The position numbers and the translations under genes were made by a program. The notes beneath the pieces are model-generated. The model saw only the letters and a list, made by a program, of their open reading frames with translations, ran no database searches and had not been told where the DNA came from. Positions 1 through 64,000 of a DNA stretch of 64,000 nt are shown here, in pieces. Source of the DNA: Hydrotalea sp. Lineage in GTDB: Bacteria; Bacteroidota; Bacteroidia; Chitinophagales; Chitinophagaceae. The stretch's first letter is position 1; each line of letters opens with the position of its first letter. Location of the stretch: the NCBI GenBank assembly GCA_022402565.1, contig JAKRSC010000027.1, forward strand, positions 25,060 to 89,059. Reading direction: 5' to 3'.

Positions 1-306
1 AATGATTCGTTTTGGTATGATTTTATTAATCAGGATAAAATTATACAACGTCATCCATGTTGTGATTTCCAAAGGGCGTGACACAAGTAAAAACGTATGA
101 CTACTTGGTAGATTCTTAATAATTTGATCAACTAAAGAATTATCAAATTGCTTAGAAATACCTCGTGAGTCAAAGAATAAAAGTGTATCAACTTCTCGAA
201 CTGATCCATTACATGCAATCCTAAAGTCATGCCTTTCATTAAGTTGATTGCCATAAAATAATAATATCTCTTTTTCATTAAGATTGTGTTCTAACAGTTT
301 ACACAT
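1..306 (-). CDS. hypothetical protein (N-terminal ~102 codons; continues past window start)
   Basis: The minus-strand frame is open from ATG (306-304) to position 1 (MCKLLEHNLNEKEILLFYGNQLNERHDF...). It lies 43 nt downstream of the methyltransferase stop on the same strand. It is absent from the ORF track because the window edge truncates it. No recognisable motif. Confidence 0.35.
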   Translation of the reverse strand, partial: MCKLLEHNLNEKEILLFYGNQLNERHDFRIACNGSVREVDTLLFFDSRGISKQFDNSLVDQIIKNLPSSHTFLLVSRPLEITTWMTLYNFILINKIIPKRII

Positions 307-349
307 TTCTAGCAGAGAGGACTTTATAGATTTTTTACTGTAAAAACTA

Positions 350-1342
350 TCAAGGCTTAATACATGAGATCATCATATGTGAACTCAAGCCAGATGAGGC
401 AATGAAATCCTGCAATCCAGACAATTCAGATTCATTAAGATAATCAAGAACATTTTTCCAGAATATATCATTTATATATTCTTTATTCTTTTTAAGAATA
501 TCAACATCCAATTTTCCGGGAGTAATAGCCTCCAAGACTTCAAAACCATTCTTCTCTAATATCGCTGTTACAGACTTAGGATTTAGAAAGTTAAGATGGT
601 GAGGGGGTGATAATGCTTTTGCATGCTCACCAAGCAGTTGAATATCAACACCCATCCCACTTAGTGTCGTGAATATAAACATATCTCCTTTGTTCATACA
701 ATTAAAAACTGTTTGCAAAAATCTTGCTGGATCATGTAAGTGTTCAAATAGTTCAAAGCTTACATAGCATTTTCTACCTGCGGGTAATTCATCTGCTAAT
801 ATTTCTTCCATAAACTTTTCCAAAACTTCAAGCCCCTTATCTCTGCATATTTGTGCAAGGTGAACAGAAGGTTCAATTACTATGGCTTTGATATCCATTA
901 TTGCCTTAATTTCTTCATCAAATACTCCATATCCACCTCCAATATCAATTATATATTCAACTGGTACACCTTCTCCGAATTTTAATATCCGTTGCTTTAT
1001 CATTTCTGCTTTAGGCTTCCAGAGCTTTTCACGACGCGCAGCTTCAGTAATTTTGTAGAATGTAGTAGCCCAGAACTTAGTTGATGGCGAATCTGTATAA
1101 TAAGCATTAAATGATTCTATTACCGGTCTCGGACTCACATAAATAGTGTAACACGATGGGCATGATTTATAAGTAAATAAAGATTTCTTTACCCATACTT
1201 TACTATCACTACTACCACATGAAGGACAAGAAATTTCAAAGCTATCAGCATTACTAAAAAAAGTCACAGTATCAATTGCTGTGAGTTCAAGGTATTCATT
1301 AAATACTTTTTCTGGTCTGATCTCTTCTTCTGTAACTTTCAT
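350..1342 (-). CDS. class I SAM-dependent methyltransferase with N-terminal CxxC...CxxC zinc-ribbon
   Basis: 330 aa. Has CPSCGS...CPSC cysteine pairs followed by the SAM-binding motif I IIDIGGGYGVF and an acidic post-I residue. Overlaps the upstream gene by 4 nt. Confidence 0.75.
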   Translation of the reverse strand: MKVTEEEIRPEKVFNEYLELTAIDTVTFFSNADSFEISCPSCGSSDSKVWVKKSLFTYKSCPSCYTIYVSPRPVIESFNAYYTDSPSTKFWATTFYKITEAARREKLWKPKAEMIKQRILKFGEGVPVEYIIDIGGGYGVFDEEIKAIMDIKAIVIEPSVHLAQICRDKGLEVLEKFMEEILADELPAGRKCYVSFELFEHLHDPARFLQTVFNCMNKGDMFIFTTLSGMGVDIQLLGEHAKALSPPHHLNFLNPKSVTAILEKNGFEVLEAITPGKLDVDILKKNKEYINDIFWKNVLDYLNESELSGLQDFIASSGLSSHMMISCIKP

Positions 1343-1974
1343 ATAAATAAATTTAAAACTAAGTCCTCAAAATCTCTTATTATAGTTGTTCCACTTGGGA
1401 ATGCAGTTTCTGGATTTTCAATACCGATAAAGGGTATTTCACAGATTAGTGCCGCATTATAGTCCGTCATTGCATCACCAAAGAAAATACAGTTATCTCT
1501 ATTCACCTTTGTTTGTGTCAAAATAATATTTATAATGTCTGCTTTTGTTTTAGGAGAACCATATAGTTGTTGAAAAAAGGAGGATATTCCTTTACGATTT
1601 GCTATTTCAATAATCTCAGTTTCAGGTGTTCCTGTACAAATGAACTGCTTTTTGTAAGAATTTTTTTTTATGAACTCATATGCGCCTTTAATATACTCGG
1701 AAGCAATGACCTTTTCTTTTACAAGAGCTGCAAATTGATCCGATAGTTCAATAATTTCGTTTTCAGATACTTTTTTACTAAGAAGAACAGATTGAAAGTA
1801 TCTAAATTTTTCAAATCGAGAAATACCGCCATTAAGTAAATGATATTCCTTTACCTGAGTCTGTATCTCAGGTCCATAACTTTTGTACATTTCGACAAAA
1901 GCTTCTGTTTTTACATTAACAGAATCACATATCACACCATCAAAATCGTAAATAACAACCTCAGGATTGATCAT
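1339..1974 (-). CDS. HAD-superfamily hydrolase/phosphatase
   Basis: 211 aa. N-terminal HAD motif I (VIYDFDGVICDS) and C-terminal FFGDAMTDYNAA (motif IV-like). Confidence 0.75.
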   Translation of the reverse strand: MINPEVVIYDFDGVICDSVNVKTEAFVEMYKSYGPEIQTQVKEYHLLNGGISRFEKFRYFQSVLLSKKVSENEIIELSDQFAALVKEKVIASEYIKGAYEFIKKNSYKKQFICTGTPETEIIEIANRKGISSFFQQLYGSPKTKADIINIILTQTKVNRDNCIFFGDAMTDYNAALICEIPFIGIENPETAFPSGTTIIRDFEDLVLNLFI

Positions 1975-1976
1975 AA

Positions 1977-2636
1977 TTATATTGATGCAATTATACTAAC
2001 AGGGGCACCATCAACACCCTTTAAAAGTAAAGGTGCACAAATAATTGATTTAGGCTGACTATTCAATTGCCTTACATCCATATCCTCAATTAGCAAAATT
2101 GGACGTCCCCCACCTAAGAAAGCCCTATGAGCTGTTCTGCCCAATTCACGGTGCTGATAGGCAGTGAGTGAAATAAAGTCCATTCCTATTGCTCTTAAAT
2201 ATGGGAAATTTTTCCGCAGTATATCAGCTACTTCAGGTGCGAAACCAGGATTATTTTTCCAATATGTATTTTCAGAACGATACTTTCCAAATCCTGTCTT
2301 ATATATCAAAATATCAGTATCGAAAGGAATAGAAGCTATTTCATTAGCAGTAAAATGAATGATCTGATCTGCACATACCTCTTTCATAAATAAATAAGGT
2401 CTTGTGAACACCCAAAAAGAAGCATTGTAAAGCTCAGAAGTTAAACCGTCTTGAAAAAAATGATTTGGAAAATCAATATGCGTTCCAGAATGATTATTGA
2501 AAGAGATTTGTTTAGTATTTGCAGTATCGCCAGCTATTATTGATCTTTGAGGCTGAATACTAATACCTTTATCTCCTCCGTATAAGGGAGTTTGATCATC
2601 AAGAAAATAAGACAAATAAATATACTGAGTATTCAT
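1977..2636 (-). CDS. cyclase-family protein (kynurenine-formamidase-fold metal hydrolase)
   Basis: 219 aa. Carries the HSGTHIDFPNHF signature (HxGTHxDxPxH) typical of the putative cyclase / arylformamidase family. Confidence 0.7.
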   Translation of the reverse strand: MNTQYIYLSYFLDDQTPLYGGDKGISIQPQRSIIAGDTANTKQISFNNHSGTHIDFPNHFFQDGLTSELYNASFWVFTRPYLFMKEVCADQIIHFTANEIASIPFDTDILIYKTGFGKYRSENTYWKNNPGFAPEVADILRKNFPYLRAIGMDFISLTAYQHRELGRTAHRAFLGGGRPILLIEDMDVRQLNSQPKSIICAPLLLKGVDGAPVSIIASI

Positions 2637-3559
2637 GTCTTGTTGGTTCCCAGAACTGTTTTAGGCTGAAGACCAGCATCAATCAACTCCTGATAAATCT
2701 CATATATAGAATCCAGTATACCCTGCCCCAAATCGTGATAGTCTTTGGGCGTTATCTTTAATGCAACCTTCGGCTTAAACGAATATGGTGTTATTTTATA
2801 ATGCCCCTCAAAAGATTCATTAGTATAATTTACTTCAATAGTATCATTCATTATTTCCTTGATCATCGACAATAATTCTTTTACTTTCATTGTTTGCGCT
2901 CCAGTTATCATCAGATAACTATTTTTGTAATCATTAGAAAGAGCTTGAACTGTTGACTTAGCTGCATCTAGTATGTTAATATAGTCTCTGACCTCCTCCC
3001 CATCACCTTTTCGATTAATTACCCCCTCCAGCAGTGCCATTTGAATACAATTCCTAATAAAATTAAAATTATTAGCTCTTGGTCCATACAGTGAGCCATA
3101 ACGTAGTATAGTAAAATCAATTTGGTACTCTTGCTGATAATTCTCAATGAATAATTCACATGCCTGTTTAGAACTTCTGTAAAACGATCCATGATCACTA
3201 TATACATAAATTGTACTGGCGTATATAAATCTTTTGATACTGAATTCTCTGCATGCATCTAAAACATACATTGTTCCTAATACATTGAAATTCGCTGCTT
3301 CAACAGGATTATCCCGGGCTTCCTGTATATCAGCAATCGCTGCAAAATGAAAAACTGCCTCTGCTTTACTCACAGCTTCCCTTACACTATTTCTATCAAG
3401 AATATTGCCTACTACCATTCGCTGATCAGGTCTTAGGTACGGAGATTCCTTTATGTCGAAAATGGTTACACAATAACCTTGGTTTGACAATTCATCGGCA
3501 ACATGACTTCCTAGAAAACCAGCCCCCCCAAAAACAATTACATTTTTAATTGCCATCAT
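2633..3559 (-). CDS. NAD-dependent epimerase/dehydratase (extended SDR)
   Basis: 308 aa. Rossmann motif VFGGAGFLGSHV and catalytic YRSSK (YxxxK). Confidence 0.8.
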   Translation of the reverse strand: MMAIKNVIVFGGAGFLGSHVADELSNQGYCVTIFDIKESPYLRPDQRMVVGNILDRNSVREAVSKAEAVFHFAAIADIQEARDNPVEAANFNVLGTMYVLDACREFSIKRFIYASTIYVYSDHGSFYRSSKQACELFIENYQQEYQIDFTILRYGSLYGPRANNFNFIRNCIQMALLEGVINRKGDGEEVRDYINILDAAKSTVQALSNDYKNSYLMITGAQTMKVKELLSMIKEIMNDTIEVNYTNESFEGHYKITPYSFKPKVALKITPKDYHDLGQGILDSIYEIYQELIDAGLQPKTVLGTNKT

Positions 3560-3562
3560 GTA

Positions 3563-4495
3563 TTATGAAATATACTTTACAAGATTTTCCACAGCCATAG
3601 TACCTTGATTCACCACGTTCTCATAGGTTCGAGAACCAATATGGGGGGTAATAATAATTTTATTATTACCAAGGAAAGGATGATTCGGGACTATTGGTTC
3701 TTCTTCAAGTACATCAGTTAAATATCCACCAATGATCCCTTTATCGATTCCTTCAAGGATTACCTGACTATCTACAAGACCTGCACGTGCAGTATTCACA
3801 ATAATCACTCCCTTTTTCAAAATACTGAGCACCTGGTTCCCTATTATATTACTTGACGCTGCATTTAAAGAAAGATTGAGTGAAATAATATCACTGTTTT
3901 TAATAACATCATTTGCATTGTCAAAATAAGTAATTTCATATTTACTTGCGAATGCTTCATCACGAAACTTATCAAACGCTAAAACATTCATCCCAAAAGC
4001 TAGTGCTCGTTTAATAACTTCTTTACCAACATTACCTGTACCAAGAACCCCCAATGTTTTACCGCTTAATTCTTTGCCTATATATCTGATCCATTGTTGA
4101 TTTTGTACAGCCTCATGCTCTGGAATAATATTTTTAATATAGGTCAATAATAAAGCAAATACATGCTCCGCTACTGTAACCTGATTTACACCCGGGCAAT
4201 TAGTTACAGGTATATTGAACTCATTGGCTGCAGTTAGGTCTACTTTATCCAAACCGATACCATATTTAGAGATAATTCTGAGCTTGCCGGATACGCCTTT
4301 AGCAATAACTGCCCTAGTTATTTCATCATCACCACAAATAATTCCATCATATTGATCTATAATATCAAGTAATACATCTTCCTTTAAAGGACCACGTAAA
4401 ATTTGTATGTTATATCCTTGTTTGGCAAGCAATTCCTGATGAGCCCCGGGAGTATCCTGAAATGATGTAGAGGTTAATAAAATATTATAGCTCAT
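3563..4495 (-). CDS. D-isomer-specific 2-hydroxyacid dehydrogenase (PGDH/GhrB-like)
   Basis: 310 aa. NAD motif GVLGTGNVGKEV, and the NTARAGLVD and ITPHIGS catalytic Arg/His regions. Confidence 0.8.
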   Translation of the reverse strand: MSYNILLTSTSFQDTPGAHQELLAKQGYNIQILRGPLKEDVLLDIIDQYDGIICGDDEITRAVIAKGVSGKLRIISKYGIGLDKVDLTAANEFNIPVTNCPGVNQVTVAEHVFALLLTYIKNIIPEHEAVQNQQWIRYIGKELSGKTLGVLGTGNVGKEVIKRALAFGMNVLAFDKFRDEAFASKYEITYFDNANDVIKNSDIISLNLSLNAASSNIIGNQVLSILKKGVIIVNTARAGLVDSQVILEGIDKGIIGGYLTDVLEEEPIVPNHPFLGNNKIIITPHIGSRTYENVVNQGTMAVENLVKYIS

Positions 4496-5265
4496 TGTTT
4501 CAAATATCTTTTGGTCAACTCATCAACACTCATTAACCGATTTACCCTATCCAAATCCGACTGAGTATCTACAGAAAAAGTTTCTTCATCACGCAAAACC
4601 ATTCGAATGGTAATATTATTTTCGATTAATCTGTTCATATCTACCGATTCAATAATCTCAAGAGGTGTTTGCTCCATCCCGTTATACTCAATCAGAAAAT
4701 CCCGTCTAAAAGGTATAATACATACTTGCTTTAACATTGGAACATTACTTACACCTTTTTTTCGGGAGGGAATGGGTTCACGGGAAAAATATATTGCATT
4801 CTGCAGCTTATTAACTACCACTTTAACTTCAGCTGGATCCTCATGCTCTTCAACAGTAGCCATGTACTCCATCAGATTAGTAATATTCAGTTCTGGTTCA
4901 TCTAATAAAGGCGTTACAGCGGCACTAATCATTTCGGGAGTAATCATTGGCTCATCGCCCTGAATCATCACTACTATATCAACTTTATTTCCGGTTTCCT
5001 TTTCAATAGTTAAAAGAGCCTCCGCAGTACGATCTGATGCTCGTTCATGAGTATCAGCCGTCATAATAGCTTTACCTCCAATACTTATTACGTAATCAAA
5101 TATTTCCTTATCACATGTAGCCACGTATACTTCATTTAAGATACTGTTCATCTTAGAACGATAATAAACATGACCAATCATTGGCATTCCTAGTATATCT
5201 GCCATGGGCTTATTAGGCAATCGACTAGATGACATTCTTGCTGGAATGATTCCTATAATATTCAT
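4492..5265 (-). CDS. KdsB-family cytidylyltransferase (CMP-ulosonic acid synthetase-like)
   Basis: 257 aa. N-terminus IIPARMSSSRLPNKPM, plus the HERASDRTAEAL and IQGDEPMI motifs of the CMP-Kdo / acylneuraminate cytidylyltransferase fold. Confidence 0.75.
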   Translation of the reverse strand: MNIIGIIPARMSSSRLPNKPMADILGMPMIGHVYYRSKMNSILNEVYVATCDKEIFDYVISIGGKAIMTADTHERASDRTAEALLTIEKETGNKVDIVVMIQGDEPMITPEMISAAVTPLLDEPELNITNLMEYMATVEEHEDPAEVKVVVNKLQNAIYFSREPIPSRKKGVSNVPMLKQVCIIPFRRDFLIEYNGMEQTPLEIIESVDMNRLIENNITIRMVLRDEETFSVDTQSDLDRVNRLMSVDELTKRYLKQ

Positions 5266-5266
5266 A

Positions 5267-6010
5267 TCAGTTATTTTTTAAAAGTTTCATTTGATTTCTG
5301 ACCAAAGTACCCAAAAACAAAACATCCAAACTGAATGCTATGAAATCATAGCCTTTCTCAATTTTATCCTTTACTAATCCAAATTCGGGCTGTATAACAT
5401 GAAAACCTACATACTTATCATATTTTTTTACGGTTTGTTCATATATCAATAAAGCCTCTTTTACAGCTGGCTCATCCCACTGCCCGGGTTTACCCATGGA
5501 ACCAGACAGATCATATGGACCAATGAACGTTCCATCTACACCATCAGTTGAAATAATTGCATTAAGCTCATTAATAGCATTAATGTGTTCAATTTGAACA
5601 ATTAATTTGATTTCTTTTGACTTATTATCCCTGTAATCCTCAAATCCAAAACCATAAGATTGTGCCCTTGATAATCCTACACCACGCTTACCAAATGGAG
5701 GGTATTTTACCGCATCAACTGCTTTTTTTGCTTCAATAGCAGAGTTTACAGAAGGCACAATAATTCCATCAGCTCCTGCATCAAGTACTCGTTTAATGAT
5801 TCTTGTATTATTTTCACCCACACGTACAAACGCTTTCAGGCCCTTTGACTGTATAGCAAGAATCAACTGTTGTGCTTCTGCATAATCTGTCACAGAATGC
5901 TCCATATCAACACAAAGCCAGTCAAATCCTGCATCAGCTAATATTTCAGCTACAGATGTATGATTTAATGTAATCCATGTACCAATTTGAATTTTTCTGT
6001 CTTTGTGCAT
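5267..6010 (-). CDS. HpcH/HpaI-family class II pyruvate aldolase
   Basis: 247 aa. Has DWLCVDMEHS, RVLDAGADGIIVP and IQIEH...GVDGTFIGPYDLS, typical of 2-keto-3-deoxy-acid aldolases (HpaI/GarL/YfaU type). Confidence 0.8.
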   Translation of the reverse strand: MHKDRKIQIGTWITLNHTSVAEILADAGFDWLCVDMEHSVTDYAEAQQLILAIQSKGLKAFVRVGENNTRIIKRVLDAGADGIIVPSVNSAIEAKKAVDAVKYPPFGKRGVGLSRAQSYGFGFEDYRDNKSKEIKLIVQIEHINAINELNAIISTDGVDGTFIGPYDLSGSMGKPGQWDEPAVKEALLIYEQTVKKYDKYVGFHVIQPEFGLVKDKIEKGYDFIAFSLDVLFLGTLVRNQMKLLKNN

Positions 6011-6084
6011 TGTAATTAAGTTTGTTACTAATTATTTCTAATGCTAATACTTTACAGTGATATTAGAATTTTACTTTTAAGCGT

Positions 6085-7527
6085 CTATTTTTTAACCCAG
6101 ACGAATCTTGTGATTTTTTTTGCCAACCATAGTGTACCAAGATAACCGATTATATATGCAATAATGGTATCTAGTCCAAAACTTTGAAGTAAGTTAAAAA
6201 ATATTAGAAGTATAACTACACGATTCATAACATCAAAGAAGTCATTTCTCTTATGATATAAAATATATAAATACTTCAAAAAATACACAACAAAAAAAAT
6301 GGGGATAATTGCAAACCATCCTCCAAACAATACAAAAAATTCTCCATATAGGGTAAAACAATCGGAATGGTATTCTTCATTTACTTTTATCTTGGATGGC
6401 CTTCCAATATCTTCATAAAAAAATTTTTGTGCATTTGCAGTCTTTGGAATATCGAAAACATCGAATCCAGGAGTAAAGATGTTGTCAACTATGCTCATCG
6501 CATAAAATTTCATACTGAATAATTCTGAATATTTGTCTTTTGAAGAAATTAATTCAGTGGCAAAATCGAGAAAACCAATTCTTTGAAATACTGGACTGAG
6601 TAACACCTCTATCTCTGCTAAATCATATTCATAGTCCTTAATAAGTTTTACATTTTCGATACTAATATTTTGCCTGTCGATATCTCCAATAGTTATCCGC
6701 ATAAAAGTAATTGCAGCAAATATTGGAATAGACAGAATACTAATAAAGGTAAGAATGACAAGAACTTTTTTACTTACTCTTATAAAGGACATATAGGCAA
6801 GAGTAGAAAAAAGGAAACAGTAAAAGACTGTAAGAATCGCGGATCTACTTCCTAAAAAAGTATGCAAAAGCACGTATACGATTATTAGTGCCCAAAAGAA
6901 TATATTGTTTCCTTTTTTAAAAAAGTTATTAGATAAAAAATAGGTCATTATCAATAATGACAATACAATATATAAGTCAAAGAAAATACTATTAAAAAAA
7001 CGAGTTAGAGTAATTAGTCCGTCCGGCCCTATCTTTATAGCAAAAAAAGACATAAAGATTGTTATTCCAAAAAAAAGATGAATTTTTGATTTTTTGTTTT
7101 TTATAAAACTCTTAATTCTGCTATAATCGTCCTTTGTTGCATTATTCTTATGTCGTAAAAAGAATACGGCTAGAAAAATTGCTAGGTTGCAAACAATGAT
7201 AAAAACTAATGCATAATTTATATCTTCATAAGAATAATCATCTCGACTTAAGGCTAGAGAATTTGGGAAAAAAGTAAGTGTCCCAATCCGAAACAAATGA
7301 AAAAGAATATTTTGAATACAAAGTATTGTAATGAAAGGGTCTCGGTTGTTCTTTTCATATATTAGAAATAAATATATTTCAATACCAAGTACGAATGAAA
7401 GTGCTATTGTAGCTTCTGAAACATATTGAGTTTGCTCCTTTACTGTTAAAAAAGAATATAAATTAAAAGCCATTGTCATTATAACAAGCACTCTTAATAC
7501 TGAATTAAAATCTACGTTTTTTGTCAA
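6085..7527 (-). CDS. polytopic membrane protein, Wzy-like O-antigen/polysaccharide polymerase candidate
   Basis: 480 aa, at least 10 hydrophobic segments, very AT-rich. Located next to the flippase in a polysaccharide operon. No diagnostic motif visible. Confidence 0.5.
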   Translation of the reverse strand: MTKNVDFNSVLRVLVIMTMAFNLYSFLTVKEQTQYVSEATIALSFVLGIEIYLFLIYEKNNRDPFITILCIQNILFHLFRIGTLTFFPNSLALSRDDYSYEDINYALVFIIVCNLAIFLAVFFLRHKNNATKDDYSRIKSFIKNKKSKIHLFFGITIFMSFFAIKIGPDGLITLTRFFNSIFFDLYIVLSLLIMTYFLSNNFFKKGNNIFFWALIIVYVLLHTFLGSRSAILTVFYCFLFSTLAYMSFIRVSKKVLVILTFISILSIPIFAAITFMRITIGDIDRQNISIENVKLIKDYEYDLAEIEVLLSPVFQRIGFLDFATELISSKDKYSELFSMKFYAMSIVDNIFTPGFDVFDIPKTANAQKFFYEDIGRPSKIKVNEEYHSDCFTLYGEFFVLFGGWFAIIPIFFVVYFLKYLYILYHKRNDFFDVMNRVVILLIFFNLLQSFGLDTIIAYIIGYLGTLWLAKKITRFVWVKK

Positions 7528-7590
7528 TTCTATTAAACTATACTAAAATTTTAGAAAAGCAATTTTAGCTAAACACTAAACTATATACTA

Positions 7591-9126
7591 CTAACTGAAA
7601 AGACTTTTCACCTTCATTTTAATCATATTCAAATCATTGGGAAAAAGACCAAACATTCTAGGAGCCCAGATTAATAAAATTACCAGCATTAGTATATAGA
7701 GTATACCGCGGCAACTAAGTATTAAAAATTCGTAAGTATTATTTGAAATTATTACATGTGTAAGCATTTTTGAAATACCTGAACAACCCAATAACACAAA
7801 AACGCATATGATTTGTTGCATTAAATATTTCCAAAATTTGAATTTGAGATATTTTGCGTTGAAGTATAACTGTACATTAACAGCTAAAAACTGAATTAAA
7901 AGCATTTTTATTGCCAACCCTTTTGACCCAAGTTCAAATCCATAATCACTTGTTCCTGCAATTGTAAGGTATGTTATAGGAATGCCAAGAAGCATAAAAA
8001 AAATTCCTATTCTACCATATAATTTTGTTCTTCCAGATGCATAAAATAACGCTCCGCTCAACTGTCCATATGTTTGATGAATCGGATAAAATGCCATTAA
8101 GAACATTGTTCCATAAGCAGCTTGATAATTATCACCAGCAAAAATTGAAATTACAATGTCAGAATTTATTGCTATAAAACAAGAGATGAATGATACGAAA
8201 CTATAAAGTACTGGTATATAACGTCGAAACAATCTGATTAACTCTTCATTCTGATTCTCGCCGTGTGCTATTGAAAATTCTCTTGTGATTAAGGATGTCA
8301 TTGCAGACGTGAATAAAAGACAAACTGCTCCTATTTGATAGGAGAGCGTAAATAGACCCTGTTCAAGTCCACCACCATATCGTTGAAGTAACCATTTATC
8401 AAATACCACCACTATAGCACTTATCATGCTATATATAAATAAGGGTTTACTGTAACTATAAAATTCTCTAATATAAAATGTCAAATCAGTCCTTGACATT
8501 CTCCATGAATCCTTATTATAAATCTGTTCTTTCCTAATCTGAAATATCAATATACTAGCTAGGAGAGCTGAAACGAAATACTGATAAACATAAAATGTTG
8601 AGTAATCCAGTGTAAAGAAGAATATTAGTAATATGATTACTAACAAACCAGCTACTTTTACTGAAATTTTAGTTATTTCCGATTTAATTGTAAGCCCATT
8701 TGCGTCCATTACCTGAAAAAGTGCTTCATTTATCCAATTCACTAATGCAATACCTGCCGCAGCTGAAACAAAAAAAATTGATTGATCAAGCCAAATATCT
8801 TTATTGAGATTAAAGAGATAGCTCCCCAATATAAATACACTTATTATTCCACAAGCAAATAATATAACCCTAGAATAGAAACTTATAAGGCCAAAATCAT
8901 TTTGACGTTGGGACAGTTTGGTGTAGAAACCAATCGAAGTGCTAAAAGTAAATAGAGGCAATAGCTGGTAAAAAAAATCATACAAGAAGTAGAACTCTCC
9001 GTATTTTTTGGGGCCCAATGAACGCGTTATCAAAGGAATAGTTACTATAGTTAATGTGAGGCTAAAAAAATTAGCACCAAGTTTAGCCAGATACCTATTC
9101 CTTAATGACTGCTGATTACCTAACAC
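7591..9126 (-). CDS. Wzx-type polysaccharide flippase (MOP/MATE-like)
   Basis: 511 aa with about 12-14 TM segments. The N-terminus (NRYLAKLGANFFSLTLTIVTIPLITRSLGPKKYGEF) is typical of polysaccharide biosynthesis (Wzx) proteins. Confidence 0.65.
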   Translation of the reverse strand: MLGNQQSLRNRYLAKLGANFFSLTLTIVTIPLITRSLGPKKYGEFYFLYDFFYQLLPLFTFSTSIGFYTKLSQRQNDFGLISFYSRVILFACGIISVFILGSYLFNLNKDIWLDQSIFFVSAAAGIALVNWINEALFQVMDANGLTIKSEITKISVKVAGLLVIILLIFFFTLDYSTFYVYQYFVSALLASILIFQIRKEQIYNKDSWRMSRTDLTFYIREFYSYSKPLFIYSMISAIVVVFDKWLLQRYGGGLEQGLFTLSYQIGAVCLLFTSAMTSLITREFSIAHGENQNEELIRLFRRYIPVLYSFVSFISCFIAINSDIVISIFAGDNYQAAYGTMFLMAFYPIHQTYGQLSGALFYASGRTKLYGRIGIFFMLLGIPITYLTIAGTSDYGFELGSKGLAIKMLLIQFLAVNVQLYFNAKYLKFKFWKYLMQQIICVFVLLGCSGISKMLTHVIISNNTYEFLILSCRGILYILMLVILLIWAPRMFGLFPNDLNMIKMKVKSLFS

Positions 9127-9142
9127 TTTTTAAAAAAAGAAT

Positions 9143-10831
9143 TTATATGTTCCTATATACTTGTAGCCATTGCTTGCGCCAGTTTTTATCTGCGAGTGCA
9201 TATTTGGACATCCATTCAGCTCTTAATTTCTGTATATCATGACTACTCCACCATTTAGCAAAAGTGCCATATTTACTTTTAACGAATTCTAGTTGCTGAA
9301 TCATTAGTGATGGATTATCAAAAAAAATTCCAATTTCTCTAAATCGCTCTAAGTACATATCGGCTTCTTGATTGAAAGGGAACCATGGTTTTTCCCAAAT
9401 TAAAAGAAACGGTGTGTTCATAGCGATTGCAATATTCCATGTAGTACCTGGATGATCCAAAATTAAAAGGGCACATTTAGATATTTCTTTGTGAAAGTCA
9501 CCTTTCATAATTTCCAAAGCGGGAATGGCTGATTTAAAATACTCTTCGTCAGACAAACAACAGTTTTTAGCACCCCCATATGGACGATATTGCAAATACT
9601 CTTCAAATTGTGAATTTACTAACTCTTTAAGAAAATGCTCTTTTAATTTCCTATACTTATGAGCAATTGTCCAAAAAAAACTCTCTAACCTAAAGGGTGT
9701 TGCAAACATAGCCGTGCCAACACAAATAATATTCTGATTTACATGCCTATAGGTATTCAAATATTTAGAAAGAAGTGGCGAAGGCAACCTTAAAAAAATA
9801 GCATTCGTTTTATTAACATAACTAGTGTTGCCCCAAGTTATATGATAGTCCACATCATACTCAATGTGTCGATTAAATTCAAAAGTTAAAGCACTTCCAT
9901 AATTATGCCCGCCATGTTGGTTGGTCAAAATCGTATCTCCATTATCATAGGCTAATGCAGCTTCAATTTTTGCATCATAGTAATAGAAAAGCAGATTAGA
10001 GAAATCGAAAAGTCTAGGGGGGCTTATTTTTTTTGTAATAGCTAAATTTTTATACTTTTCTGGTAATAACTTTTCAATAAGGTCTTCAATATTTATCAAC
10101 CAAGTTATTTCAGATTTTAATTTATTTTGACTACTCTTTTTACGTTCAATTCGCTTTTTTTTCCTTAGTAGGGTTAAAAAATTAAAGATTATTACGTCAA
10201 AAAATGAGAATCCATATATATGTTTGATTCTAAACTTATTTATAAGTTTAAACTTCCTTGAATACACATCTTCTTCCAAAATTACACTGCTGTTAATAGT
10301 TGAGACATTCTGTATTTTGGGCAGGCAATGAAATTCCGGGGTAGATTTTTTTTCAAAAAAACGTGAATACATCCATGCAGAGAAATCAGCGCTTCGAAGT
10401 AAATCAATCACTGCATTGTCATCTTTACAGACCCAAACAAATTTATCCGACTCAAGTTCTACCTGAAGTTTCTCAACCTGTTTATTCTCCGAAATAAAAT
10501 TTTCAAAATACAACTGTCGTGCATAAACACTTTGTACAATCAATGCTACTAATGGATAATATATAAACTGCCAGAATCTTTCAGAATGCATTTCATATAT
10601 ATCAAAATTATACTTTTTAGCTATTTCCTGTGTTAGCCAAAGAGACTCTTTTGCTGTTACTTCATCAATAAACGGCAATTGAGAATTAAGCTTTGTCAAA
10701 TCAGGAAAAGTCAGGTCTGCTAATTTCTCGTGCTCTTTTTCGCAACCGATTAAACAATGTAAAGCTATAGGTATATCATTTACAGAATTATATGATTTTC
10801 CTATTTTCCCTAACACCAGCCTCACAAACAA
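9143..10831 (-). CDS. uncharacterised soluble 562-aa polysaccharide-locus protein; possible sugar-acid transferase (LIC12162-type?)
   Basis: Long uninterrupted ORF between Wzx and the NeuB-type synthase. No classical GT-A DxD or GT-B EX7E motif recognised by eye. The family assignment rests on memory of locus context only. Confidence 0.35.
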   Translation of the reverse strand: MFVRLVLGKIGKSYNSVNDIPIALHCLIGCEKEHEKLADLTFPDLTKLNSQLPFIDEVTAKESLWLTQEIAKKYNFDIYEMHSERFWQFIYYPLVALIVQSVYARQLYFENFISENKQVEKLQVELESDKFVWVCKDDNAVIDLLRSADFSAWMYSRFFEKKSTPEFHCLPKIQNVSTINSSVILEEDVYSRKFKLINKFRIKHIYGFSFFDVIIFNFLTLLRKKKRIERKKSSQNKLKSEITWLINIEDLIEKLLPEKYKNLAITKKISPPRLFDFSNLLFYYYDAKIEAALAYDNGDTILTNQHGGHNYGSALTFEFNRHIEYDVDYHITWGNTSYVNKTNAIFLRLPSPLLSKYLNTYRHVNQNIICVGTAMFATPFRLESFFWTIAHKYRKLKEHFLKELVNSQFEEYLQYRPYGGAKNCCLSDEEYFKSAIPALEIMKGDFHKEISKCALLILDHPGTTWNIAIAMNTPFLLIWEKPWFPFNQEADMYLERFREIGIFFDNPSLMIQQLEFVKSKYGTFAKWWSSHDIQKLRAEWMSKYALADKNWRKQWLQVYRNI

Positions 10832-10866
10832 TTAATTGAAAATCCTGAAATCAACATAAAAGCCAC

Positions 10867-11910
10867 TTATAAGTTATCAAGAAATTCTAATGAGAATCTT
10901 GTCCCAGACTCCAGATCTCTATTAACTTTTTTTCCAAGAATGGTTGGATAATATTTAGGGTGAAGCCCATAGCCTGGCCTTACACTCCTAACATTTTTTT
11001 CGTTTATAAGCTCGCCTTTCCTTATATCCATTGATACATACAAAGATCTAGCGAAATTTCGACCTTTTTCCTGATTTTCGGTCAAAGCATAATCAACTAT
11101 TCCTACTGCCTCTTCTGTTTCTCTTACCGCCTTTACCATAGCCGTAAATTCTAATTCATTCATAGAAAAGGAGGCATCAGGACCTCCTATACTTCTATCA
11201 ATTATAAAATGTTTTTCAATAATTTTTGCTCCGAGTACTGTTGCGACAATGGGCACTGTTGATCCGATTGTATGATCAGAAAGTCCAGCTAATACACCAA
11301 ATCGTTCTCTGTACTCCTTTATCATGATCAAATTAGCCTCTTCGATAGGTGCTGGGTAACTTGATGTACACTTCAATAAAACTATGCTATCATTTCCCAT
11401 TCTCCTGCATGCATCTACTGCTAATTTTATATCATCTTCCTTTGCAATGCCTGTGGATATAATAACAGGTTTCTTGCGGGCAGCTACATACTCAATTAAT
11501 GGTATATCTGTGATTTCAAATGAGGCAATTTTATAAGCGGGTACATTAAGTGATTCCAGAAAATCAACGGCTGATTTATCAAAGGGTGAAGAAAAGCAAA
11601 TTAGACCTTCTGCTTTCGCTACAGCAAAGAGCTCCTCATGCCACTCCCATGGTGTATAGGCTTCCTTATACAAGTCGTACAACAATTGTCCATCCCAAAT
11701 TGTACCTTTTATTACAAAATCATCTGCCCTTACATTTAATGTAATTGTATCTGCTGTGTAGGTTTGAAATTTGATAGCGTTAGCACCGGCTCGCTTTGCC
11801 GCTTTAATAGTATCTATCGCATTTTGAAGGCTTCCATTATGATTTGCTGACAACTCAGCAATAATAAAGACCGGATTATTTTGTGTCAAAGAATAATTTC
11901 CAATTCGCAT
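10867..11910 (-). CDS. pseI: NeuB-family nonulosonic acid synthase, most like pseudaminic acid synthase
   Basis: 347 aa. FIIAELSANHNGSL, KFQTYT, YKIASFE, GLSDHT and a C-terminal SAF-like region (VRSVRPGYGLHPKYY). Neighbours are pseC- and pseH-like genes. Confidence 0.75.
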   Translation of the reverse strand: MRIGNYSLTQNNPVFIIAELSANHNGSLQNAIDTIKAAKRAGANAIKFQTYTADTITLNVRADDFVIKGTIWDGQLLYDLYKEAYTPWEWHEELFAVAKAEGLICFSSPFDKSAVDFLESLNVPAYKIASFEITDIPLIEYVAARKKPVIISTGIAKEDDIKLAVDACRRMGNDSIVLLKCTSSYPAPIEEANLIMIKEYRERFGVLAGLSDHTIGSTVPIVATVLGAKIIEKHFIIDRSIGGPDASFSMNELEFTAMVKAVRETEEAVGIVDYALTENQEKGRNFARSLYVSMDIRKGELINEKNVRSVRPGYGLHPKYYPTILGKKVNRDLESGTRFSLEFLDNL

Positions 11911-11920
11911 ATTGTAAATA

Positions 11921-12934
11921 CTAATTTATTATTTTTTCAAAGAGAAGGATGTTTGTTTCTTCACTCAATTGTTGGTACTCATTCTTTAGAAAAAGTTTTA
12001 CAGAAGCCACATTTTCAGACATCACCTTCCCACGAAGTAGATTTACATCTTTTCTGACATTTTTAATGTATTCCTCGGCTTGTTTTAATAAAGCATATCC
12101 GTAACCCATACCGTGAAATTTCGGATCTATTAGATAACTAATAATAGCTGTTCTCCCTTCGATATCAAACCTTATAGATCCAATAGATTCATTCTCCTTT
12201 TCAAAAATCAGATATAGGCAATTACGTTGATTTAGTTTTTCAAAAAACCAAGTAGAATGATCTAACTTTTGAATTTCTGTATTTGAGAAGGAGTACTTTC
12301 TTACCAATGGATCTGTTGCCCATAAGTAGGTTTTTTCCAAATCATTATATGTTGCTGAACGGAGTATTGGTTGTGCTGAAAATTTAGAATGAATTAAAAC
12401 ATCAACATAGCCACTTCCAAAAGAAGTGTGATTCGTCAATCGTGCTTCAAACCTAAAACCATTTTGCAATAAGACAGGGTATAAGTTGGGTCTTACATCA
12501 AACGCCCAGGTGAAGATTTTTTTCAACTGAAGCTCTTCAAAAGCAACAATTGAAACCAATTTTAAAAAAGCAGCCCAATACTTATCAAATCCTGTTGCTT
12601 CCAACTGCGTATCCATAATAAAAGACACTTCCGCATTTTTATCCTTCCAATTTATGTGAACCAAGCCTCCGTAACCTATACACTCATCGTTTTCAAGAAA
12701 AGAAAATAAAACTTGGGAAGGCCTATCCATTTCAAAAAGTGGGGCAACAACATTTTCAAAATACCGATTCTGGTCGGATTCGGTTAGTTCTTGCTGTTGT
12801 CTTAAATGATATAACTGCTCATTTCTCCATTTTCGAATTAGAAATCGATCTGAAGCTCTTAATGGAATAAGTCTAAGATTGTTTAGCGAAAATAATTGCT
12901 TATTTAGTACTTTATATTTTTTAAAAGAAATCAT
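11921..12934 (-). CDS. pseH: tandem (fused) GNAT N-acetyltransferase; C-terminal half PseH-like
   Basis: 337 aa with two GNAT halves. The first carries LIRKWRNEQ...IGYGGLVHI. The second carries LWATDPLVRKYS...HSTWF...IGSIRFD...HGMGYGYALLKQ. Confidence 0.55.
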   Translation of the reverse strand: MISFKKYKVLNKQLFSLNNLRLIPLRASDRFLIRKWRNEQLYHLRQQQELTESDQNRYFENVVAPLFEMDRPSQVLFSFLENDECIGYGGLVHINWKDKNAEVSFIMDTQLEATGFDKYWAAFLKLVSIVAFEELQLKKIFTWAFDVRPNLYPVLLQNGFRFEARLTNHTSFGSGYVDVLIHSKFSAQPILRSATYNDLEKTYLWATDPLVRKYSFSNTEIQKLDHSTWFFEKLNQRNCLYLIFEKENESIGSIRFDIEGRTAIISYLIDPKFHGMGYGYALLKQAEEYIKNVRKDVNLLRGKVMSENVASVKLFLKNEYQQLSEETNILLFEKIIN

Positions 12935-13052
12935 TGAGATTAAAAAGTAAAAGCCTTAATAATATACTTTACTTGTCAGCAATAATATTTAAGATAAATG
13001 ATTGTTTAGGTACCAAAAATCAAATAATGAAACTGAAGTGTTACAATGAAGT

Positions 13053-13793
13053 TTATTCTAAAAACCCTTTATGCAAATGCTTGTTTATTAAACTTATTTT
13101 TCCAGAGTCATATAATTCAATTAATTGATACTGACTATAGGTATGAGCAATATTTCCTTTATCAAAATACTCAATAATCTGTCTTATAACCTCAAAATCT
13201 TCTGGAAAATCAACAGTGAGATATATATCTGGGCGAATCAACCTTTTATCTTTTGGCGAAATTAAAACCTTAGAAAAGTTTCGATAATTCCTAATAAATG
13301 GATTAACATGTTCACGTTCTATCTCACTAAAAGCTTTTTTATGAGCATATTTTAAACAATCAAAAGAAATAAGCTCTGCGGTCGTACCATATATCCATCC
13401 ATTTCTATGGGATGCATTAATATAATCTACAGAATTAGCCTTATGCTCGTTTATTAATGAATAAATACATTCTGGGTCGATCAATGGATCATCTCCGCAA
13501 ACCCTAATTATATTATTAATATTATACCTTTTTGCAGTTTCATAATAACGCTTTAAAACATCATTTTCATCTCCTCTAAAAACTTCAATACCCAAGTCTT
13601 CTGCTATTTGAACAACTTCCAAATCATTACTATTATTTGAAGTTGCGACTACAATATTAACAATTTCATTCTTTAGTAATCTTTGAATTTGATGATTAAG
13701 CATTGCTTTTCCTATAATCTTTCTACCAACTTTACCAGGTGTTCGAGTAGATCCCATTCTAGCCTGAAGTATTACTGCATAATCCATCATCAT
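13053..13793 (-). CDS. SpsF/PseF-like cytidylyltransferase (CTP_transf_3 fold)
   Basis: Core AVILQARMGSTRTPGKV...RVCGDDPLIDP. The ORF-track start (13838) overlaps the upstream gene by 44 nt. I place the start at one of the MMMDY ATGs (13793/13790/13787), just after the upstream stop at 13795. Confidence 0.7.
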   Translation of the reverse strand: MMMDYAVILQARMGSTRTPGKVGRKIIGKAMLNHQIQRLLKNEIVNIVVATSNNSNDLEVVQIAEDLGIEVFRGDENDVLKRYYETAKRYNINNIIRVCGDDPLIDPECIYSLINEHKANSVDYINASHRNGWIYGTTAELISFDCLKYAHKKAFSEIEREHVNPFIRNYRNFSKVLISPKDKRLIRPDIYLTVDFPEDFEVIRQIIEYFDKGNIAHTYSQYQLIELYDSGKISLINKHLHKGFLE

Positions 13794-13794
13794 C

Positions 13795-15171
13795 TTAATT
13801 ATACTTTCTGAAAACTGGTTTAACTGCATTACCAACAAACGAATTCGTTACTTTATTTTCATTAATATTCTGTTTAATTTCATTTAATACATGTTTGAAT
13901 ACATTTAAAGTTTCCTCAACTTCTTTTTCAGTGTGAGAATATGTGATTGATATCCAGGGAATCAGTATATTGTTCTCAATCATATGCTGATGAAATAAAG
14001 TATGCAGCTCAGACCAATAAACGCCTTCAGCAGTTGTAGAAACAATTTGAGGATTACAATCAAAGCCTATTACTCTAAAATATTTTTCTAATCCGCTCTG
14101 TTTGGCTATCTCAATTAATCCTTCCTTTAGTTTTTTGCCTATCGTCCACACATGATTATTAATATCAACCCGTTGACATTCTTTCAATGTTGCTAATGTT
14201 GCCGCTAGCCCTACGGTTTCAGAGCCATGTGTTTGAGATAATAGAAACACTCGTTCCTTATTATGCTGGATGCCCCCGAGTTGCATAATCTCTTTTTTCC
14301 CTGCCAGTAAAGAAAAAGAATAGCCATTACTTATACATTTTCCATAAGTAGCCAGATCTGGGTATACTTGATATAAATGATGCGCCCCTCTTATATCAAA
14401 TCTCACTCCACTTATCATTTCATCAAAAATTAAAACAGTTCCATTCCTTTGACATAGTTCTTTTAACTGCACCAAGAAATTATCTTTACCTTTTGCACAA
14501 ATTCCATTTATACAATCGCGTTTACACAGATCTGTTTCACTTGTTGAACAAGGAGGGTGATTTTTAACTGGCTCTAAGATTAAACAAGCTATCTTTTCTG
14601 GATATTCATCAAACAACTTTTTTACACTATCAATGTCGTTATATCTAAAACCAAGTGAGAATTTTTTCTCTTCATTAACTATTCCAGCATCCATCTCTGT
14701 AGTGCCTATAAACCAATCGTGAATACTAAAAAAAGGATGATCTTTACATATTGCTACATAATCTCTTTTAGTGTGAGCCCTTGATAACTTGATTGCCGCT
14801 GTAGTAACGTCTGATCCATTTTTTCCAAACTTTACCATTTCTGCTACTGGCAGTAGATTTACTAAATACTCCGCCAACTCATATTCTAATATTCCGGGCC
14901 TAGTAAAATTTGTGCTTTTAGAAATTGAATCGATAACTGCATTGTTAACTACAGTATTATTATGGCCAAGTATAAAAACACGATTGCCCATAGCCCAGTC
15001 AATAAACCTATTTCCGTCAATATCCCAACAATATGCTCCATCTGCGTGGGACATTATTTTTGGGGAAATCTCAGGAAACTGATCATCCCCTTTTGAATAA
15101 GTATGACTCCCTCCCGGAATCAATTCATGTAAACGCTTGCTGATCTCTATACTTTTTTCATATTTCTTCAT
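13795..15171 (-). CDS. class III PLP aminotransferase (glutamate-1-semialdehyde aminomutase-like)
   Basis: 458 aa. SHTYSKGDDQFP, GSDVTTAAIKLSR, FDEMISGVRF and the lysine region YGKCISNGYS. Confidence 0.7.
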   Translation of the reverse strand: MKKYEKSIEISKRLHELIPGGSHTYSKGDDQFPEISPKIMSHADGAYCWDIDGNRFIDWAMGNRVFILGHNNTVVNNAVIDSISKSTNFTRPGILEYELAEYLVNLLPVAEMVKFGKNGSDVTTAAIKLSRAHTKRDYVAICKDHPFFSIHDWFIGTTEMDAGIVNEEKKFSLGFRYNDIDSVKKLFDEYPEKIACLILEPVKNHPPCSTSETDLCKRDCINGICAKGKDNFLVQLKELCQRNGTVLIFDEMISGVRFDIRGAHHLYQVYPDLATYGKCISNGYSFSLLAGKKEIMQLGGIQHNKERVFLLSQTHGSETVGLAATLATLKECQRVDINNHVWTIGKKLKEGLIEIAKQSGLEKYFRVIGFDCNPQIVSTTAEGVYWSELHTLFHQHMIENNILIPWISITYSHTEKEVEETLNVFKHVLNEIKQNINENKVTNSFVGNAVKPVFRKYN

Positions 15172-15182
15172 AAAATATGTTT

Positions 15183-16070
15183 TTATATTCCTGCTTCAAT
15201 AATTTGAACAATCTCCATTGTCTCAGCTCTATTAATTAAAATCTTTTTATGAATTATTTGTTTTAAAAATTCTTCTAATGATTTTTTAAAACAAGAAAAA
15301 CTATCAGAGAATTTTTTTTCAATCATTACGCCTCTGCTTTCATATTCAAAGAATATATCTGACTGCATTTTGCCTGTAAAATTCAATTCCGCAGTAAGAT
15401 TATCCCAGTTTATAGTATAAGTATTATAGTTTTCGAATTCAACTTTATTCACTGTCAAAAAATGACCCCGGTTATCGAACTGAGAAATTATCGTTTCTAG
15501 CAAATGAACACTATACGTTTTCCAATATTTGGGTGTTGAGGCTTTTAAATATACATGACCAGAAAGTGATTTTTTTTCATGATCACTCAATAAAAGTTCT
15601 TTTGCATAACGCAAAGAGCTACATGTAAATATTTGGTAATCATATTTCTGTTTCTCCAACATTCTAAATGCATCACTAGAAGATAAGGCGAATGGCTTAT
15701 CAATAAAAATAGGTTTTCCCTGTTCTAAACAATACGATGCCATTTTTACATGATTCTCAGCATCATCTCTTGCAAGAAGAATCACATCGGTATTGTCAAC
15801 AACTTCTTCAATCGAACTACAGACTGTTTCGATTTTTGCAGCTTCAGCGATTGATTTTGAGATTATTCTGTCCTGTGTCCAAATATGACTAACAACCATG
15901 CCCGATAAACGATCTGCTGGCCATTTTCTTTGTCTCAAATAAATTGGAATACCAGGAAAAGGACAGTTACTCATTTCACGTTCACTATACCCATTACAAA
16001 TAGCAGACCATGAATACGGGTGTCCATTCCCGTTACTTAAACCAATAATACCAGCTTTTAATATACTCAC
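15183..16070 (-). CDS. Gfo/Idh/MocA-family oxidoreductase
   Basis: 295 aa. N-terminal KAGIIGLSNGNGHPYSW and the IFIDKPFA motif (EKP-like). Confidence 0.6.
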   Translation of the reverse strand: MSILKAGIIGLSNGNGHPYSWSAICNGYSEREMSNCPFPGIPIYLRQRKWPADRLSGMVVSHIWTQDRIISKSIAEAAKIETVCSSIEEVVDNTDVILLARDDAENHVKMASYCLEQGKPIFIDKPFALSSSDAFRMLEKQKYDYQIFTCSSLRYAKELLLSDHEKKSLSGHVYLKASTPKYWKTYSVHLLETIISQFDNRGHFLTVNKVEFENYNTYTINWDNLTAELNFTGKMQSDIFFEYESRGVMIEKKFSDSFSCFKKSLEEFLKQIIHKKILINRAETMEIVQIIEAGI

Positions 16071-16087
16071 TAAATTAATAAAGTATG

Positions 16088-16966
16088 CTAACTTTTAACC
16101 CAAGATGAAGGATTCAATAATTCAATTTCCTTTACATCAATCTGATCAATGAGTGGCAATATTGATTCTCTTTCTTGTTTTGAACATGCTTCTATGGCTT
16201 GTATATTACTCTCTAAATGTTGGATATTGTCTACACCAACTAAAAACTGATTAATACCAGGTTGTGATATTACGTAAAGAAAGACTAATTCCATAATCGA
16301 CAAGCCTGTTAACTTTGATACTTCAGCTAACATCTTGACGTATGGCTTTAATGGTTGAAGCCAAGAAGGGAGGCTATCTATATTCATGAACAAAGCTCCT
16401 TGTAAGAATATTGACCTCGCTTGAACTTCTTTTCCATTTTCTTTCGCAAGTTCAATCAATTTTCCACGTTTATTCAGATTGTCTAAAACATTGAATGGAA
16501 TTTGAATAACATCAATTCCTGACATTTTAATTGCAATTTCAAACTCGTCATTGCTATAAATTGAGAGTCCTATTTTATCTATAACGCTATCTTTCTTTAG
16601 TTTAACTAATTCAACAAGTGTTTCGGGGAAAGAAATCAAGTCATTACAACTATGATAGAAATACACATGTAAATTTTGCATATTCAAATCACCCAGTGAT
16701 ATATAAAGTTGCTCTTCAATTTTTTTGTTTTTTTGGCATTTGAACTTTGAATTAATTTGAAACCTACCCGGATACATTTTGTTGTAAGCGCCAATTGTAT
16801 TTATAGCGTCTCCATAAGCATCTGCAGTATCAAGGGTATTTATACCTTTCGAAAAAGCATAATCAAGTAAATTAAAAATTTGTTCGCGAGTTGGCTTCTT
16901 ACTCGTATTATTAATACCGTAGTTTAACCCAAACTGTACAGTTCCAAGAATCACTTTACTAAGCAT
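16088..16966 (-). CDS. aldo/keto reductase
   Basis: 292 aa. LGTVQFGLNYGI, LDTADAYGDA, and IQIPFNVLD...ARSIFLQG. Confidence 0.7.
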   Translation of the reverse strand: MLSKVILGTVQFGLNYGINNTSKKPTREQIFNLLDYAFSKGINTLDTADAYGDAINTIGAYNKMYPGRFQINSKFKCQKNKKIEEQLYISLGDLNMQNLHVYFYHSCNDLISFPETLVELVKLKKDSVIDKIGLSIYSNDEFEIAIKMSGIDVIQIPFNVLDNLNKRGKLIELAKENGKEVQARSIFLQGALFMNIDSLPSWLQPLKPYVKMLAEVSKLTGLSIMELVFLYVISQPGINQFLVGVDNIQHLESNIQAIEACSKQERESILPLIDQIDVKEIELLNPSSWVKS

Positions 16967-16987
16967 AAATCAAATACCCAGCATTTA

Positions 16988-18145
16988 TTATAATTTTGAA
17001 TAGAATTCAAAAATTTTATCAATCACAAACTGTTGTTCACTATCTGATAACGTCGGATACATCGGCAGACTAAGGCAATTATCATAGTATTCTTCAGCTA
17101 TAGCAAAATCTCCTTTCTTATTCCCCAAATTCTGGTAATAAGGCATTAAATGAATGGGGATATAATGTATCTGTGTTATAATGTTATTAGTGGCCAAAAA
17201 CTTATACAACTCAGTTCGTCTTCTGAACTCTACAACATACAAATGATAAGCATGCCCTTCAATCACTCCTGATTGTCGTATAATGAATGATTGTCTTTTG
17301 AAAGACTCATAATATTTTTTCGCAATCTCAATTCTACGCTTCATACCCTCCTTTTGTCTTGCCAATTGACTAATTCCAAGTGCCGCTTGAATGTCTGTTA
17401 AACGATAGTTATACCCAAGTTCCTGCATTTCATAATACCATGGACCATGATCATATATCTTGAGTTCAGATCTTTGTTGAATTCCATGGGATCTTAGATT
17501 TCTTAGTTTATGATATAACGTTTCATCGTTTGTAGTTATCATCCCCCCTTCTCCAGCCGCGATATGTTTTACCGGATGAAATGAGAAAATCGCGAGGTTA
17601 GCATACTTTCCTTGACCACATTTTACTACTTTATTATTGCTATCAATGATATATCCACCAGGTGCATGGCATGCATCTTCAATTATCCACAAACCATACT
17701 CATTGGCTATCCTATGCAATTTTTCCATATTAACGGGGAGCCCTGCGAAATCAACCGGAATAATCCCACTATACTCACCCGGCTTTGAGGATTTAAGCAG
17801 ATTTTCTACTTTATCTAAATCCAAGAGGTGTGTTTCTGGGTCAACATCAACAAAAACAACTTCACCACCACAGTATCTGATACAGTTGGCTGTGGCTGAG
17901 AAACTAATTGGCGTAGTGATAACTTTTTGTCCTTCTTTAATACCAAGGGCTAATGCACAGAGGTGAAGTGCTGCAGTTCCGTTAGAAACTGCAACGGCAT
18001 ACTTACATTCTATATACTCAGCAAATTTTTTTTCAAACTCTGCAATTGTGGGACCTTGTGTAAGCCAAGTTGACGTCAACACACTTTTAACTGCATCAAT
18101 ATCTGATTCATCTATGTACTGCTTACTGTATGGTATCTTATTCAT
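16988..18145 (-). CDS. pseC: DegT/DnrJ/EryC1-family aminotransferase, PseC-like (UDP-4-keto-6-deoxy-sugar transaminase)
   Basis: 385 aa. SNGTAALHL, IIEDACHAPG, FSFHPVKHIAAGEGG (PLP lysine) and LGYNYRLTDIQAALG. Confidence 0.75.
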   Translation of the reverse strand: MNKIPYSKQYIDESDIDAVKSVLTSTWLTQGPTIAEFEKKFAEYIECKYAVAVSNGTAALHLCALALGIKEGQKVITTPISFSATANCIRYCGGEVVFVDVDPETHLLDLDKVENLLKSSKPGEYSGIIPVDFAGLPVNMEKLHRIANEYGLWIIEDACHAPGGYIIDSNNKVVKCGQGKYANLAIFSFHPVKHIAAGEGGMITTNDETLYHKLRNLRSHGIQQRSELKIYDHGPWYYEMQELGYNYRLTDIQAALGISQLARQKEGMKRRIEIAKKYYESFKRQSFIIRQSGVIEGHAYHLYVVEFRRRTELYKFLATNNIITQIHYIPIHLMPYYQNLGNKKGDFAIAEEYYDNCLSLPMYPTLSDSEQQFVIDKIFEFYSKL

Positions 18146-18248
18146 TTAAACTCTTTAAATAACTTTTTGATCTAATATAAATATTCTTTCCTAGAAAATT
18201 CTTCAAGAGTAATTAGAAATGATTGTTTATCAAAGCACTTTCGATAAA

Positions 18249-19328
18249 TTACTCTTTTACTTGATTCAAGTACCATTTAAATACACATAGAAGTAATAAC
18301 TGAGTCAACGCCAAGATGCTACCAAAAAGTAGTATAGCTTTGAGTTTCGAGTACTTATACTTTTCCAAAGGATATATTGGGTTATTAACTATTTGAATAA
18401 CCGGGGTTTCCTGGCTTAATGTGAATTTTGCCATCTCAAGGTTCTTGACAACCTCAATGTAAATGGACCCTAACATATTTTTTTCGCGCAAGGCAAGTTC
18501 AGATTTTATTGTTGGAACAGTCCTAAAGATTGGATTCATATCCATCGTAGAATTTTGAGTTTGCAAGGCCGCAGATATTCCGGTCTTTTGATTTAAAAGT
18601 AACGTCAAGCTATCAACACGACTTTGTAAAATATCTACTGTTTTCTTTTGTCTTTGTGTCTTCAAATTAACATATCGATTTATAGCAATGTTCACCAGTT
18701 GTTCGTTAAACCTTTTTGAGAACTGCTCATCACGCATTATTGAAGACAACTCAATAAATCCTGCTTTTTTATCAATTTTCTTAATCTGAAGTTCTGATTT
18801 AATGATTTTTTGTACCAAAATATTAAGGAGACTATCAATTGTTCTCTGATAAACAATTCTACTTTTGTTTTCGCTTATTTTTAACACCTCAAAGTTTAAT
18901 TGCTTACTCCATGCTTTTTTAAAGCCATTAAATTCAATATAAAAATCTCCAAATGTTTTTGTGTTATCCCACGGACTCAATAGAACTTCTCTTACAAGCG
19001 ATTCGCTTTTAAAATAATACAAAATATTTTCCCCAGCTATCAAACCACCTCCACCTCCTCCCATATCTACTCCAAACTGACCGGCCAAGGATGCCAAACC
19101 ACTCAGTCCTCCACTACTTTTCCCGTCCTCTACCACAAAAGTTGTTTTTGCAGTATAGGTTATAGGTTGCATCCAAGCATACACAAATCCAATAAGACCT
19201 CCAAGTATACCTGCAATAGCAATCTTCCACCATTGGGTTTTGAGATAGGCTACCCATTCCTTGATTTTTAGGATGAGGTCTTTTAGACTGATTTCGTCGG
19301 AAGTGGATGGTTGAATGTGTTCTGTCAT
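18249..19328 (-). CDS. Wzz-type chain-length determinant (no kinase domain)
   Basis: 359 aa. N-terminal TM (WWKIAIAGILGGLIGFVYAW) and C-terminal TM (AILLFGSILALTQLLLLCVF) flank a coiled periplasmic region. No Walker motifs. Confidence 0.7.
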   Translation of the reverse strand: MTEHIQPSTSDEISLKDLILKIKEWVAYLKTQWWKIAIAGILGGLIGFVYAWMQPITYTAKTTFVVEDGKSSGGLSGLASLAGQFGVDMGGGGGGLIAGENILYYFKSESLVREVLLSPWDNTKTFGDFYIEFNGFKKAWSKQLNFEVLKISENKSRIVYQRTIDSLLNILVQKIIKSELQIKKIDKKAGFIELSSIMRDEQFSKRFNEQLVNIAINRYVNLKTQRQKKTVDILQSRVDSLTLLLNQKTGISAALQTQNSTMDMNPIFRTVPTIKSELALREKNMLGSIYIEVVKNLEMAKFTLSQETPVIQIVNNPIYPLEKYKYSKLKAILLFGSILALTQLLLLCVFKWYLNQVKE

Positions 19329-19358
19329 GAATAATACAATCTTTTAATAAGATCCTTC

Positions 19359-19832
19359 TTAAATGAAATCATTGAGGTATCCCAGATGTCGATACCAAAA
19401 GGTTTTAACTAGTTTGTTTAAGTCAGACTTCTGAATGCTTACAATTTTTAAAAGTGAAATACATGCCTGCTTTAATGGTTCCAATTCATTTGTTACAATA
19501 TGATATACCAGGTTAGGGTCTATTCCTCTGTAGTCATGCGCTAATCTGTTTCTCAATCCAGCAATCGCATCCCATGAAACAATGGCAATTTCTTCTTTTA
19601 AAGTATCTTCTATCTTTTTTGACTCTTCGCCAATAGCCAATAATAGATGACAAACAGCATTATACGATAGCTGATCGTTTGATTCAAACATTTCTTCAGC
19701 ACTTTTATATGGCTGTGCATAAATATTAATTTTCTCTATACTCTCAAGTATAGTTAATATATACAAGATGTTTTTCTCAGAATATTGCAATTCCCTGCTT
19801 TTGAATCTGTGCGAAAATAATTGGCTCAGCAA
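19359..19832 (-). CDS. hepT: HepT-like (DUF86/HEPN) toxin
   Basis: HEPN Rx4-6H motif in GLRNRLAHDY. The listed ATG overlaps the MNT gene by 56 nt. The real start is probably the TTG at 19790 (14-nt overlap) or the TTG at 19766. Confidence 0.75.
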   Translation of the reverse strand: MLSQLFSHRFKSRELQYSEKNILYILTILESIEKINIYAQPYKSAEEMFESNDQLSYNAVCHLLLAIGEESKKIEDTLKEEIAIVSWDAIAGLRNRLAHDYRGIDPNLVYHIVTNELEPLKQACISLLKIVSIQKSDLNKLVKTFWYRHLGYLNDFI

Positions 19833-20085
19833 ATTTCTTATTCACCATCTCCACCTTTTCAATACCCAATAATGAAGACAGGTATTGCTCTAAATAAACC
19901 AAACGCATATAGGGCATGGTGCCATTTCTAGGTAATTCATACATCAAATCAATATCACTAGATGCACTCTGTTCATTTTTAGCATAACTCCCAAACAACA
20001 CAAGCGATACAATTCCAAACCTTTTTTGCAAATAATCCTTTTGGGCTTGTAGTTTTTCAATAATATGATTTGTTTGTAAAAACAT
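19777..20085 (-). CDS. mntA: MNT-type nucleotidyltransferase antitoxin
   Basis: 102 aa. LFGSYAKNEQSASSDIDL (GSx10-13DxD minimal nucleotidyltransferase motif). Confidence 0.8.
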   Translation of the reverse strand: MFLQTNHIIEKLQAQKDYLQKRFGIVSLVLFGSYAKNEQSASSDIDLMYELPRNGTMPYMRLVYLEQYLSSLLGIEKVEMVNKKFAEPIIFAQIQKQGIAIF

Positions 20086-20093
20086 ATATGATT

Positions 20094-22508
20094 TTACTGT
20101 AATGTTCTTATTAAAAAAATCATACTTACTACGGAAGTCAAAACACCAGAAATACCAACTATTTCCGCTGTTGAAATGCCCTTTCCTTGTTTCCTTACCG
20201 GAACATATACTTCAGAGCCAGGAGTAATAGCTGGATAGTTTCTAAAGAATAGGAAATTCTTAGTGGTTGAAATAGATCCATTGGCATTCACTACATAACT
20301 TTTTCTTTTCTGCCCCAAAGGCAAAGCCCCCCCAGATTCGCGCAATACTTTTCTGAAATTCAACCCTGAACGATACACAATTTTCTTAGGAAAATATACA
20401 CCACTGAAGGTTTGAACGGTTTGTAGTTGCTGGGGTATTTTAATCACATCTCCTTCCATCAAAAAAATATCTTCTGTGGAACCAGGACTGGATAGTACAT
20501 TCAATAAATTTAAACCCAATAATTTCATTTCTCCTGAAAGTAAACTATCGGCTTGTTTGGCTTTAAGGGTATCAGAAAAACTAGACTTTAGTGTGGCTAT
20601 TTTATTTTTTAAAATGATTGAATCATTTGAGGTTAAACCTTCAAAAGTCTTTCGCAGCAAAAAAGCACCTTGAGGATAAGCCCCTTCTCTTAATCCTCCA
20701 GCTCTTTTCACCAAATCAGACAAACGCTCTTTGTTTCCGCTGATGATATAGGTACCCGGAAAATTCACTTCACCCTCAATGCTCACTTTCATTTGCTCTT
20801 TGTAACCAGCATTCCTGCGAACTACAACCACATCGTAAGGCTCTAGAGCGAACGACATGGTTTGCTCCATATTAGAATCCAAATCAACGCTGTACACAAT
20901 GGTAAACTTATCTATCTTCCCCACACTCGTATCTCTGTTGCGCCTAGCTACTTCAATTCTTGTTTTATTGGCACCATCTTTCAAACCACCTGCTAACAAT
21001 ACTGCATCCCATACATGCATTTTTTTTGCATAAGGCAATACGCCAGGACGATTCACTTCCCCTTCAATAGAAATATTGTATTCAGGTAATAAGTCACGGT
21101 AAAAATAAATGTGCACTGAATCTTCTCTTTGTAATGGAAATGCTTGTTGCCCACTTAGAATATCCCTCAAATTAACACCTATCATCTCTGGCTGATAATC
21201 TGTTCTTAGCCTTCTCACTACTGCTCTCTCCATATAGGCGTCTTCTTGTAATCCAGAAATAGATAGCAGGCTTTTTAAATCGTTGGTAGTATTTAATGAA
21301 TAAGTGCCGGGTGTAAGAACCGCCCCAAAGATTTGTACTCTATTTGAGAAACGCATCGATATTTCATCTATCATCAATTGATCCCCTGTTTGAAGCTTGG
21401 TGGAAGACCACTTATCTTGAGGAATGGTTAATGCTAACCTATCTTTCAAACCAAATCTATTAATTTTAACGAAATTCCTGTTTGCTTCATCCGACAAACC
21501 ACCAGCATACTCTATGACGCGACTCACCGATTCTTGGTTAGATAACTCATAGATGGCATTTCTCTTGACAGCGCCTCTTACCTCTACACGCGACACATAG
21601 GGAGACACTTTTATCACATCATCATCCTGCAACAGCTTGTTTTCGGTTAAATCGCCATTGAACAAATAACTATATAAGTCAAATGTAGCAATAGATTTTC
21701 CAGCACGAATCAGCTCAATATTTCTGTAAGACCCAATGGTGGTTGGTCCACCCGCTGCATACAATGCATTGGCAATGGTACTTACAGAAGATAAAGTGTA
21801 GGTGCCAGGTCTTGTTATTTCTCCAATCAAGTTCACTCGAATGCTTCGAATTTGTCCGAGGGTGATTTGCAAACTGGTATTCCCACCTTTTAAACCTGGA
21901 TAAATTTTAGCCAATTGACTTTGCAACTTGGCTTTAGCCTCATTGATGTTTAATCCACCCAACTTAATAGGCCCAATATTCGGATAACGAATGGTTCCAT
22001 CGGGACTAATGGTGAAGGATTGTGTTTTATCGGAGTATCCAAAAATATCCACCTTTATTTGATCCCCTGCTCCCAATACATACTGATTAGGGGTAGGTAA
22101 ATTGAGGTTGGGTTCAAAAGTGAGGTTATCTTTTGTGAAGATATCTGATCCAAAAATGACCAATCCATTGATAGAATCTGGTCGCGGTTTGGGGAGAAGG
22201 TAGCTAACCGGTTTTCTTTGGTCAGAAATTTGTTCTCCAGATTTTTTTTCGCTTCCTGCTCCTTGAGGATTTAAAGTAGACATCCTAGCCTTCAGCTTTT
22301 GGATTTGATCGTTCGATAGTCCACGTTCCCGTGCTTTAGACTCCAGCTCAGCTTCCGACAATCCAGATAGGTTATTGGCTTGAATAAACTGCATAATTTG
22401 TTGATCGGTCAGTTGGTCAATATTCATTCCGCCAACTTGTGCCATAGATTGGATACAAAAAACAGCCATCAATAGCAGCGAAAACAATTTTGTCTTCTGT
22501 AAAAACAT
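20094..22508 (-). CDS. polysaccharide export outer-membrane protein, Wza-like with multiple SLBB domains
   Basis: 804 aa. Signal peptide (LLLMAVFCIQSMAQ), a Poly_export-like YVLGAGDQIKVDIFG, repeated SLBB-type V.I.GEV..PG.Y units and a C-terminal TM helix. Confidence 0.8.
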   Translation of the reverse strand: MFLQKTKLFSLLLMAVFCIQSMAQVGGMNIDQLTDQQIMQFIQANNLSGLSEAELESKARERGLSNDQIQKLKARMSTLNPQGAGSEKKSGEQISDQRKPVSYLLPKPRPDSINGLVIFGSDIFTKDNLTFEPNLNLPTPNQYVLGAGDQIKVDIFGYSDKTQSFTISPDGTIRYPNIGPIKLGGLNINEAKAKLQSQLAKIYPGLKGGNTSLQITLGQIRSIRVNLIGEITRPGTYTLSSVSTIANALYAAGGPTTIGSYRNIELIRAGKSIATFDLYSYLFNGDLTENKLLQDDDVIKVSPYVSRVEVRGAVKRNAIYELSNQESVSRVIEYAGGLSDEANRNFVKINRFGLKDRLALTIPQDKWSSTKLQTGDQLMIDEISMRFSNRVQIFGAVLTPGTYSLNTTNDLKSLLSISGLQEDAYMERAVVRRLRTDYQPEMIGVNLRDILSGQQAFPLQREDSVHIYFYRDLLPEYNISIEGEVNRPGVLPYAKKMHVWDAVLLAGGLKDGANKTRIEVARRNRDTSVGKIDKFTIVYSVDLDSNMEQTMSFALEPYDVVVVRRNAGYKEQMKVSIEGEVNFPGTYIISGNKERLSDLVKRAGGLREGAYPQGAFLLRKTFEGLTSNDSIILKNKIATLKSSFSDTLKAKQADSLLSGEMKLLGLNLLNVLSSPGSTEDIFLMEGDVIKIPQQLQTVQTFSGVYFPKKIVYRSGLNFRKVLRESGGALPLGQKRKSYVVNANGSISTTKNFLFFRNYPAITPGSEVYVPVRKQGKGISTAEIVGISGVLTSVVSMIFLIRTLQ

Positions 22509-22638
22509 AAATTAGTATTTGTTAGAAGGATATGGCTTCGCCTCTCTCAGTCACAGTGCGCTGAGTTAACTGGTAGGCTAAACGATTGATTTTCAACGGG
22601 GGGATAGAAATACGAACACATACTATCCATAACGGGTG

Positions 22639-22669
22639 CAAATATAATGTGAAGGCTCTCGTTAACAAA
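22639..22669 (-). promoter_or_regulatory. candidate Bacteroidota-type promoter (TTTG-N19-TATATTTG) for the Wza-led operon
   Basis: The minus strand reads TTTG-ttaacgagagccttcacat-TATATTTG. This matches the -33 TTTG / -7 TAnnTTTG consensus known for Bacteroides-type promoters. It lies about 125 nt upstream of the ATG at 22508. Confidence 0.35.
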
Positions 22670-22706
22670 TTTTTGTTTTACGGGAATTTCCACATATAGG
22701 GGGGGT

Positions 22707-23141
22707 AGTCTTTGGTTTTTGGTCTTTGGTCTTTGGTCTTTAGTCTTTAGTCTTTGGTCTTTAGTCTTTGGTCTTTAGTCTTTGGTCTTTGGTGTCATAG
22801 CCTTTGTTATTGGAACTCCAAACAAAAATTGGATTGTTTTTTATGTGGGATTAAAAAAATGTATTGCTATAAGAAGTCTATTACATTTTTATTGTTCTTT
22901 TCCCTACTTTCTTTTGCTTTCCGCCCCCAAAAAATTTTGGGGCGGATCACTAAAGGCCTACAGTGCAAACGGTCCCTGAGGCTTCCCGAAAAATCGGGAC
23001 AGGTCCCGAATGCTTACCCTGAGCTTCCCGAATAGTCGGGACAGGTGTCGAAGGGGATCGGTCAGGCTTCGAAGGGCCGTGCATTTTGCCTTGCCCACGC
23101 GCCAACTCCAGTCCGCCCAAAAGATTTTCATTTGGGCGGAC
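22707..23141 (+). repeat. mosaic intergenic repeat, copy R1 (heptamer array + body B + palindrome P + module C + 2x module D + hairpin)
   Basis: 22707-22790 is 12 tandem heptamers (GGTCTTT/AGTCTTT). 22791-22920 is the AT-rich body GGTGTCATAGCC...CCCTACTTTCTTTTGCTTT. 22921-22945 is CCGCCCCCAAAAAATTTTGGGGCGG, followed by ATCACTAAAGGCCTACAGTGCAAACGGTCCCTGAGG. Two TTCCCGAAnAnTCGGGACAGGT units follow. 23111-23141 is the hairpin GTCCGCCCAAA-N9-TTTGGGCGGAC. Near-identical blocks recur at eight or more other sites. Confidence 0.9.
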
Positions 23142-23470
23142 AGCGACGGTTATTTTATTTTTAACCTTTGCCGCTGTGCAACAAGGGTTGGCACTTCGAT
23201 TATAGAAATGTTTCTTTAGTTGCAGATCTCTAAGTAGAATGATTTTTTTGAAATTAATTTACAATTAATGCGGACTTTGAGTCACGACATTTACAGTAGC
23301 ATCGTCTTGTATAGGTAATTAAGCTATTCAATTTTACCCATATCTCGACTTTGTTTTGCTAGCCTATACTGCAACAGCGGTTCTGTTCTTCACCAACAAC
23401 CATAATAAGCTTATTCGTGGTATATTAATTGTTAAATAGCTATTCTCTATTGCATTCCTTTTAGAGCAGT

Positions 23471-23630
23471 CTCTGAAGTTCCCGAATACTTGCCCTGAGG
23501 TTCCCGAATAATCGGGACAGGTCTCGAAGGGGTGTTGTTTGGTTTTTATATTGAATGATCTACATTCGATTTAAAATAGAGCAATAGTTCAACTCCTATT
23601 TACTTGCCCCTACTTTCTTTTGCTTTCCGT
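23471..23630 (+). repeat. repeat fragments (module D, then B-tail)
   Basis: 23471-23532 is CTGAAGTTCCCGAATACTTGCCCTGAGGTTCCCGAATAATCGGGACAGGTCTCGAAGGGG. 23591-23629 is AACTCCTATTTACTTGCCCCTACTTTCTTTTGCTTTCCG (compare 39051-39090). Confidence 0.8.
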
Positions 23631-23711
23631 CTCAAGAAATATTTCATACCATTTATAATTGCAACCATTTTTTAATAGATTATTTAGCATTCCATCGGCT
23701 TTTTCGCATCG

Positions 23712-23719
23712 TACATTTG
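23712..23719 (+). promoter_or_regulatory. candidate -7 box TACATTTG upstream of the zeta-like gene
   Basis: Matches TAnnTTTG, 29 nt upstream of the ATG at 23748. No good TTTG at the -33 position. Confidence 0.25.
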
Positions 23720-23747
23720 CACTAACTAATCATGTAGATTTGCTGAT

Positions 23748-24332
23748 ATGGCGGATAAAAATCTTTACATAATTGCTGGTTGTAATGGTGCGGGCAAGAC
23801 GACAGCGTCATTCACTATTTTACCCGAAATTATTGACTGTAAAGAGTTTATAAATGCCGATGAAATTGCCAAAGGGCTATCACCGTTTCAACCCGAAAAG
23901 GTATCTTTTGAAGCTGGACGAATTATGCTGAATAGAATAGCAGAACTGTTAGAGAGTAATGAAAGTTTTGCTTTTGAAACAACTTTATCGACAGTAAGTT
24001 ATAAGCAGAAAGTTTATGAAGCGAGACAAAAAGGATTTAACATAACACTACTTTTCTTCTGGCTTCAGAGTGTAGAGTTAGCAAAGGAACGAGTCAAAAT
24101 TAGGGTTACAGAAGGCGGACATAATATTGAGCCAGATGTTATTGAAAGACGATATCTTAGAGGAATAAAAAACTTGTTCAACATTTACCTTCCTATTGTA
24201 GATGGCGCATTAATTTTCGACAACTCGTTTGGCAAACATATCTTAATTGCAAAACAAATGATAGGCAATGATTTAGAAATTATTGACAGTTCAAAATTCA
24301 CCCTTCTAAAAAAGTATCATGACAACGACTGA
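23748..24332 (+). CDS. zeta-toxin-like / COG4185-type P-loop kinase-fold ATPase
   Basis: 194 aa. Walker A at the extreme N-terminus (IIAGCNGAGKTT), a FETTLS segment, and size and architecture typical of zeta-toxin family proteins. Confidence 0.65.
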   Translation: MADKNLYIIAGCNGAGKTTASFTILPEIIDCKEFINADEIAKGLSPFQPEKVSFEAGRIMLNRIAELLESNESFAFETTLSTVSYKQKVYEARQKGFNITLLFFWLQSVELAKERVKIRVTEGGHNIEPDVIERRYLRGIKNLFNIYLPIVDGALIFDNSFGKHILIAKQMIGNDLEIIDSSKFTLLKKYHDND

Positions 24333-24468
24333 AAAACAGGCTGAACTCTACAATAAAATACTTTTAGGACTTGAAAAGGTTTATGAAAAACTAATTGAGT
24401 TTAAAAAGCAAAAGAAGTCCGAACTTGTTGTTATGAAGGGCAACAAGATTGTAAAAGTAAAACCTTAA
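24319..24468 (+). CDS. 49-aa micro-ORF overlapping the zeta-like gene by 14 nt (possible partner/antitoxin)
   Basis: ATG at 24319, TAA at 24466-24468. Product: MTTTEKQAELYNKILLGLEKVYEKLIEFKKQKKSELVVMKGNKIVKVKP. Below the 60-aa ORF-track cutoff. Predicted helix plus a short beta tail, lysine-rich. Confidence 0.35.
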   Translation: MTTTEKQAELYNKILLGLEKVYEKLIEFKKQKKSELVVMKGNKIVKVKP

Positions 24469-24567
24469 TAAAATGCCTATCGCGAAAATTTTTTTAGGTG
24501 GTATGAACAAACTTGATGTATTAAGGTTTTCCTGAAATCTAGAAACCGTGGTTTGTGACTTTTGAAT

Positions 24568-25031
24568 AGTCTTTAGTCTTTGGCCTTTAGTCTTTGGTCT
24601 TTGGTGTCATGGCCTTTTTTTGGAATTCCGAACAAAAATTGGATTGTTTTTTATGTGGGATTTAAAAAATGTATTGCTATAAGAAGTCTATTACATTTTT
24701 ATTGTTCTTTTCCCTACTTTCTTTTGCTTGAACAAAAGAAAGTAGCAAAGAAAATTCAAGTGTTTACACCCTGACCGAAAGCGTCAGGAGCAAACCCAAT
24801 TCCGCCCCATTAAAAATTATGGGGCGGACGTTTTGGCTGGCCAACGCCACCATCGCTGAAAGCCTGCTGTCCACGCGGACCTCAGCGAGCCGCTGTGTCC
24901 AGCTAGGCTAGCAATGCGTTTCTATAATCGCATTTTTAAAAAGCATAAAAAAGGTACATAAGGTAAGAAAATGCTGCACTTCAGCTAGTATTTTAAATGA
25001 ACCAAAGACCAATACCCAAAGACTAAAGACC
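24568..25031. repeat. mosaic repeat copy R3, bounded by inverted heptamer arrays (MITE-like architecture)
   Basis: Left end 24568-24602 is 5 heptamers (AGTCTTT...GGTCTTT). Body B runs from 24603. Hairpin 24714-24745 is CTACTTTCTTTTG-cttgaa-CAAAAGAAAGTAG. GC-clamp hairpin 24802-24827 is CCGCCCCAT-N8-ATGGGGCGG followed by ACGTTTT. The module C tail ends ...CCGCTGTGTCCAGCTAGGCT at about 24910. Right end 25004-25031 is 4 inverted heptamers (AAAGACC AATACCC AAAGACT AAAGACC). Confidence 0.85.
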
Positions 25032-25079
25032 TTCCTTTAAGGCCTAAGATAGCGGGCGATAGAAACCAGAAACAACCCT

Positions 25080-26375
25080 TTACAACCTACAATCCACTTC
25101 ATTCCTCGGCAAAACCGACTTGGTATCAAACACCACGGCAGAGGGTGATTTCTTGAGAGATGCTATGTTGAGTTCTAAGAATTCTTTGTGCGCAACTGCT
25201 AAAATAATTCCATCAAATTGGCCTTGAATACTAGACGACAGCTCAATATCATATTCCTTTTTTACTTCATCGGCATGAGCATGCGGGTCATAAACATCTG
25301 GTCGAATTCCATAATCTATTAATTCATTGTAAATATCAACCACACGCGAATTGCGGATATCTGGACAGTTTTCTTTAAAAGTGATCCCTAGTATGAGAAT
25401 TTTAGCGTTTGCAATAAGCATCCCGCTTTTTATCATCATCTTAATCAACTTGGAAGCTACGAAACTTCCCATGTAATCATTCACCCTTCTACCACTTAAA
25501 ATGACTTGTGGATGATAACCGAGGCTTTCAGCTTTATGAGCTAAATAGTATGGATCTACACCAATACAATGACCACCTACTAATCCAGGTTTGAATTTTA
25601 GAAAATTCCATTTAGATCCAGCAGCTTCCAGCACATCGTGTGTATCGATATTCATTTTGTCGAAAATCAAAGCCAACTCATTCACAAAAGAAATATTAAT
25701 ATCACGTTGTGCATTTTCAATGGCCTTAGATGCTTCTGCAACGCGAATGCTGGGTGCCAGATGTGTACCGGCTGTAATAATACTTCCATACAGCGCATCC
25801 ACAAATTGAGCGATTTCAGGGGTTGATCCAGATGTTACTTTTTTAATTTTTGTGAGTGTATTCACCTTATCGCCAGGATTGATTCTTTCTGGAGAATATC
25901 CGCAATAAAAATCGCGCTGGAATTTCAATTTTGAAGCCCTCTCTAGAACAGGCACACAATCCTCTTCAGTACAACCAGGGTACACTGTGGATTCATAAAT
26001 AACCACATCCCCTTTTTTCAATACTTGTCCTACCATTTCAGAAGCCGACAATAAAAAACGAAGATTAGGAGCTTTGAATTGATCAATAGGAGTTGGGACA
26101 GTTATAATAAAGACATCGCAGCGGTTGATATCTTTTAATTGATTGGTAAATTGAAGTCCAATATAACTTGTTGAATCAGCAACTATTGCAGTTTTTAGCT
26201 CTTCGAGATTAGCCTCATTTGTTCTATCTATACCATTTAGAAGTTCTTGAACTCGATTTGCATCAGTATCAAAGCCAATAACAGGGTATTTTTTTGAGAA
26301 AGCAAGTGCCAGTGGTAATCCAACATAACCTAACCCAATCACAGCAATCTTAGTTTGAGATAATTTTTGTTCCAT
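25080..26375 (-). CDS. nucleotide-sugar 6-dehydrogenase (UDP-GlcNAc/ManNAc dehydrogenase type; TviB/WecC/Cap5O-like)
   Basis: Rossmann KIAVIGLGYVGLPLALAF and catalytic-Cys motif GGHCIGVDPYY. The start is taken at MEQKL (26375); an alternative ATG lies two codons upstream (26381). Confidence 0.8.
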   Translation of the reverse strand: MEQKLSQTKIAVIGLGYVGLPLALAFSKKYPVIGFDTDANRVQELLNGIDRTNEANLEELKTAIVADSTSYIGLQFTNQLKDINRCDVFIITVPTPIDQFKAPNLRFLLSASEMVGQVLKKGDVVIYESTVYPGCTEEDCVPVLERASKLKFQRDFYCGYSPERINPGDKVNTLTKIKKVTSGSTPEIAQFVDALYGSIITAGTHLAPSIRVAEASKAIENAQRDINISFVNELALIFDKMNIDTHDVLEAAGSKWNFLKFKPGLVGGHCIGVDPYYLAHKAESLGYHPQVILSGRRVNDYMGSFVASKLIKMMIKSGMLIANAKILILGITFKENCPDIRNSRVVDIYNELIDYGIRPDVYDPHAHADEVKKEYDIELSSSIQGQFDGIILAVAHKEFLELNIASLKKSPSAVVFDTKSVLPRNEVDCRL

Positions 26376-26454
26376 GCACATATTGAAAGGTTATATATCG
26401 AGGATTTACAGAGACCAAATGTACTGGTTGGTGAGGGATATTTCATGTTGATTT

Positions 26455-26590
26455 TTGTCCCCTTTACCGAAATCATCCCGCACGGCCCCTGAGGTTCCCG
26501 AATGGTTAACCGGGGGTTCGAGAGCCTCACCCACCGGCTGAAATTATAGGTCCCTGAAGTTCCCGAATAATAGGGACAGGTCTCGAAGAG
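26455..26590 (+). repeat. repeat modules G + D
   Basis: TTTTTGTCCCCTTTACCGAAATCATCCCGCACGG (compare 31545-31575), then CCCTGAGGTTCCCGAATGG...GGTTCGAGAGCCTCACCCACCGG (found inverted at 31930-31975), then GTCCCTGAAGTTCCCGAATAATAGGGACAGGTCTCGAAG. Confidence 0.8.
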
Positions 26591-26878
26591 TTGTTTTTTG
26601 CCTTTAGTCTTTGGTCTTTGGTGTCATGGCCTTTTTTTGGGAATTCCGAACAAAAATTAGATTGTTTTTTATGTGGGATTAAAAAAATGTATTGCTATAA
26701 GATGTCTATTACATTTTTATTGTTCTTTTCCCTACTTTCTTTTGCTTTCCGCCCCCAAAAAATTTCGGGGGCGGATCACTAAAGGCCTACAGTGCAAGCG
26801 GTCCCTGAGACTTTCCGAAGGACCGGGCTGTTATCAACTAAAGACCAATTCCCAAAGACCAAAGACAGAAAAAACAAC
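26590..26878. repeat. mosaic repeat copy R4: compact 289-bp unit with ~30-bp imperfect terminal inverted repeats (MITE-like)
   Basis: Left end is GTTGTTTTTTGCCTTTAGTCTTTGGTCTTTGG. The reverse complement of the right end is GTTGTTTTTTCTGTCTTTGGTCTTTGGG. Internally it has body B, palindrome 26749-26774 CCGCCCCCAAAAAATTTCGGGGGCGG and a truncated module C. The right end touches the AbiEii stop codon (26878-26880). Confidence 0.85.
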
Positions 26879-27732
26879 TACTCCTTCACCTTCAAATGGT
26901 TCATCAAATCGAGGAAATACTGAGGTGACCAAATCTGTAAGTCTAAGGGTTTTTGAATGAACGGGAGCACATCGACCTTAACCTGCTCCATATTGACAGA
27001 GGTAATTTTTTCAGCCAACATATCCCTTAATTCTGATACAGTAACTGTATCTTTTGACCAGTCGCCGCTTTCTTTTGCACGTTGGGTAAAATGCTGCAGG
27101 TTTAATGGAACACCTTTTCTGATATACCACTCCATATCGTACCAATCTCTTCCTTTTACCCTGTTTTTCCATTTTCTGAATAAGAGCGCATGCATTTTGC
27201 CAGCAAATAAATCGGGTAGCGTAAAGCAATTCACATAAAATGAAAATGGCTTAAGCAACAACAATTGCTCTGTTTCGAATGGTAAAGCGGGATGGGTATC
27301 TACTTCCAGTTTTATTTTGATAGAGGGTTTTACTTTGAGATTCAGTTGAGGGATGGTGTTTTCTAATACCAATTCACTCCACAAAGTTTCTGACTTTAAA
27401 AATGCCGAATCAACGGCTGTTTTAAATGATTTTTGTTTCTGCGCAATGCTTACTTTCAAACCCACTGAATCAAATTCTTGCTCTACGTGTTGTAAGAAAG
27501 GATGCATCTTAAACTCGGGATTCTTTGCTAATAATGAAAAGTCAAGGTCTTCAGAAAATCTATTCAAACCATGAAATATTCTCAAAGCAGTGCCTCCGTA
27601 AAAAGCAGCATACTTAAAAAAATGAGCTCTGTATAACCCTGCTAAAGCCACTTCCTGCATAATTTCTCGCAGTGCGTTCTCTGCACTATACTGGTTTTGG
27701 GGCTGATAACTATCTAACCATTCTTTGATCAT
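26878..27732 (-). CDS. AbiEii/AbiGii-family nucleotidyltransferase toxin
   Basis: 284 aa. FYGGTALRIFHGLNRFSEDLDFSL is the hallmark N-terminal NTase motif of AbiEii. Overlaps the AbiEi gene by 4 nt. Confidence 0.8.
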   Translation of the reverse strand: MIKEWLDSYQPQNQYSAENALREIMQEVALAGLYRAHFFKYAAFYGGTALRIFHGLNRFSEDLDFSLLAKNPEFKMHPFLQHVEQEFDSVGLKVSIAQKQKSFKTAVDSAFLKSETLWSELVLENTIPQLNLKVKPSIKIKLEVDTHPALPFETEQLLLLKPFSFYVNCFTLPDLFAGKMHALLFRKWKNRVKGRDWYDMEWYIRKGVPLNLQHFTQRAKESGDWSKDTVTVSELRDMLAEKITSVNMEQVKVDVLPFIQKPLDLQIWSPQYFLDLMNHLKVKE

Positions 27733-28367
27733 ATTTTACTTAAGTATTGAACGAGTTTTTGAATACTGTTTCTCTTGGGACAAGCATCCAGCCAGGAGTT
27801 GATGAGGCGGCTATTCAATTTTTTCAGTTGATCTTGCTCTATTCGCAAATCTTCTAACAGATACTCCTGCACCTGTTGAACACTTCTCAGTTGCAGCCCC
27901 GCAGTGGTGATCACTTTATCTGTCAAACTTTTTTCAGGACTTGCAATGAGTATGTTCTGTTGTTCTGTTAGATGGATGGATTGCACCCCAACAGGATAAT
28001 ATTCCGTTTGAACATGCTTGAATGAAAAATGGCCTATACTTGTTTGAAAGTTTTTGGAAGACCTCATGGTTATACTAGAAACTTCATACACCCTTTCGGG
28101 TATTAAGCCCCAATAATGCAGTGCTGAATCAGTAGAAATATAACTGGGTCCATACAGATGGTTGGCCACCAAAAATGGCTCCGGGGCAGCAATACCGGCT
28201 AAGGCAGTAGGAATGTATAGTCCCCGCCTGATTTGCTTTAAATAGCCTTGCGCTACCATTTCCATGATTTTATCATAGGGTCGATGGTAATCCTTGAGTA
28301 TGCCAAGTAGTACAGACGTGCTCAAAGGCTGTTGGGAATACTGTCTGAGTTGTTGCCGCCAGTCCAT
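27729..28367 (-). CDS. AbiEi-family antitoxin/transcriptional regulator
   Basis: 212 aa. An N-terminal winged-helix-like region (..MVAQGYLKQIRRGLYIP) is followed by a C-terminal AbiEi_4-like domain. Sits immediately upstream of AbiEii and is translationally coupled to it. Confidence 0.7.
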   Translation of the reverse strand: MDWRQQLRQYSQQPLSTSVLLGILKDYHRPYDKIMEMVAQGYLKQIRRGLYIPTALAGIAAPEPFLVANHLYGPSYISTDSALHYWGLIPERVYEVSSITMRSSKNFQTSIGHFSFKHVQTEYYPVGVQSIHLTEQQNILIASPEKSLTDKVITTAGLQLRSVQQVQEYLLEDLRIEQDQLKKLNSRLINSWLDACPKRNSIQKLVQYLSKI

Positions 28368-28386
28368 TTGCCAAATTTAACTATAT

Positions 28387-28407
28387 AATTCGGAAAATTT
28401 CCGAATT
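28387..28407. promoter_or_regulatory. perfect 10-1-10 palindrome AATTCGGAAAATTTCCGAATT; candidate AbiEi operator
   Basis: Lies 20-40 nt upstream of the AbiEi ATG (28367), 8 nt upstream of a -7-like box (minus strand TAAATTTG, 28372-28379). AbiEi proteins are known to autoregulate through inverted repeats in their promoter. Confidence 0.45.
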
Positions 28408-28433
28408 AAAGTGCATTTTTTAGCAATAATTCT

Positions 28434-28644
28434 AGTTTTCGGTCTTTTGTCTTTAGTATTTGGTCTTTGGTGTATGGAACTCCAAACAAAAATTAGACTG
28501 TTTTTTATGTTTGATTACAACAATGTATTCCAAGCCTAGCTGGGCACAGCGGTCCATCGGCATGCTAAGAGACCGCTTGCACTTTAGGCCTTTAGTGATC
28601 CGCCCACAAAATTTTTTGGGGGCGGAAAGCAAAAGAATGTAGGA
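28434..28644. repeat. mosaic repeat copy R5 with internally inverted C/P/B-tail modules
   Basis: Heptamers at 28434-28468. The B head is GGTGTATGGAACTCCAAACAAAAATTAGACTG.... Then comes AGCCTAGCTGGGCACAGCGG...ACCGCTTGCACTTTAGGCCTTTAGTGATCCGCCCACAAAATTTTTTGGGGGCGGAAAGCAAAAGAATGTAGG, which is the reverse complement of the P+C order seen in R1, R4, R7 and R8, with an internal deletion. Confidence 0.85.
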
Positions 28645-28740
28645 AGAAGAAGAAAAGGAATAAGTTGATCATATTATATCCAAGCAGTTACCAAGGAGTC
28701 TTCAAGCAAAAAAGAAAGAAAAACAGGCATTGAAGGATCA

Positions 28741-28860
28741 CGTTCCCACGATGGGAGGCCCCGAATCGCACTTCGAGAGCCTCAGGGACCGTGCGGGGTG
28801 ACGATAAAAAAGAGGGTTTCCCTACGATGAATGTCGGGACTGCAAGCCCGCTTTTGAAGC
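28741..28860 (+). repeat. repeat module F/D fragments
   Basis: CGTTCCCACGATGGGAGG...CTTCGAGAGCCTCAGGGACCG...ACGATGAATGTCGGGACTGCAAGCCCGC. Compare 31811-31866 (CGTTCCCACGACGGGAGATCCCCAACGATGAATGTCGGGACTCAAAGCCCGC). Confidence 0.8.
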
Positions 28861-28896
28861 AAGAATGATACTTAAAAGTAGCAAGTAACCCTTTAT

Positions 28897-31329
28897 CTAC
28901 CTCGTTATTTGCCAAATTAAAAAACCAGTGGTTGTGAGTGTAGATAAGGCTGAAATAAAAATACCAGCTCTAGCGAGATCAAAACCTTTAGATGGTTGCT
29001 TTTGAGGTACCACTACTAATGACCCAGGTAATACTTTGGGATTTTTAGGAATGAACCCAAGAACATACTTTTTGGTTTTGGATTTGCCATTTGCGTAGGT
29101 TACATAAATACTCTTCTTTTTTGCTGTTTCATTTAAACCACCAGCCATTTGAATAAAATATTGAAGCTTGGTGCTTTTTTCAAATACATAGGTACCAGGA
29201 TTATACACTTCACCACTTACAACCACATAATCATTCTTTTTAAGGAAAACCAGCTCATCTCCTTCTTCCAAAATTAAGTCGTTTACAGAGCCTGGTGCTG
29301 CCAATGCTTTTCCTAATTCAACATACAGATCTTTATTAATAGCTAATTGTACTTTTTTAATGAGCGTTCCAGAGGAATCCTTTGACTCAGATTGAGCAAG
29401 TTGTTCAATGGATGTTGAGTCAATTTTTTCTGAAACTCTTCTCTTAATTAGAGCTACTTGCTCGTTAGCTGTATATTTCAATCCACCTGCTCGTTTCAAA
29501 AATGAACTAACCCTTTCTGAACCAGTTTTTAGAACATACGAACCTGGATTTATAACCTCACCAGAAACATTCACAACTTTTGGCTGAGATAAGTAAGGAT
29601 CTTTTCTAACTGTTACCCTGTCATAGGGCTCTAAGAGAAATTCAGAAGATTGTTTTGAAAGTGTACCTTCATTTAATTCAATTACAAACAACTTGCTAAG
29701 CTCACCACCTAGTTGCTGTGTACTGCTATCTCTTACAACCCGGGCAACTTCAATTCTATCTATAACTGCATCATAAACAAACCCATTTGCCAATACCAGC
29801 AGGGCTTCTAAAGTCATTCCTTTTTGAAAGACCATTTGACCAGGCTTTTTTACAGCGCCATCAATTTGTACGGTCATTTCCAAAGCTAAGTCTCGCTTTG
29901 AAGGAACAGTTATTTCATCATCCTTTATTAAAACCCAATTATATAAACTAGGATTCAGCATAATGCTATCATAAGAGAAAGAATAGAACTCCTTATTCTT
30001 CCGATCATCGGACAGTCTAGCTAATTGAATTCTACCTCGAAATGCATCTTCCTTTAATCCTTCCGCTTTTTCTATCAAATCCTTTATATTCATTTTAGGT
30101 TGCAATGAATAAGCTCCGGGTCTATAAACAGCACCAGAAATTTGTACTCGGTTTTCAAAACGGTCTAATACAGATCCTACTGTTATAACATCTCCATCCA
30201 CCAATTCGGTTTTTGATAATGAGTCTGATAATACATCTATCATTTTTTGCTCTTTGCCAGTAATTCTTGTAATGGAAAGCAGGTTTTTAAAAGCCCTTGC
30301 CGAGAATCCACCTGCGTATTCTAGAAGTGTGTTGACTTTCTCATGAGCCAACATTTCAAATTGAGCAGGTTTATTCACTTCACCTTGTAAGGTTACTTGA
30401 ATCTTTGCATAAGGAATACGAATCACATCATCATCATGCAATAACACATTATCACTTACTTGACCATATACCAAGAATTTATACAAATCAGCCTTTAAAA
30501 CCACTTTCCCATTTCTAATGAGTTCTACTTCCCTTAATGAACCATTGGCTAATGGTCCCCCACTTTGATAAAGCGCATTAAATAAGGTTGTTAAACTAGG
30601 AACATTATAAGACCCAGGGGCAACAACCGCTCCTAAAATGGTTATTCTTATTGAACGAATGTTTCCTAGAGATAACATCAGTTTTGACTTGCCATTAGCT
30701 AATCCCGGATAAATTTTTGAGAGGGCTTTAGAAAGTTTAATTTTTGCTTCTTCGATACTTAGTCCATTTAATAAAACTGGGGGAATGTATTTATAACGAA
30801 CCATACCCTCAGAATTGATTAGTAAATTGAATTGAATGTCTGTACTTCCATGAATATCTACTCTGAGCTCATCTTCAGGTCCAAGACGATATTGAGTGGG
30901 CGTGGACATACGTAAATTGGGGGTAAAACTTAACTTATCGTTTGAAAACCATTCCAACCCAAAGATGGATGTCTCTTTAGGCTTTGGATTGGTACTAGTT
31001 AATTCAGTTCTCTGGATTTGACGTGCTTTTTGTTGGGGCAAGCTGGATGGACTTGATGGACTTGATGGCAATGAATTTCTAAGATCATTCACCCTCATCA
31101 TAATTTTCCCCATTTCATCCGATGATAATCCTCTTTTTAAAAGTTCATTTTGAATAAATTCGTCAGAATAACCTTCCGCATTTGCTTTGGCAATTAATTG
31201 CTTCAATTGATCATCACTAATGTTTTCTGATTTAATAGTAGGTAACATAGTGATTACCTCTTGGCATAAACCTTGTTGGAGAAAGGTAGAAACCAAAATC
31301 CCGGCTAGAATAAAAATTCTAAGAAACAT
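28897..31329 (-). CDS. second Wza-like multi-SLBB polysaccharide export protein (paralogue of 20094..22508)
   Basis: 810 aa with the same architecture as the first Wza: signal peptide, N-terminal helical module (SDDQLKQLIAKANAEGYSDEFIQNELLKRGLSSDEM), YRLGPEDELRVDIHG, repeated SLBB units and a C-terminal TM helix. Monocistronic, with repeats on both sides. Confidence 0.8.
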   Translation of the reverse strand: MFLRIFILAGILVSTFLQQGLCQEVITMLPTIKSENISDDQLKQLIAKANAEGYSDEFIQNELLKRGLSSDEMGKIMMRVNDLRNSLPSSPSSPSSLPQQKARQIQRTELTSTNPKPKETSIFGLEWFSNDKLSFTPNLRMSTPTQYRLGPEDELRVDIHGSTDIQFNLLINSEGMVRYKYIPPVLLNGLSIEEAKIKLSKALSKIYPGLANGKSKLMLSLGNIRSIRITILGAVVAPGSYNVPSLTTLFNALYQSGGPLANGSLREVELIRNGKVVLKADLYKFLVYGQVSDNVLLHDDDVIRIPYAKIQVTLQGEVNKPAQFEMLAHEKVNTLLEYAGGFSARAFKNLLSITRITGKEQKMIDVLSDSLSKTELVDGDVITVGSVLDRFENRVQISGAVYRPGAYSLQPKMNIKDLIEKAEGLKEDAFRGRIQLARLSDDRKNKEFYSFSYDSIMLNPSLYNWVLIKDDEITVPSKRDLALEMTVQIDGAVKKPGQMVFQKGMTLEALLVLANGFVYDAVIDRIEVARVVRDSSTQQLGGELSKLFVIELNEGTLSKQSSEFLLEPYDRVTVRKDPYLSQPKVVNVSGEVINPGSYVLKTGSERVSSFLKRAGGLKYTANEQVALIKRRVSEKIDSTSIEQLAQSESKDSSGTLIKKVQLAINKDLYVELGKALAAPGSVNDLILEEGDELVFLKKNDYVVVSGEVYNPGTYVFEKSTKLQYFIQMAGGLNETAKKKSIYVTYANGKSKTKKYVLGFIPKNPKVLPGSLVVVPQKQPSKGFDLARAGIFISALSTLTTTGFLIWQITR

Positions 31330-31368
31330 ACAATAGATGAATTGAAAATGTTATGGGGGGACAAGTGG

Positions 31369-31376
31369 CAAATATA
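31369..31376 (-). promoter_or_regulatory. candidate -7 box TATATTTG upstream of the second Wza gene
   Basis: The octamer is identical to the one at 22639-22646 (minus strand TATATTTGC). It lies about 40 nt upstream of the ATG at 31329. The -33 element is poor (TTTC). Confidence 0.25.
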
Positions 31377-31508
31377 TGAATCCTAGTTGATTCTAACAGA
31401 AATAGTAAACTCATCAAAAAGCCAGGCAATTACTAGTAGACATATATTTTCACTGATAATTAGTGTGATGTTAACCAACCAAGGACGAGAAAAAAATTAC
31501 CAGCGGCT

Positions 31509-32010
31509 GGTCTTTAGTTTTTAGTCTTTAGTCGTTGGCTGTTGGTTTTTGTCCCCTTTTCCGAAGTCATCCCTAACTTGATCAGGGATCTGTTGTTAAT
31601 GAACGCAGTAACCCAGAAGCTAATAATGCTTTTATTGAGTGAAGAGGGTTGGTGGAGTTACGTTTCTACTACAGGAGATCCCGCATTAAATGCAGGATGA
31701 CGTTATGGGGAGGGGCTGGATGACGTTCTTGGAGCGTGCGGAATCTGTTTTTTTGAATGCGGTAACCGAAAGGCCTATTATTCTTATTATGAAAGGGGAT
31801 GGTTTGGTTACGTTCCCACGACGGGAGATCCCCAACGATGAATGTCGGGACTCAAAGCCCGCATTGCCCCTTCGAAGCCTGTCCCGGCCCTTCGAGAACC
31901 TCAGGGACTGGGCATTCGGGAAACCTCAGGTAACTGCTCTCGAACCCCAAATCATAATTCCATACCGGTGGGTGGCCTTCCGGAAACCTGAGGAACCAAT
32001 CATTTCAGCC
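31509..32010 (+). repeat. mosaic repeat region R6 (heptamers + G + 2xE + F + D-type modules)
   Basis: 31509-31550 holds 6 degenerate heptamers. Then come TTTTTGTCCCCTTTTCCGAAGTCATCCCT and the E units (GGGATCTGTTGTTAATGAACGCAGTAACCCAGAAG; GCGGAATCTG..GAATGCGGTAACCGAAAGG). F is at 31811-31866. D-like CCCCTTCGAAGCCTGTCCCGG...CATTCGGGAAACCTCAGG follows. The 116-aa ORF at 31690..32040 lies wholly inside this region. Confidence 0.8.
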
Positions 32011-32023
32011 GGTAGCTGGCCTA

Positions 32024-32311
32024 TTATCTTGTACCAATAGGGGCAACTTGAATTTGTCCGCCCAATGCTTTTAGAACTTTTAGAATTGTAGTAAATTGTG
32101 GTTTAGATCCTTGTGCCAGCGATTTATATAAACTGGGTCTGCTTAAGCCAGTATGTTCAGCAATTTTCGTCATTCCAATAGCTTTTGCAACATGTCCAAT
32201 TGCTGCAATTATTTCATCATTATTGCCCTCTTCCAACACTGTATTTAAATATTCAGCAATCATTTCATTGCTTTCTAAATAATCTGCTATTTCAAATTTT
32301 GAGGTTTCCAT
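32024..32311 (-). CDS. addiction-module antidote protein, HigA family (HTH)
   Basis: 95 aa. YLESNEMIAEYLNTVLEEGNNDEIIAAIGHVAKAIGMTKIAEHTGLSRPSLYKSL..KPQFTTILKVLKALG is the typical layout of this antidote family. Confidence 0.75.
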   Translation of the reverse strand: METSKFEIADYLESNEMIAEYLNTVLEEGNNDEIIAAIGHVAKAIGMTKIAEHTGLSRPSLYKSLAQGSKPQFTTILKVLKALGGQIQVAPIGTR

Positions 32312-32314
32312 TGC

Positions 32315-32618
32315 CTACTTTTTAATCTTGTTCCAAATTTCTTTTGCTTTTTCAATATCCTTTTGCTGGGTAGACTTATCACCTCCAACTAAAAGAATAA
32401 TAATTCTACCATCTGTTTCCTTAAAATAAACTCGATAGCCCTTTGAATAGTTTATCCTCAACTCTTTAATTCCACCACCCACTGGTTTACAATCGCCAAA
32501 ATACTCTTCCTTTTCTAATCGTTGATTGAATTCGAAATAAAATCTTAGCCTTTGCGGTTATGTCATTTAATTTCCTCAGCCATTTATCGAATTCAGTAGT
32601 CCTTTCTATGAGAAACAT
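32315..32618 (-). pseudogene. frameshifted addiction-module killer gene (RelE/ParE superfamily, HigB-like partner of the antidote)
   Basis: The ATG at 32618 gives MFLIERTTEFDKWLRKLNDITAKAKILFRIQ, then a stop 15 codons later. The +1 frame continues QRLEKEEYFGDCKPVGGGIKELRINYSKGYRVYFKETDGRIIILLVGGDKSTQQKDIEKAKEIWNKIKK* with its stop at 32315-32317. The frames are reconciled by removing one copy of a tandem TCAA-TCAA (plus strand TTGATTGA, 32522-32529). Confidence 0.75.
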
Positions 32619-32728
32619 GGCAAATAACGTATTCACTTGGATACAAAATTATGTCAAAAAAGTAATCCAAGAAATTAATTTTAGAGACTTCTACTAACGA
32701 ACATTTGAGAACCACTTTTTTAACCTTT

Positions 32729-33076
32729 GGTTGTTGGTCATTTTTTGGTCTTTTGTCTTTGGTCTTTGGTGTCATGGCATTTGTTATTGGAACTCCAAAT
32801 AAAAGTTAGATTGTTTTTTATGTGTGATTACAAAAACGTTTTGGTATAAGAAGCCTATTGCATTTTTATTGTTCTTTTCCCTACTTTCTTTTGCTTTCCG
32901 CCCCCAAAAAATTTTGGGGTCGGATGGTTCGAATTGCCAAAACATCACTAAAGGCCTACAGTGCAAGCGGTCCCTGAGGCTCTCGAAGGGCCGCGCGTTT
33001 TGGCTGGCCAACGCCACCATCGCTGAGTGCCTGCTGTCCACGTGCTGCTCAGCGAGCCGCTGTGTCCAGCTAGGCT
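32729..33076 (+). repeat. mosaic repeat copy R7 (heptamers + B + P + C)
   Basis: Heptamers at about 32729-32767. Body GGTGTCATGGCATTTGTTATTGGAACTCC.... Palindrome at 32899-32923, with an extra segment (about 20 nt) containing GGTTCGAATTGCCAAAAC. Full module C ends ...GCTCAGCGAGCCGCTGTGTCCAGCTAGGCT. Confidence 0.9.
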
Positions 33077-33177
33077 TGGCCATACGTATTTATTAAAAGT
33101 GGAAAGTAACCATTCAACAGATTTTTTTCTACCATCTCTTTTGCTTGAAGCCCCTTTCAAGTGCAACGTTACATGTG

Positions 33178-33255
33178 GGGACTAAAAGCCCGCATCGCCC
33201 CTTCGGCACCTGTCCCGACTATTCGGGAGGTTCAGGGCAAGCATTCGGGAACCGC
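33178..33255 (-). repeat. module F-tail/D, inverted orientation
   Basis: GGGGACTAAAAGCCCGCATCGCCCCTTCGGCACCTGTCCCGACTATTCGGGAGGTTCAGGGCAAGCATTCGGGAACC is the reverse complement of the D units at 22981-23055. Confidence 0.8.
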
Positions 33256-33276
33256 AGTGACTAGGCAAGAAAATCC

Positions 33277-33520
33277 AAAGACCAACAACTAAAGACCAAC
33301 AACTAAAGACCAAAGACCTACTTCCAACCAAAGACCAACAACTAAAGACCAAAGACCTACTTCCAACCAAAGACCAACAGCTAAAGACCAAAGACCTACT
33401 TCCAACTAAAGACCAACAGCTAAAGACTAAAGACCTACTTCCAACTAAAGACCAACAGCTAAAGACCAAAGACCTACTTCCAACTAAAGACCAACAGCTA
33501 AAGACTAACAAACAAAGACT
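33277..33520 (-). repeat. higher-order tandem repeat: 5 full 39-bp units (plus partial ends) built from AAAGACC-type heptamers
   Basis: Units start at 33291, 33330, 33369, 33408 and 33447. The unit is AAAGACC-AACA(A/G)CT-AAAGAC(C/T)-AAAGACC-TACTTCC-AAC(C/T), i.e. 5x7+4 nt. The period was verified from CCTAC positions 33317, 33356, 33395, 33434 and 33473. 39 nt equals 13 codons, which explains the artefactual 114-aa ORF at 33182..33526. Confidence 0.95.
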
Positions 33521-33533
33521 TATCATTTCCCCC

Positions 33534-33541
33534 TATTTTTG
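33534..33541 (+). promoter_or_regulatory. candidate -7 box TATTTTTG for the GT2-led operon
   Basis: Matches TAnnTTTG, 17 nt upstream of the TTG start at 33558 and 14 nt after the tandem array. The -33 position falls inside the array and has no TTTG. Confidence 0.25.
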
Positions 33542-33557
33542 ATAAAAACCATATCTC

Positions 33558-34454
33558 TTGCTCGTATCCATCATTATTGTACATTATCAATGCTTACCCG
33601 ATTTGGAACAATGCCTTCAATCCATTCAACAGCATGTTCCTCTGTACAATAAAGAGGTATTGGTGGTTGATAATGCCAGCATAGAACCTGAAAAATGGAC
33701 CTCCTTTGCTTCAAAATTTTCGTTTGCTTCTTTTTTTCAGCTTCCTGAAAACATTGGCTTTGGCAGGGCTAATCAGTTTGCTATCGATCGAGCTAAAGGC
33801 CAATATCTTTTTCTCTTGAATCCCGATACAGTGCTGGAATCTGATGTATCTGTTCCTTTTCTTGCATTCATGGAAAACCCTCTTAATGCTGCGGTTGGCT
33901 GCTGTGGAGGCGAATTGTATGCAACATCGGGCAGACCAGTTACTTCTTATGGCAATTTTCCCTCACTTTTTCAAAGCTTTGCTTCACTTGGATTTTATTT
34001 GTTTTTTAAATCGTTTTACTACCGAAAATTATCGCTGGGCTCTGCTAATACTTATACCCAACCTACTCGAGTAGACTATATAGCCGGTGCCGATTGGTTT
34101 GTTAGAAAGGAAGTATTGGTTTCTGTAGGGGGCTTTGACCCAGATTTCTTCCTGTATTTTGAAGAAACAGAACTTGCCTGGAGATTGCAAAAGGCAGGAT
34201 ACCAAAGCTGGATTTTACCTCATGTTCGTATTCGACATGAAGAAGGGGGCGCAAGCGGACATAACCAAGAACGATTCAACGCCTTTGCATATAGGCATTA
34301 CCTGAGAAGCGAACGCCTGTTTTATCAAAAAACGAAAGGGCCTTTATACGGATTCATCGCCATTCCTCTCCATCTCACTTCCATGACGCTTCATTTGCTG
34401 GCAAAAGGGAAGTTGGGTGAATGGATTGCACGACTCAAAGTTTGGTTCTCATAA
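33558..34454 (+). CDS. family 2 glycosyltransferase (GT-A)
   Basis: 298 aa, TTG start. VSIIIVHYQC...VVDNAS...NIGFGRANQ...LLNPD (DxD-equivalent) and a rhamnosyltransferase-like C-terminal half. Confidence 0.8.
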   Translation: MLVSIIIVHYQCLPDLEQCLQSIQQHVPLYNKEVLVVDNASIEPEKWTSFASKFSFASFFQLPENIGFGRANQFAIDRAKGQYLFLLNPDTVLESDVSVPFLAFMENPLNAAVGCCGGELYATSGRPVTSYGNFPSLFQSFASLGFYLFFKSFYYRKLSLGSANTYTQPTRVDYIAGADWFVRKEVLVSVGGFDPDFFLYFEETELAWRLQKAGYQSWILPHVRIRHEEGGASGHNQERFNAFAYRHYLRSERLFYQKTKGPLYGFIAIPLHLTSMTLHLLAKGKLGEWIARLKVWFS

Positions 34455-34481
34455 TATCTAGGAAGGCTGTATTTTGGCAGC

Positions 34482-35651
34482 ATGATTGAATCGCTTCGCA
34501 TTTTGCTCATCCACCAACCCTATCGCTTGTATGGCGGTGAGGACCGGGTATTTGAGCAAGAACGAGATGCACTCATCCAAGCTTTGGGAAAGAACCAGGT
34601 ATGGATCTATGGAGCAGATACAGTTTATAGCCCTACCTGGCAACTGCCTTTCCATTTGTTACATTCAAAGGAGCATTATAACAAAGTATTTCAGCTGGTC
34701 CAGGAGCATCGTATTCAGGTTGTACATGTTCATAATTTTTTCCCATGGCTTTCACCTTCCGTTTTTAGAGCAGCTAAAGATGCTGGGGCTGCTGTAGTGC
34801 ATACGCTGCACAATTATAGGCGCTGGTGTGTAAAGGGTGAACTCTACCTCGAAAAAAAGGGGATTTGTGAACAATGCATCGAATCGAAAAGTCGCTGGCC
34901 TGCTGTGCAACAGGCTTGTTATCGTAGTTCCACCTTACAGAGCCTGGCAGCATCTGTGGCTTTTAGCCAATTTGAAAGCAAAGGCGATTGGGAAGCTGTA
35001 GACCGATTTATAGTATTATCTAAGTTCCAAGAAAAATGGGTACTTGAAAGAGGTATTCCACCTGAAAAACTGGTGTATAAACCTAATTGGATTGGCCATC
35101 ATCCTTCTGTTCCCATTGAACGCAGAAATGGACTGGTTTGGGCAGGTCGATTAGAACCTTCTAAAGGAATTGACCTGTTATTAAATGCCTTTCAACAAGT
35201 GAGTCTCAACATTCCGCTTACTATTGTTGGAAGTGGTTCGCTTGAAGCAGCTCTTAGAAAGGAATATGCGCTTGATGAGCGCATTGAATGGAAAGGATTG
35301 CAATCGCCTGAAATGACCCGACAAATCATAGGTTCGGCTCGATACTTACTGCAAACATCTCTTTGGTATGAAACGTTTGGTTTAACCATTTTAGAAGCCA
35401 TGCAAATGGGTGTGCCGGTCATTGGATTTCCTATTGGAACGAGAACCGAGTTCATTGAACATGGCAATAATGGCTTTTTAACCGAACCTGGTGCTTTAGC
35501 CGAAACCATTCAGCTTGTGTACGATTCAGCCAACTATCCTTCGCTTTCCAAAAATGCTTTTACTTTTGCATCCACCTTCGGTCAGGATCAAATATTGTCT
35601 TCTCAGTTGCAATTGTATCGATCACTTATCACAAATTATGAGTCAACATAA
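34482..35651 (+). CDS. family 4 glycosyltransferase (GT-B)
   Basis: 389 aa. GRLEPSKGIDLLL and ETFGLTILEAMQMGVPVI..........E (EX7E region). Confidence 0.8.
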   Translation: MIESLRILLIHQPYRLYGGEDRVFEQERDALIQALGKNQVWIYGADTVYSPTWQLPFHLLHSKEHYNKVFQLVQEHRIQVVHVHNFFPWLSPSVFRAAKDAGAAVVHTLHNYRRWCVKGELYLEKKGICEQCIESKSRWPAVQQACYRSSTLQSLAASVAFSQFESKGDWEAVDRFIVLSKFQEKWVLERGIPPEKLVYKPNWIGHHPSVPIERRNGLVWAGRLEPSKGIDLLLNAFQQVSLNIPLTIVGSGSLEAALRKEYALDERIEWKGLQSPEMTRQIIGSARYLLQTSLWYETFGLTILEAMQMGVPVIGFPIGTRTEFIEHGNNGFLTEPGALAETIQLVYDSANYPSLSKNAFTFASTFGQDQILSSQLQLYRSLITNYEST

Positions 35652-36369
35652 GTTTAAAAAGGTTTTCATCATAGCTTCCCCCAATGAACCGGAGGATAGA
35701 AAAAAGAATGTAGCCGCTCTCCTTGAACTCATTCCTGAAGCAACAATACAACCAGCCATTTATCCTTCTATTACAAAAGTGCCCTTTCTTGAACGTTTAA
35801 AAGACCTCAGTGCAGCAAGAACTGGAACACGACTTAATAACGGGGAGATTGGAATTTTACTTACCAATCGTTCTATTTGGAGGTCTATTTTACAGATGGA
35901 AGGCAATTCAACCGATAAGTTTCTGATTTTAGAATCAGATAGCACCATCAACAATCTTCCTTTTTTTCTGGATAAAGGAAAAGAAATAACTGATGGGTAT
36001 GATATGTTTTTTTTAGGCGCATGGTCGGGGAATATGAAGTTGAAGAGAAGTACTATTCAAACTGTTTCATTGCCTTTTAAAATTGGTGTGCCTTATATGA
36101 AAAGTGTTTGCTGTGGGTATGGCTATGTGGTGAATACGCATGCGGCTTCTCAATTGCTCCAATTCACCAAAAAAATTGGCCATCCTGTTGATGAGTTTAA
36201 AAAATATTTACCCAAGAATATTTTTAGGATTGGAGGAATTATGCCCGAACTGATTTCGGAACTACCCTATTCCACTACCATTGGTCACCCGAATTATGGC
36301 AATCCTTTGTTTCGCGCTAAGATGTTTTTAGTGCATCTTCGCAATTCCCTAGTATCTTACTTTTCATGA
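35638..36369 (+). CDS. family 25-like glycosyltransferase (LPS/LOS beta-1,4-galactosyltransferase type)
   Basis: Start placed at the ATG at 35638 (MSQHKFKKVFIIASPNEPEDRKKNV...). The N-terminal 41 codons of the track ORF overlap the GT4 gene. LNNGEIGILLTNRSIW resembles the GT25 GEIGC motif region. Confidence 0.55.
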   Translation: MSQHKFKKVFIIASPNEPEDRKKNVAALLELIPEATIQPAIYPSITKVPFLERLKDLSAARTGTRLNNGEIGILLTNRSIWRSILQMEGNSTDKFLILESDSTINNLPFFLDKGKEITDGYDMFFLGAWSGNMKLKRSTIQTVSLPFKIGVPYMKSVCCGYGYVVNTHAASQLLQFTKKIGHPVDEFKKYLPKNIFRIGGIMPELISELPYSTTIGHPNYGNPLFRAKMFLVHLRNSLVSYFS

Positions 36370-37625
36370 GTGTACTTCTTCAACTATATGTTCGGCTGTT
36401 TGTGTTTGTATATGGTCTCTACACATTTTTTAATCGTGGTGTAGCCTATACTTACTTAGCTGAAGCGGTTTGGTTAATTGGAATGGTATTGGTGGTGCGT
36501 TATAGAAAGCAACTCTCCTTATCACGCGATAGAAGTATGCTTGTTTTACTCTTGTTGCTTTTCATTAACCTAATTTACATGGCTCGAGGCTTTGCAGCCT
36601 ATCCTTTCATGGAAGTTGTACGAGATAGTTTCATGCTACAATATGCAGGATTCGTAGTCATCATTGCTTTGCTTAGACCCTATCACCAACAAATTCTTGC
36701 TGGCTTTGCTGTGGTGTATACATGGTTTCCTTGGGTTGTTTGCACAACTTTTTTGTTGCGAGCTTGGGATCCTTATTGGAACCAACTGTCCTTGTTTGGT
36801 GGCATTCCTTTGTTCGTTTATAAAAACGGCGATATGGCAGTTCATTTGCTGATTGGAACTTTATTGCTGCTAACTGGGAAATTGGAGTTGAAGCCTCGGA
36901 TGTACCTTTTACAATTGGTGGTAACCGCGTATTTGTTTTTGTTAACTGCCACCTTTAACAGAGGAGGCATGTTGTCTTTTGTAGTAGGTATATCAGTTTA
37001 TTTTTATTACATCAGAAAAACTGCTTTTGCACGTCAAATATTCCGCTACATGCGTCTGGCGCCGCTCCTGCTTTTAATTGCTATTCCATTGTATACAGCC
37101 ATTAAAATTGAAGATAAGTCGCAAGGAAGGAATACCGGTTTGAAACAGTTGGAACAAAATGTTACGAGTATAGTTAGTAGAAAGGTGGAAGGCGGATTGA
37201 ATGATAATGTGCTATGGCGATTAGCTTGGTGGGGGAAAATTATTGATTACACCATATTGGGACCGTATATCTTACATGGAAAAGGATTGGGTGTGAATTT
37301 ATCGGTTGATGATGATATACCTATGGAAGACGATTCATTGCGTTCGCCTCATAATTTTCATATGAATATTTTGGCTCGCTTTGGATTACCTATTGCTATG
37401 TTGTGGCTGTATTGGATGTACTTGATCTTTCAACCTTTATTCCGAAAAGGACTACCCCTGCAACAATTGTTTTACATTTCAGCAATCATTGCATTTTTAG
37501 TGAATGCTACTTTTGATGTGGCTTTGGAAGGCCCAATGGCTGCTATGCCTTTTTGGATTATTGTAGGATTATATATTGATACAGGTGCGCAAGAAAAACT
37601 TACTGAACCTTTAGCTTACATTTAA
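36366..37625 (+). CDS. O-antigen ligase/polymerase-family membrane protein (Wzy-like)
   Basis: 419 aa, at least 10 TM segments. Has the Wzy_C-type loop TFNRGGMLSFVVG. ATGA overlap with the upstream gene. Confidence 0.6.
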   Translation: MSVLLQLYVRLFVFVYGLYTFFNRGVAYTYLAEAVWLIGMVLVVRYRKQLSLSRDRSMLVLLLLLFINLIYMARGFAAYPFMEVVRDSFMLQYAGFVVIIALLRPYHQQILAGFAVVYTWFPWVVCTTFLLRAWDPYWNQLSLFGGIPLFVYKNGDMAVHLLIGTLLLLTGKLELKPRMYLLQLVVTAYLFLLTATFNRGGMLSFVVGISVYFYYIRKTAFARQIFRYMRLAPLLLLIAIPLYTAIKIEDKSQGRNTGLKQLEQNVTSIVSRKVEGGLNDNVLWRLAWWGKIIDYTILGPYILHGKGLGVNLSVDDDIPMEDDSLRSPHNFHMNILARFGLPIAMLWLYWMYLIFQPLFRKGLPLQQLFYISAIIAFLVNATFDVALEGPMAAMPFWIIVGLYIDTGAQEKLTEPLAYI

Positions 37626-37628
37626 TTT

Positions 37629-38924
37629 TTGAATTCTTTTATACAACATATCAAACAAAAAATTGAGCCCCACTTCAGGTACATTTCAAATTTGGGATTC
37701 ACATTTGCTTCACAAGCAGTGAGTGCGCTATCAATCATTTTAGTGACTCCATTGCTTTTACAAGCATTAGGAAAGGAAGATTTTGGTTGGTATGGAAGTT
37801 TATTGAATTTAATTACGATATCTGCGGTTGTTGATTTGGGTATGAACTTAGGACTTTTGCGACGCATCATTCATGAACCTAATCGTTCTGCTGCCTTAAT
37901 CAACACGTTGTTTTTCTTTTTTATAGGAATGATTGTAGTAGCTGTTCCATTATTTGGTTGGCTATTCGAATGGGGCGTGGTTCAAACAAAAAACTCTCCT
38001 TGGCTATCAGCATTGTGTGTGAGTGTATTGACTGGACAATTTATTTTAGCCTATTTATTCGATACGGTTATTCAATCTGTCAATAAAATTTATCTGGGTA
38101 AGCTAATCAGAATCTTCAAACTGATTGCTGAAGTGTTGGTTTGGATGTGGTTGGCTTCTTACAAGAATGTGTTTTTGCTATTGATGGGAAGTGCTGTTAT
38201 TAACACATGCTATATTATTGGATTATACTTGGCTTCTATGAAGCAGGTAAGCTTCAATATTTCATCAAAACTGTTTTCTTGGTCGCTATTAAAAGACCAT
38301 TTTTTTTACAGCCAATGGTATTTCTGGGGAATAGTGGCTACCATGCTTAATTTTAATGGTCAGATTTTTTTATTATCTCAGGTTTCTGGTAATGCAGCTG
38401 TAGCCAATTATTTGTTGGTGATTCGATTTTATGAAGTAATTAGAATTGGAATGACCAATTTCACTGCCATTTTGTTTCCTAGATTGGCAGGCATACAATA
38501 TGAGGGTAATTGGAAGCAGCTGAAGAAAATATTTATCTCTACTTGGCTACGTGTAGCAGGATTAAGTGTACTATTTATTGCACTTTTACTTTGGAAAGGG
38601 CCTTGGCTGTTTCAACTTTGGGCAAATGTGGCAGATGAGGAAGTGCTTGAATTGTTTTTCTACTTTGGAATTTTCATTTGGCTAATAATTTTGGATAGTG
38701 TTTCTGCAATTTTCTTACCAGCTTTGGGTATTCATAAGATACAAACTTTGGTTGCGATAGCACAAGGAATTCTATCGCTTACACTGGCATATTTCCTCTT
38801 GCCGAGTATGGGTTTAAAAGGGATTGCAATGGGTTCTATTATTGCACTGCTTTTAACCAATTTCTTTTTCAATCCATGGTATTTGTGGAGGCACTTGGTG
38901 CGTCAGGAAAAAGGATTGGGTTAG
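37629..38924 (+). CDS. Wzx-like polysaccharide flippase (MOP superfamily)
   Basis: 431 aa with about 12 TM segments. TTG start 3 nt after the upstream stop; no in-frame ATG for 71 codons. Confidence 0.55.
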   Translation: MNSFIQHIKQKIEPHFRYISNLGFTFASQAVSALSIILVTPLLLQALGKEDFGWYGSLLNLITISAVVDLGMNLGLLRRIIHEPNRSAALINTLFFFFIGMIVVAVPLFGWLFEWGVVQTKNSPWLSALCVSVLTGQFILAYLFDTVIQSVNKIYLGKLIRIFKLIAEVLVWMWLASYKNVFLLLMGSAVINTCYIIGLYLASMKQVSFNISSKLFSWSLLKDHFFYSQWYFWGIVATMLNFNGQIFLLSQVSGNAAVANYLLVIRFYEVIRIGMTNFTAILFPRLAGIQYEGNWKQLKKIFISTWLRVAGLSVLFIALLLWKGPWLFQLWANVADEEVLELFFYFGIFIWLIILDSVSAIFLPALGIHKIQTLVAIAQGILSLTLAYFLLPSMGLKGIAMGSIIALLLTNFFFNPWYLWRHLVRQEKGLG

Positions 38925-38932
38925 TTGGGGTT

Positions 38933-39270
38933 GGTCTGTGGTCTTTGGTCTTTGGTCTTTAGTCTTTGGTCTTTAGTCTTTGGTTGGAAATGTTTTTTAC
39001 CCTACCTACACCCTCGAGTAGGAATCTCCCGTCGTGGGAACTCAATCATTTAACTCCTATTCTTTATATCCCTACTTTCTTTTGCTTTCCGCCCCCAAAA
39101 AATTTTGGGGGCGGATCACTAAAGGCCTACAGTGCAAGCGGTCCCTGAGGCTCCCGAAGGGCCGCGCATTTTGCCTTGCCCACGCCACCATCGCTGAATG
39201 CCTGCTGTCCACGTGGTCCCTGAGTATGCCGAAGGGTGCTGCTCAGCGAGCCGCGGTGTCCAGCTAGGCT
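38933..39270 (+). repeat. mosaic repeat copy R8 (heptamers + inverted F + B-tail + P + C)
   Basis: About 8 heptamers at 38933-38988, starting 9 nt after the flippase stop. GAATCTCCCGTCGTGGGAAC is inverted F. CCCTACTTTCTTTTGCTTTCC follows. Perfect palindrome 39089-39124 CCGCCCCCAAAAAATTTTGGGGGCGG. Full module C runs to 39270. Decayed pieces continue to the next gene: a hairpin remnant at about 39385-39415 and AATGACC-AAACACC at 39516-39529. Confidence 0.9.
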
Positions 39271-39538
39271 AAACAATTCGTTCTTAATTTAATTTCTTAA
39301 AGTCCAAAGCACCGTTTTTTGTCTTCACAAACCACTATGACAGATTCATTCGTAGCTGAGTAATCAATTCCAATTCTTCTTATCCCTACAGTTTTTCAAG
39401 AAAAAGAAAGTAACAGATTGTTTAAAAGAAATTCATGTATTTCATCAGGATATCTGCTACCGTGAAAAGGTTATAGCAATACTTCAACACCTTAAGTGAA
39501 AGGGTTTGGCAACCCAATGACCAAACACCACCATCCCT

Positions 39539-39970
39539 CTACCCTACATTCCTTTCAAAATTTTCCAAAGGATGATTGCGCCAATTGGGATCGTATTTTA
39601 CAAACCAACTGATCCATAAACTTCTTGATAAACGCATAAAAAGAGGCTGCAAAACAATTAACAAAACTGCGTTGGTAGCTAACCAATAAAACAAACTATT
39701 GTCCATGATAGAGATGCCCAATAAAACCCACCAAGCTATAAAAGTGGCAACCGAAAACGCAACAGTCAAAGCATAGCTTACATATCCCGTTCCATAGTAA
39801 AATCCAACTTCAATTTCAGTTGGCTGACCACAAACTGGACAGGTTGCATGCATGGTTGTTATCTTATTGAGGATATATGGATTTTTATGTACAAATAAAT
39901 TTCCCTCACGACAGCGAGGACATTTACATTGAAGCGTAGCACCTAAATATGTAGAACTCTTCTTACCCAT
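39539..39970 (-). CDS. DUF983 domain-containing membrane protein
   Basis: 143 aa. CPRCREGNLF...CPVCGQPTEIEVGFYYGTGYVSYALTV followed by two TM helices. Confidence 0.7.
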   Translation of the reverse strand: MGKKSSTYLGATLQCKCPRCREGNLFVHKNPYILNKITTMHATCPVCGQPTEIEVGFYYGTGYVSYALTVAFSVATFIAWWVLLGISIMDNSLFYWLATNAVLLIVLQPLFMRLSRSLWISWFVKYDPNWRNHPLENFERNVG

Positions 39971-40087
39971 CTTACATCACTTAATTTAGTTTCAAAGGTA
40001 ATAAGGATCACAAATGCTTCATGTGATAAATGTTACTGAAAAACAAGCTGTTCAACAGATGTATTATCTTTATCCGCAAAACAGCAC

Positions 40088-40219
40088 ATGAATCTATTAC
40101 AAGTTGCTGCCGATTCAACATCTTTCGGCTACAGAATTGGGTATCAAATTGGCTCTTGGGTGCCCTTTGTATTCATTGCAGTGCTGGTATTTGCTATTCT
40201 CCGTAAACAAAGACGTTGA
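40088..40219 (+). CDS. 43-aa micro-ORF encoding a single-TM peptide, coupled to pnuC
   Basis: MNLLQVAADSTSFGYRIGYQIGSWVPFVFIAVLVFAILRKQRR. Its TGA (40217-40219) overlaps the pnuC TTG start (40216-40218) as TTGA. Below the ORF-track cutoff. No homology evidence available. Confidence 0.3.
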   Translation: MNLLQVAADSTSFGYRIGYQIGSWVPFVFIAVLVFAILRKQRR

Positions 40220-40851
40220 ACCAGTTCATTACTTCATTTTGGGAAGGACTCACACAAACCAGCTTGTTAGAATATATAGCTGTCATTGCTGGCATTGTGA
40301 GTGTTTGGTTCAGTCAACGTGAACAAGTTTGGGTATATCCAACTGGTCTCATCAATACTTCATTATTCATTTATATCTGCTGGGAAGGTCAGCTTTTTGG
40401 AGAAGCTAGCGTGAACCTTTATTATACCATCATGAGCTTATACGGATGGTGGCTGTGGACTAGAAAAAATGAACAAGCAGAAACTGTTTGGAAGATTCAA
40501 TTTTCGACCCAGAAAGAATGGGTTATGCAACTCTTGTTCTTTGGCGTAACCTATGGCTTGCTGTTTTCAGCAATCAGCTGGTTGCAAAGTTCATTCGCTC
40601 CAGATGCTATACCATGGGCTGATGCCTTAGCAAGTGCAAGTGCATACACAGGCATGTGGCTCATGGCAAGAAAAAAAGTGGAAAGCTGGTATTGGTGGAT
40701 ACTTACAAACATTACTTCCATTCCTTTGTTCTACATAAAAGGTTATGTATTTACAACTGTACAGTTCATGGTTTTATTACTGATGGCATTGTATGGTTGG
40801 AAAGCATGGCAAAAAAAAGCATTGATTCAAGAGGAAAGTAAAACTGAATGA
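40216..40851 (+). CDS. pnuC: nicotinamide riboside transporter PnuC
   Basis: 211 aa with about 7 TM segments. SLLEYIAVIAGIVSVWFSQREQVWVYPTG... and WYWWILTNITSIPLFYIKG are typical of PnuC. Confidence 0.8.
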   Translation: MNQFITSFWEGLTQTSLLEYIAVIAGIVSVWFSQREQVWVYPTGLINTSLFIYICWEGQLFGEASVNLYYTIMSLYGWWLWTRKNEQAETVWKIQFSTQKEWVMQLLFFGVTYGLLFSAISWLQSSFAPDAIPWADALASASAYTGMWLMARKKVESWYWWILTNITSIPLFYIKGYVFTTVQFMVLLLMALYGWKAWQKKALIQEESKTE

Positions 40852-41390
40852 GTTTAAAAAAAGTAGTAATACTAGGACCTGAGAGCACTGGAAAAAGTAC
40901 TTTGTCGGCCGCTTTGGCCGATCATTTTCAGACATATTGGTGCCAAGAATATGCAAGGGAGTACCTTCTAAAGCATGGCAATAAATATAGCTTGGAACAA
41001 CTCACTGAAATTGCAAAAGGGCAATTAGCATTAGAAGATGCATACACACAAAAAGCAATAGATGATGGGAAGTCATTGTTGTTTATTGATACCGATATGC
41101 AGGTAATGAAAGTGTGGAGTGAATATGTTTTTGGCACCTGTGACCCTTTTATTCTTGAAGCTCATGCTCAACGGTCGTATGATTTGTATTTATTATGCGC
41201 ACCCGATTTACCTTGGGTTGCAGATGAATTGAGGGAATATCCCGATGAAGGCCCACGTAAAGAACTATTTGCAATATACCAATCGCATTTAGCGATGCAA
41301 TCTACACCTTGGGTGGTCATTAGTGGTTTGCAAGAAGAGCGAACAAAAATGGGTATTCAAGCAGTTGAACATCATTTAATGAGCTGTTGA
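40848..41390 (+). CDS. NadR-C-terminal-like P-loop kinase (ribosylnicotinamide kinase type)
   Basis: 180 aa. VVILGPESTGKSTL Walker A. ATGA overlap with pnuC. The pnuC plus AAA-ATPase pairing is the classical NR salvage arrangement. Confidence 0.65.
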   Translation: MSLKKVVILGPESTGKSTLSAALADHFQTYWCQEYAREYLLKHGNKYSLEQLTEIAKGQLALEDAYTQKAIDDGKSLLFIDTDMQVMKVWSEYVFGTCDPFILEAHAQRSYDLYLLCAPDLPWVADELREYPDEGPRKELFAIYQSHLAMQSTPWVVISGLQEERTKMGIQAVEHHLMSC

Positions 41391-42082
41391 ATATCTGAAT
41401 CATCTTCCAAATTATTCATTTGACGAATGATCCAGTTTTTCTTCCAACCAACAAACCGACTCATTGGTACAACTGTATATTTTTTAGGATTAGGTAAACA
41501 GGCTATAATCTGCGCAGCTTCTTGTCGGTTTAATTTTGATGCTGATTTTTTGAAGTAGTGTTGCGCTGCAGCTTCTATACCAAATATACCCGGACCCATT
41601 TCAATGCAGTTCAAATACACTTCTAAAATTCGCTTTTTACCCCAAACCAATTCAATCCATGCAGTGAACCAAAACTCTGGAATCTTACGTAGGTATTTTG
41701 TAAATCCAGAACCCTGCCACAAGAAAACATTTTTTGCTACTTGTTGAGAAATTGTGCTCGCACCTGCTCCTCTAGGTAATTTCTTTTTTCTCTTGCTTGG
41801 CTTTTCTGGGTCAAGACTTTTTCGGAGAGCTTCCCAGTCAAAGCCATGGTGATCAGTAAATGCTTGGTCTTCACTGGCAATAGCTGCGAGCTTTACATGT
41901 TTACTAATTTCATTGTAAGCCACATAATCGCGTTTAAGTCCATATTGTACACCCTGTACCATTTGGGTAATTGTAACGGGTGGCATCATCCATTTACAGA
42001 TCAAGAGATAAATACTGGAACTGATAAGCATCCAATAAAATATGCGTACAATTTTCCGAAATACTCCTTGCTTAATTTTCAT
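41372..42082 (-). CDS. mtgA: monofunctional peptidoglycan glycosyltransferase (GT51)
   Basis: 236 aa. N-terminal TM, SEDQAFTDHHGFDW, GASTISQQVAKN and RKIPEFWFT motifs. Its 3' end overlaps the convergent kinase gene by 19 nt. Confidence 0.85.
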   Translation of the reverse strand: MKIKQGVFRKIVRIFYWMLISSSIYLLICKWMMPPVTITQMVQGVQYGLKRDYVAYNEISKHVKLAAIASEDQAFTDHHGFDWEALRKSLDPEKPSKRKKKLPRGAGASTISQQVAKNVFLWQGSGFTKYLRKIPEFWFTAWIELVWGKKRILEVYLNCIEMGPGIFGIEAAAQHYFKKSASKLNRQEAAQIIACLPNPKKYTVVPMSRFVGWKKNWIIRQMNNLEDDSDIQQLIK

Positions 42083-42097
42083 GAAAAGATATTTATA

Positions 42098-43102
42098 TCA
42101 CTGCTTTATTCTCAAAAAAAACCCACAACAATCGCCTTGTTTGGATGCATTTAATTCTTGAGCTTGCTGATTGAATGATACAATTTGTTTTTTAGAGAAG
42201 ATACTATTATGGGGATCAATAGCATAAGAATGTTGATCATGTAAAGAAATATTTTGAAGATATTGTTCACTGCCCCAAAATTGAAATGCTGTACTATCAA
42301 ACACACAATGATACAATTCCATATTACAACGATTGGCTAATGTAGCTATGGCCTTTTGTGTAAATACATAATAATGTCTTGGCGCATCAATCTGCACCCA
42401 GTTTTCCGCATATTGCAACCATGCTTTTGAATCACTTACCGGTACTCTTATCAAAATGGTACCATTGGGCGCAAGTAGTTCTTTTATTTGTTGTAAAACT
42501 TTCTCTGGATCAGACATATGCTCAAAGGCATGATGCATCATAATCACATCCCATTTACCTTGAATTTCGTCAACCTCTTTTTTTTGAATTTGTAATCCAT
42601 TATCATACAGTATATCACTCTCAATAAAAGCATCTACACCTAAAAGGTGCTCACAGCCCCAATCTTTTAAATCAAACAACAAATGGCCAGCTCCACAACC
42701 AATATCTAAAACCCTGGTCGATTTTTTAATTTTTAGTGTTGCAAGCATTTGCATGGTAGAATTGGGGCGCAGTTGAAATAAGATTTTTCCAATCAGATTA
42801 TTATAACCAAGCGCATAGCTATTCTTGAGATTCTTCAACCATTTTTTTAAAAAATTACCTGATGATTTTTGAGAGAAACTGTAATAATCGGATGGATAAT
42901 AAAGCGACATGTTTTGCGGTGGGTCGAGAAGTTGGAGGCATCCACAATTAGCACATTGTTGATAATGAAAATCATCTCTTAAGCCCAACATCATTTCTTT
43001 CACTTTGAAAACCTTATGATGACCCTCCTGCTTACAAATACCGCAAGGTTGTGAACATTTTAATTCATTTGATAGAACGTCATGGTCGATTGATGTGAGC
43101 AT
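42098..43102 (-). CDS. class I SAM-dependent methyltransferase with N-terminal zinc-ribbon
   Basis: 334 aa. CGICKQ...CANCGC followed by VLDIGCGAGHLL. Same architecture as 350..1342. Confidence 0.7.
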   Translation of the reverse strand: MLTSIDHDVLSNELKCSQPCGICKQEGHHKVFKVKEMMLGLRDDFHYQQCANCGCLQLLDPPQNMSLYYPSDYYSFSQKSSGNFLKKWLKNLKNSYALGYNNLIGKILFQLRPNSTMQMLATLKIKKSTRVLDIGCGAGHLLFDLKDWGCEHLLGVDAFIESDILYDNGLQIQKKEVDEIQGKWDVIMMHHAFEHMSDPEKVLQQIKELLAPNGTILIRVPVSDSKAWLQYAENWVQIDAPRHYYVFTQKAIATLANRCNMELYHCVFDSTAFQFWGSEQYLQNISLHDQHSYAIDPHNSIFSKKQIVSFNQQAQELNASKQGDCCGFFLRIKQ

Positions 43103-43261
43103 ATTATGGCGAAAATAAAAATAAAGCGTTTAGCAGAACTTTTTAGTTGTGTTTCATTGTTAAATTTCTTCTATGCAGTATGGTTCTCGAAGTATTGAGG
43201 CAAAATAAAAAGTATGGATGATTAGACTGGTTTCGTATGATTGCGTTCTACGATAATAATT

Positions 43262-43472
43262 CTCCACATCTCTCTCAGCGCCCTTACCCAGCACCCCGAT
43301 GCGGGATCTGCCGTTCATGAACGTGGTAACCGAGAAAACTAGAATGCTTTTTTTGAATAATTAATCAGCTATAAATAAATCTATCATAATGGTTCCTGAA
43401 GACACAAACCAAGGCCAAAAGCCAAAGACTAAAGACCAAAGACTAAAGACCAAAGACTAAAGACCAAAGACT
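43262..43472 (-). repeat. repeat copy R9 (module E + inverted heptamer array)
   Basis: CCCCGATGCGGGATCTGCCGTTCATGAACGTGGTAACCGAGAAAACTAGAATGCTTTTTTTGAAT (compare 31580-31640). 43410-43472 holds about 9 heptamers (AAAGACT/AAAGACC alternating), ending 5 nt from the S10 peptidase stop codon. Confidence 0.85.
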
Positions 43473-43477
43473 AACTA

Positions 43478-44965
43478 TCAATACTTCGCCGCATTCTTCC
43501 CTGGAAGTGTCTGCAAAATAAAATTACGCAGATCTTCATTCGACTTCTTCAAATCTTCGGCACGCAAATACATCATGTGCCCACTTGGATATCCCTTGAA
43601 ATGAAAACGCTCTTTAAAACGTCCCCCTGGATCGGCCTGCCAGGCTGTGAATTTGCCTGAAAAATAAGTGGTGCCACCATCAAAATAACCCGACTGTACC
43701 AAGACTTGTAAATATGGATTTTGCGCCATTGCAAGCCTTAACTGATCACGAGTATTATCATTTTCAAAATCCCAAGGCTGCACTGGACCAAACACATTGT
43801 ACTTCAAATCGGTTTTGAACTGTAACTGATCACGGAGAAATACTTGTAAAGCTGGTGTGAAAGAATGTAGCCAAGAACTCAACTCCGAATTATAATCGGG
43901 CTGAATGCCAGCATCATACTTATCTATTCCTTTATAACGAGAATCTAATCGACCTACAGTATATCCTTCTGTGCGCAACAATTCCTTCCAAAAAAAACGA
44001 TCTGGCACATCTAAATGATGTTGCAAAATGACTTCCTTACTCAAGCCAGTATACTTAGACATTTGTGCTGCAATTGCATCTTTTTCTTTTGGAGGTAAAC
44101 TGCTTCCTTTTGCGAGTGCAGGCAACAATGTATTAATTGCAAACTGTTCTGCCTCTGGCAATAATTGCTCCAACGACTTTGCCTGCATATCGGCAGATAG
44201 CTTTTTATGATACCAAGCAGTAGCATGATAATAAGGCAAGTACAAAGCAGATGACACGGGTCCACCTTGACGTAAAACTTTATAATCGGCTGGAGATACC
44301 AAGATTACACCATTCAAATACATCCACTGCTGATTTTGCAATTCATGCGCCAAGCCCATTACCCTGGTGCCTCCATAGCTCTCCCCAATTATATACTTTG
44401 GTGAAGCCCAACGCTGTGTTCTACCAACAAACGTGTTCATCCATCCAGCTAAATATTTCACATCGGCATTAATTCCAAAGAATGTTTTGTTGTCTGGCAT
44501 TTTTCCATCCTTCCCAGGAACCATTCTACTGTATCCTGTGTTCACTGGATCAACATAAACTATATCTGCCACATCTAAAATAGAATGTGGATTATCCTTC
44601 ACCCCATAAGGTTGAATAGGATATCCTTCACTATCAACCTGTAAAACCTTTGGCCCGGTATAAGCAATATGCATCCAAATAGAGGCAGAACCAGGTCCAC
44701 CGTTGAATGAAAATACCAATGGTCGAGCTGCACGATCTTTCACCTGTGTTCTTTCATAATAGGTGTAAAACAAATATGCTATCATTTCACCCTGCTCATT
44801 CCAAACAGGCTGTGTACCGGTTTTCACTGAATAGGTAACAGGCTGCCCTTGAATAGTAACTTGTCCGCTTGTTACCACCGCAGTATCTGGATGCAAACGC
44901 AAGTTTTGCGCATAGGCTGAAAAGCAAGTAGAGGCTACTAAAATTGCAACAAGTATCAATCGCAT
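43478..44965 (-). CDS. S10-family serine carboxypeptidase, secreted
   Basis: Catalytic GESYGG. Start placed at MRLILVAILVASTCFSAYAQ (signal peptide) rather than the upstream ATG at 45034. Confidence 0.75.
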   Translation of the reverse strand: MRLILVAILVASTCFSAYAQNLRLHPDTAVVTSGQVTIQGQPVTYSVKTGTQPVWNEQGEMIAYLFYTYYERTQVKDRAARPLVFSFNGGPGSASIWMHIAYTGPKVLQVDSEGYPIQPYGVKDNPHSILDVADIVYVDPVNTGYSRMVPGKDGKMPDNKTFFGINADVKYLAGWMNTFVGRTQRWASPKYIIGESYGGTRVMGLAHELQNQQWMYLNGVILVSPADYKVLRQGGPVSSALYLPYYHATAWYHKKLSADMQAKSLEQLLPEAEQFAINTLLPALAKGSSLPPKEKDAIAAQMSKYTGLSKEVILQHHLDVPDRFFWKELLRTEGYTVGRLDSRYKGIDKYDAGIQPDYNSELSSWLHSFTPALQVFLRDQLQFKTDLKYNVFGPVQPWDFENDNTRDQLRLAMAQNPYLQVLVQSGYFDGGTTYFSGKFTAWQADPGGRFKERFHFKGYPSGHMMYLRAEDLKKSNEDLRNFILQTLPGKNAAKY

Positions 44966-45095
44966 AAAAATTCTTTTTGAGGAACAGCAAGATAAGGAAG
45001 AAATAGAAGCCGTCAAGGGTGTTTGCATAACCATTGCAGGACACGACCTATCAATTCCGCCAAATGAACTATTTTGCAGGCCTCAAAACAATTGC

Positions 45096-46328
45096 ATGGC
45101 CAAAATTCGTCCTTTCGCTGCCCTTCGCCCGCAACCTGCTCAAGCAGCAGTTGTTGCGAGCAGACCTTATGATGTGTTAAATAGCAATGAAGCCAGAGAA
45201 GTGGTTGCTCATAATCCACTTTCATTTTTGCAGGTTACTAAAAGTGAAGTGAGTCTATCGGCTGATATAGATATACATAGCGATCTTGTTTATCAACAAG
45301 CCAAAAAGAATTTAGAGGCTATGATTGAGCAAGGGATTTTAATTCGCGAGTCCAAACCTTGTTACTATATATATGCACTCACCATGAATGGGCGTACACA
45401 AACTGGATTGGTTGCAGGTAGCAGTGTAGATGATTACAACAATGATATCATTAAAAAGCATGAATTTACACGTCCACAAAAAGAGCAGGACCGTATTAAT
45501 CATATAGCCACTACAAAAGCACAAACAGGTAATGTTTTTTTAGCTTATAGAGCAGTATCCGAATTAGATGCACTGATTGAAGATTGGAAAAATAAACATG
45601 CAGCTCTATACGACTTTACAGCTGAAGATGGTATTCGACATGCTATTTGGTGTGTAGATGATGATGCAGTACAGGCTCAAATCACTCAAATTTTTGAAGA
45701 AAAAATTCCATACACCTATATCGCTGATGGACACCACCGTGCTGCTTCGGCTGCAAAAGTAAGAGCTGCTTTGGGTAATGAGGCAGGCGCCAGCGCAGAT
45801 ATTTTCTTAACAACATTATTCCCTTCAAATCAGCTCAGCATCATTGACTACAACAGAGTTGCGATTGATTTGAATGGCTTATCGAATGAAGCTTTTTTGA
45901 ACAAACTTGCAGTAAACTTTGATTACAGCTTAGTTGGTAAAACGCAAGTAAAACCATCTCAACCACATGAGTTTGGTATGTATTTAGAAGGTAACTGGTA
46001 CCGATTGCATGCAAAAGAAGGTTCGTTCACCAATGATCCTATTGGCGTGCTAGATGTAACTATACTTCAAAACTTAGTGTTGGATCAAATATTGGGTATA
46101 CAAGATCCAAGAACAGATCAACGAGTTGATTTTGTAGGTGGGATTCGTGGTTTGGGGGAACTGGAACAACGTGTAGATAGTGGCGATGTGAAAATTGCAT
46201 TCAGTCTTTACCCTGTCACTATGGATCAATTATTTGACATTGCTGATAGCGGTCAAGTGATGCCGCCAAAGAGCACTTGGTTTGAACCAAAATTAAGAGA
46301 TGGTGTTTTAACGCACTTGATAGATTAA
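45096..46328 (+). CDS. DUF1015 domain-containing protein
   Basis: 410 aa. MAKIRPFAALRP N-terminus and the ADGHHR motif characteristic of DUF1015. Confidence 0.7.
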   Translation: MAKIRPFAALRPQPAQAAVVASRPYDVLNSNEAREVVAHNPLSFLQVTKSEVSLSADIDIHSDLVYQQAKKNLEAMIEQGILIRESKPCYYIYALTMNGRTQTGLVAGSSVDDYNNDIIKKHEFTRPQKEQDRINHIATTKAQTGNVFLAYRAVSELDALIEDWKNKHAALYDFTAEDGIRHAIWCVDDDAVQAQITQIFEEKIPYTYIADGHHRAASAAKVRAALGNEAGASADIFLTTLFPSNQLSIIDYNRVAIDLNGLSNEAFLNKLAVNFDYSLVGKTQVKPSQPHEFGMYLEGNWYRLHAKEGSFTNDPIGVLDVTILQNLVLDQILGIQDPRTDQRVDFVGGIRGLGELEQRVDSGDVKIAFSLYPVTMDQLFDIADSGQVMPPKSTWFEPKLRDGVLTHLID

Positions 46329-46330
46329 GT

Positions 46331-47356
46331 ATGAAGCATTGGATCATAATACTTTTGGTGATATTGGGAACAGAGCCTTTGTATGCACAAACAGAGGCTG
46401 CCAAAGAGTTTTTTCAAACTGCCAAGACCCTTTTGCGCGAAGGCGATTATGACAATGCAGCGGCCGCTCTGGAGCGTGCACTTCGACTAGCACCTGACAA
46501 TATTGAAATGCAACAAGAATATGTTTGGGTACATTATTTACGTCGCGATTATGCACGAAGTTTAAGTCGTGGTATTGCGCTTACAGATAGACCAGATGCA
46601 GATATTAGAAGTTTTCAACTACTTGGACTTACCTATCGCGCATTAGAACAATGGGAAGCTGGTAAGGCCATGTACAGAAGGGCTTTGGCCAAGTTTCCTC
46701 AAAGTGGTTTATTGCACCACGATATGGGTGAATTGTTATTAGCAGAAAAGAAATTACAAGAAGCTATTGTTTATTGGGAGCAGGGTATCGAAAAAGACCC
46801 TAACTATCCAGGTAATTATTACCAAGCTATTCGATTTTATACCAGAGAAAACAATGTTTTTTGGGTAATGATCTACAGTGAAATCTTTCTATCATTAGAA
46901 AGCTTCACATCTAGATCTGCGGAAGTAAAATCAGTTTTATTAGAGGCTTATAAAAGAATGTTTTTGAAAGGTCCTGTTGGATCTGCAGCAGGCATCAAGA
47001 AGCCGAATGGTTTTACTGAGGCGACCATGCAATTATTTTCTCAGTTCAGCGGCTATGTAACTTCTCCTCTTGGGCTAACTCCAGAAACTTTAATGGCACT
47101 CAGAACCCGATTTATACTAGAATGGTTTCAGCAAAACAACAACCTATTTCCATTTTATTTATTTGAATATCAACGTTTGCTGATTCGCGAAGGTTTATTT
47201 GAAGCCTATCACCAGTGGTTGTTTGGTATGGTTATGAATGCCGGACAATACCAACAATGGACTGCAGCCAATGCTGAAAAAGTAGCTGCATTCAATGCCT
47301 TTCAACAAAGCAGGGTTACTAAATATCCGATCGGGCAGTTTTATAATCCTCGTTAA
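46331..47356 (+). CDS. TPR-repeat protein with signal peptide
   Basis: 341 aa. Signal peptide ILLVILGTEPLYAQ and TPR-like helices (AAAALERALRLAPDNIEM.., AIVYWEQGIEKDPNY). Confidence 0.6.
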   Translation: MKHWIIILLVILGTEPLYAQTEAAKEFFQTAKTLLREGDYDNAAAALERALRLAPDNIEMQQEYVWVHYLRRDYARSLSRGIALTDRPDADIRSFQLLGLTYRALEQWEAGKAMYRRALAKFPQSGLLHHDMGELLLAEKKLQEAIVYWEQGIEKDPNYPGNYYQAIRFYTRENNVFWVMIYSEIFLSLESFTSRSAEVKSVLLEAYKRMFLKGPVGSAAGIKKPNGFTEATMQLFSQFSGYVTSPLGLTPETLMALRTRFILEWFQQNNNLFPFYLFEYQRLLIREGLFEAYHQWLFGMVMNAGQYQQWTAANAEKVAAFNAFQQSRVTKYPIGQFYNPR

Positions 47357-47483
47357 ATATCTCACCAGATTCGCAATCGGACAGTTTTACAATCCACGTT
47401 AATCCGTTTAATTTTCCGCTACTCCCATTTTTAACCATTTTTTGATTTCTATTGCATTTACTTGCAATGCAAAATTTGGAACT

Positions 47484-48281
47484 ATGAGCAGGAGTAACCA
47501 TGAAATTGATTATCGCATTTTTGGCGAAGAAATGCAATATGTAGAAATAGAACTCGACCCACAAGAAACGGCCATGGCTGAACCTGGTGCGTTTATGATG
47601 ATGGATGATGGCATTCAAATGCAAACCGTATTTGGAGATGGCAGTCAACAACAAGGCGGCTTATTAGGAAAACTCTTCAATGCAGGTAAAAGATTACTGG
47701 TAGGTGAGAATCTATTCATGACAGCATTCACCAACACATTTCCAGGAAAGAGGCGAGTAAGCTTTGCATCTCCCTATCCAGGCAAAATTATTCCGATTGA
47801 TTTATTACACCAAGGCGGAAGAGTGATTTGCCAAAAGGACGCATTCCTCTGCGCAGCAAAGGGTGTGAGTATAGGAATTGAATTTCAGAGAAAGTTGGGC
47901 ACAGGTTTATTTGGAGGCGAGGGATTTATCATGGAAAAACTGGAAGGTGATGGTATGGCATTTTTACATGCGGGCGGACATGTTACTGAACGCGTTTTAC
48001 AAGCAGGTGAATTGTTGAAAATAGATACTGGCTGTATTGTTGGATTTACTGCCGGAGTTCAATATGATATTCAATTTGTAGGAGGTATTAAAAACACATT
48101 ATTTGGGGGAGAAGGATTGTTCTTTGCAACACTACGCGGACCAGGAACTGTTTGGATACAAACTTTACCCATCAGCAGACTGGCAGGAAGAATACTAGCC
48201 TACGGCACTTATCAACGTAAAGAAGAAGGCAGCGTATTAGGTGGACTTGGCAATATGCTTGATGGCGACGGATGGCGTTAA
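47484..48281 (+). CDS. AIM24/TIGR00266-family protein
   Basis: Begins MSRSNHEIDYRIFGEEMQYVEIELDPQETAMAEPGAFMMMD. Also has GGEGFIMEKLEGDGMAFLHAGG and GEGLFFATLRGPGTVWIQTLP. The track start (47442) is 14 codons upstream. Confidence 0.7.
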   Translation: MSRSNHEIDYRIFGEEMQYVEIELDPQETAMAEPGAFMMMDDGIQMQTVFGDGSQQQGGLLGKLFNAGKRLLVGENLFMTAFTNTFPGKRRVSFASPYPGKIIPIDLLHQGGRVICQKDAFLCAAKGVSIGIEFQRKLGTGLFGGEGFIMEKLEGDGMAFLHAGGHVTERVLQAGELLKIDTGCIVGFTAGVQYDIQFVGGIKNTLFGGEGLFFATLRGPGTVWIQTLPISRLAGRILAYGTYQRKEEGSVLGGLGNMLDGDGWR

Positions 48282-49429
48282 GATGTTTTCCGACTCCAAT
48301 GAACCAAACGCTCGATAGCTGCATCGAGCGTTTCTACTTTTTTAGCAAAGCATAACCGAATAATGCCAAAGTCATCACCTTTATTGTAAAATGCTGATAC
48401 TGGAATGCTTGCTACCCCCGCTTCTTTGACCAGCTTTTCAGCAAAAAGCTTATCAGACATTGCACTACCTACAGAAAAGCATTGAAAATAGCTTCCATGA
48501 GAAGAAATAGGTGTCCAGGGTAGCCCCGCTAATCCTTTAGCCAAATAGTCTCTCCTTTTCTGCATGTCTTTACCCAACTCTGTGTAAGGCTCAGTTTGGA
48601 GAATATAATCAGCCAATGCAACCTGTTTAGGTGTATCACAACAAAACGCATTGAACTGATGCACTTTCTTGAACTCTTTCATGAGGTGAGAAGGTGCAAT
48701 ACAATATCCCAATTTCCAACCTGTGCAGTGGTATGTTTTTCCAAATGAAAAAACAACAAAAGATTTTTTAGCAAGCTCTGGAAATTTGAGCACAGATTGG
48801 TGTGCATATCCATCAAAAATCAAATGTTCATAAACTTCATCACTAATGATGTGTACTTGAGGAAAAGGTTCTAAAATTTCTTGAATTGCTAGCCAATCTG
48901 CTTCCTGCACAATACTCCCCGTTGGATTATGTGGAGAATTTATAATAATAGCTTTTGTCTTTGTATTTAAAGCAGCTTGAATAGCCTGAATAGGTATTGC
49001 ATAATTAGGCGGCTCCATACGAATACAGACTGGAGTTGCTCCATTAATGACAATATTTGGAATATAACTATCGTAAGCAGGTTCTAATACAATGACTTCA
49101 TCGCCAGGTTGGAGAATGCTTGTCAACGCAGTGTAAATGCCATAAGTAGCTCCTGGTGTAATTGTAATATGTTCATCTGGATGCAATTCATAATTATAAA
49201 GTGTATGAACTTTTGCAGCTATATTTTTTCGAAGCAAAGGGTGACCAAACATGTGCGTATATTGATTCATACCATCACGCATTGCTTTTGAGACACCCTC
49301 TACCAAAGCTTCATCCATAGCAAAATCTGGAAAACCCTGACCAAGATTAATGGCATTATACTCATTTGCCAACTGACTCATAGTTGTGAAAATAGTTGTG
49401 CCTACACCAGGAAGTTTGCTATGAATCAT
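48278..49429 (-). CDS. class I/II PLP aminotransferase (methionine aminotransferase YbdL-like)
   Basis: 383 aa. NLGQGFPDF, NSPHNPTG and SFGKTYHCTGWKLGY (PLP lysine). Confidence 0.75.
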   Translation of the reverse strand: MIHSKLPGVGTTIFTTMSQLANEYNAINLGQGFPDFAMDEALVEGVSKAMRDGMNQYTHMFGHPLLRKNIAAKVHTLYNYELHPDEHITITPGATYGIYTALTSILQPGDEVIVLEPAYDSYIPNIVINGATPVCIRMEPPNYAIPIQAIQAALNTKTKAIIINSPHNPTGSIVQEADWLAIQEILEPFPQVHIISDEVYEHLIFDGYAHQSVLKFPELAKKSFVVFSFGKTYHCTGWKLGYCIAPSHLMKEFKKVHQFNAFCCDTPKQVALADYILQTEPYTELGKDMQKRRDYLAKGLAGLPWTPISSHGSYFQCFSVGSAMSDKLFAEKLVKEAGVASIPVSAFYNKGDDFGIIRLCFAKKVETLDAAIERLVHWSRKTS

Positions 49430-51831
49430 TTTGTTACAATTTTTTCAAGTCGAACCAACTTACCTTCTTTATTAAATCCTTCAGCAATCACTCTAAAACG
49501 AGTAGTTACATCATTGTTATTAAATCGAAATCTATAAGCTCCTACTTCACCATCCAATTGTATACCTGGATTCCAATACAATGTTTTTCGAATATCTTTA
49601 TTCGGCTTTTTTCTATCATCGTTAGGATTTAGTGTACTTTCCCAGCTTGTGGGCTTTGTATACCCTTCTAGTTTTACCCTACGCAAATTAGCAAAATCAT
49701 AATTCCGTGGTTCATCGCCTCTTTTGGTGTATACTGCAATAGCACCACCTGAACCGCCTAGATACGCTCCATAAAAAGGCGGTCTGAATACTTTTATGTA
49801 AGCTACATCTGCCATGGGAATATTATTCAACACACTTGCATCTTGTAATTGTACTTCATTTAAAAATACTGCTGTATTATCGCCTCGCCATGTAATAATT
49901 GGAGCTCCAAATTCATTCAAACGTATTTGTAATCCTGCTACCCTACCCTGAAGAAAGGCAAATACGGATGGCATCATCATTGCAAAATTATCACCAGCAA
50001 TATCAAATCTAATACCATCAGAAGTAAACATGCCTGTGGTATACTTCTCATCCATTTCTTCAATTCTAGACTTCACTCGAGTGGTTACAACCACATCATC
50101 CAAAGTTCTAGTAGCAGCTAAAGAATCTAAGAATCTTTTTTCAGCAGCATACTTTTTCTGTAGTGCTAATATAGAGTCGCTTGAAGGATCTACTTGTAGA
50201 GTAGGTACACGCATCAATCGATTGGGATTTGCAACTAACAAATTGGTTTGCATACTAACCGAATTTTTTTCGGTAATTACAACCTTGTTTGGTTGCAAGT
50301 AAACAGTCACACTATCATAATAAAACAAATCATCTTGTTTAAAACTTCCATCATTAGCCAACTCTAACATCATCATTTGTTTTTCCTCATCACGAGTACT
50401 CAAAATGAGGTTCATGGTCTCTGCCTTTTTGGTTCTTCTTTCACCCAGATTCGTAATTTGTCCACTTATACTGATAAAAGATTGCTCACGCTCTGCTTTA
50501 AGAGGAATAAGATTACCAGCCAGCGCATCATTCACATTGGGATACCAAATATCCTGTGCTTGCAACCACTGGTCAATTGCTCTATAGTTTTGTTGATCGG
50601 CCCATCTAGCAGCAAGATGACTATTAGTAGGCGTTGACTTAAAAATATCTGCACCCATGAGCTGATAGATGTTGTTACTTGGATGTGATTCATCAAAGTC
50701 AGCATCAGTCACTGACACAGACAAACTGGTTAATAATGTATCTAACGAAACAAGCGTAAACACATTTTCACCCTTCTTATCAACGCTTAGTGTATCAATG
50801 TCTAGTGTAAGGGAAACGGGCTGTGGTTTATGTAAAAAAAACACTCTTTGCCCCAACACATTTTTCTCATCATCGAACCAAATCAACCTATGAAAGCCAC
50901 TTGGAAAACTGTCGGTGCGTATTCTTCCACGAACCCTCAATCTTTGTTGTAAAGACACATTTGTTTCAACAAATAAATCATCTTTATGCATTAATGCAAC
51001 AAGAATATTTTGCTCTGCCATTCTAGCGTCGGCAGTTCTTTGTACAACAAAAGACTGATCAACTGGATCGAATCTCAATGTAACTCCCCGATCCAATACT
51101 TTAGGTAATGCTTGCTGTGCCCATGTTCCATTAGGCAATTCGGCCTGTATATAGTAATTATCGGAGGTTTCGGGTGTAATTTCAACTTGTCCATAGCCAT
51201 GAGGCGCTGTTGAAACCAAACTTACTACTTGACCATTTGCATCCACAATCCTACAATTCATTGACAAGGGCAAATTGTTTTCATTGCGAGTAGAAATTGT
51301 AAGTATAGATGGAATTCCTTTCACCCATGCCCCCCCTTCTGGTTGTGCTTGTATTTGCAAACCCGTGGGACTATTATCTGGAGACAGCACAGGTTGATTT
51401 GCTTGCAACACCCTGAAAGAGCTGACTAAAAAAGGGGTTGGATTTTGCTCTTGCATCCAATGGGTGTATAACTTCATGTAAATCCATTGCCCCGCATATT
51501 TTTCAGGAATCAAAAAGTCGCCTGCGGATAAACCCATTAAGGCTGGAATAACTTGTCTTGAAATATATTTCCCCTCTTGGTCATACCATTCTATATACAC
51601 ATTTTTGGTAAAAGAACTTGGACCATCCTTACTCATTAAATAAATTTTGTAAAACAGCCTTTCGCCAGGCGAGTATTGATATTGATTGGTATGAACATGT
51701 GCTTTTTCTGGCTGAAAAGAAGCTAAATAATTTTGAAGTGGCTCTTTTAAAATTGGCTGCGCGTATAGTTGTGAAAGGCCAGTAAGCAAAAAAGCAATAA
51801 CTAACGAAAAACAGGTGTTCAATTTGGTCAT
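49426..51831 (-). CDS. secreted 801-aa protein with C-terminal TonB-dependent-receptor Plug-like segment but no beta-barrel
   Basis: Signal peptide LVIAFLLTGLSQLYAQ. The C-terminal FLQGRVAGLQIR...ITWRG...VFLNEVQL...IPMADVAYIKVFRPP..GAYLGGSGGAIAVYTKRG resembles the Plug domain. Only about 95 residues follow, too few for a 22-strand barrel. Confidence 0.45.
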   Translation of the reverse strand: MTKLNTCFSLVIAFLLTGLSQLYAQPILKEPLQNYLASFQPEKAHVHTNQYQYSPGERLFYKIYLMSKDGPSSFTKNVYIEWYDQEGKYISRQVIPALMGLSAGDFLIPEKYAGQWIYMKLYTHWMQEQNPTPFLVSSFRVLQANQPVLSPDNSPTGLQIQAQPEGGAWVKGIPSILTISTRNENNLPLSMNCRIVDANGQVVSLVSTAPHGYGQVEITPETSDNYYIQAELPNGTWAQQALPKVLDRGVTLRFDPVDQSFVVQRTADARMAEQNILVALMHKDDLFVETNVSLQQRLRVRGRIRTDSFPSGFHRLIWFDDEKNVLGQRVFFLHKPQPVSLTLDIDTLSVDKKGENVFTLVSLDTLLTSLSVSVTDADFDESHPSNNIYQLMGADIFKSTPTNSHLAARWADQQNYRAIDQWLQAQDIWYPNVNDALAGNLIPLKAEREQSFISISGQITNLGERRTKKAETMNLILSTRDEEKQMMMLELANDGSFKQDDLFYYDSVTVYLQPNKVVITEKNSVSMQTNLLVANPNRLMRVPTLQVDPSSDSILALQKKYAAEKRFLDSLAATRTLDDVVVTTRVKSRIEEMDEKYTTGMFTSDGIRFDIAGDNFAMMMPSVFAFLQGRVAGLQIRLNEFGAPIITWRGDNTAVFLNEVQLQDASVLNNIPMADVAYIKVFRPPFYGAYLGGSGGAIAVYTKRGDEPRNYDFANLRRVKLEGYTKPTSWESTLNPNDDRKKPNKDIRKTLYWNPGIQLDGEVGAYRFRFNNNDVTTRFRVIAEGFNKEGKLVRLEKIVTK

Positions 51832-51985
51832 AGACGATTATTTATTTTTAATAGAAGTACACGGTTTTACACGGATATGGAGCGAAATCTATGCCAAATA
51901 TATTTGTATTAGACCTGAAAAAATATAGGTTGTTTAATGGCTTAAGTTTAGAGTTGACTATTAAAGTAGTTCCAGTAATGAATTC

Positions 51986-52633
51986 ATGTATATTGCAACC
52001 ATGTTGGAGGCACTAATTAAAGGAATAGCACTAGGATTTATGCTGAGTATTTCCGTTGGCCCTGTTATATTTTCCATCATTAAACAAAGTATTTCCAATG
52101 GCTATAAAGGAGGTATTGCATTTATCTTAGGTGTAAGTGTAAGTGATATTTCTTTGGTAGTTGTAAGCCAGTTATTCACAGAACTTTTTAGAACAATTTT
52201 AACATATAGAACGCCAATAGGTGTAGGTGGCAGTGTGATGCTGATTGTTATGGGGATTTATGTGCTCTTTTTCAAGAAATCGACTGCAAATGAAGAGGGC
52301 CAATTAGCTATTGTTTCAATGAGAAAACGCGATTATGCAAAGATTTTTGCAACTGGATTTTTCATGAACATTTTAAACCCTGCCGTATTTGCATTTTGGC
52401 TCATCATTGCTACTTCTGTTGTAAGCTATGATTTTTCATACAGGGTTTCTATGTTTACTGCAGCGCTTATTGTTGTGTTTTTTATGGACCTTTTAAAAGT
52501 TTGGGGAGCTGCTATTATCAGAAAAAAACTAACTCCCACAGCTATTCACAGAATCAATCAGTTATCTGGACTTATTTTAATTGGATTTGGAATAGCCCTA
52601 TTATGGGGTACCATTTGGAAGATGGAGGGGTGA
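51986..52633 (+). CDS. LysE-family amino-acid exporter
   Basis: 215 aa with 5-6 TM segments. N-terminal GIALGFMLSISVGPVIFSIIKQS (LysE/RhtB signature region). Confidence 0.7.
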   Translation: MYIATMLEALIKGIALGFMLSISVGPVIFSIIKQSISNGYKGGIAFILGVSVSDISLVVVSQLFTELFRTILTYRTPIGVGGSVMLIVMGIYVLFFKKSTANEEGQLAIVSMRKRDYAKIFATGFFMNILNPAVFAFWLIIATSVVSYDFSYRVSMFTAALIVVFFMDLLKVWGAAIIRKKLTPTAIHRINQLSGLILIGFGIALLWGTIWKMEG

Positions 52634-52642
52634 TAGTGATGT

Positions 52643-52940
52643 AGTTTTTGGTCTTTCGTCTTTGGGGTCATATTCCAAGTCCTGATATAGGTTGACGATT
52701 TTCAACTACCGCCTTCTCGCACAGTTTATGAGCCTACCGAAGATGCCATAATTTCTGATAAAACCAATTCATTTTTAGCATCTCTCTGTTACTTTCTTTT
52801 TCTTGAAAAAAAGAAAGTAACCAAAGAAAATTCAAGGCAAACATGAACGCTCCGCGCATTTTGCCTTACCACGCCGCCATCGCTGAAAGCCTGCTGTCCA
52901 CGTGCTGCTCAGCGAGCCGCTGTGTCCAGCAAGGCAAGCT
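52643..52940 (+). repeat. mosaic repeat copy R10 (heptamers + unique spacer + hairpin variant + C tail)
   Basis: 3 heptamers at 52643-52663, 10 nt after the LysE stop. Hairpin 52788-52821 is GTTACTTTCTTTTT-cttgaa-AAAAAGAAAGTAAC followed by CAAAGAAAATTCAAG (same as R3). The C tail is GCGCATTTTGCCTTACCACGCCGCCATCGCTGAAAGCCTGCTGTCCACGTGCTGCTCAGCGAGCCGCTGTGTCCAGCAAGGC. Confidence 0.85.
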
Positions 52941-53119
52941 TTACATTTTTCACAAAGTCACATGGCTCATCTTACCAAGTCCTTCTTTAGCTTTTCATTA
53001 ATCAAATTGGATTAAAAAAACTTATTACTGTTACATTTTGTTTTTGATTCTTTTTTCTTTGTGGTTAGTCCCTAATTTGTTAGTAAACTAATCAGATGTA
53101 AAAAGCGCATTAACACATC

Positions 53120-53290
53120 ATCAGGTTAAAACCTGTAGGTTGAGGATGATATAGAGTAGTTCCCACGACAACAGATTCCGAATTACACTTCAAAAACCTG
53201 AGGAATAATACGAAATGATATTGCCAAAAGAAAAGCGGCTCCTGAGGTACTTGAGGGTTGTGCAATAAGCCTGTCGAATCGCGAACTATT
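53120..53290 (+). repeat. degenerate repeat fragments (F/D-like)
   Basis: Contains AGTTCCCACGACAACAGATTCCGAATT and two CCTGAGG cores. Overlapped by a spurious 66-aa ORF (53110..53310). Confidence 0.4.
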
Positions 53291-53356
53291 TCAAGATAAT
53301 CATCCCCCATTGCAAAATTCCCTATTCACTCCTATCTTTACTAATTCACACCAGCT

Positions 53357-54652
53357 ATGAATACAGAAACCCTTTATCATATTTTTCTACAATATCCTCG
53401 GGTATATACCGACACAAGACAGGCGCTGCCAGATTCTATTTTTTTTGCACTAAAAGGGCCTAGCTTCGATGGAAATCAGTACGCCCTCGAAGCACTTGAA
53501 AAAGGAGCAGCCTTTGCGGTAGTAGACGATGCAACAATTGCATCTAAAAATCCTGAAAAAATTTTATTAGTAAATGATGTATTAAAGAGCCTTCAAGCAC
53601 TTGCAAAACATCATCGCGAACAATTCAATATTCCTTTTATAGCCATCACAGGAAGCAATGGAAAAACGACCACAAAAGAGTTGGTTGCAGCAGTTTTAAG
53701 CAGTCATTTTCGTACTTCCACAACTGCTGGGAATTTGAATAACCATATTGGCATTCCACTTACACTGTTACGTATACCAAAGGATACTGAAATTGCTGTG
53801 ATTGAAATGGGAGCCAATCACCAAAAAGAAATTGAAGGTTATTGTGCATATGTGCAACCAACACATGGCATTATTACCAACTGTGGTAAAGCACACTTAG
53901 AAGGGTTTGGTGGTATTGAAGGCGTTCGAAAAGGAAAAGGAGAGCTATATGACTTTTTAAAGAAGCATAGAGGCAGCATTTTCATGTACAACGATTATGA
54001 CTATCTGCAAAGCATGTCTAATGGAGTGCATGAAATCATTGGTTACGGTACTAAGAATGGTGCCATAGTTGGACAAAGTTTAAGCAGTAATCCTTTTTTG
54101 AAAATAGCTATCGAAACGGGACTAAACATTACTGAAATTTCAACTCATCTGGTGGGTGATTATAATTTACCCAATGTACTATGCGCTATTGCAGTTGGAA
54201 AATACTTCAATGTACCTGAGGAGAAAATTGCAAATGCCATTTCGTCTTATAACCCAACCAACAATCGTTCTCAATGGATGGAATTAGGCGGACATCAAAT
54301 TATATTAGACGCATACAATGCTAATCCAACCAGCATGCAAGCTGCAATAGCAAATTTCGCAGAACTACCAGCAGAAAATAAAATTGTTTGTCTTGGTGGA
54401 ATGATGGAAATGGGGGATGCTTCCTTAGAAGAACATGACTCACTTATAAAAACATTAGAGCAATATAAGTGGTCAGAAGTAATTTTAGTTGGCGGCGACT
54501 TCAATAAAGTTCAACACAGATACCACTTTTTTGAAAATGCCAATGAAGCTGTTGCTTGGATGAAACAACAGCAATTGAAAAGAAGCACTTTGTTAATAAA
54601 GGGTTCACGCAGTATGCGTATGGAAAAAATACTTGAGACATGGAAAGACTAG
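53357..54652 (+). CDS. murF: UDP-N-acetylmuramoyl-tripeptide--D-alanyl-D-alanine ligase
   Basis: 431 aa. ITGSNGKTTTKE P-loop, VIEMGANH, and DAYNANPTSM. Confidence 0.85.
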   Translation: MNTETLYHIFLQYPRVYTDTRQALPDSIFFALKGPSFDGNQYALEALEKGAAFAVVDDATIASKNPEKILLVNDVLKSLQALAKHHREQFNIPFIAITGSNGKTTTKELVAAVLSSHFRTSTTAGNLNNHIGIPLTLLRIPKDTEIAVIEMGANHQKEIEGYCAYVQPTHGIITNCGKAHLEGFGGIEGVRKGKGELYDFLKKHRGSIFMYNDYDYLQSMSNGVHEIIGYGTKNGAIVGQSLSSNPFLKIAIETGLNITEISTHLVGDYNLPNVLCAIAVGKYFNVPEEKIANAISSYNPTNNRSQWMELGGHQIILDAYNANPTSMQAAIANFAELPAENKIVCLGGMMEMGDASLEEHDSLIKTLEQYKWSEVILVGGDFNKVQHRYHFFENANEAVAWMKQQQLKRSTLLIKGSRSMRMEKILETWKD

Positions 54653-55269
54653 GTAAAATATTTCCCCAGTTTGATGCTACCTTATTGGAGGCATTAGAAG
54701 AATTTGGAACAATTAAAACCATTCCTGCCGGAGAAGTACTGATGCGTACAGGACAGTATGTTAGAAATACAATGTTGGTTTTAGATGGTACCATTAAAGT
54801 ATATCGTGAAAGCGAAGAAGATGGCACAGAGTTTTTGATGTATTATCTGAAACCTGGAGAAGCTTGCGCTTTGTCAATTATATGTGCTGCTAAAATGGAA
54901 GCTAGTAGAATTATGGCTCAAGCAATGGAAGACACTACCATTTTAATGCTTCCGCTCCACTTTTTAGATGAATGGATGACCAAATACAAAAGCTGGTATT
55001 ATTTTGTATTAGAAACATATCGTAACAGATTTGATGAATTACTGAATTTAGTAGATCAAGTTGCATTTCGCAATATGGATGAGCGCTTGCAATTTTACTT
55101 AGAGAGATATATGCAGGTAAACAAAACCCATATTATCCCCCTTTCTCACCAAGAGATTGCAACTGATCTTAACTCCTCGAGAGAAGTTATTTCAAGATTA
55201 CTCAAAAAAATGGAGCAGAGAGAATTACTTATCCTACACAGGAATCAGATTGAGATGAGAAATATTTAG
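54640..55269 (+). CDS. Crp/Fnr-family transcriptional regulator
   Basis: 209 aa. N-terminal cNMP-binding-like barrel and a C-terminal HTH (SHQEIATDLNSSREVISRLLKKME). Confidence 0.75.
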   Translation: MERLGKIFPQFDATLLEALEEFGTIKTIPAGEVLMRTGQYVRNTMLVLDGTIKVYRESEEDGTEFLMYYLKPGEACALSIICAAKMEASRIMAQAMEDTTILMLPLHFLDEWMTKYKSWYYFVLETYRNRFDELLNLVDQVAFRNMDERLQFYLERYMQVNKTHIIPLSHQEIATDLNSSREVISRLLKKMEQRELLILHRNQIEMRNI

Positions 55270-55417
55270 ATATTTTTTAAGTAGTATTGGTGAACTTAAA
55301 TTGACAAAAATCAACAGTGCTATATTCAACATAAAGTATAAAAACACTATGACTAATAGAATTTGAAGCACATCAAGATGTCATAAAGAGTCCTAAATAG
55401 GAGATTAATTTGCTCAA

Positions 55418-58400
55418 TCATTTAATTAAAACAAAAGCACCCCAATCACTCACCGGCATTTTTTTACTTAATAATTTTTGGGTTGTTGTCAATGCTTCTT
55501 GTGGATCTTTTTGTTCCATTAAATTTTTATAAAATTGCTCCATAAAAATGGCTGTAGCAGCATCTGGAATTTTCCAAAGCGTAGCTAAGATGAACTGCAC
55601 ACCCGCTAATTTTAGCATACGCTGAATACCAGCAACCCCCAAGTGACTCTCTATATCTCCTAAAGCAGTTTCACAGGCACTTAATACCATCAACTGACAA
55701 TTAGTTAAATCTTCTGATGCTAATTCATACCCCATTAAATAACCAGGCTTTACTACTGTTCCACAATTAGCCCCCGAAACTGCTAATCCTGTTCTAAGTA
55801 GTGGTGAAGGCTGAATAAACCTCATTGGATACATAGAGTTATAATATTTTGTAACAGATGATGAGTCAAAATAAAATCCATGTGTAGCTAAATGAATATG
55901 CGTATACCCTTGTAGCTGACTAATTTTATTAAAATCTCCTTTTGTCAAAAACGAATGTTGAATTTTAGATGCATTTAAAATTCTTCCAATTTCTTGAGAC
56001 TCTTTTTGCGTTCCTTGTAGATAAATCCACTGATGTTCTTTTTTTAAAAGTCCACTAACGCAAGAATCTATATTGTAATCAATTCCACCAGCAATGAGCC
56101 ATCGCTGTAACGAATCGGGCTGTACTGTTTTGGAAATACTATTCACTGAAGAAGCATATTGAATATTCACTTTTTCCATCAAAAAACCATCTTCAAATTC
56201 CATTGCATGCAACGGTAAACGAGTTAGCCAACCATCGGTTGCAATGAACCACTTTGTAGTCTTATTAGAAATAGACTTAAAAAAAGGTTGAAGAATATTC
56301 ATAGCTGATATCCTTCGCTGTTGCAAGGTTGAACTTTTTACCGAAGATGTTTTGGTAATAGTTGACCTTGTTAACTGATTTGTTTGAACACCCCATAGCT
56401 TGATCCAACTCTCAAGATTCACTTCTGAATATAAAGGAATAACATGACTACTATCAGCTTTAGAAATTGCTAAAGCATAGTAGAACAAACTATCCTTATG
56501 CATAAAGTTTTTATATCGAAAAGTCTCAATATATGTAGATTGTACTGGAAGACGCAAACGCAAACTATCTAAATCAGTCAATTTTAAATTTGGCCACAAA
56601 ATATCATCTGGCAATCCTTGCTCAGTCCAACGCAACGTTTCTAGATGTAGTGTAGTTATTTCTGAAAGTTCAATTGCCATTTCATAGTCTTTTGGGCTTC
56701 CTAACATCAATGCTTTACCTTCTATAACTTGGTTTTTTCTTTTAAGTTCTAGAATCTGCTTTCCCATCTCCTTTTGATCAATAGATTCGATAATTTGATT
56801 CGGGTTGTATAGCATAGCCACCCGAACTGTCAAAATCTGTTCAATGAGCTGCTTACGCATACTTGGCAGCTTGTCAATATCATGTAATTGTAATAAAGTA
56901 TGATAGGTATTAAAAATGGGTTCCAATTGATGTTTATAAAACATAACACGCTGATCAGGAGCCAAACTATGCAAATGTGTAATCAAATCCTTTTTGGTAT
57001 AATTCAATAAATCTCGCAGATCAACTACATTTTTAATTTGCTTTTCTTTTATTGTATGTAGCTCTAATCTTAATCGCTTCATTTGAATCAACAAATGATT
57101 GTCTAAATAATCAAGATTACGATACTCATCGAAGGCCCTTTGCAAAAATATGAGCGCAGTTTCAATACTTTTATTATTTGCGTACAAGGACTTCGCTATT
57201 AAATAAAGAAAGGCAGATGACATTTGTTTAGTAGGCAACTCATCTGTATGATTTCCTTCCATCATTTCATTCAAATACAAACTTGCAGAGTCAAGAGCAG
57301 TTTTAGATTTTCCTACACTTAAATAATATTCCAACTCTTTACAACGTACTTGAAGATATCCTTCCCTTGTAAGTCGAGGTGCAGAGCGAGATGGCTTAAC
57401 ATGATAGAACTTAGACAGCTTTATAGTTAAATCAACCAAAGAGTCTTCCTGCTGTATACCCGTATAATATTCAGCAATTCCCAAAGCGCGCTGTAATGAC
57501 CAATACTCACGGAAGATGGTAGCACTAATGGTGTTTCCTTGTTGAGTCATCCAATCAAGTAAAAACCATGCACGTTGATATTGACCTGAGTGATAGTATA
57601 ATGTTTTTAAGGTAGTACCTAACTTAGCAAATTGTTGTAGCCAAACCTTTTTTGTAGAGTCATTGGTTGCATGTATTTGCATAAATGGTATCAGCATTTC
57701 TTTCAAACATTGATTGACTCTTACTGTAACTAAAGTTGTTTGCTGCTCTTCAATAGCCATTTCTGCCCATGCATGTAAATACGATGTATACATTTCCAAA
57801 AAAAAGGACTTGTATAATAAAGGTAAGTTTGACTTTAAAATTGAATCTGCACAACGTTTATATAATGATGTAGTAAAAAAGTGCCAGTCCGAAAACAAGG
57901 CTGATGACTTAATCTTTAGTTTGTTGTTAATCCATTCCTTTCTATTGCCCATCAAAATCATATATATATTGGCATAATAGGGCAGTTGATCATCAATTCC
58001 ACGCTCTCTCCCAACATTTTTAAAAAACAAACGATCATAATTGGCTAATAAACCACTTTGAGCTTGATTTGCCTTATCATACCTATACCAAGCAAACATT
58101 GTAATGGAATAGTCATTCAGCGTTTCCCATTTCAACATAAAGTTTTTCCGAAATACACGATCGAAATGTAAGAACAGGTGATCAGCCTTTCGATTAACAT
58201 ATAAACTAGCAACTTCATATAAGTCTTCTGCTAATGAATCTAAAAATAGGTGAGCATCCTTACCAATCAAAATGTTTGCCCGATCCAAATAGGATTTCAA
58301 AATGCTTTCATTAACACTATCTCCCTTCTTATTAGATAAAAAATATACCGATTGCCATAACCTACATCTTGCAGCAAATAAAGGATAGTCTTTATCTTGA

Positions 58401-58588
58401 CTAAATAGAAATGTATCTAATTGAAATAATCTACTTCTTGCTGCAACTGTATCTCTTTGTTGCATCAACTGTTTTGCATCATTGAAATAACTCAAATAGT
58501 TTTCAATATTTGGTGGCATAACCCTTTGTGCAAAGGATACGCTGAAGCTGACTATTGATATGAATAGAATAATCCACTTTAAGGGCAT
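55418..58588 (-). CDS. TPR-rich CHAT-domain protein (caspase-fold protease family) with signal peptide
   Basis: 1056 aa. N-terminal LFISIVSFSVSFAQ and a long helical-repeat region. The C-terminal CHAT dyad context is THIHLATHGFY (His) and LMVLSACETALG (Cys). Confidence 0.75.
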   Translation of the reverse strand: MPLKWIILFISIVSFSVSFAQRVMPPNIENYLSYFNDAKQLMQQRDTVAARSRLFQLDTFLFSQDKDYPLFAARCRLWQSVYFLSNKKGDSVNESILKSYLDRANILIGKDAHLFLDSLAEDLYEVASLYVNRKADHLFLHFDRVFRKNFMLKWETLNDYSITMFAWYRYDKANQAQSGLLANYDRLFFKNVGRERGIDDQLPYYANIYMILMGNRKEWINNKLKIKSSALFSDWHFFTTSLYKRCADSILKSNLPLLYKSFFLEMYTSYLHAWAEMAIEEQQTTLVTVRVNQCLKEMLIPFMQIHATNDSTKKVWLQQFAKLGTTLKTLYYHSGQYQRAWFLLDWMTQQGNTISATIFREYWSLQRALGIAEYYTGIQQEDSLVDLTIKLSKFYHVKPSRSAPRLTREGYLQVRCKELEYYLSVGKSKTALDSASLYLNEMMEGNHTDELPTKQMSSAFLYLIAKSLYANNKSIETALIFLQRAFDEYRNLDYLDNHLLIQMKRLRLELHTIKEKQIKNVVDLRDLLNYTKKDLITHLHSLAPDQRVMFYKHQLEPIFNTYHTLLQLHDIDKLPSMRKQLIEQILTVRVAMLYNPNQIIESIDQKEMGKQILELKRKNQVIEGKALMLGSPKDYEMAIELSEITTLHLETLRWTEQGLPDDILWPNLKLTDLDSLRLRLPVQSTYIETFRYKNFMHKDSLFYYALAISKADSSHVIPLYSEVNLESWIKLWGVQTNQLTRSTITKTSSVKSSTLQQRRISAMNILQPFFKSISNKTTKWFIATDGWLTRLPLHAMEFEDGFLMEKVNIQYASSVNSISKTVQPDSLQRWLIAGGIDYNIDSCVSGLLKKEHQWIYLQGTQKESQEIGRILNASKIQHSFLTKGDFNKISQLQGYTHIHLATHGFYFDSSSVTKYYNSMYPMRFIQPSPLLRTGLAVSGANCGTVVKPGYLMGYELASEDLTNCQLMVLSACETALGDIESHLGVAGIQRMLKLAGVQFILATLWKIPDAATAIFMEQFYKNLMEQKDPQEALTTTQKLLSKKMPVSDWGAFVLIK

Positions 58589-58622
58589 CCTTAAAGATAC
58601 TAGAATCTTCTAACTAAGTAAA

Positions 58623-59336
58623 TCAAGCTGTTATTTGCATATAAACAAGTGCTGCTACAACTGCCCCAATTATTGGACCCAATACTGGTACCCATGCATA
58701 GTCCCATCGGGCTGTTCCTTTATGCTGAAATGGGAAAAAAGTGTACAACAAACGCGGCCCTAAATCTCTGGCAGGATTAATTGCATAACCTGTAGGACCA
58801 CCCAAACTTAATCCTATTGCCAGCACTAAAAAGGCAACAGGGAGAGCATCTAAAGCACCCAATGATTCCTGAGGTGATTTAATAAACAAGACTCCCAAAA
58901 TTAAAATAACAGTCGCCATTGCTTCAGTAAATAAATTTTGAATCTTTCCTTCAATGGCCGGAGTTGTAGAAAAAACTGCCAATTGCAATCCAGCATCCTT
59001 ACAAGCATTAAAATGACTTTTATACACCAACGCAACTACAGCAGCGCCTGTAAATGCACCTAATAATTGAGCACCAATGTACATAGGTACATCTGACCAA
59101 GCAAATTGACCCAGCGTAGCTAGGGCAATACTCACTGCGGGATTTAAATGTGCACCACTATGTGGAGCACTCACATAAACTCCAACGAATACTGCCATGG
59201 CCCAACCAAAAGCAATAACAATCCATCCCCCTCCATTTCCTTTCGATTGTGGTAGAACAACATTCGCTACTACGCCATTTCCTAGTATAATGAGCAGGGC
59301 TGTTCCCAGCCATTCGGCAAGCATTGGATGTATCAT
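58623..59336 (-). CDS. glpF: MIP-family glycerol uptake facilitator / aquaglyceroporin
   Basis: 237 aa with two NPA boxes (HLNPAVS, INPARD). Sits downstream of glpK-glpD. Confidence 0.85.
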   Translation of the reverse strand: MIHPMLAEWLGTALLIILGNGVVANVVLPQSKGNGGGWIVIAFGWAMAVFVGVYVSAPHSGAHLNPAVSIALATLGQFAWSDVPMYIGAQLLGAFTGAAVVALVYKSHFNACKDAGLQLAVFSTTPAIEGKIQNLFTEAMATVILILGVLFIKSPQESLGALDALPVAFLVLAIGLSLGGPTGYAINPARDLGPRLLYTFFPFQHKGTARWDYAWVPVLGPIIGAVVAALVYMQITA

Positions 59337-59342
59337 AAATGT

Positions 59343-60866
59343 TTATTGTATGGAGTAACAAGATACCAATTCTTTCATATGATTGATTTCCTCTTCTAGT
59401 TTTTCTTCTGACCACTCTAATAATAGCTGCATCTTTTTAGCAACGGGCTCTATTAGCTGATTTGTAACCACAGCATCCAAAAATAGAAACCTTGTTCTCC
59501 TAGCTAACACGTCTTCTATTGTTCTTGCCTGCTCATATAATACAGCATAGGCTACATCGGCCCACAAATAAGGATAATCTTCATGAAGTTTTTGAGATCC
59601 GTTATCACTTTCTAATAGCAAATGATAGGCTTGATCTTGATACTTATTATGAATTGCTAAATCTTCAGTTACACAAGGCTTCTTACCCAACTTTGCAACA
59701 AACAAAACATTCTCAACAGCATCTTTTGCCATCTTGCGATAGGTTGTCCACTTACCGCCTGTAATTGTTATTAATCCAGATGGATTCACCATAATAGTAT
59801 GATCCCTGCTTAACAATGAAGTTGGCCCTCCTGCATTGGAAGATTTTACCAATGGCCTTAGTCCTGCGAAAACACTTAAAACATCAGCCTTACCTATTGG
59901 CGATTTGCTATACCTGCTCACATGCTGAAGCACAAAATCAATTTCTTGTTGAAATGCAATGGGCTCCGCTTGAGCCGATTGAACAGGCGTATCTGTTGTT
60001 CCAATAACTGCTTTATCTAACCACGGTACGACAAATAATACGCGACCATCATCGGTTTTAGGAATCATAAGAGCATGGATTCCAGGAAAATATTTTTTAT
60101 CTACCACAATGTGTATTCCCTGCGATGGCGCAACCATAGGTGCTTGATCAACCGTATCTTGCTGCAACAAATGATCTACAAATACTCCAGCTGCATTTAC
60201 AACCACTTTTGCTAAACAAGAAAATGTTTGTTTTAATTGAACATCATACACTTCTACGCCCACTACTTTTTGATTTTTCTTGATGAGCTTTTCAACTCTT
60301 GCATAATTGAGTAGAAAAGCGCCGTGTAATTCAGCTGTTTTCATTAAATCGATACACAATCGACTATCATCAAACTGTCCATCAAAGTATTGAATACCAC
60401 CAACCAATCCTTTTGTATTGATCCAGGGAAGCGCATCGATAGTTTCATTGTATGACAACAACTTAGTTACTCCAATTCGCCATTGGCCCGACATTAAATC
60501 GTATATCTTCAATCCAGTTCCATAAAAAAATTTTTGCCACAATGAATATACTGGAACTACAAAAGATTGTATTTTGGTTACATGAGGTGCATTCTTTAAA
60601 AGTATAGAACGTTCTTTTAATGCCTCACGAACCAACTTAATATTTCCTTGTGCTAAATATCGTACGCCACCGTGCACCAGTTTGGTAGACCTACTAGATG
60701 TGCCTTTTGCATAATCATTCGATTCTAGTAATAATACCTGTAGACCACGTGATGCTGCATCAACCGCAATACCAAGTCCTGTTGCACCACCACCAACAAC
60801 CAATAAATCATACTCAGTTGATGTAGCTTTTTTAATCTGTTCTTTTCTAATATCTATCCAATTCAT
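59343..60866 (-). CDS. glpD: FAD-dependent glycerol-3-phosphate dehydrogenase
   Basis: [16 protein letters not shown] motif. Start placed at [10 protein letters not shown] (ATG at 60866), giving an ATGA overlap with the glpK stop. The track start at 60917 would overlap glpK by 55 nt. Confidence 0.85.
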
Positions 60867-62365
60867 GAATGTTGCGAACCTGCTTGAAACAATGTTGTGG
60901 AAACTGCTTTTTGCCATCCTGCATACATCTCGTGAAAACGACTTTCATCTTCATGCGGATCAAAAACTCTATCCGACTTCCACAAATCTTGTATTGAAGA
61001 AGGATTTGACCAAAAGCCAACTGCTAAGCCAGCCAAAAAAGCTGCGCCAAGTGCTGTTGTCTCGGTAATAGTTGGCCGTACAACTGCTGTTCTTAAAATA
61101 TCACTCTGCATTTGCATTAAAAGATTATTTACTGTAGCACCGCCGTCTACCCTCAATTCTGCTATTGGGAATCCAGCATCTGCTTCCATCGCTTTTAATA
61201 CATCGGTGGTTTGATAGCAAATACTTTCTAAAGCAGCTCTTGCTATATGTGCTGCTTTCGTTCCTCTACTCATACCTACTAAAGTTCCTCGTGCATGTGG
61301 ATTCCAGTAAGGAGCCCCCAAACCTGCAAATGCAGGCACCAAATAAACATCACCATGGTCTTCTACCTGCAACGCAAGCTCCTCAATTTCAGCAGCCGTT
61401 CTAATCAGTCCTAACCCATCGCGCAGCCATTGCACAACGGCACCTCCCATAAATACACTTCCTTCTAAAGCATAATGGGTTTCTCCTTTAATTTGCCAAG
61501 CTACAGTTGTAAGCAGTTTATGCTTAGATAAAACAGGTTTTTGTCCTGTATTCATTAACATAAAACATCCAGTGCCGTAAGTATTTTTTACCATGCCTGG
61601 TTTTGTACACAACTGACCAAATAATGCAGCTTGCTGGTCACCTGCAATCCCTGCAATGGGTACTGGCTTTGCTGTTAAAATATGCTCTGTAAATCCATAC
61701 ACCTCACTACTGCTGCACACTTTGGGTAGCACTGCTCTTGGAATTTCAAAAAGTTCCAACAACTCTTCATCCCAATCTAATGTATGGATATTAAACAACA
61801 TAGTTCTCGATGCATTGCTCACATCTGTTGCATGAACTTTTCCTCTTGTCAGGTTCCATAACAACCATGAATCAATTGTACCAAAATACAAATCACCCGC
61901 TTGTGCTTGTTCCATGGCGCCAGCAACATTTTTTAAAATCCATCTAAGCTTAGTAGCCGAGAAGTATGCATCAGGAATTAATCCGGTTTTTTCTTGAATA
62001 CGCTCTGCCCACCCCATAGAATGAAGGGAATCACAATAATCTCCTGTTCTTCGATCTTGCCAAACAATGGCCTTATACACAGGTTGTCCTGTATGCCTAT
62101 TCCAAACAACTGTGGTTTCTCTCTGATTAGTAATTCCTATGGCAGCAATATGCTGAATGGTTAAGCCAGTTTGTGTGATTGCTTCAGCCGCAACACCTAA
62201 CTGAGTACTCCAAATTTCCATTGGATCATGTTCTACCCATCCTGGTTGAGGGAAGTATTGTGTGAACTCTTTCTGTGCAGTGGCTACTGGTTGACCATTA
62301 TGATTAAAAATGATGGCCCTGCTACTAGTTGTACCTTGATCAAGTGCTAAGATGTAAGATTCCAT
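60863..62365 (-). CDS. glpK: glycerol kinase
   Basis: 500 aa. [29 protein letters not shown] and [13 protein letters not shown], classic FGGY kinase/GlpK motifs. Confidence 0.9.
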
Positions 62366-62409
62366 GGGGGTAAATTACCCAATTTCAGGAGAATAATTTC
62401 ATAGAAATT

Positions 62410-63753
62410 TTATCGCCTAGGTCGCAACCATGTTTCTGGATCGAGATAACTCTTTTTATCGTTCATGATAATTAAATCAATTTCTCCATCACCTTCAAAG
62501 TTAGCCGCAACTTTGCCCAATAATGCACCAGCTTTTACATTTTGTCCGCGAGACACATTTGCAGACGCTAGTTTATTATAAGTAGTAAAATATTTACCAT
62601 GTTTTATAATGACTGCCTGGTATTCATCCAAATTCATAACAGCAACTACTTCACCATCTGCAATGGCTTTTACTGAAGATCCTATTTTGGTAGTAATTGT
62701 AATACCCGGATTTTCTTGTACCAACTTTGTTTCAGGAATAACATACTTTCCAAATGGAATTGTTACTAAGCCTTGATCAAGTGGCCAAGGAAGACGACCA
62801 CGATTGTTTTCAAATTGAATAGATTGGTTTTTGGTTTCTTCAGTAGATTCTAATGGACTATACACACGACCAGCAGAACCACTGCCCATACCTGTTACAG
62901 GTTCATTATTGAGTCGAGGGGCTGTTGTTGTGCCCGCTGATGTATTACCAGATGAAGCAGTATTGGTATTATTTGCAGCAGCTGCCTTTTTCGCATCTTC
63001 TGCAGCTTTTTGCTTCGCCCTTTTCTCAGCCTCTGCTATCTCTCTTCTAATGGCAGCATCAATTGCCCTCCTAATTTCTACTCTTTGCTGTTCTCTTCTC
63101 TTTATTTGAGCAACAATGTCCTTTTCTTGGTCTTTGATTTGTTTAACAACTTTCGACTGCTCTCGTTTATCTTCTTCCAACACTTTCAACTGCTTACTTT
63201 GCTCAGTTAGAGTTTGGGTTTTGACTTGCTTATTTTGGCTGAGCTGACCAATTCTTTCCTTTAATAATTCCTGGGTCTTTTCAATAGCTTCAACTTGAGT
63301 TTCCCTGAGCCGTCTATAACTCTTTAAATATTCTACACGCTTAACAGCATCATTAAAACTTGATGCGGAAAAGAGAAAATTGAGATAAGCATAACTACTT
63401 CTATTTCTGTAAGCAAATTCTATACTTTTTGCATACTGTTGTCGCAATGTATCTAACTCCTTACGCATACGATAAATCTCAATTTCGTTATTATAAATAA
63501 CGTCTTCGATTTGACGAATATCGCGGTTAATGCTATTGATTAAAGATTCACGAGCCTTCAGTTTTTGTTGAATTAAGGCAAGTTGTTGCAATGACTTTTT
63601 CTTGTCGCCACCAATTTTAGATAGTTCTTTATTCAGGGCATCAATTTCCTTTTGAATTTCTTGTTGGCGCTTTTGAAGCTCTTCTTTATTCTGTGCCTGC
63701 GACTGAACTAAACAGCCAAATGCCAATAATATGATGCAAATGATTTTCTTCAT
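62410..63753 (-). CDS. EnvC-like murein hydrolase activator / M23 (LytM) domain protein with coiled coil
   Basis: 447 aa. Signal peptide, about 250 aa of heptad-rich coiled coil (QKEIDALNKEL...), a low-complexity linker, and a C-terminal LytM-type beta domain (GEVVAVMNLDEYQAVIIKHGKYFTTYNKLASANVSRGQNVKAGALLGKV). Confidence 0.75.
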   Translation of the reverse strand: MKKIICIILLAFGCLVQSQAQNKEELQKRQQEIQKEIDALNKELSKIGGDKKKSLQQLALIQQKLKARESLINSINRDIRQIEDVIYNNEIEIYRMRKELDTLRQQYAKSIEFAYRNRSSYAYLNFLFSASSFNDAVKRVEYLKSYRRLRETQVEAIEKTQELLKERIGQLSQNKQVKTQTLTEQSKQLKVLEEDKREQSKVVKQIKDQEKDIVAQIKRREQQRVEIRRAIDAAIRREIAEAEKRAKQKAAEDAKKAAAANNTNTASSGNTSAGTTTAPRLNNEPVTGMGSGSAGRVYSPLESTEETKNQSIQFENNRGRLPWPLDQGLVTIPFGKYVIPETKLVQENPGITITTKIGSSVKAIADGEVVAVMNLDEYQAVIIKHGKYFTTYNKLASANVSRGQNVKAGALLGKVAANFEGDGEIDLIIMNDKKSYLDPETWLRPRR

Positions 63754-63849
63754 AATAAGCCTTTTCCGTAAAATTTCTTAAGTATTGATGCAGCATAGGC
63801 GTTTATTACACAGGTCTGCCTCAAACTTAACGGCTTTTTTGCTTAGATA

Positions 63850-64000
63850 TTACCTTCTTTTGAAATTTTTAGGAATTGAAAAGGGAAAAGTTAAGGGCTG
63901 GTTAAAATTGTATTGCTTGAATTCAACTTCTACATCGAGCTTAGCCTTTTCAGAAACCGACACTTTTCTGAAGGTTGAAAAGTCAAAGCCCAGGACATTT
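63850..64000 (-). CDS. C-terminal fragment of an upstream gene (DUF4292-like?)
   Basis: The minus-strand frame is open from the window end to TAA (63852-63850): ...NVLGFDFSTFRKVSVSEKAKLDVEVEFKQYNFNQPLTFPFSIPKNFKRR*. The family guess rests on the usual DUF4292/M23 pairing in Bacteroidota and is weak. Confidence 0.3.
   Translation of the reverse strand, partial: NVLGFDFSTFRKVSVSEKAKLDVEVEFKQYNFNQPLTFPFSIPKNFKRR

Follow-up and report, generated by a model that had tools for sequence, protein, structure and literature searches.

The five gene units between two glycan loci in the window (the whole 64-kb stretch of Hydrotalea DNA analysed here) form a cassette island that is real as a pattern, and this pattern looks like a REP-like spacer system rather than novel machinery for recombining gene cassettes. 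What repeats is the spacer and not a cassette site. We believe that the long spacers are probably a REP/BIME-like system of nested palindromes that secondarily aids rearrangement, and not dedicated cassette recombination sites. The basic element would be a hairpin with a heptamer-array stem, (GGTCTTT)n - loop - (AAAGACC)n, directly beside gene ends. Its loop may have been inflated in the host lineage by the nested insertion of other small hairpin modules, so that each long spacer would be a mosaic closed by two heptamer arms. Because each independently transcribed unit has a spacer on both sides, every island unit looks bracketed.

The island extends from the Wza operon to the GT operon (22509-33557), and its units are parted by six repeat-rich gaps. 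The unit order and gene content given in the preliminary description were confirmed by domain and PADLOC matches. The left Wza is 100% identical to a Hydrotalea sp. MAG protein at NCBI, and the host belongs to Chitinophagaceae and not to the cyanobacteria. TA or Abi modules make up three of the five units, and the units have mixed orientation and probably their own promoters. The units and all repeat-bearing gaps of the window are as follows.

22509-23747, no strand: gap R1 between the Wza operon (minus) and the zeta-like unit (plus); left heptamer arm of 12 units (22707-22790), composite unit (22754-23056), small hairpin modules (23468-23541)
23748-24468, plus strand: zeta-like ATPase (194 aa, 23748-24332), then an overlapping 49-aa ORF; weak Zeta_toxin/AAA_33 match (Zeta_toxin E 7.6e-8, 32.5 bits); no PADLOC match for the unit
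24469-25079, no strand: gap R3, a complete heptamer-armed nested palindrome; left arm GGTCTTT (24568-24602), right arm AAAGACC (24997-25031), several hairpins inside; the arms pair in the ssDNA fold (z = -9.9)
25080-26381, minus strand: UDP-glucose/GDP-mannose (UDP-sugar) dehydrogenase, by domain match
26382-26877, no strand: gap R4; composite unit (26582-26832), left arm (26600-26619) and right arm (26840-26867), the latter with its end 12 nt from the stop codon of AbiEii; arms paired in the fold (z = -3.9)
26878-28367, minus strand: AbiEii-AbiEi abortive-infection / type IV TA pair, by domain matches and PADLOC; AbiEii 26878-27732, AbiEi 27729-28367 (PADLOC E 3e-70)
28368-28896, no strand: gap R5; perfect palindrome, left arm (28441-28468), partial composite unit, inverted copy of modules B-D (28549-28659)
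28897-31329, minus strand: orphan Wza-like exporter (Poly_export + SLBB), 34% identical to the left (operon) Wza
31330-32023, no strand: gap R6; left arm (31509-31536) and modules (31566-31929) common to other Hydrotalea genomes
32024-32636, minus strand: HigA-like, HI1420-type antidote (32024-32311; HI1420 family match) and disrupted Gp49/HigB-type killer gene (32315-32636)
32637-33557, no strand: gap R7; left arm (32747-32767), composite unit (32741-33076), right arm grown into a tandem array of 39 nt x 5.6 (33270-33520, period 97% identical), with 38 nt between it and the GT operon
38925-39538, no strand: gap outside the island at the GT-operon end; left arm (38933-38981) 9 nt past the GT-operon stop, modules B-E (39055-39301), decayed right arm (39516-39529)
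43103-43477, no strand: gap outside the island at a serine carboxypeptidase gene; right arm (43424-43472) ending 6 nt from its stop
52634-53356, no strand: gap outside the island between a LysE exporter and a Mur ligase; left arm (52643-52663) 10 nt past a stop, hairpin module and module E (52785-52939)

The doubled heptamer GTCTTTRGTCTTT was matched 46 times in the 64-kb window when at most one mismatch was allowed, compared with 0.29 expected in shuffles, and all six island gaps hold related repeats, as first described. The same description had assigned them to a single repeat family; we found instead a mosaic of heptamer arrays and at least seven short hairpin modules, the latter in the interior of the long gaps. 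The TRF repeat unit is GTCTTTG, and GTCTTTA is a common variant. Every heptamer array falls in an intergenic gap, although coding sequence makes up 87% of the window. They have a strict polarity, with (GGTCTTT)n at the left end of a gap and (AAAGACC)n at the right end at 13 of 13 sites, which covers all nine repeat-bearing gaps. Arrays start 3-12 nt past stop codons, and some stand instead upstream of genes. The composite unit of about 160-230 nt is present in four full copies and one partial copy, all on the plus strand and 88-97% identical to each other. Inverted repeats of 125 nt lie on both sides of the AbiE pair (26685-26809 and 28565-28689), an arrangement that speaks against the spacer reading.

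The repeats extend beyond the island: they recur at 38924-39417, 43399-43475 and 52643-52939, beside housekeeping transcription units. All nine gaps of at least 375 nt carry repeats, three of them beside housekeeping-type genes, and none of the nine gaps of 245 nt or less does. The density survey took in about 130 kb from this genome and related ones. Among gaps of at least 60 nt in the window, 6 of 6 in the island and 3 of 12 elsewhere bear repeats, a nominal enrichment (hypergeometric P of about 0.005, calculated by hand) for a region that was picked post hoc for that very property. This enrichment counts against our preferred reading, as does module A (about 110 nt), which within the 64 kb occurs only inside the island.

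Among the nearest known counterparts are the REP and BIME elements of Enterobacteria and Pseudomonas. Like these, the elements are short intergenic palindromic units, often a few nucleotides from stop codons, that form mosaics of units in both orientations and vary in copy content between close strains. In contrast to REP/BIME, the stems are tandem heptamer arrays and not a unique palindrome of 20-40 bp, the hairpins carry no unpaired GTAG or CGTC tag, no RAYT gene was seen within the 64 kb, the elements also occur in divergent promoter gaps, and the outer arms enclose whole spacers of up to about 900 nt. Heptamer-armed hairpins were also found in a sample from several other phyla, where they are short, stand alone with unrelated loops and have no cassette in between. 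Among the matches listed, the order GGTCTTT-loop-AAAGACC within 300 nt was found 18 times and the reverse order twice, and 11 of the 12 clean cases lie between tandem or convergent ORFs. REPs have likewise been reported mostly between tandem and convergent genes (PMC3733652). The metagenome scan returned chance matches only.

Other repeat families share parts of this architecture. The STRR heptamer repeats of cyanobacteria and the small dispersed repeats of Nostoc are intergenic tandem heptanucleotide arrays with nested small repeats. TAACTGA heptamer repeats are reported to be distributed patchily across phyla, in Beggiatoaceae, Cyanobacteria and Bacteroidetes; binding by a Csp-type protein has been suggested for heptamer repeats, and only one indirect repeat of TAACTGA was reported (PMC4679880). 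Our arrays resemble all three families as many-copy intergenic tandem heptamers with tiny repeats nested in others and a patchy distribution across phyla, and differ in their host, a member of Chitinophagaceae, and in their unit, GTCTTTG/A. Inverted pairs with strict polarity that form hairpin arms were not described for TAACTGA (PMC4679880). The spacers also resemble MITEs, for example the minisatellite-bearing 'BrickBuilt' elements of Porphyromonas gingivalis (PMC4596501), which are likewise from Bacteroidota: our elements are non-coding, with inverted termini and internal tandem repeats, their copies are 88-97% similar, and the inverted copies around the AbiE pair recall MITE pairs that mobilise intervening genes. 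Unlike in MITEs, the termini are arrays of variable length and not a fixed inverted repeat, and these arrays keep their positions from one species to another. Neither a parent IS nor a transposase turned up, and no target-site duplication was found at the elements, whose flanks extend the palindrome instead.

Alignment to relatives showed that the interval is not invariant. Arrays adjoin the same gene ends in L003, L075, L164, L166 and L167. L167, an independent JGI contig of 17.9 kb from another sample, is 95-97% identical to the window and agrees with it in the units between the GT and Wza operons, in their order and in their orientation, except that it lacks a 1.8-kb segment (window 31407-33208) with HigBA and its flanking repeats. 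In addition, its zeta-like ATPase is split into two ORFs, and its R3 interior is wholly remodelled or replaced, with one module inverted. L003 is a more distant congener (about 75% identical) with the same flanking synteny as the window; between the glycan operons it keeps only the dehydrogenase, together with a different, degraded small unit, and it lacks the orphan Wza that is present in L167. Its spacers consist of a simple hairpin with heptamer arms, about 100-115 nt long and repeated in tandem; the loop of this hairpin is homologous to the beginning of the composite unit of the window. In L166, the HigBA unit (91% identical) has moved to the other side of the GT operon; its homology ends exactly at the transcription-unit edges, and its flanking repeats are not common to the window. 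It sits between direct repeats of about 350-400 nt (about 80% identical over 357 nt), which are the footprint expected of circle integration by recombination at a repeat and as such weigh against the spacer reading. A neighbouring four-gene block of L166 is inverted and is bounded by oppositely oriented arrays. Outside the island, the position of the array at the carboxypeptidase gap is kept in L166 and L075, and the LysE/Mur ligase array is kept in three genomes with different interiors (724, 656 and 246 nt).

These alignments show that the spacers evolve through slippage and through the insertion and inversion of modules, and that whole transcription units have been added, removed, moved or inverted within them. 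The spacers would provide dispersed homology and permissive DNA for ordinary homologous or illegitimate recombination, and the spacer system is very fast-evolving and probably lineage-specific. Most likely the elements would serve, or be tolerated, as hairpins of the REP/BIME type that end or insulate transcripts.

It is also conceivable, though rather unlikely, that the elements work at the RNA level as bidirectional transcript-end or insulator hairpins, that their U-rich arm (GUCUUUG)n is a tandem series of putative Csp sites, and that the gene flux is incidental. Csp bound to the first-transcribed arm would block the hairpin, and the Csp level would tune readthrough or stability. The TRF unit matches the in-vitro consensus heptanucleotide of Bacillus subtilis CspB, 5'-GTCTTTG/T-3' (PMC1904285), but this is a literature resemblance to a Firmicute protein, and the common variant GTCTTTA departs from G/T at position 7. 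The T-rich arm comes first on either strand, both in the window and in the predominant order of the other phyla; such a model requires strict polarity, which hairpin formation alone does not, but a mobile element with inverted repeats at its ends would show the same polarity. The array starts just past stop codons, the array positions kept across species while interiors change, and the occurrence in several phyla with unrelated loops also agree with a role in RNA. However, the arrays upstream of genes do not follow stops, and the terminator scan detected no excess of canonical terminators.

According to the preliminary description, the repeats may shuffle cassettes. Acinetobacter pdif modules are Xer-dependent, have mixed orientation and lack a linked recombinase. 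If our repeats were dedicated recombination substrates like these or like integron attC sites, an unlinked recombinase would capture, excise and shuffle accessory cassettes of one or two genes between the glycan loci; we consider this improbable. Inverted heptamer arrays do flank every unit, and units of one or two genes, often TA modules, are parted by structured imperfect palindromes as in integrons and pdif modules, with mixed orientation and no linked recombinase as in the latter. The variable unit content among relatives, the three TA or Abi units and both rearrangements in L166 would also be expected. The shuffling proposal held in so far as the interval varies and the differences fall in repeat-bearing gaps; it did not hold for a fixed breakpoint, a recombinase or an attC core. 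Rearrangements fall in the repeat-bearing spacers, not at a fixed site or core. The HigBA indel between the window and L167, the only strain-level indel, does not break at heptamers or palindromes, and its left breakpoint falls in unique sequence, with the closest array about 100 nt away. Two other indels, of HepT-MNT inside the Wza operon and of a CHAT gene, are without any repeats. The Pfam search of the window ORFs tested found no transposase or integrase, in agreement with the first reading, and no recombinase, Xer-type included, was found in the 64 kb. The repeats contain no attC-type R''/R' core, no Xer-type site was identified, and the heptamer is the only conserved site. Unlike integrons, the island has no IntI, and its units differ in orientation and probably have their own promoters; unlike both systems, its spacers are heterogeneous mosaics of 0.4-1.2 kb that also flank core genes, at positions conserved across species. 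The stand-alone hairpins of other phyla, with no cassette between them, argue in the same direction.

The array just before each of the two glycan operons might be a simple-sequence contingency locus, in which slippage would tune or switch capsule and glycan expression while the other repeats are neutral, but this is very doubtful. At R1, before the Wza operon, 12 units are present in the window and 6 in the 95%-identical L167, and the position of the 250-nt array before the GT operon also holds an array in L167 and a much shorter one in L003. Phase variation in H. influenzae is reported to be mediated by heptanucleotide repeats upstream of genes (PMC8262952, PMC12721329). However, the same arrays follow stop codons of unrelated housekeeping genes, promoters at the arrays are putative, the sigma-70 scan does not apply to Bacteroidota, and the inverted arms and nested modules are left unexplained. 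Finally, although the source is a MAG and the same sample, assembled independently from short reads, yields contigs that break at the repeat modules (22913-24612, 24849-26536, 28608-31908 and 31879-32890), it is extremely unlikely that the island is an assembly artefact of unrelated short contigs strung together through shared repeats, as these contigs match the window at 100% identity and the order in L167 and the flanks in L003 agree with it.

The perfect palindrome in R5 (28386-28408) is likely the AbiEi operator.

ORF, domain and PADLOC annotation confirmed the gene order that the preliminary description had given for the island at 22509-33557, with five units between the Wza operon on the left and the GT operon on the right. 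The strands of the five units are +, -, -, -, and -, respectively, with divergent operons on both flanks, and their genes are as follows.

23748-24332, + strand, Zeta_toxin/AAA_33 ATPase (weak match)
24319-24468, 49-aa ORF overlapping the zeta-like ATPase
25080-26381, UDP-glucose/GDP-mannose dehydrogenase
26878-28367, AbiEii and AbiEi (PADLOC E values of 4e-117 and 3e-70, respectively)
28897-31329, protein with Poly_export and SLBB domains (orphan Wza), 34% identical to the operon Wza
32024-32311, HI1420-family antidote
32315-32636, Gp49/HigB-type gene, in fragments

Among the island units, only AbiE matched PADLOC; the rest comprise a zeta-like ATPase (weak match), an antitoxin whose toxin is dead, a dehydrogenase, and an exporter. 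The AbiEi start codon is preceded, at a distance of 19 nt, by a perfect 23-nt palindrome, TAATTCGGAAAATTTCCGAATTA (28386-28408), which probably serves the AbiE pair as its autoregulatory operator. The GC content of the units was 0.31-0.42, compared with 0.37 for the window, and does not set the units apart as foreign. Integrase, recombinase, and transposase Pfam families were absent from all ORFs of the 64-kb window, in agreement with the first reading, and the search for tRNA or tmRNA genes as landmarks of integration was negative. Rfam gave no match in the whole window at gathering thresholds and, on the island at E values up to 1, only two mir-204 matches, which were attributed to chance. 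The 804-aa Wza-like protein (20094-22508) was 100% identical to "MAG: SLBB domain-containing protein [Hydrotalea sp.]", and its next relatives were from Chitinophagaceae. A Nostoc-type cyanobacterium, to which the GGTCTTT heptamers and nested small repeats had seemed to point, was rejected as the source on the basis of this match.

The order of the units is not an assembly artefact, because an independent JGI contig from another sample has the same order. Short-read contigs from the same sample were 100% identical to the window. The Logan short-read contigs of SRR15669396 stop exactly inside repeat modules (ends at 22913, 24612, 24849, 26536, 28608, 31879-31908, and 32890), so each island unit assembles alone, in 1-3 kb. 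Since the spacers break short-read assemblies at every unit, the recovery of accessory genes in MAGs of this group is biased, and the accessory genes of the Hydrotalea clade would be systematically fragmented or lost in short-read MAGs.

Self-comparison together with tandem-repeat and motif scans showed that related repeats are present in all six island gaps (R1, R3, R4, R5, R6, and R7, from left to right), and GTCTTTRGTCTTT with at most one mismatch occurred 46 times against 0.29 expected. The repeats had been assigned to one common family, which did not hold: self-comparison resolved heptamer arrays and at least seven short modules. Module A is about 110 nt long, with five copies, all on the + strand and all within the island. 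The further modules are as follows.

CTACTTTCTTTTG hairpin half
TCCGCCCC...GGGGCGGA palindrome
GGCCTACAGTGCAAGCGG
G+C-rich hairpin, 85 nt
mini-hairpins CCCTGAGG/TCGAAGGG
CGATGAATGTCGGGAC

Modules reach 4-7 copies in 64 kb, all intergenic, and the pairwise identity of the copies is 88-97%. Modules B-E occur in either orientation and in varied combinations in R1, R3, R4, R5, R7, 39055-39301, and 52785-52939. Composite units of 160-230 nt are directly oriented, and neighbouring ones are 93-96% identical.

The window, which is 87% coding, contains 17 heptamer arrays under a relaxed definition, and all 17 are intergenic. In the nine repeat-bearing gaps, GGTCTTT stands at the left end and AAAGACC at the right end at 13 of 13 sites. 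Read in its own sense strand, each transcription unit on either strand has AAAGACC arrays upstream and GGTCTTT right after the stop, and the arrays begin 3-12 nt past the stops at 38924, 43478, 52633, and 26878. When R3 (24560-25050) and R4 (26590-26872) were folded as single-stranded DNA, the arms paired and closed the whole spacer over nested hairpins, with z scores of -9.9 and -3.9, respectively. A scan for sigma-70 promoters and terminators gave no excess over shuffled sequences, the sigma-70 model being unsuited to Bacteroidota promoters. At 33270-33526, 38 nt upstream of the GT operon, 5.6 copies of a 39-nt unit stand in tandem (97% matches). The repeat is in frame, and the resulting spurious 114-aa ORF (33182-33526) could be annotated as a gene. 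The ORFs inside repeats (93, 95, 99, 90, and 114 aa) matched no Pfam family above the curated cut-off, the last having a sub-threshold match to DUF7011, and were treated as spurious.

Repeats of this kind are not an island-specific feature; three repeat-bearing gaps lie outside 22509-33557.

38925-39538, after the GT operon
43103-43477, after the serine carboxypeptidase gene
52634-53356, between the LysE exporter and Mur ligase genes

Repeat content sorts the 18 gaps of 60 nt or more strictly by length: the nine repeat-bearing gaps all measure at least 375 nt, and none of the nine repeat-free ones exceeds 245 nt. Repeats were found in 6/6 island gaps versus 3/12 gaps outside (hypergeometric P about 0.005 by hand), an enrichment that is nominal since the region had been picked for its repeat bracketing and the outside gaps are mostly intra-operon or short divergent promoter gaps. 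There are no repeats around the HepT-MNT toxin-antitoxin pair inside the Wza operon (19359-20085). A pattern of identical repeats on both sides of every gene can thus come from spacer-filling repeats with no cassette machine.

The interval proved variable among relatives, with units gained, lost, moved, and inverted in contigs L167, L003, and L166. The only strain-level comparator is L167 (JGI 3300048597, 17.9 kb), which is 95-97% identical to the window and shares with it the gene order GT operon, orphan Wza, AbiE, dehydrogenase, zeta unit, Wza operon. Positions 31407-33208 of the window, comprising R6, HigBA, and the left part of R7, are missing in L167 and replaced by 155 unrelated nt. The cassette boundaries had been expected at the heptamers or palindromes; the right breakpoint of this indel is within a mini-hairpin module, and the left one falls in unique DNA, with the nearest array about 100 nt away. 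Simple deletion between direct repeats is not supported for this indel, because the sole pair (31833-31929 and 33164-33257, 77% identical) lies off the breakpoints at 31406 and 33209. The R1 heptamers number 6 in L167 versus 12 in the window, and the interior of R3 is wholly different in L167, with one module inverted. The pair of HepT-like RNase and MNT nucleotidyltransferase genes at 19359-20085 sits between Wza and Wzz in the export operon; L167 is without it and has Wzz directly after Wza, and L003 has the MNT gene only.

The genes of L003 (ENA ERZ25038477 NODE_871) are about 75% identical to those of the window. L003 retains the Wza operon, dehydrogenase, and GT operon, is without the zeta, AbiE, orphan Wza, and HigBA units, and carries another small, degraded unit between Wza and the dehydrogenase. 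Its 5 kb of spacer is built from a simple hairpin of about 100-115 nt in long tandem arrays, (GGTCTTT)n - CTTTTTTGGAGTTCTAAAAACTGG - (AAAGACC)n, the loop of which is homologous to the start of module A. This homology identifies the simple hairpin as the basic element and shows that the window spacers are versions of it in which the loop has been inflated. These arrays, at 3730-5450 and 7740-9800 of L003, are minisatellite-like, with at least 20 copies in total and an assembly gap of Ns. A CRISPR array was rejected as an explanation for their regularity, because the inter-array sequences are themselves repeated and no cas genes were called there. In two more distant loci (L004 and L005, Wza 70% identical), neither the island nor the arrays were found.

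L166 comes from the same ENA sample as L003 at a different coverage and is 80-86% identical to the window. Its HigBA unit is 91% identical and lies downstream of the GT operon (upstream in the window); the homology stops exactly at the edges of the transcription unit and includes about 45 nt upstream of the first gene. The unit lies between direct repeats of about 350-400 nt that are about 80% identical over 357 nt, which fits integration by recombination at a repeat. The block 39579-42055, with genes for a 143-aa ORF, an NMN transporter, an AAA_28 ATPase, and a monofunctional transglycosylase, is inverted in L166 (4938-7413), with oppositely oriented arrays at its bounds, and the adjacent methyltransferase (42098-43102) is missing there. 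Another Hydrotalea MAG (L075) has the L166-type arrangement and orientation beside the peptidase gene. A third relative (L164, 82-85% identical) lacks the gene for a 1056-aa CHAT-domain protein that the window has at 55418-58588, between a Crp-family regulator gene and an aquaporin gene, and that L166 also has; the gaps bordering this gene are repeat-free. The array directly after the LysE stop is kept in 3/3 genomes, with a LysE/Mur ligase interior of 724, 656, and 246 nt. The last gene of the GT operon (431 aa, 37629-38924) matched no Pfam family in its window copy, and its L166 counterpart has a weak match to Polysacc_synt (flippase). The 801-aa protein at 49426-51831, conserved in three relatives, also had no Pfam family.

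A survey of one genome per species with a three-unit heptamer pattern gave, among the matches listed, Acidobacteriota (Pyrinomonadaceae, Vicinamibacterales, and Blastocatellia), many Bacteroidota, Nostocaceae, Methylococcales, Vibrionaceae, and others. Among the same listed matches, neighbouring opposed arrays at most 300 nt apart had the order GGTCTTT-loop-AAAGACC in 18 cases versus the reverse order in 2, with unrelated loops, and 11 of 12 clean intergenic hairpins were between tandem or convergent ORFs, mostly filling the gap; as the ORFs are heuristic, these orientation and placement counts are indicative only. Across phyla, with heuristic ORFs, no simple rule linked the strand of an array to that of its neighbouring gene; what does hold is where in the gap an array stands and in which order the arms come. 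A metagenome scan with module B gave 33 matches, none with extended similarity to the window.

We believe that the best explanation of the spacers is a REP/BIME-like system of nested palindromic repeats with heptamer-array arms, in a phylum with few such systems described. Like REP/REPIN elements, the repeats are short multicopy palindromes, extragenic and mostly downstream of genes, and such REP-like palindromic repeats have a transcript-end distribution as in 11/12 of the cross-phylum hairpins (PMC3733652). They also share with BIMEs a mosaic of palindromic units with alternating orientation and variable linkers. REP/REPIN elements are defined by an unpaired GTAG (or CGTC) tetranucleotide at one end (PMC3733652), whereas the flanks of the perfect hairpins with stems of at least 9 bp have no unpaired GTAG/CGTC (tcca/agcg, ttcc/caaa, caat/cgtt, gctt/tcac, tata/aagt, and ctct/caaa). 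One hairpin stem ends in GTAG, but it is paired, and no RAYT (Y1 HUH transposase) gene was found in the 64-kb window. The repeats resemble MITEs in the terminal inverted repeats formed by the GGTCTTT/AAAGACC arms, which pair in the R3 and R4 folds, but inspection showed no target-site duplication by the arms of R3 or R4, and there is no IS in the window; the R4 flanks are mutually complementary. The BrickBuilt MITE of P. gingivalis and a Cardinium MITE differ from the window repeats in sequence and build. The likeness to cyanobacterial STRRs lies in tandem intergenic heptamers, whereas the host here belongs to Hydrotalea/Chitinophagaceae and is not a heterocystous cyanobacterium; the heptamer unit also differs from the STRR units. 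Modules of the pdif/Xer type are bounded by inverted 28-bp XerC-XerD binding sites; the units here have inverted heptamer arrays on their flanks. An integron cassette array is not supported, because no IntI-like integrase is present in the ORFs of the 64-kb window, the six pairs of R'' (RYYYAAC) and R' (GTTRRRY) cores 40-130 nt apart window-wide include none in the nine repeat-bearing gaps, and the island units are of mixed orientation rather than promoterless and in a single orientation. No paper was found on repeats of Hydrotalea or Sediminibacterium, or on the GTCTTTG/GGTCTTT heptamer as a bacterial repeat. Nor did the searchable literature yield a description of a Chitinophagaceae REP-like system built on GTCTTTG arrays, with strict polarity, a gene-end position conserved between species, and a fast-changing interior.

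The preliminary description had proposed that the repeats may act as recombination substrates that shuffle accessory units. This model is only partly supported. Gain, loss, relocation, and inversion do affect entire transcription units and have their breakpoints in spacers; against the model, there is no common site, the repeats flank other units too, and some indels are repeat-free. Array positions at gene ends are conserved across species, and array length and spacer interior change faster than the 3-5% sequence divergence. Conserved position, a fast interior, and scattered breakpoints are as expected of permissive, homology-rich DNA and argue against an attC-like or dif-like site. As the composite units are directly oriented and 93-96% identical, intervening units would be prone to RecA-dependent deletion; together with the L166 repeats around HigBA, this makes a secondary role of the repeats in rearrangement plausible. 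Such an aid to rearrangement is a generic consequence of dispersed repeats.

The tandem-repeat consensus unit (TRF) is GTCTTTG, which is the same as the in-vitro consensus heptanucleotide 5'-GTCTTTG/T-3' of B. subtilis CspB (PMC1904285), and Csp proteins had earlier been suggested as possible binding proteins for other heptamer repeats (PMC4679880). We regard this resemblance as a lead and not a finding. Given the strict polarity, transcription from either direction would reach the U-rich arm first. A Csp-controlled hairpin would require this order, but a mobile element with terminal inverted repeats would have the same polarity. In a joint reading, which we consider unlikely, heptamer-armed hairpins would be undescribed cross-phylum bidirectional boundaries of transcription units, at which Csp occupancy of the binding heptamers arrayed on the first-transcribed U-rich arm decides hairpin formation and between which units can be exchanged or inverted; complementary arrays at both ends of a unit would then explain the unit-precise gene flux. 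If the arms are protein-binding boundary elements or recombination hot spots, transcript-end control would be linked to modular gene flux at capsule loci.

The left glycan locus (window 1-19328; contig L126) extends more than 10 kb past the window and contains genes for NeuB, CMP-sugar cytidylyltransferases, aminotransferases, and GNAT acetyltransferases, a gene set suggestive of a nonulosonic-acid sugar pathway of the legionaminic/pseudaminic type. The genes beyond Wzz differ in L167 and L003, so this locus is itself replaced between relatives.

Follow-up and report, generated by a model that had tools for sequence, protein, structure and literature searches.

BIME/NIME/MITE-like mosaic intergenic repeats in a polysaccharide gene cluster of a freshwater Bacteroidota

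A polysaccharide (sugar-coat) gene cluster of a freshwater Bacteroidota is the host locus of a family of mosaic repeats that is BIME/NIME/MITE-like: a known kind of bacterial repeat, with new sequences and restricted to one lineage. The window analyzed here is a 64-kb stretch from a MAG of Hydrotalea sp. (Chitinophagaceae). The repeats are probably non-coding composites confined to this lineage and remodelled by slippage, trans-acting insertion and recombination. Comparison with a close strain indicates that they are still being reshuffled.

Extent and nature of the repeats

Self-comparison of the window identified repeated DNA at 22671-23100, 23463-23645, 24548-24940, 26446-26840, 28433-28689, 31508-31940, 32717-33533, 38906-39448, 43396-43523 and 52755-52948, and every copy found was intergenic. 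Ten of the 11 recurring blocks listed in a preliminary description of this DNA were thus recovered, while the remaining one (53120-53290) depends on an 11-nt match (F1 at 53159). The block at 38933-39529 was mostly recovered, except for its tail (39450-39529), which lacks repeat support. The heptamer-array pattern matched 32 times against 0.00 expected from 100 shuffles. Tandem Repeats Finder located period-7 arrays of 5-12 copies at 22708, 24569, 38931 and 43424, together with a higher-order 39-nt array at 33286-33505. The same description held that the repeats fill essentially all non-coding DNA, which was overstated: 54% of the 4642 intergenic bases in 22509-33557 match elsewhere in the window, and 66% once the related contigs L054 and L057 are added, with 23141-23460 being an example of unique gap sequence. 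Its count of about 15 spurious ORFs was about right, since we found 18 ORFs of at least 60 aa, mostly in the gaps.

No part of the window matched Rfam at gathering level, and at E<=1 there were chance-level mir-204 matches alone (E 0.4-0.8), all on palindrome P. Neither the tRNA search nor the Pfam search returned anything at the repeat elements, and direct reading showed that reading frames are not kept from copy to copy. We therefore read the elements as non-coding and not as a described RNA. The novelty suggested earlier held against Rfam, and the module sequences were absent from the literature searched; even so, the family is not wholly unrecognizable, since the heptamer arrays (H), the hairpin E1 and the end of module B, which is an arm of module X, resemble known or more widespread sequences. 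As for phylogenetic range, sequence searches found modules B, P and C in this lineage only, but X also in MITE-like elements of Ralstonia, Pasteurellaceae and Ilyobacter. Among the window ORFs of at least 100 aa there was no transposase, integrase, invertase or other recombinase, and no RAYT (Y1 transposase) gene.

Module order, nesting and folding

All seven modules described earlier are present where they were reported, but we separated 16. The elements range from about 270 to 800 bp. Their preferred order is a heptamer array H(+) of GGTCTTT/AGTCTTT units, the AT-rich B, P or the hairpin X, the GC-rich C and an inverted array H(-). The canonical composite reads H-B5-B3-P-C5-S-C3a-C3b...H(inv) and is repeated in R6, R1, R3 and at 1882-2241 of contig L057, alongside deletion, inversion and replacement derivatives. 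The modules, described earlier as shuffled, are not shuffled freely: they have this preferred order, with H(+) always on the left edge and H(-) always on the right. P, P2, P3, E1, S, a 20-nt hairpin and F1 are short hairpins with 2-10 copies each in the 64 kb, all intergenic.

The composites are given here on the plus strand. R6 (32729-33533) is the fullest copy and comprises H(+), B5, B3, P, C5, S, C3a and C3b (to 33076), then a stretch like the right arm of X with a CTTGAA/TTCAAG hairpin (33098-33165), F2, two D(-) units and a long H(-) region in which a 39-nt unit is repeated 5.6 times (33286-33505). R1 (22706-23141), upstream of a Wza-like exporter gene (20094-22508, minus strand), begins with an H(+) array of 12 heptamers (22706-22793) and continues with B5 and B3 (22794-22920), P (22921-22945), C5 (22946-22972), an S unit bearing two 20-nt hairpin insertions (22971-23060), a C3a-like piece (23070-23100) and the GC hairpin P3 (23112-23141). 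At 23463-23630, two D/S hairpin units (23478-23532) accompany a B variant, Bs, that terminates in the left arm of X (23591-23626). R2 (24567-25031) consists of H(+), B5, B3, a complete X (24712-24760), a small hairpin, palindrome P2 (24801-24828), C3a and C3b (24829-24909), a unique AT-rich stretch and H(-) (25001-25031). R3 (26446-26866) has D/S/G units on its left (26493-26588) and a core (26600-26866) of H(+), B5, B3, P, C5, truncated S and H(-), with an inverted repeat that reaches outward to GTTGTTTTTT / AAAAAACAAC.

R4 (28433-28860) represents an inverted subtype, with H(+), B5', C3b(-), C5(-), P and the B3 end(-) followed by F1(+), S(-) and F2(+). R5 (31508-32010) includes a degenerate H(+), E2 (31585-31613), the candidate CGTC-type REP hairpin E1 (31677-31702, minus strand), F1 and F2 (31812-31862), D(-), S(-) and G(-). 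R7 (38931-39417), between convergent housekeeping genes, carries H(+), F1(-), Bs, P, C5, S, C3a, a further S, C3b and, reversed, part of an X (39383-39417). R8 (43287-43481) contains an E1/E2-like unit (43287-43331) and an H(-) array (43411-43481), and R9 (52642-52948) a short H(+), a complete X (52787-52836), and C3a' and C3b (52871-52935).

Several modules of the preliminary description are nested insertions of smaller units. A 20-nt hairpin lies within the 23-nt S unit, which in turn lies within a ~50-nt sub-repeat of C, and in alignment both S and the 20-nt hairpin are present in some paralogous C copies and absent from others. The B3-P-C segment is found in both orientations beside H-B5, and its junctions carry inverted repeats that are short and imperfect, AAATGTATT / AATACGTAT; the inverted subtype and the canonical form have one junction in common.

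Inverted H(+)/H(-) arrays bracket R2, R3 and R6. By structure prediction, composites fold as giant hairpins closed by both arrays: the predicted fold of R2 is one giant single-strand hairpin (z -11.6), that of R3 has a z of -4.9, and in both the MFE and centroid structures pair H(+) with H(-) as the closing stem.

Comparison between strains

Contig L053 is syntenic with the window and comes from an independent metagenome assembly of a strain ~96% identical to it. The same elements occupy the same gene junctions there over 16 kb, and R4 is conserved. Against this background we observed several differences. First, TCCCGAATAGTCGGGACAGG, a 20-nt hairpin in the window, is cleanly missing from L053, where the site reads CCCTGAGCT^TGTCGAAGGG. 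Second, the R1 array differs by 40 nt in length and the 39-nt array of R6 by exactly one 39-nt unit. Third, a module swap distinguishes R3 at 26458-26550. Fourth, segment 31406-33209 (~1.8 kb), comprising elements and a toxin-antitoxin pair, is missing at the orthologous place. About 1.2 kb of this segment recurs at another locus, represented by contig L057, which aligns at 89% identity over 1234 nt with the minus-strand block 31998-33194. That block combines the H-B-P-C part of R6 with a HigA-like antitoxin (32024-32311) and a truncated toxin resembling Gp49/HigB. Moreover, the E and F units of R5 recur in L054, and the X+C unit of R9 is 88% identical to L054 1766-1912.

The mobility of the elements is inferred from a handful of such polymorphisms, which could also be deletions, and the strain comparison covers two to three related genomes. 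Since most element sequence is as conserved as the flanking genes between the window and L053, the elements may be under constraint and hence have a function.

Module X

X is a hairpin-pseudoknot with two complete copies in the window, at 24712-24760 and 52787-52836, and its left arm forms the end of every B module. A near-identical ~50-nt motif was found in Chitinophagaceae, Ralstonia, Dechloromonas, Pasteurellaceae, Chromatiales and Ilyobacter (Fusobacteriota). It consists of a U/A-rich hairpin of 13-14 bp, whose loop is complementary to the 3' tail in seven different combinations, and a connecting purine tract that invariably mirrors the right arm of the hairpin. Judged from sequence, this mirror tract looks like a triple-helix or H-type pseudoknot signature. 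Covariation across phyla was seen between loop and 3' tail and within the stem.

In the copies folded from Ralstonia, Pasteurellaceae, Dechloromonas, Chromatiales, a Gammaproteobacteria MAG and Ilyobacter, a long hairpin has X at one of its ends. The stem of this hairpin also covaries (compensatory changes in 16 of 59 pairs in Ralstonia), and its loop, AACTCGCTnCGCTCAGACA, is conserved among those Proteobacteria copies that were read. The copies read from Ralstonia and Pasteurella have two X-hairpin halves set opposite one another within a MITE-like element of ~420-520 bp, which varies in presence among Ralstonia strains. Rfam gave no match at X in seven other loci. Tentatively, X may be part of a so far undescribed family of structured mobile elements that spans several phyla, although we would put this at somewhat less than an even chance. 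If so, a widely transferred, undescribed machinery of mobilisation or processing would recognise X as a conserved structure.

Proposed explanation and alternatives

We propose that the elements are non-autonomous DNA, selfish or semi-domesticated, of the REP/BIME/NIME/MITE kind. Replication slippage in the arrays would contribute to their spread and remodelling; it is proposed because of the 40-nt difference in the R1 array and the exactly one-unit difference in R6. An enzyme whose gene lies elsewhere in the genome, perhaps a Y1 transposase of the RAYT type, would insert the small hairpin units, and homologous recombination or gene conversion would occur between dispersed copies. The large stem-loops might punctuate transcripts, and recombination at the elements could carry toxin-antitoxin cassettes and sugar genes into and out of the polysaccharide locus.

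Rather unlikely, though compatible with selfish elements, is a cis-regulatory role in which the heptamer arrays act as simple-sequence rheostats in the 5' leaders of polysaccharide genes, with slippage altering array length and an enzyme such as RNase III processing the large RNA hairpins, so that capsule expression is phase-variable or graded. Five H(+) arrays do lie 74-220 nt upstream of minus-strand starts (22508, 26381, 28367, 31329 and ~32620; AAAGACC in the sense direction) and one H(-) array precedes the plus-strand gene at 33558, the length differences between strains are whole units, and the predicted H(+)/H(-) stems are long. There is also a precedent in the (ATCTTTC)n array of the Haemophilus influenzae hmw1A 5'-UTR, where an RNase III-processed hairpin sets expression (PMC12721329), and heptamer arrays occur directly upstream of start codons in other contigs and in the literature (PMC4679880). 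However, arrays are also found downstream of genes or between convergent genes (24567, 25001, 26837, 38931, 43411 and 52642), and no promoter could be assigned; a sigma-70 scan, whose model leaves out Bacteroidota promoters, gave no enrichment.

It is doubtful that one or more of X, C and P are structured non-coding RNA genes, with the repeats as their paralogs. The strong and significant predicted folding and the covariation of X and of the long hairpin beside it in Ralstonia would suit such genes, but covariation is equally expected for single-stranded-DNA transposition intermediates, and Rfam offers no match. Furthermore, copies stand in both orientations relative to neighbouring genes, and truncated, nested and swapped units are the pattern of mobile DNA rather than of genes.

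We consider it very unlikely that the elements are attC-like or other site-specific recombination sites that capture cassettes, or invertible switches of the type seen in Bacteroides capsule promoters. In favour, the repeats set apart cassette-like units, with elements on both sides of three toxin-antitoxin modules and of single sugar genes; the element and toxin-antitoxin block is present or absent at one locus and found elsewhere; and B3-P-C occurs in two orientations with inverted repeats at the junctions. Yet no recombinase is encoded among the ORFs searched, the cassettes are in mixed orientation, and these are mosaics of 270-800 bp, whereas attC sites measure 60-140 bp; where orientation differs at the orthologous locus, a subtype of other content has taken the element's place, and there is no clean in-place inversion. 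Collapsed or chimeric repeats from assembly or binning are hardly credible, for although short-read contigs break at repeats (L001 ends inside R2 and R3, L053 and L057 in modules), the independent assembly reproduces the elements at the same junctions.

Comparison with known repeat families

Taken as non-autonomous mosaic repeats, the elements share much with the REP/BIME sequences and REPINs of Escherichia coli, which are also non-coding, intergenic clusters of GC-rich hairpins in both orientations, interleaved with other short motifs and with units occurring singly, as inverted pairs or in mosaics. REPINs are mobilised by a trans-encoded RAYT (TnpA_REP), and RAYT subclasses 2.4 and 2.6 occur in Bacteroidetes with atypical REPs (PMC6006769, PMC3116915). 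The short hairpins of the window, from P to F1, fit the description of a REP as an extragenic, highly repeated GC-rich palindrome of 20-40 bp; a REPIN-RAYT system further has a cognate RAYT gene between REPs, and the window ORFs of at least 100 aa include none. In contrast to E. coli BIMEs, our composites have heptamer arrays at their boundaries and an AT-rich body of 130 bp inside, and they are far larger. The earlier label "BIME-like" therefore suits the modular mosaic intergenic architecture but not membership: no unit has an unpaired GTAG tag (the GTAG of X lies in a stem), and the order is H-B-P/X-C-H without alternating Y/Z palindromic units.

The nested hairpins have a counterpart in Nostoc, whose small dispersed repeats (SDR), described by Elhai and colleagues in 2008, are reportedly hairpins of ~20-25 nt inserted at fixed sites inside other repeats; these SDR are also mentioned in PMC3116915. 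Both systems place very small hairpin units within larger repeats; the phylum and sequences differ, and insertion in the window is documented by a few polymorphisms. A CRISPR array was rejected, as the heptamers and the 39-nt unit are head-to-tail without unique spacers.

H belongs to the class of intergenic heptanucleotide arrays (LSSR/STRR), given its period of 7, its 32 matches against 0 expected and its length difference from L053. This class includes the TAACTGA arrays of Beggiatoaceae, Cyanobacteria and Bacteroidetes (PMC4679880), the cyanobacterial STRR and the hmw (ATCTTTC)n array of H. influenzae (PMC12721329). Such arrays are likewise intergenic period-7 tandems, often near start codons and with several types per gap, and vary between strains in 7-nt steps. 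H differs in its heptamer and in forming inverted pairs around a complex element.

In Neisseria NIMEs, dRS3, a CGTC-1 REP, flanks RS units, so that CGTC hairpins are interleaved with other repeat families (PMC3733652), and the window likewise has mosaic intergenic regions mixing a candidate CGTC-type hairpin with other families. REPs of this superfamily carry a CGTC tag and a CCA tail, and their stem of 8-9 bp, which starts with A and T, encloses 4-5 nt of loop (PMC3733652). E1 (CGTC-ATCCTGCA-TTTAA-TGCGGGAT) fits in its tag, its 8-bp stem starting with AT and its 5-nt loop, but its tail is CTC and the window holds one clear copy. The sequences are unrelated to those of NIMEs, and the CGTC-type unit is a minor component of the window, although abundant in L054.

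MITEs, and Correia elements in particular, are, like ours, non-autonomous, sub-kilobase, multi-copy and intergenic, and their terminal inverted repeats allow the transcript to fold as a long hairpin, as H(+) and H(-) do here. No target-site duplication flanks R2, R3 or R6, and no parent IS or transposase was found in the window. A MITE of Porphyromonas gingivalis carries a minisatellite, a Bacteroidota precedent for a MITE with an internal tandem repeat (PMC4596501), whereas here the termini are themselves variable-length heptamer arrays. These inverted arrays act as terminal inverted repeats, and the family is closer to a MITE or a Neisseria NIME than to a BIME.

Intergenic repeats of the window

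The window has a G+C content of about 37%, and between 22.5 and 39 kb long gaps break up its gene order. Self-comparison revealed repeated DNA in the gaps at nearly all coordinates of the preliminary description, and every module sequence quoted there was found in the window. Two stretches fell away, namely 53120-53290, where only an 11-nt match was seen, and 39450-39529, which had no repeat support. The repeats had also been said to fill essentially all non-coding DNA of the island, but in fact they account for 54% of its intergenic DNA, or 66% when matches to related contigs are included. Spurious open reading frames do occur in the gaps as claimed, although 18 of them (at least 60 aa, mostly inside the gaps) were counted instead of about 15. 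The heptamer-array pattern was matched 32 times in the window against none expected from shuffles, and Tandem Repeats Finder reported period-7 arrays together with one 39-nt higher-order array. At 13852-13908, where two ORFs of the sugar operon overlap, a 21-nt unit is tandemly repeated (2.7 copies, 78% matches).

Anatomy of the composite elements

All gaps were mapped by means of 16 consensus sequences, one for each module. The modules are the GGTCTTT/AGTCTTT heptamer array (H), an AT-rich body (B5, B3), a palindrome (P), a GC-rich module (C5, C3a, C3b), a 23-nt unit (S), the smaller units D, E1/E2, F1/F2 and G, and a hairpin found across phyla (X). They form nine composite elements, R1-R9, in which the array at the left edge always has the GGTCTTT sense, H(+), and that at the right edge always the AAAGACC sense, H(-). 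Most complete is R6 (32729-33533), with the order H(+) B5 B3 P C5 S C3a C3b ... F2 D(-) D(-) H(-). Its core order recurs in R1 (22706-23141) and R3 (26446-26866), which are truncated, in R7 (38931-39417) with a variant of B, and at 1882-2241 of the comparison contig L057. In R2 (24567-25031) and R9 (52642-52948), a complete hairpin X replaces P-C5. An inverted subtype comprises R4 (28433-28860) and the copy at the R2 position of contig L053; here C(rc)-P-B3(rc) is joined to H-B5 via an identical junction, ATGTATT-CCA-AGCCTAGCTGG. Folded as single strands, R3 and R2 each form one giant hairpin closed by H(+):H(-), with z-scores of -4.9 and -11.6, respectively.

The modules are themselves composed of smaller units. 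Two paralogous sub-repeats, each about 50 nt long (ATCRCTRAARGCCTRCWGTSCAMGYGG, then the S unit), make up module C, and the S unit (TGGTCCCTGAGnnTGnCGAAGGG) is present or absent among copies at a fixed point after GTCCACG. Module D, listed as a separate module in the preliminary description, proved to be an S unit interrupted midway by an inserted 20-nt hairpin (TCCCGA-ATAG-TCGGGA-CAGG). On the minus strand, E1 (31677-31702) has the sequence CGTC-ATCCTGCA-TTTAA-TGCGGGAT and matches the CGTC-tagged REP superfamily (PMC3733652) in tag, stem and loop, without the CCA tail; units of the CGTC type are numerous in contig L054. Six long stop-free translations of the repeats had no match in Pfam, and a small peptide encoded in B was rejected, the frame differing between copies.

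Gene context

Positions 1-22500 carry an operon of closely spaced minus-strand genes for a sugar pathway of the nonulosonic-acid type and for export; their products include NeuB, cytidylyltransferases, aminotransferases, Wzz and a Wza-like protein. The elements lie between a zeta-toxin-like gene, an AbiEii/AbiEi pair, a HigBA-like pair, a UDP-sugar dehydrogenase (25080-26381; 100% identical to NCBI 'MAG: nucleotide sugar dehydrogenase [Hydrotalea sp.]'), two Wza-like exporters and glycosyltransferases, and also between housekeeping genes at 38.9, 43.3 and 52.6 kb. We considered a composite transposon from H(+) at 38931 to H(-) at 43411 and rejected it, the enclosed genes being housekeeping ones (PnuC, NadR-like, transglycosylase, methyltransferase). 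Intrinsic terminators and sigma-70 promoters were likewise discarded, with no enrichment over shuffles.

Several further features of the locus were recorded. Four toxin-antitoxin modules lie in a 13-kb stretch of the polysaccharide locus, three of them flanked by repeat elements: HepT/MNT (19359-20085), a zeta-toxin-like gene with a small downstream ORF (23748-24470), AbiEii/AbiEi (26878-28367) and a HigA-like gene with a truncated Gp49/HigB-like toxin (32024-32620). The two Wza-like exporters (20094-22508 and 28897-31329, Poly_export and SLBB domains) are paralogous, with nucleotide similarity over 546 nt (21613-22158 versus 30422-30967). Four large ORFs (480, 511, 562 and 801 aa; 6085-10831 and 49426-51831) had no Pfam match at 1e-5, three of them in the sugar-biosynthesis operon, and a 1056-aa protein at 55418-58588 carries a CHAT (caspase-like) domain at its C-terminus.

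Differences between strains

Window 20104-35899 has a syntenic counterpart in the 17.9-kb JGI metagenome contig L053, with a nucleotide identity of about 96%, and members of the family also occur in L057, from the same sample, and in the ENA contig L054. Over most of their length, the elements of the window and of L053 are conserved to the same degree as the adjacent genes. The differences between the two are discrete. Compared with L053, the window has 40 nt more in the R1 array and exactly one additional 39-nt unit in R6. A 20-nt hairpin (23026-23045) is cleanly missing from L053, inside CCCTGAGCT^TGTCGAAGGG, while about 95 nt (26458-26550) are represented in L053 by non-homologous module sequence with sharp boundaries, and the module set at the R2 position differs. 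In place of 31406-33209, which holds R5 (31508-32010), the HigBA-like toxin-antitoxin pair and most of R6, L053 has just 155 unrelated bases. The segment 31998-33194, with the toxin-antitoxin pair and an H-B-P-C element, matches L057 over 1234 nt with 89% identity; there it adjoins an AAA_14/DUF4143 gene and thus occupies another locus. Therefore, gain, loss and exchange of the elements, and of the cassettes that they flank, have taken place within a short evolutionary time.

Range of the modules

An 18-mer from the end of B gave 31 single matches and no multi-copy genome among 185,579 species representatives; a 26-mer of C matched one contig, L054, in the metagenome scan; and among 5.8 billion proteins the spurious ORFs of C/P/B had one match and those of E/F none. 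Because these searches gave so few matches, B, P and C look confined to this Hydrotalea lineage. The heptamer arrays range more widely. Three-copy GTCTTTR arrays were found in 19 contigs of the viral collection (25-63% G+C) without any other module, some surrounded by small GC hairpins and further heptamer arrays or located immediately 5' of a start codon. They agree with the intergenic heptamer arrays of unassigned function published for Cyanobacteria, Beggiatoaceae and Bacteroidetes (PMC4679880).

A similar mosaic style was seen in IMG/VR contigs of about 62% G+C (L036 2650-2800, L045 7150-7300, L046 800-950 and L049 4190-4320), in which arrays of GAAATGT, TGAGACT, GTCTTTA, CTTTTCA, GGTCTCT, CGAACTT and CCAACGG are interleaved with short GC hairpins, sometimes inverted and adjoining a start codon. 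L054, a metagenome contig of 42% G+C, has gaps (1-450, 1440-2400 and 9480-9900) dense with tandem CGTC-type hairpins (CGTCATCCCGCAnnnnnTGCGGGATC), TCCCGTCGTGGGAACG units, CCCTGAGSnnnnCGAAGGG units and GGGATGACG(T) runs, a far denser relative of the E/F/S modules of the window. It also contains one X+C unit that is 88% identical to window 52760-52904.

A hairpin shared across phyla

Seven of the 31 matches to the end of B share about 48 nt with window 24712-24760. This hairpin, X, is a 13-14 bp structure (CYACTTTCTTTTG / CAAAAGAAAGTRG) with two complete copies in the window, and every B module has the left arm of X as its 3' end. In the plasmid collection it was found in 107 Ralstonia megaplasmids and in Pasteurella, Ilyobacter, Pseudoalteromonas and others. 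The loop is complementary to sequence 3' of a purine tract in seven different pairs (TCTGC/GCAGA, GCCC/GGGC, TCGCC/GGCGA, TGTGC/GCACA, TGTA/TACA, CTTGAA/TTCAAG and TGCC/GGCA), with a mean complement of 4.5 nt to its own tail versus 2.8 nt to the tails of other copies. The purine tract is in every case the mirror image of the right arm and never a direct copy; when the A residues preceding and following the single G are counted, the right arm and the third tract give (4,3)/(3,4), (3,5)/(5,3), (3,4)/(4,3) and (3,3)/(3,3). Judged from sequence, X may form an intramolecular triplex or a pseudoknot with an A-rich loop along the stem, either of which would need homopurine tracts of such mirror symmetry.

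A long hairpin follows X in the folded copies from Ralstonia, Pasteurellaceae, Dechloromonas, Chromatiales, a gammaproteobacterial MAG and Ilyobacter. Its loop (AACTCGCTnCGCTCAGACA) is conserved in the proteobacterial copies read, and its stem covaries, with double changes in 16 of 59 pairs among four Ralstonia copies. In the Ralstonia and Pasteurella copies read, two halves of X plus long hairpin make up an inverted pair about 420-520 bp long (in full at L055 2462-2985 and L059 1500-2050 of Ralstonia and L033 3000-3418 of Pasteurella), while Ilyobacter (L056 2498-2665) has one such half over the stretch read. This inverted pair occupies 13 places in one replicon of Ralstonia sp. RRA.1, and at the cbiE/cobaltochelatase junction it is absent from some R. 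solanacearum strains and present in others. Two inverted X hairpins about 45 nt apart in a Chitinophagaceae MAG (L003 4770-4915) represent a minimal X...X' arrangement. Homology of C with the proteobacterial long hairpin was also considered, but only suggestive motifs were found and the claim was dropped. Seven X-bearing loci had no meaningful Rfam match at E<=1, E. coli genomes and phages had no match to X, and a literature search by sequence string returned nothing relevant. If confirmed as a conserved functional structure, X would be a tractable handle on a mobilisation or RNA-processing system of distant bacteria.

Interpretation

The reading with the best support is that the repeats, which are composite and non-autonomous, form a lineage-specific family of the REP/BIME/NIME/MITE kind. 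Its anatomy and syntax, its nesting and folding, the polymorphisms between strains, the relocation of the cassette and the lack of coding potential are matters of observation. The family would have spread by slippage, by insertion of small units through a trans-acting enzyme, and by recombination or gene conversion among copies, and may punctuate transcripts and promote cassette turnover.

The five to six arrays upstream of genes may plausibly act in regulation, in which case the H. influenzae system of hmw heptamers and RNase III (PMC12721329) would be the model. The remaining readings are less well supported. As to RNA genes, the Rfam check suggested in the preliminary description was run at gathering level on the whole window and at E<=1 on 22400-33700 and returned nothing meaningful, and a tRNA/tmRNA scan found none. 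As to an integron-like system, no transposase, recombinase or RAYT was found among the window ORFs of at least 100 aa. As to an invertible switch, in-place inversion at R2 was rejected, L053 carrying a different subtype there without a clean inversion. As to an artefact, L053, an independent metagenome assembly, has the same elements at the same gene junctions over 16 kb.

The composite repeats also have practical consequences: they break short-read assemblies of this lineage and give rise to about 18 spurious ORFs in 64 kb.

Comparison with known systems

Proteobacteria (BIME, NIME, REPIN) and Cyanobacteria have well-known families of mosaic repeats, but to our knowledge hardly any has been described in Bacteroidota. 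The Hydrotalea elements work like BIME and NIME, although the test for BIME membership was negative. They resemble MITEs in their inverted termini, but no target duplication was seen at the ends of R2, R3 or R6 and no parent IS was found. The arrays of the window fall into the heptamer-array class already known, and one unit shows most of the features listed for CGTC-type REPs, except the CCA tail. A literature search with family sequence strings gave nothing relevant, and four features are undescribed in the sources searched: variable heptamer-array termini, three-level nesting of hairpin units, the tie to toxin-antitoxin cassette movement in a Bacteroidota polysaccharide locus, and the inclusion of a cross-phylum hairpin in such elements. 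The family shows mosaic building unusually clearly, with nesting of unit in unit, array slippage, module replacement and a toxin-antitoxin cassette moving together with its flanking elements, in a capsule/exopolysaccharide locus where variability is adaptive.

Follow-up and report, generated by a model that had tools for sequence, protein, structure and literature searches.

Paired GGTCTTT heptamer arrays at gene boundaries of Hydrotalea glycan loci as possible recombining foldback spacers of a known heptamer class

The window, which is the whole stretch of 64,000 nucleotides that was analysed, derives from a freshwater Hydrotalea genome, and its locus codes for polysaccharide export and synthesis. 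At up to 2 mismatches, GGTCTTTGGTCTTT was matched 45 times in the window against 0.70 matches expected, and none of 100 shuffles reached 45. Period-7 arrays were found with TRF at each of the places named in a sequence-only reading of this DNA. The array unit was counted as (R)GTCTTT, and the features of the window are as follows.

22707..22793, plus strand: R1 array, 12 (R)GTCTTT units, 199 nt upstream of a minus-strand wza-like gene (start 22508), followed by modules A-B-C-D
24568..24605, plus strand: R3 left array, 5 units, downstream of a zeta-toxin-like gene and its 49-codon ORF
24606..24998, no strand: R3 interior, AT-rich module A, then hairpin modules CTACTTTCTTTTGCTTGAACAAAAGAAAGTAG, CCCTGACCGAAAGCGTCAGG, TCCGCCCCATTAAAAATTATGGGGCGGA, block E/F
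24999..25031, minus strand: R3 right array, 3 good AAAGACC units and 1 degenerate one, 49 nt downstream of a minus-strand UDP-glucose dehydrogenase stop codon
26590..26878, no strand: R4, at 289 bp the most compact of the two-armed copies, consisting of GTTGTTTTTT, 3-4 units, A-B-C-D, 3-4 units and AAAAAACAAC
28441..28475, plus strand: R5 array, 4-5 units, 74 nt upstream of a minus-strand AbiEi-like gene
31509..31553, plus strand: R6 array, 4-6 degenerate units, 180 nt upstream of a second wza-like gene
32729..32770, plus strand: R7 left array, upstream of a minus-strand antidote gene and decayed killer gene pair
33277..33520, minus strand: R7 right side, AAAGACC units arranged in a 39-bp higher-order repeat (5.6 copies) whose end is 38 nt short of a glycosyltransferase operon start
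38931..38984, plus strand: R8 array of 7-8 units that opens 7-9 nt past a flippase stop codon
39516..39529: degenerate right arm of R8
43418..43474, minus strand: R9 array, 7-8 units in a 14-bp alternation, its end lying 4 nt ahead of a minus-strand S10 peptidase stop codon
52643..52663, plus strand: R10 array of 3 units, its start lying 10 nt past the lysE stop codon

The left array of R3 reads AGTCTTT, AGTCTTT, GGCCTTT, AGTCTTT, GGTCTTT, and its right array AAAGACC, AATACCC, AAAGACT, AAAGACC; the five GGTCTTT-type and four AAAGACC-type heptamers described in the sequence-only reading were recovered, the latter as 3 good units and 1 degenerate one. The two R3 arms were 30 nt long, 87% complementary and 402 nt apart, and their alignment score was 40 compared to a shuffle maximum of 25. 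A longer R3 terminal inverted repeat (TIR), hinted at by the RNA fold, was rejected, since only about 30 nt of array aligned at the DNA level. For R4, the TIR of about 30 bp that had been proposed, GTTGTTTTTT plus heptamers, was confirmed as a 32-nt TIR (score 38, shuffle maximum 26), and the right end of R4 overlapped the AbiEii stop codon by 1 nt. The pairing of the R7 left array with a right array at 33277-33520 also held, the right side being the 39-bp repeat of AAAGACC units. Furthermore, the claimed variation from 3 to 12 units between copies was borne out within ±1-2 units (R1, 12; R5, 4-5; R6, 4-6; R8, 7-8; R9, 7-8; R10, 3).

An array together with modules A-B-C-D was common to R1, R3, R4, and R7 at 88-96% identity. 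The R3 copy of module A was 96% identical to those of R1 and R4, and the 170-bp centre of R3 recurred in four places on contig C35 at 97-99% identity. Apart from 10 nt in R4, the inverted repeat consisted of the heptamers alone, and the interiors of the blocks were shuffled hairpin modules. The arrays stood inverted at the outer edges of blocks, which agrees with their having been described as inverted termini; the one-armed blocks had a left array only (R1, R5, R6, and R10) or a right array only (R9) and made up about half of the blocks. The two arms were unequal at some sites (12 vs 4, and 5 vs about 17 units).

Approximately 20 repeat blocks were found in the genome, with units of 110-950 bp that held no credible ORF, so that the units are small, non-coding, and multi-copy as MITEs are. 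The arrays and modules were restricted to four regions, about 110 kb of 3 Mb, all of them around glycan loci. With their tandem 7-nt units in intergenic DNA, the arrays resemble the polar heptamer class. Rfam and tRNA scans of the window gave no match.

The position of the arrays relative to genes followed a rule. The GGTCTTT strand read away from the adjoining gene, whatever the gene's orientation, and the arrays started 0-10 nt after stop codons (more than 12 arrays) or 7-200 nt before start codons (several at 7-38 nt). Since the arrays read GGTCTTT outward from the neighbouring genes, inward-facing arrays bracket each spacer. Of 30 arrays in the genome to which the window belongs, 24 had their nearer gene 5' of the GGTCTTT strand (p=0.0014), and the exceptions were mostly spurious ORFs or inner arrays of a tandem series. 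The same polarity was seen in about 119 contigs from other phyla (54 vs 22, p=3e-4), where 32 of 93 arrays on the 5' side and 8 of 88 on the 3' side lay within 15 nt of an ORF end (p=6e-5). Convergent array pairs outnumbered divergent ones 9 to 1, and convergent pairing of GGTCTTT arrays with unrelated interiors was observed in Acidobacteriota and other Bacteroidota. The polarity rule in other phyla and the convergent pairing in these two phyla point to a general mechanism. A reversed control heptamer likewise saturated the genome scan, which shows that GGTCTTT is not a special heptamer; heptamer arrays are generic, and their occurrence across phyla is no evidence of transfer.

The window's own genome (G000) was compared with four genus mates (G001-G004), of which G003 is an 85%-identical relative of G000. 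In the relatives, many units also had inverted arrays at both ends. Six orthologous boundaries kept the array in G000 and G003 but differed in copy number: lysE (3 vs 4 units), S10 peptidase (7-8 vs 3), flippase (7-8 vs 2), a methyltransferase on contig C17 (6 vs 4-5), a DUF983-like gene (2 degenerate units vs 4-5), and the 5' side of the glycosyltransferase (GT) operon (about 240 bp vs 3-4 units). Module A, present at R1, R3, and R4 with 93-96% identity, was absent from G003, which carried a 122-bp foldback unit instead at no fewer than 3 sites; three G003 contig ends, between wza and the GT operon, stopped within this unit. Thus, the interiors were swapped for each genome's dominant variant while the arrays stayed at orthologous boundaries.

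Empty sites were found as well. The fusA, metG, fadB, bcp, and carB' boundaries were array-free in the more distant G002 and G004, where they showed terminators of a hairpin and a T-run or directly converging genes, and these five boundaries were occupied only in the G000/G003 lineage. At the gmd-fcl junction, G004 had a 40-nt spacer, compared with 500-700 bp containing arrays in G000, G001, and G003; in G002, an array lay directly upstream of fcl and the contig then ended. These six junctions thus show presence/absence polymorphism between relatives, as is known of MITEs, and between filled and empty sites the entire spacer was exchanged. The sequence-only reading had advised a search for empty sites in related strains and for array-length polymorphism in raw reads or between isolates; empty sites and length differences were both found between these genomes, contrary to what that reading would have expected of ancient, immobile sequence.

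Inversion and block-translocation breakpoints between the two closest genomes fell in the array-bounded spacers. The segment 39539-42053 of the window, between R8 and R9, was inverted in G003, and the block order on contig C21 was A-B-C-D-E in G000 vs A-E'-D-B-...-C' in G003, with every junction at arrays. Moreover, fusA was parted from rpsJ at an element, and the IVP gene lay on differing sides of fcl across genomes, each time between arrays. Small selfish genes (toxin-antitoxin, 23S-IVP, and HNH) were found between arrays, and those sitting singly between foldbacks were Zeta_toxin, AbiEii/AbiEi, antidote, PemK, HicB, Fic, and 23S_rRNA_IVP, with PIN in G003. Housekeeping genes in native synteny were also flanked (metG, fusA, bcp, carB', and lysE).

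A dedicated enzyme and its footprint were then sought. Target-site duplications, which the sequence-only reading had suggested looking for, were absent: no flanking direct repeat was seen at R3, R4, R7, or the unit at 10229-10727 of contig C35. The proposed trans-acting transposase whose own ends carry GGTCTTT repeats did not turn up either, as no transposase, RAYT, or integrase carried or adjoined such ends. Matches to PF01797, PF00078, and PF00589 all lay outside the array regions with unrelated flanks, and in the searches, which covered these three families and multi-copy IS repeats, no transposase, RAYT, reverse transcriptase, or integrase was tied to the arrays. The genome had a single reverse transcriptase gene, on contig C34, with none near the arrays, and six tyrosine recombinases, none in the array regions. 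A link to RAYT/IS200 was considered for two Y1_Tnp genes on contig C14 and was rejected, as 48-bp hairpin repeats peculiar to it flanked the one and unrelated REP-like palindromes the other. Self-BLAST and inspection of small contigs yielded no multi-copy IS or transposase-like repeat, and the genome is IS-poor. A scan for sigma-70 and terminator consensus sequences gave no enrichment over shuffles.

We propose that the arrays are polar heptamer microsatellites at gene boundaries, whose convergent pairs bracket hairpin spacers that are shuffled by host recombination without a dedicated transposase, and we give this reading a probability of about 0.5. Cyanobacteria, Xanthomonas, Beggiatoaceae, and some Bacteroidota were already known to have polar heptamer arrays; the Hydrotalea form is that of (GGTCTTT)n ... 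(AAAGACC)n pairs bracketing the whole intergenic spacer, which is filled with shuffled GC-rich hairpin modules. Copy number would shift through replication slippage, often in 14-bp steps. The arrays of 30-85 bp and the 97-99% identical modules may constitute dispersed homology, through which host recombination and gene conversion could invert, excise, re-insert, and homogenise array-bounded segments. A second arm may be made or repaired by template switching inside a hairpin. The units would then be recombining foldback spacers that need no transposase of their own, and at a gene end they probably replace an ordinary terminator. Nevertheless, the five boundaries occupied only in the G000/G003 lineage call for some route into array-free sites, so that homology-driven recombination alone is insufficient. 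In addition, neither slippage nor recombination gives an account of the tight abutment of the arrays to stop codons.

Alternatively, the units could be true non-autonomous elements of the MITE or foldback type, with a trans-acting enzyme that binds the arrays as multi-site termini and moves R4-like units into intergenic DNA, the copy number arising from later slippage. The two-armed form of R3, R4, R7, and many units in relatives, the compact R4 (289 bp, 32-nt TIR), the array plus A-B-C-D common to R1, R3, R4, and R7 at 88-96% identity, the five sites gained in the G000/G003 lineage, and the polymorphic gmd-fcl junction are consistent with this, as are interiors that resemble deletion derivatives of a longer A-B-C-D-E-F unit. 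Genuine transposition in a recent burst could likewise account for the 93-99% identity of copies within one genome, compared with 85% between species, and the confinement to four glycan-locus regions could equally reflect local hopping. However, all two-armed copies were without a target-site duplication, half of the blocks were one-armed, the inverted repeat was limited to the microsatellite, and no array-associated transposase, RAYT, reverse transcriptase, or integrase was found in this IS-poor genome. The interiors changed while the arrays persisted at orthologous sites, and the same heptamer arrays occur with unrelated interiors in many phyla. The sequence-only reading is partly supported, by the inverted arrays at block edges, length variation, empty sites, and breakpoints within blocks, but its notion of MITE-like mobile units is not, given the missing duplications and linked enzyme, the mosaic interiors, and the arrays that outlast them; we consider a transposed element rather unlikely. 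It is likewise doubtful that the arrays are primarily functional boundary signals, with mobility secondary. Here, (GGUCUUU)n after a stop would pair with an (AAAGACC)n leader, and the stem would terminate, insulate, or be processed (e.g., by RNase III); alternatively, the A-rich leader would serve Shine-Dalgarno-independent translation in Bacteroidota. More than 12 arrays 0-10 nt past stops and several 7-38 nt before starts suit such a role, as do the classical terminators at orthologous G002/G004 sites that are missing in G000, the fusA array directly after a terminator T-run, and a Bacteroidota unit (L098) enclosing a plain terminator hairpin. The predicted folds of R4 and R3 were far better than those of shuffles (z = -4.9 and -11.6, respectively), with the arms paired, and regulatory roles have been proposed in the literature for the TAACTGA and Nostoc heptamers. 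The element within the gmd-fcl operon belongs to the same line of evidence, and must, from its position, be transcribed through. On the other hand, the arms were often unequal or one was absent (12 vs 4, 5 vs about 17), the terminator-like scan was without enrichment over shuffles, the copy number differed between species, and a polarity independent of gene orientation is equally explained by arrays as element ends.

An array-loop-array foldback could act as an attC-like site at which a recombinase shuffles toxin-antitoxin and glycan cassettes, as in integrons. Cassette-typical passenger genes did sit singly between foldbacks, the foldback began directly after the ORF stop as attC does, and the position of the IVP cassette varied among genomes; but with no integrase within or near any array region, cassettes in both orientations, native-synteny housekeeping genes flanked too, and no RYYYAAC/GTTRRRY cores at the R3 and R4 ends, we regard integron-like cassettes as very improbable. 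It is most improbable of all that inversion between their inverted arrays makes R3-like units phase-variable promoter segments of the capsule locus. The locus does code for polysaccharide export and synthesis, and inverted repeats do surround a 400-bp segment; however, R3 lies between two convergent 3' ends, so there is no gene for it to switch, no invertase was found nearby, housekeeping genes were flanked by the same architecture, and Logan contigs (one run, evidently of the same strain and identical to the window) had the right end of R3 in the reference orientation only. Finally, the arrays might be the recognition or synthesis product of an undiscovered, widespread gene-end activity, either foldback-based cassette shuffling (recombinase-independent or by an unknown enzyme) or telomere-like templated addition of repeats at 3' ends. 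Either would account for G/T-rich heptamers that point outward, start at stops, and are convergent in unrelated phyla, yet we think such an activity very unlikely. Recombining foldback spacers of the polar heptamer class remain our preferred reading.

Reports of bacterial heptamer repeats go back to 1990. The five Hydrotalea genomes add a compact series, in which boundaries with and without arrays, varied lengths, lineage-specific interiors, and moved blocks with breakpoints in arrays stand side by side. This series makes heptamer function testable with respect to termination, RNA processing, and recombination at gene ends, and suggests a route for the reshuffling of glycan loci and of toxin-antitoxin genes in a near-IS-free genome.

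Among known systems, bacterial MITEs such as the Correia elements of Neisseria are small and non-coding, have inverted termini, lie in intergenic DNA, and can carry hairpins or terminators. Eukaryotic Foldback transposons have TIRs of tandem sub-repeats whose number varies between copies and ends, and they promote rearrangements. Both families show target-site duplications together with a cognate transposase; neither feature was observed in Hydrotalea. The likeness to integron attC sites is that an imperfect inverted repeat, variable in length, immediately follows a small ORF without a promoter, and toxin-antitoxin cassettes are common in integrons; unlike integrons, Hydrotalea shows neither IntI nor conserved core sites, its orientations are mixed, and core genes are flanked as well. 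Cyanobacterial STRR heptamers (CCCCAGT, TTGGTCA, and CAACAGT) were reportedly described in tandem in intergenic DNA by Mazel et al. in 1990, and Elhai et al. in 2008 are said to have found small dispersed repeats embedded in the cyanobacterial heptamer context. STRR2, TTGGTCA, is one base away from TTGGTCT, and CAACAG(C/T) is also present in the R7 39-bp unit. The STRR heptamers differ in belonging to another phylum and in their genome-wide spread, and they are not known to bracket whole spacers.

BIME/REP/REPIN sequences are likewise intergenic mosaics of palindromic hairpins after gene ends in variable combination and orientation, but REPs are single imperfect palindromes instead of microsatellites, occur throughout the genome, and go together with a RAYT gene that has REPs on its flanks (PMC3116915). 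The Hydrotalea arrays fall outside the REP/BIME-RAYT group, the Y1_Tnp genes of contig C14 being associated with other repeats and the arrays occurring in four regions only. Closer are the TAACTGA direct repeats of Beggiatoaceae, Cyanobacteria, and some Bacteroidetes (MacGregor 2015, PMC4679880). They are intergenic heptamers, patchy across phyla, whose long Bacteroidetes arrays include other heptamers too; in relatives the spacers are shorter and free of repeats, strains differ by indels in 7-nt steps, and a role in gene rearrangement has been suggested (PMC4679880). They differ in that most of them sit, forward-oriented, immediately before a start codon, as proposed translational regulator sites, and no inverted-pair or foldback architecture is described for them (PMC4679880).

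The GGGNATC and GGGGA(C/T)T repeats of Xanthomonas and Nostoc form 2-26 tandem 7-nt copies, mostly intergenic, and their length varies between species (Rehm et al. 2015, PMC4692102). GGGNATC arrays are nearly always nearer the 5'-neighbouring ORF whatever its orientation, at most 50 bp after a stop (coding strand) or before a start (non-coding strand) (PMC4692102). The sequence-only reading had called the Hydrotalea termini an unusual design; this does not stand, as polar arrays beside the 5'-neighbouring ORF are published for GGGNATC (PMC4692102) and GGTCTTT arrays, frequently in convergent pairs, occur in several phyla. The GGGNATC and Hydrotalea arrays have in common the polarity towards the proximal ORF, inverted pairs, no link to IS, and no assigned function (PMC4692102). 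GGGNATC alone is G-rich and G-quadruplex-forming, prefers 4 units, and is spread genome-wide in stable regions (PMC4692102), whereas the Hydrotalea unit is T-rich, occupies a few glycan- and toxin-antitoxin-rich regions, brackets hairpin mosaics, and coincides with rearrangement breakpoints.

Period-7 arrays were found by Tandem Repeats Finder at every site of the window for which the sequence-only reading had named them, and 45 matches to GGTCTTTGGTCTTT (up to 2 mismatches) were counted in the window versus 0.70 expected from shuffles. The observation of heptamer arrays is confirmed. The following repeat blocks carry arrays on both sides.

24568-24605: left array of block R3, five units
24999-25031: right end of R3, AAAGACC-AATACCC-AAAGACT-AAAGACC
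26590-26878: block R4, GTTGTTTTTT plus heptamers on both ends
32729-32770: left array of block R7
33277-33520: right array of R7

The R3 arms are 30 nt long, 87% complementary and separated by 402 nt, with an alignment score of 40 compared to a shuffle maximum of 25. The arrays listed bear out the inverted heptamer ends proposed for R3, R4, and R7. The copy numbers varied between blocks as described, the counts agreeing within one or two units. Two-sided termini are not universal among the blocks: R1, R5, R6, and R10 have the left array only, R9 has the right one only, and the right arm of R8 is decayed. On the right side of R7, the AAAGACC units form a 39-bp higher-order repeat. This AAAGACC-based repeat (33286-33505; 5.6 copies, 97% matches) stops 38 nt short of the glycosyltransferase operon, and the 39-bp array spacing was also seen on contigs C21 (42978-44241 and 48712-48803) and C13 (28983-29035).

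The window corresponds to C20:25060-89059 of its own genome (G000; 2.98 Mb, 35 contigs), which harbors arrays and interior modules only in C20 47-78 kb, C13 29-51 kb, C21 0-53 kb, C35, and C22, apart from a single isolated array on C17. The polysaccharide locus at 17 to 39 kb of the window encodes two Wza-like exporters, a chain-length determinant, UDP-glucose dehydrogenase, glycosyltransferases, a polymerase, and a flippase, and small selfish genes (Zeta_toxin-like, AbiEii/AbiEi, and addiction-module antidote) are scattered through it. The array regions also hold other glycan genes (gmd, fcl, wzc, wza, wzz, and a sugar transferase), other small genes (PemK, HicB, Fic, NUMOD4/HNH, and 23S_rRNA_IVP) and in-place housekeeping genes (metG, fusA, a fadB-like gene, bcp, a carB fragment, and lysE). 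Repeats frequently coincide with contig ends, and the end of C13 and the start of C21 are evidently the two halves of a single gmd-[element]-fcl junction. Two small genes showed further features. The Zeta_toxin/AAA_33-like ATPase gene (23748-24468) lacks an upstream antitoxin, and its 3' end is overlapped by a lysine-rich 49-codon ORF. The coding region that precedes the antidote gene (PF21716) at 32311-32620 on the minus strand is interrupted by stops in all three frames and probably represents a decayed killer gene.

The spacer interiors have a modular, mosaic structure. Module A, an AT-rich segment of 130 bp, directly follows the left array, with identities of 93-96% among R1/R3/R4, 88-92% for R7, and approximately 80% for R5. 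The hairpin modules B, C, D, E/F, and G come after it in a conserved order, with individual blocks present or absent. The central 170 bp of R3 has four further copies on C35, 97-99% identical, which face either way with respect to the arrays. Predicted folding of R3 (z = -11.6) and R4 (z = -4.9) was far better than that of shuffles, and the paired arrays form the outermost stem of the predicted folds. Despite these larger folds, the inverted repeat in the DNA alignment was confined to approximately 30 nt of array.

The arrays are polar. In 24 of 30 G000 arrays, a count that rests on crude ORF calls, GGTCTTT reads 5' to 3' away from the nearest gene independently of the gene orientation (p=0.0014), and most of the exceptions involve spurious ORFs within repeats or arrays from the interior of a tandem series. 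Where an array follows a gene 3' end, as for flippase, S10 peptidase, lysE, metG, bcp, the carB fragment, pirin, the C17 methyltransferase, and AbiEii, the first unit lies 0-10 nt past the stop codon; the R4 terminus overlaps the AbiEii stop codon by 1 nt. The gap between array and start codon is 7-200 nt. Since this polarity holds, the "inverted termini" of R3 admit two equivalent descriptions, either as two convergent genes each carrying its own 3' array or as a single spacer-filling unit whose ends face inward.

Each of the four genus mates (G001-G004) has heptamer arrays; outside the genus, three perfect (R)GTCTTT units occurred just once in 150 family genomes (one-per-genus sample). The syntenic relative G003, approximately 85% identical to the window, has arrays at the same gene boundaries with different copy numbers.

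Array length at orthologous boundaries (G000; G003)
lysE: 3; 4
S10 peptidase: 7-8; 3
flippase: 7-8; 2
C17 methyltransferase: 6; 4-5
DUF983-like gene: 2, decayed; 4-5
glycosyltransferase operon leader: about 240 bp; 3-4 units

Array length differs between the two genomes at these six boundaries. The interiors of the two genomes are non-orthologous: module A was absent from G003, where a separate 122-bp array-loop-array unit is found at no fewer than three sites. Three G003 contigs end in this unit (starts of C11, L013 1-174; C23, L290 1-235; C31, L291 1-70), which is a homogenised lineage-specific foldback that breaks the assembly of the glycan locus. The lysE-murF interval contains a PIN-domain gene pair in G003 that is lacking in G000, and no relative gave a DNA match to the window's zeta unit, second wza, or antidote unit.

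Empty sites, the other polymorphism looked for in relatives, were found as well. In G004, gmd and fcl are separated by 40 nt (L025 1951-1990; TGGCTGA TGGTCGA TAGACCA TAGC) with degenerate heptamers and a GGTC-GATA-GACC hairpin; this spacer looks like a minimal inverted pair and is possibly a seed or relic of a foldback. In G001 and G003, the gmd stop codon is followed by 5 nt, (GGTCTTT)3, a loop, (AAAGAC)3-4, the 23S_rRNA_IVP gene, a second foldback, and the fcl start; in G002, an array immediately precedes fcl. The G000 junction is a mosaic of at least 495 bp split across the contig break (C13:49276-51180 and C21:1-378), and the 23S_rRNA_IVP (four-helix-bundle) gene lies downstream of fcl, flanked by arrays at either location. 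The boundaries of fusA, metG, fadB, bcp, and the carB fragment are all (5/5) filled in G000, with arrays or modules also at the fusA, metG, and carB fragment sites of G003; G002 and G004 have ordinary hairpin and T-run terminators or directly convergent genes there. G000 retains the terminator at fusA, and the array begins immediately after its T-run. No target-site duplication was recognisable in the gmd-fcl and housekeeping filled/empty comparisons.

Gene order also changes at arrays. The segment from the DUF983-like gene to mtgA (39539-42053) has the opposite orientation in G003, where it lies between the spacers equivalent to R8 and R9, and the SAM-methyltransferase-like gene (42098-43102) is missing there. 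The C21 blocks run A-B-C-D-E in G000 and A-E(inverted)-D-B-[10 kb specific]-C(inverted) in G003, and every junction carries arrays. The fusA-terminator-rpsJ order is kept in G002 and G004; G000 instead has an array-bounded element and the fadB-like gene after fusA (C35:10100-10810, C25:20750-20872), and its rpsJ lies on another contig.

We favor, with a probability of roughly one half, the reading that the GGTCTTT arrays are polar gene-boundary heptamer microsatellites, arranged as convergent pairs around hairpin-mosaic spacers and shaped by slippage, recombination/conversion, and terminator replacement. Slippage would alter array length, and the arrays and near-identical modules would supply dispersed homology through which host recombination and gene conversion could invert, move, and homogenise array-bounded segments; array units would also replace ordinary terminators. 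The interpretation given in the sequence-only reading is partly supported, by the inverted arrays, the length variation, the empty sites, and the rearrangement breakpoints; its label of MITE-like units is not. A true MITE or foldback transposon keeps a small share of the probability because new sites were colonised and the copies are very similar, but neither a target-site duplication nor a cognate enzyme was found with them. No trans-acting transposase with GGTCTTT ends was found among the Y1, reverse transcriptase, and tyrosine recombinase genes of G000: its sole reverse transcriptase is on C34, none of its six tyrosine recombinases is in array regions, and no multi-copy IS was detected. The two Y1 transposase genes on C14 were rejected as array partners since their flanking repeats are unrelated. 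Tandem hairpin repeats of 48 bp (GCGACCCCGATGGGGTCG...) precede the IS200-like gene (region C14:165200-166100), and REP-like palindromes (GCGCGAGTTTGCAACTCG...) follow the RAYT-like gene (region C14:32100-32830); both are unrelated to the heptamer family.

The proposal that the arrays primarily act as a functional RNA/DNA boundary signal, which would be compatible with the microsatellite reading, has as small a share of the probability as the transposon. An integron-like cassette system is poorly supported and quite improbable, and an invertible promoter, likewise poorly supported, is the least likely of these.

A wider scan for exact (RGTCTTT)4, with one genome per species, matched at least 119 contigs. 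The matches listed included Acidobacteriota (many Pyrinomonadaceae), Bacteroidota, Gammaproteobacteria, Chloroflexota, Planctomycetota, and others; among them, the nearer gene lay 5' of the array, as read on the GGTCTTT strand, in 54 cases versus 22 (p=3e-4), an ORF end lay within 15 nt in 32/93 on the 5' side and 8/88 on the 3' side (p=6e-5), and convergent pairs outnumbered divergent ones 9 to 1, Pyrinomonadaceae and Lewinellaceae units included. One convergent unit among these matches has a mere terminator hairpin as its interior. Since a reversed control heptamer likewise saturates the scan, with a weaker bias of the same sign among the matches listed, arrays of heptamers are a generic feature, with nothing special about GGTCTTT. 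Reversed-unit (TTTCTGR) arrays occur in several family genera (control scan, family sample), and long arrays of other heptamer families were seen in neighbouring lineages/orders.

L006 1380-1610 (G034): TTGTCTA/TTGTCCA/TTGTTAA array, about 230 bp
L004 1480-1550 (G028): TAGTCCT/TAGTCTT array
L007 1740-1850 (G004): TAGTCTA and ATGGACT array

The arrays belong to a known yet unexplained heptamer-repeat class, and the variant itself is new. STRR heptamers are a further point of comparison, as are the small dispersed repeats reportedly described by Elhai. In Nostoc, heptamer arrays affect recF and recO expression according to a preprint, and TAACTGA arrays are found in Beggiatoaceae, Cyanobacteria, and Bacteroidetes (MacGregor 2015, PMC4679880). 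The GGGNATC repeats of Xanthomonas and Nostoc lie nearer to the 5'-neighbouring ORF in any orientation, vary in length between species at conserved sites, have no IS association, and are of unknown function (Rehm et al. 2015, PMC4692102). The GGTCTTT arrays resemble them in that the 5'-ORF proximity rule is common to both (PMC4692102).
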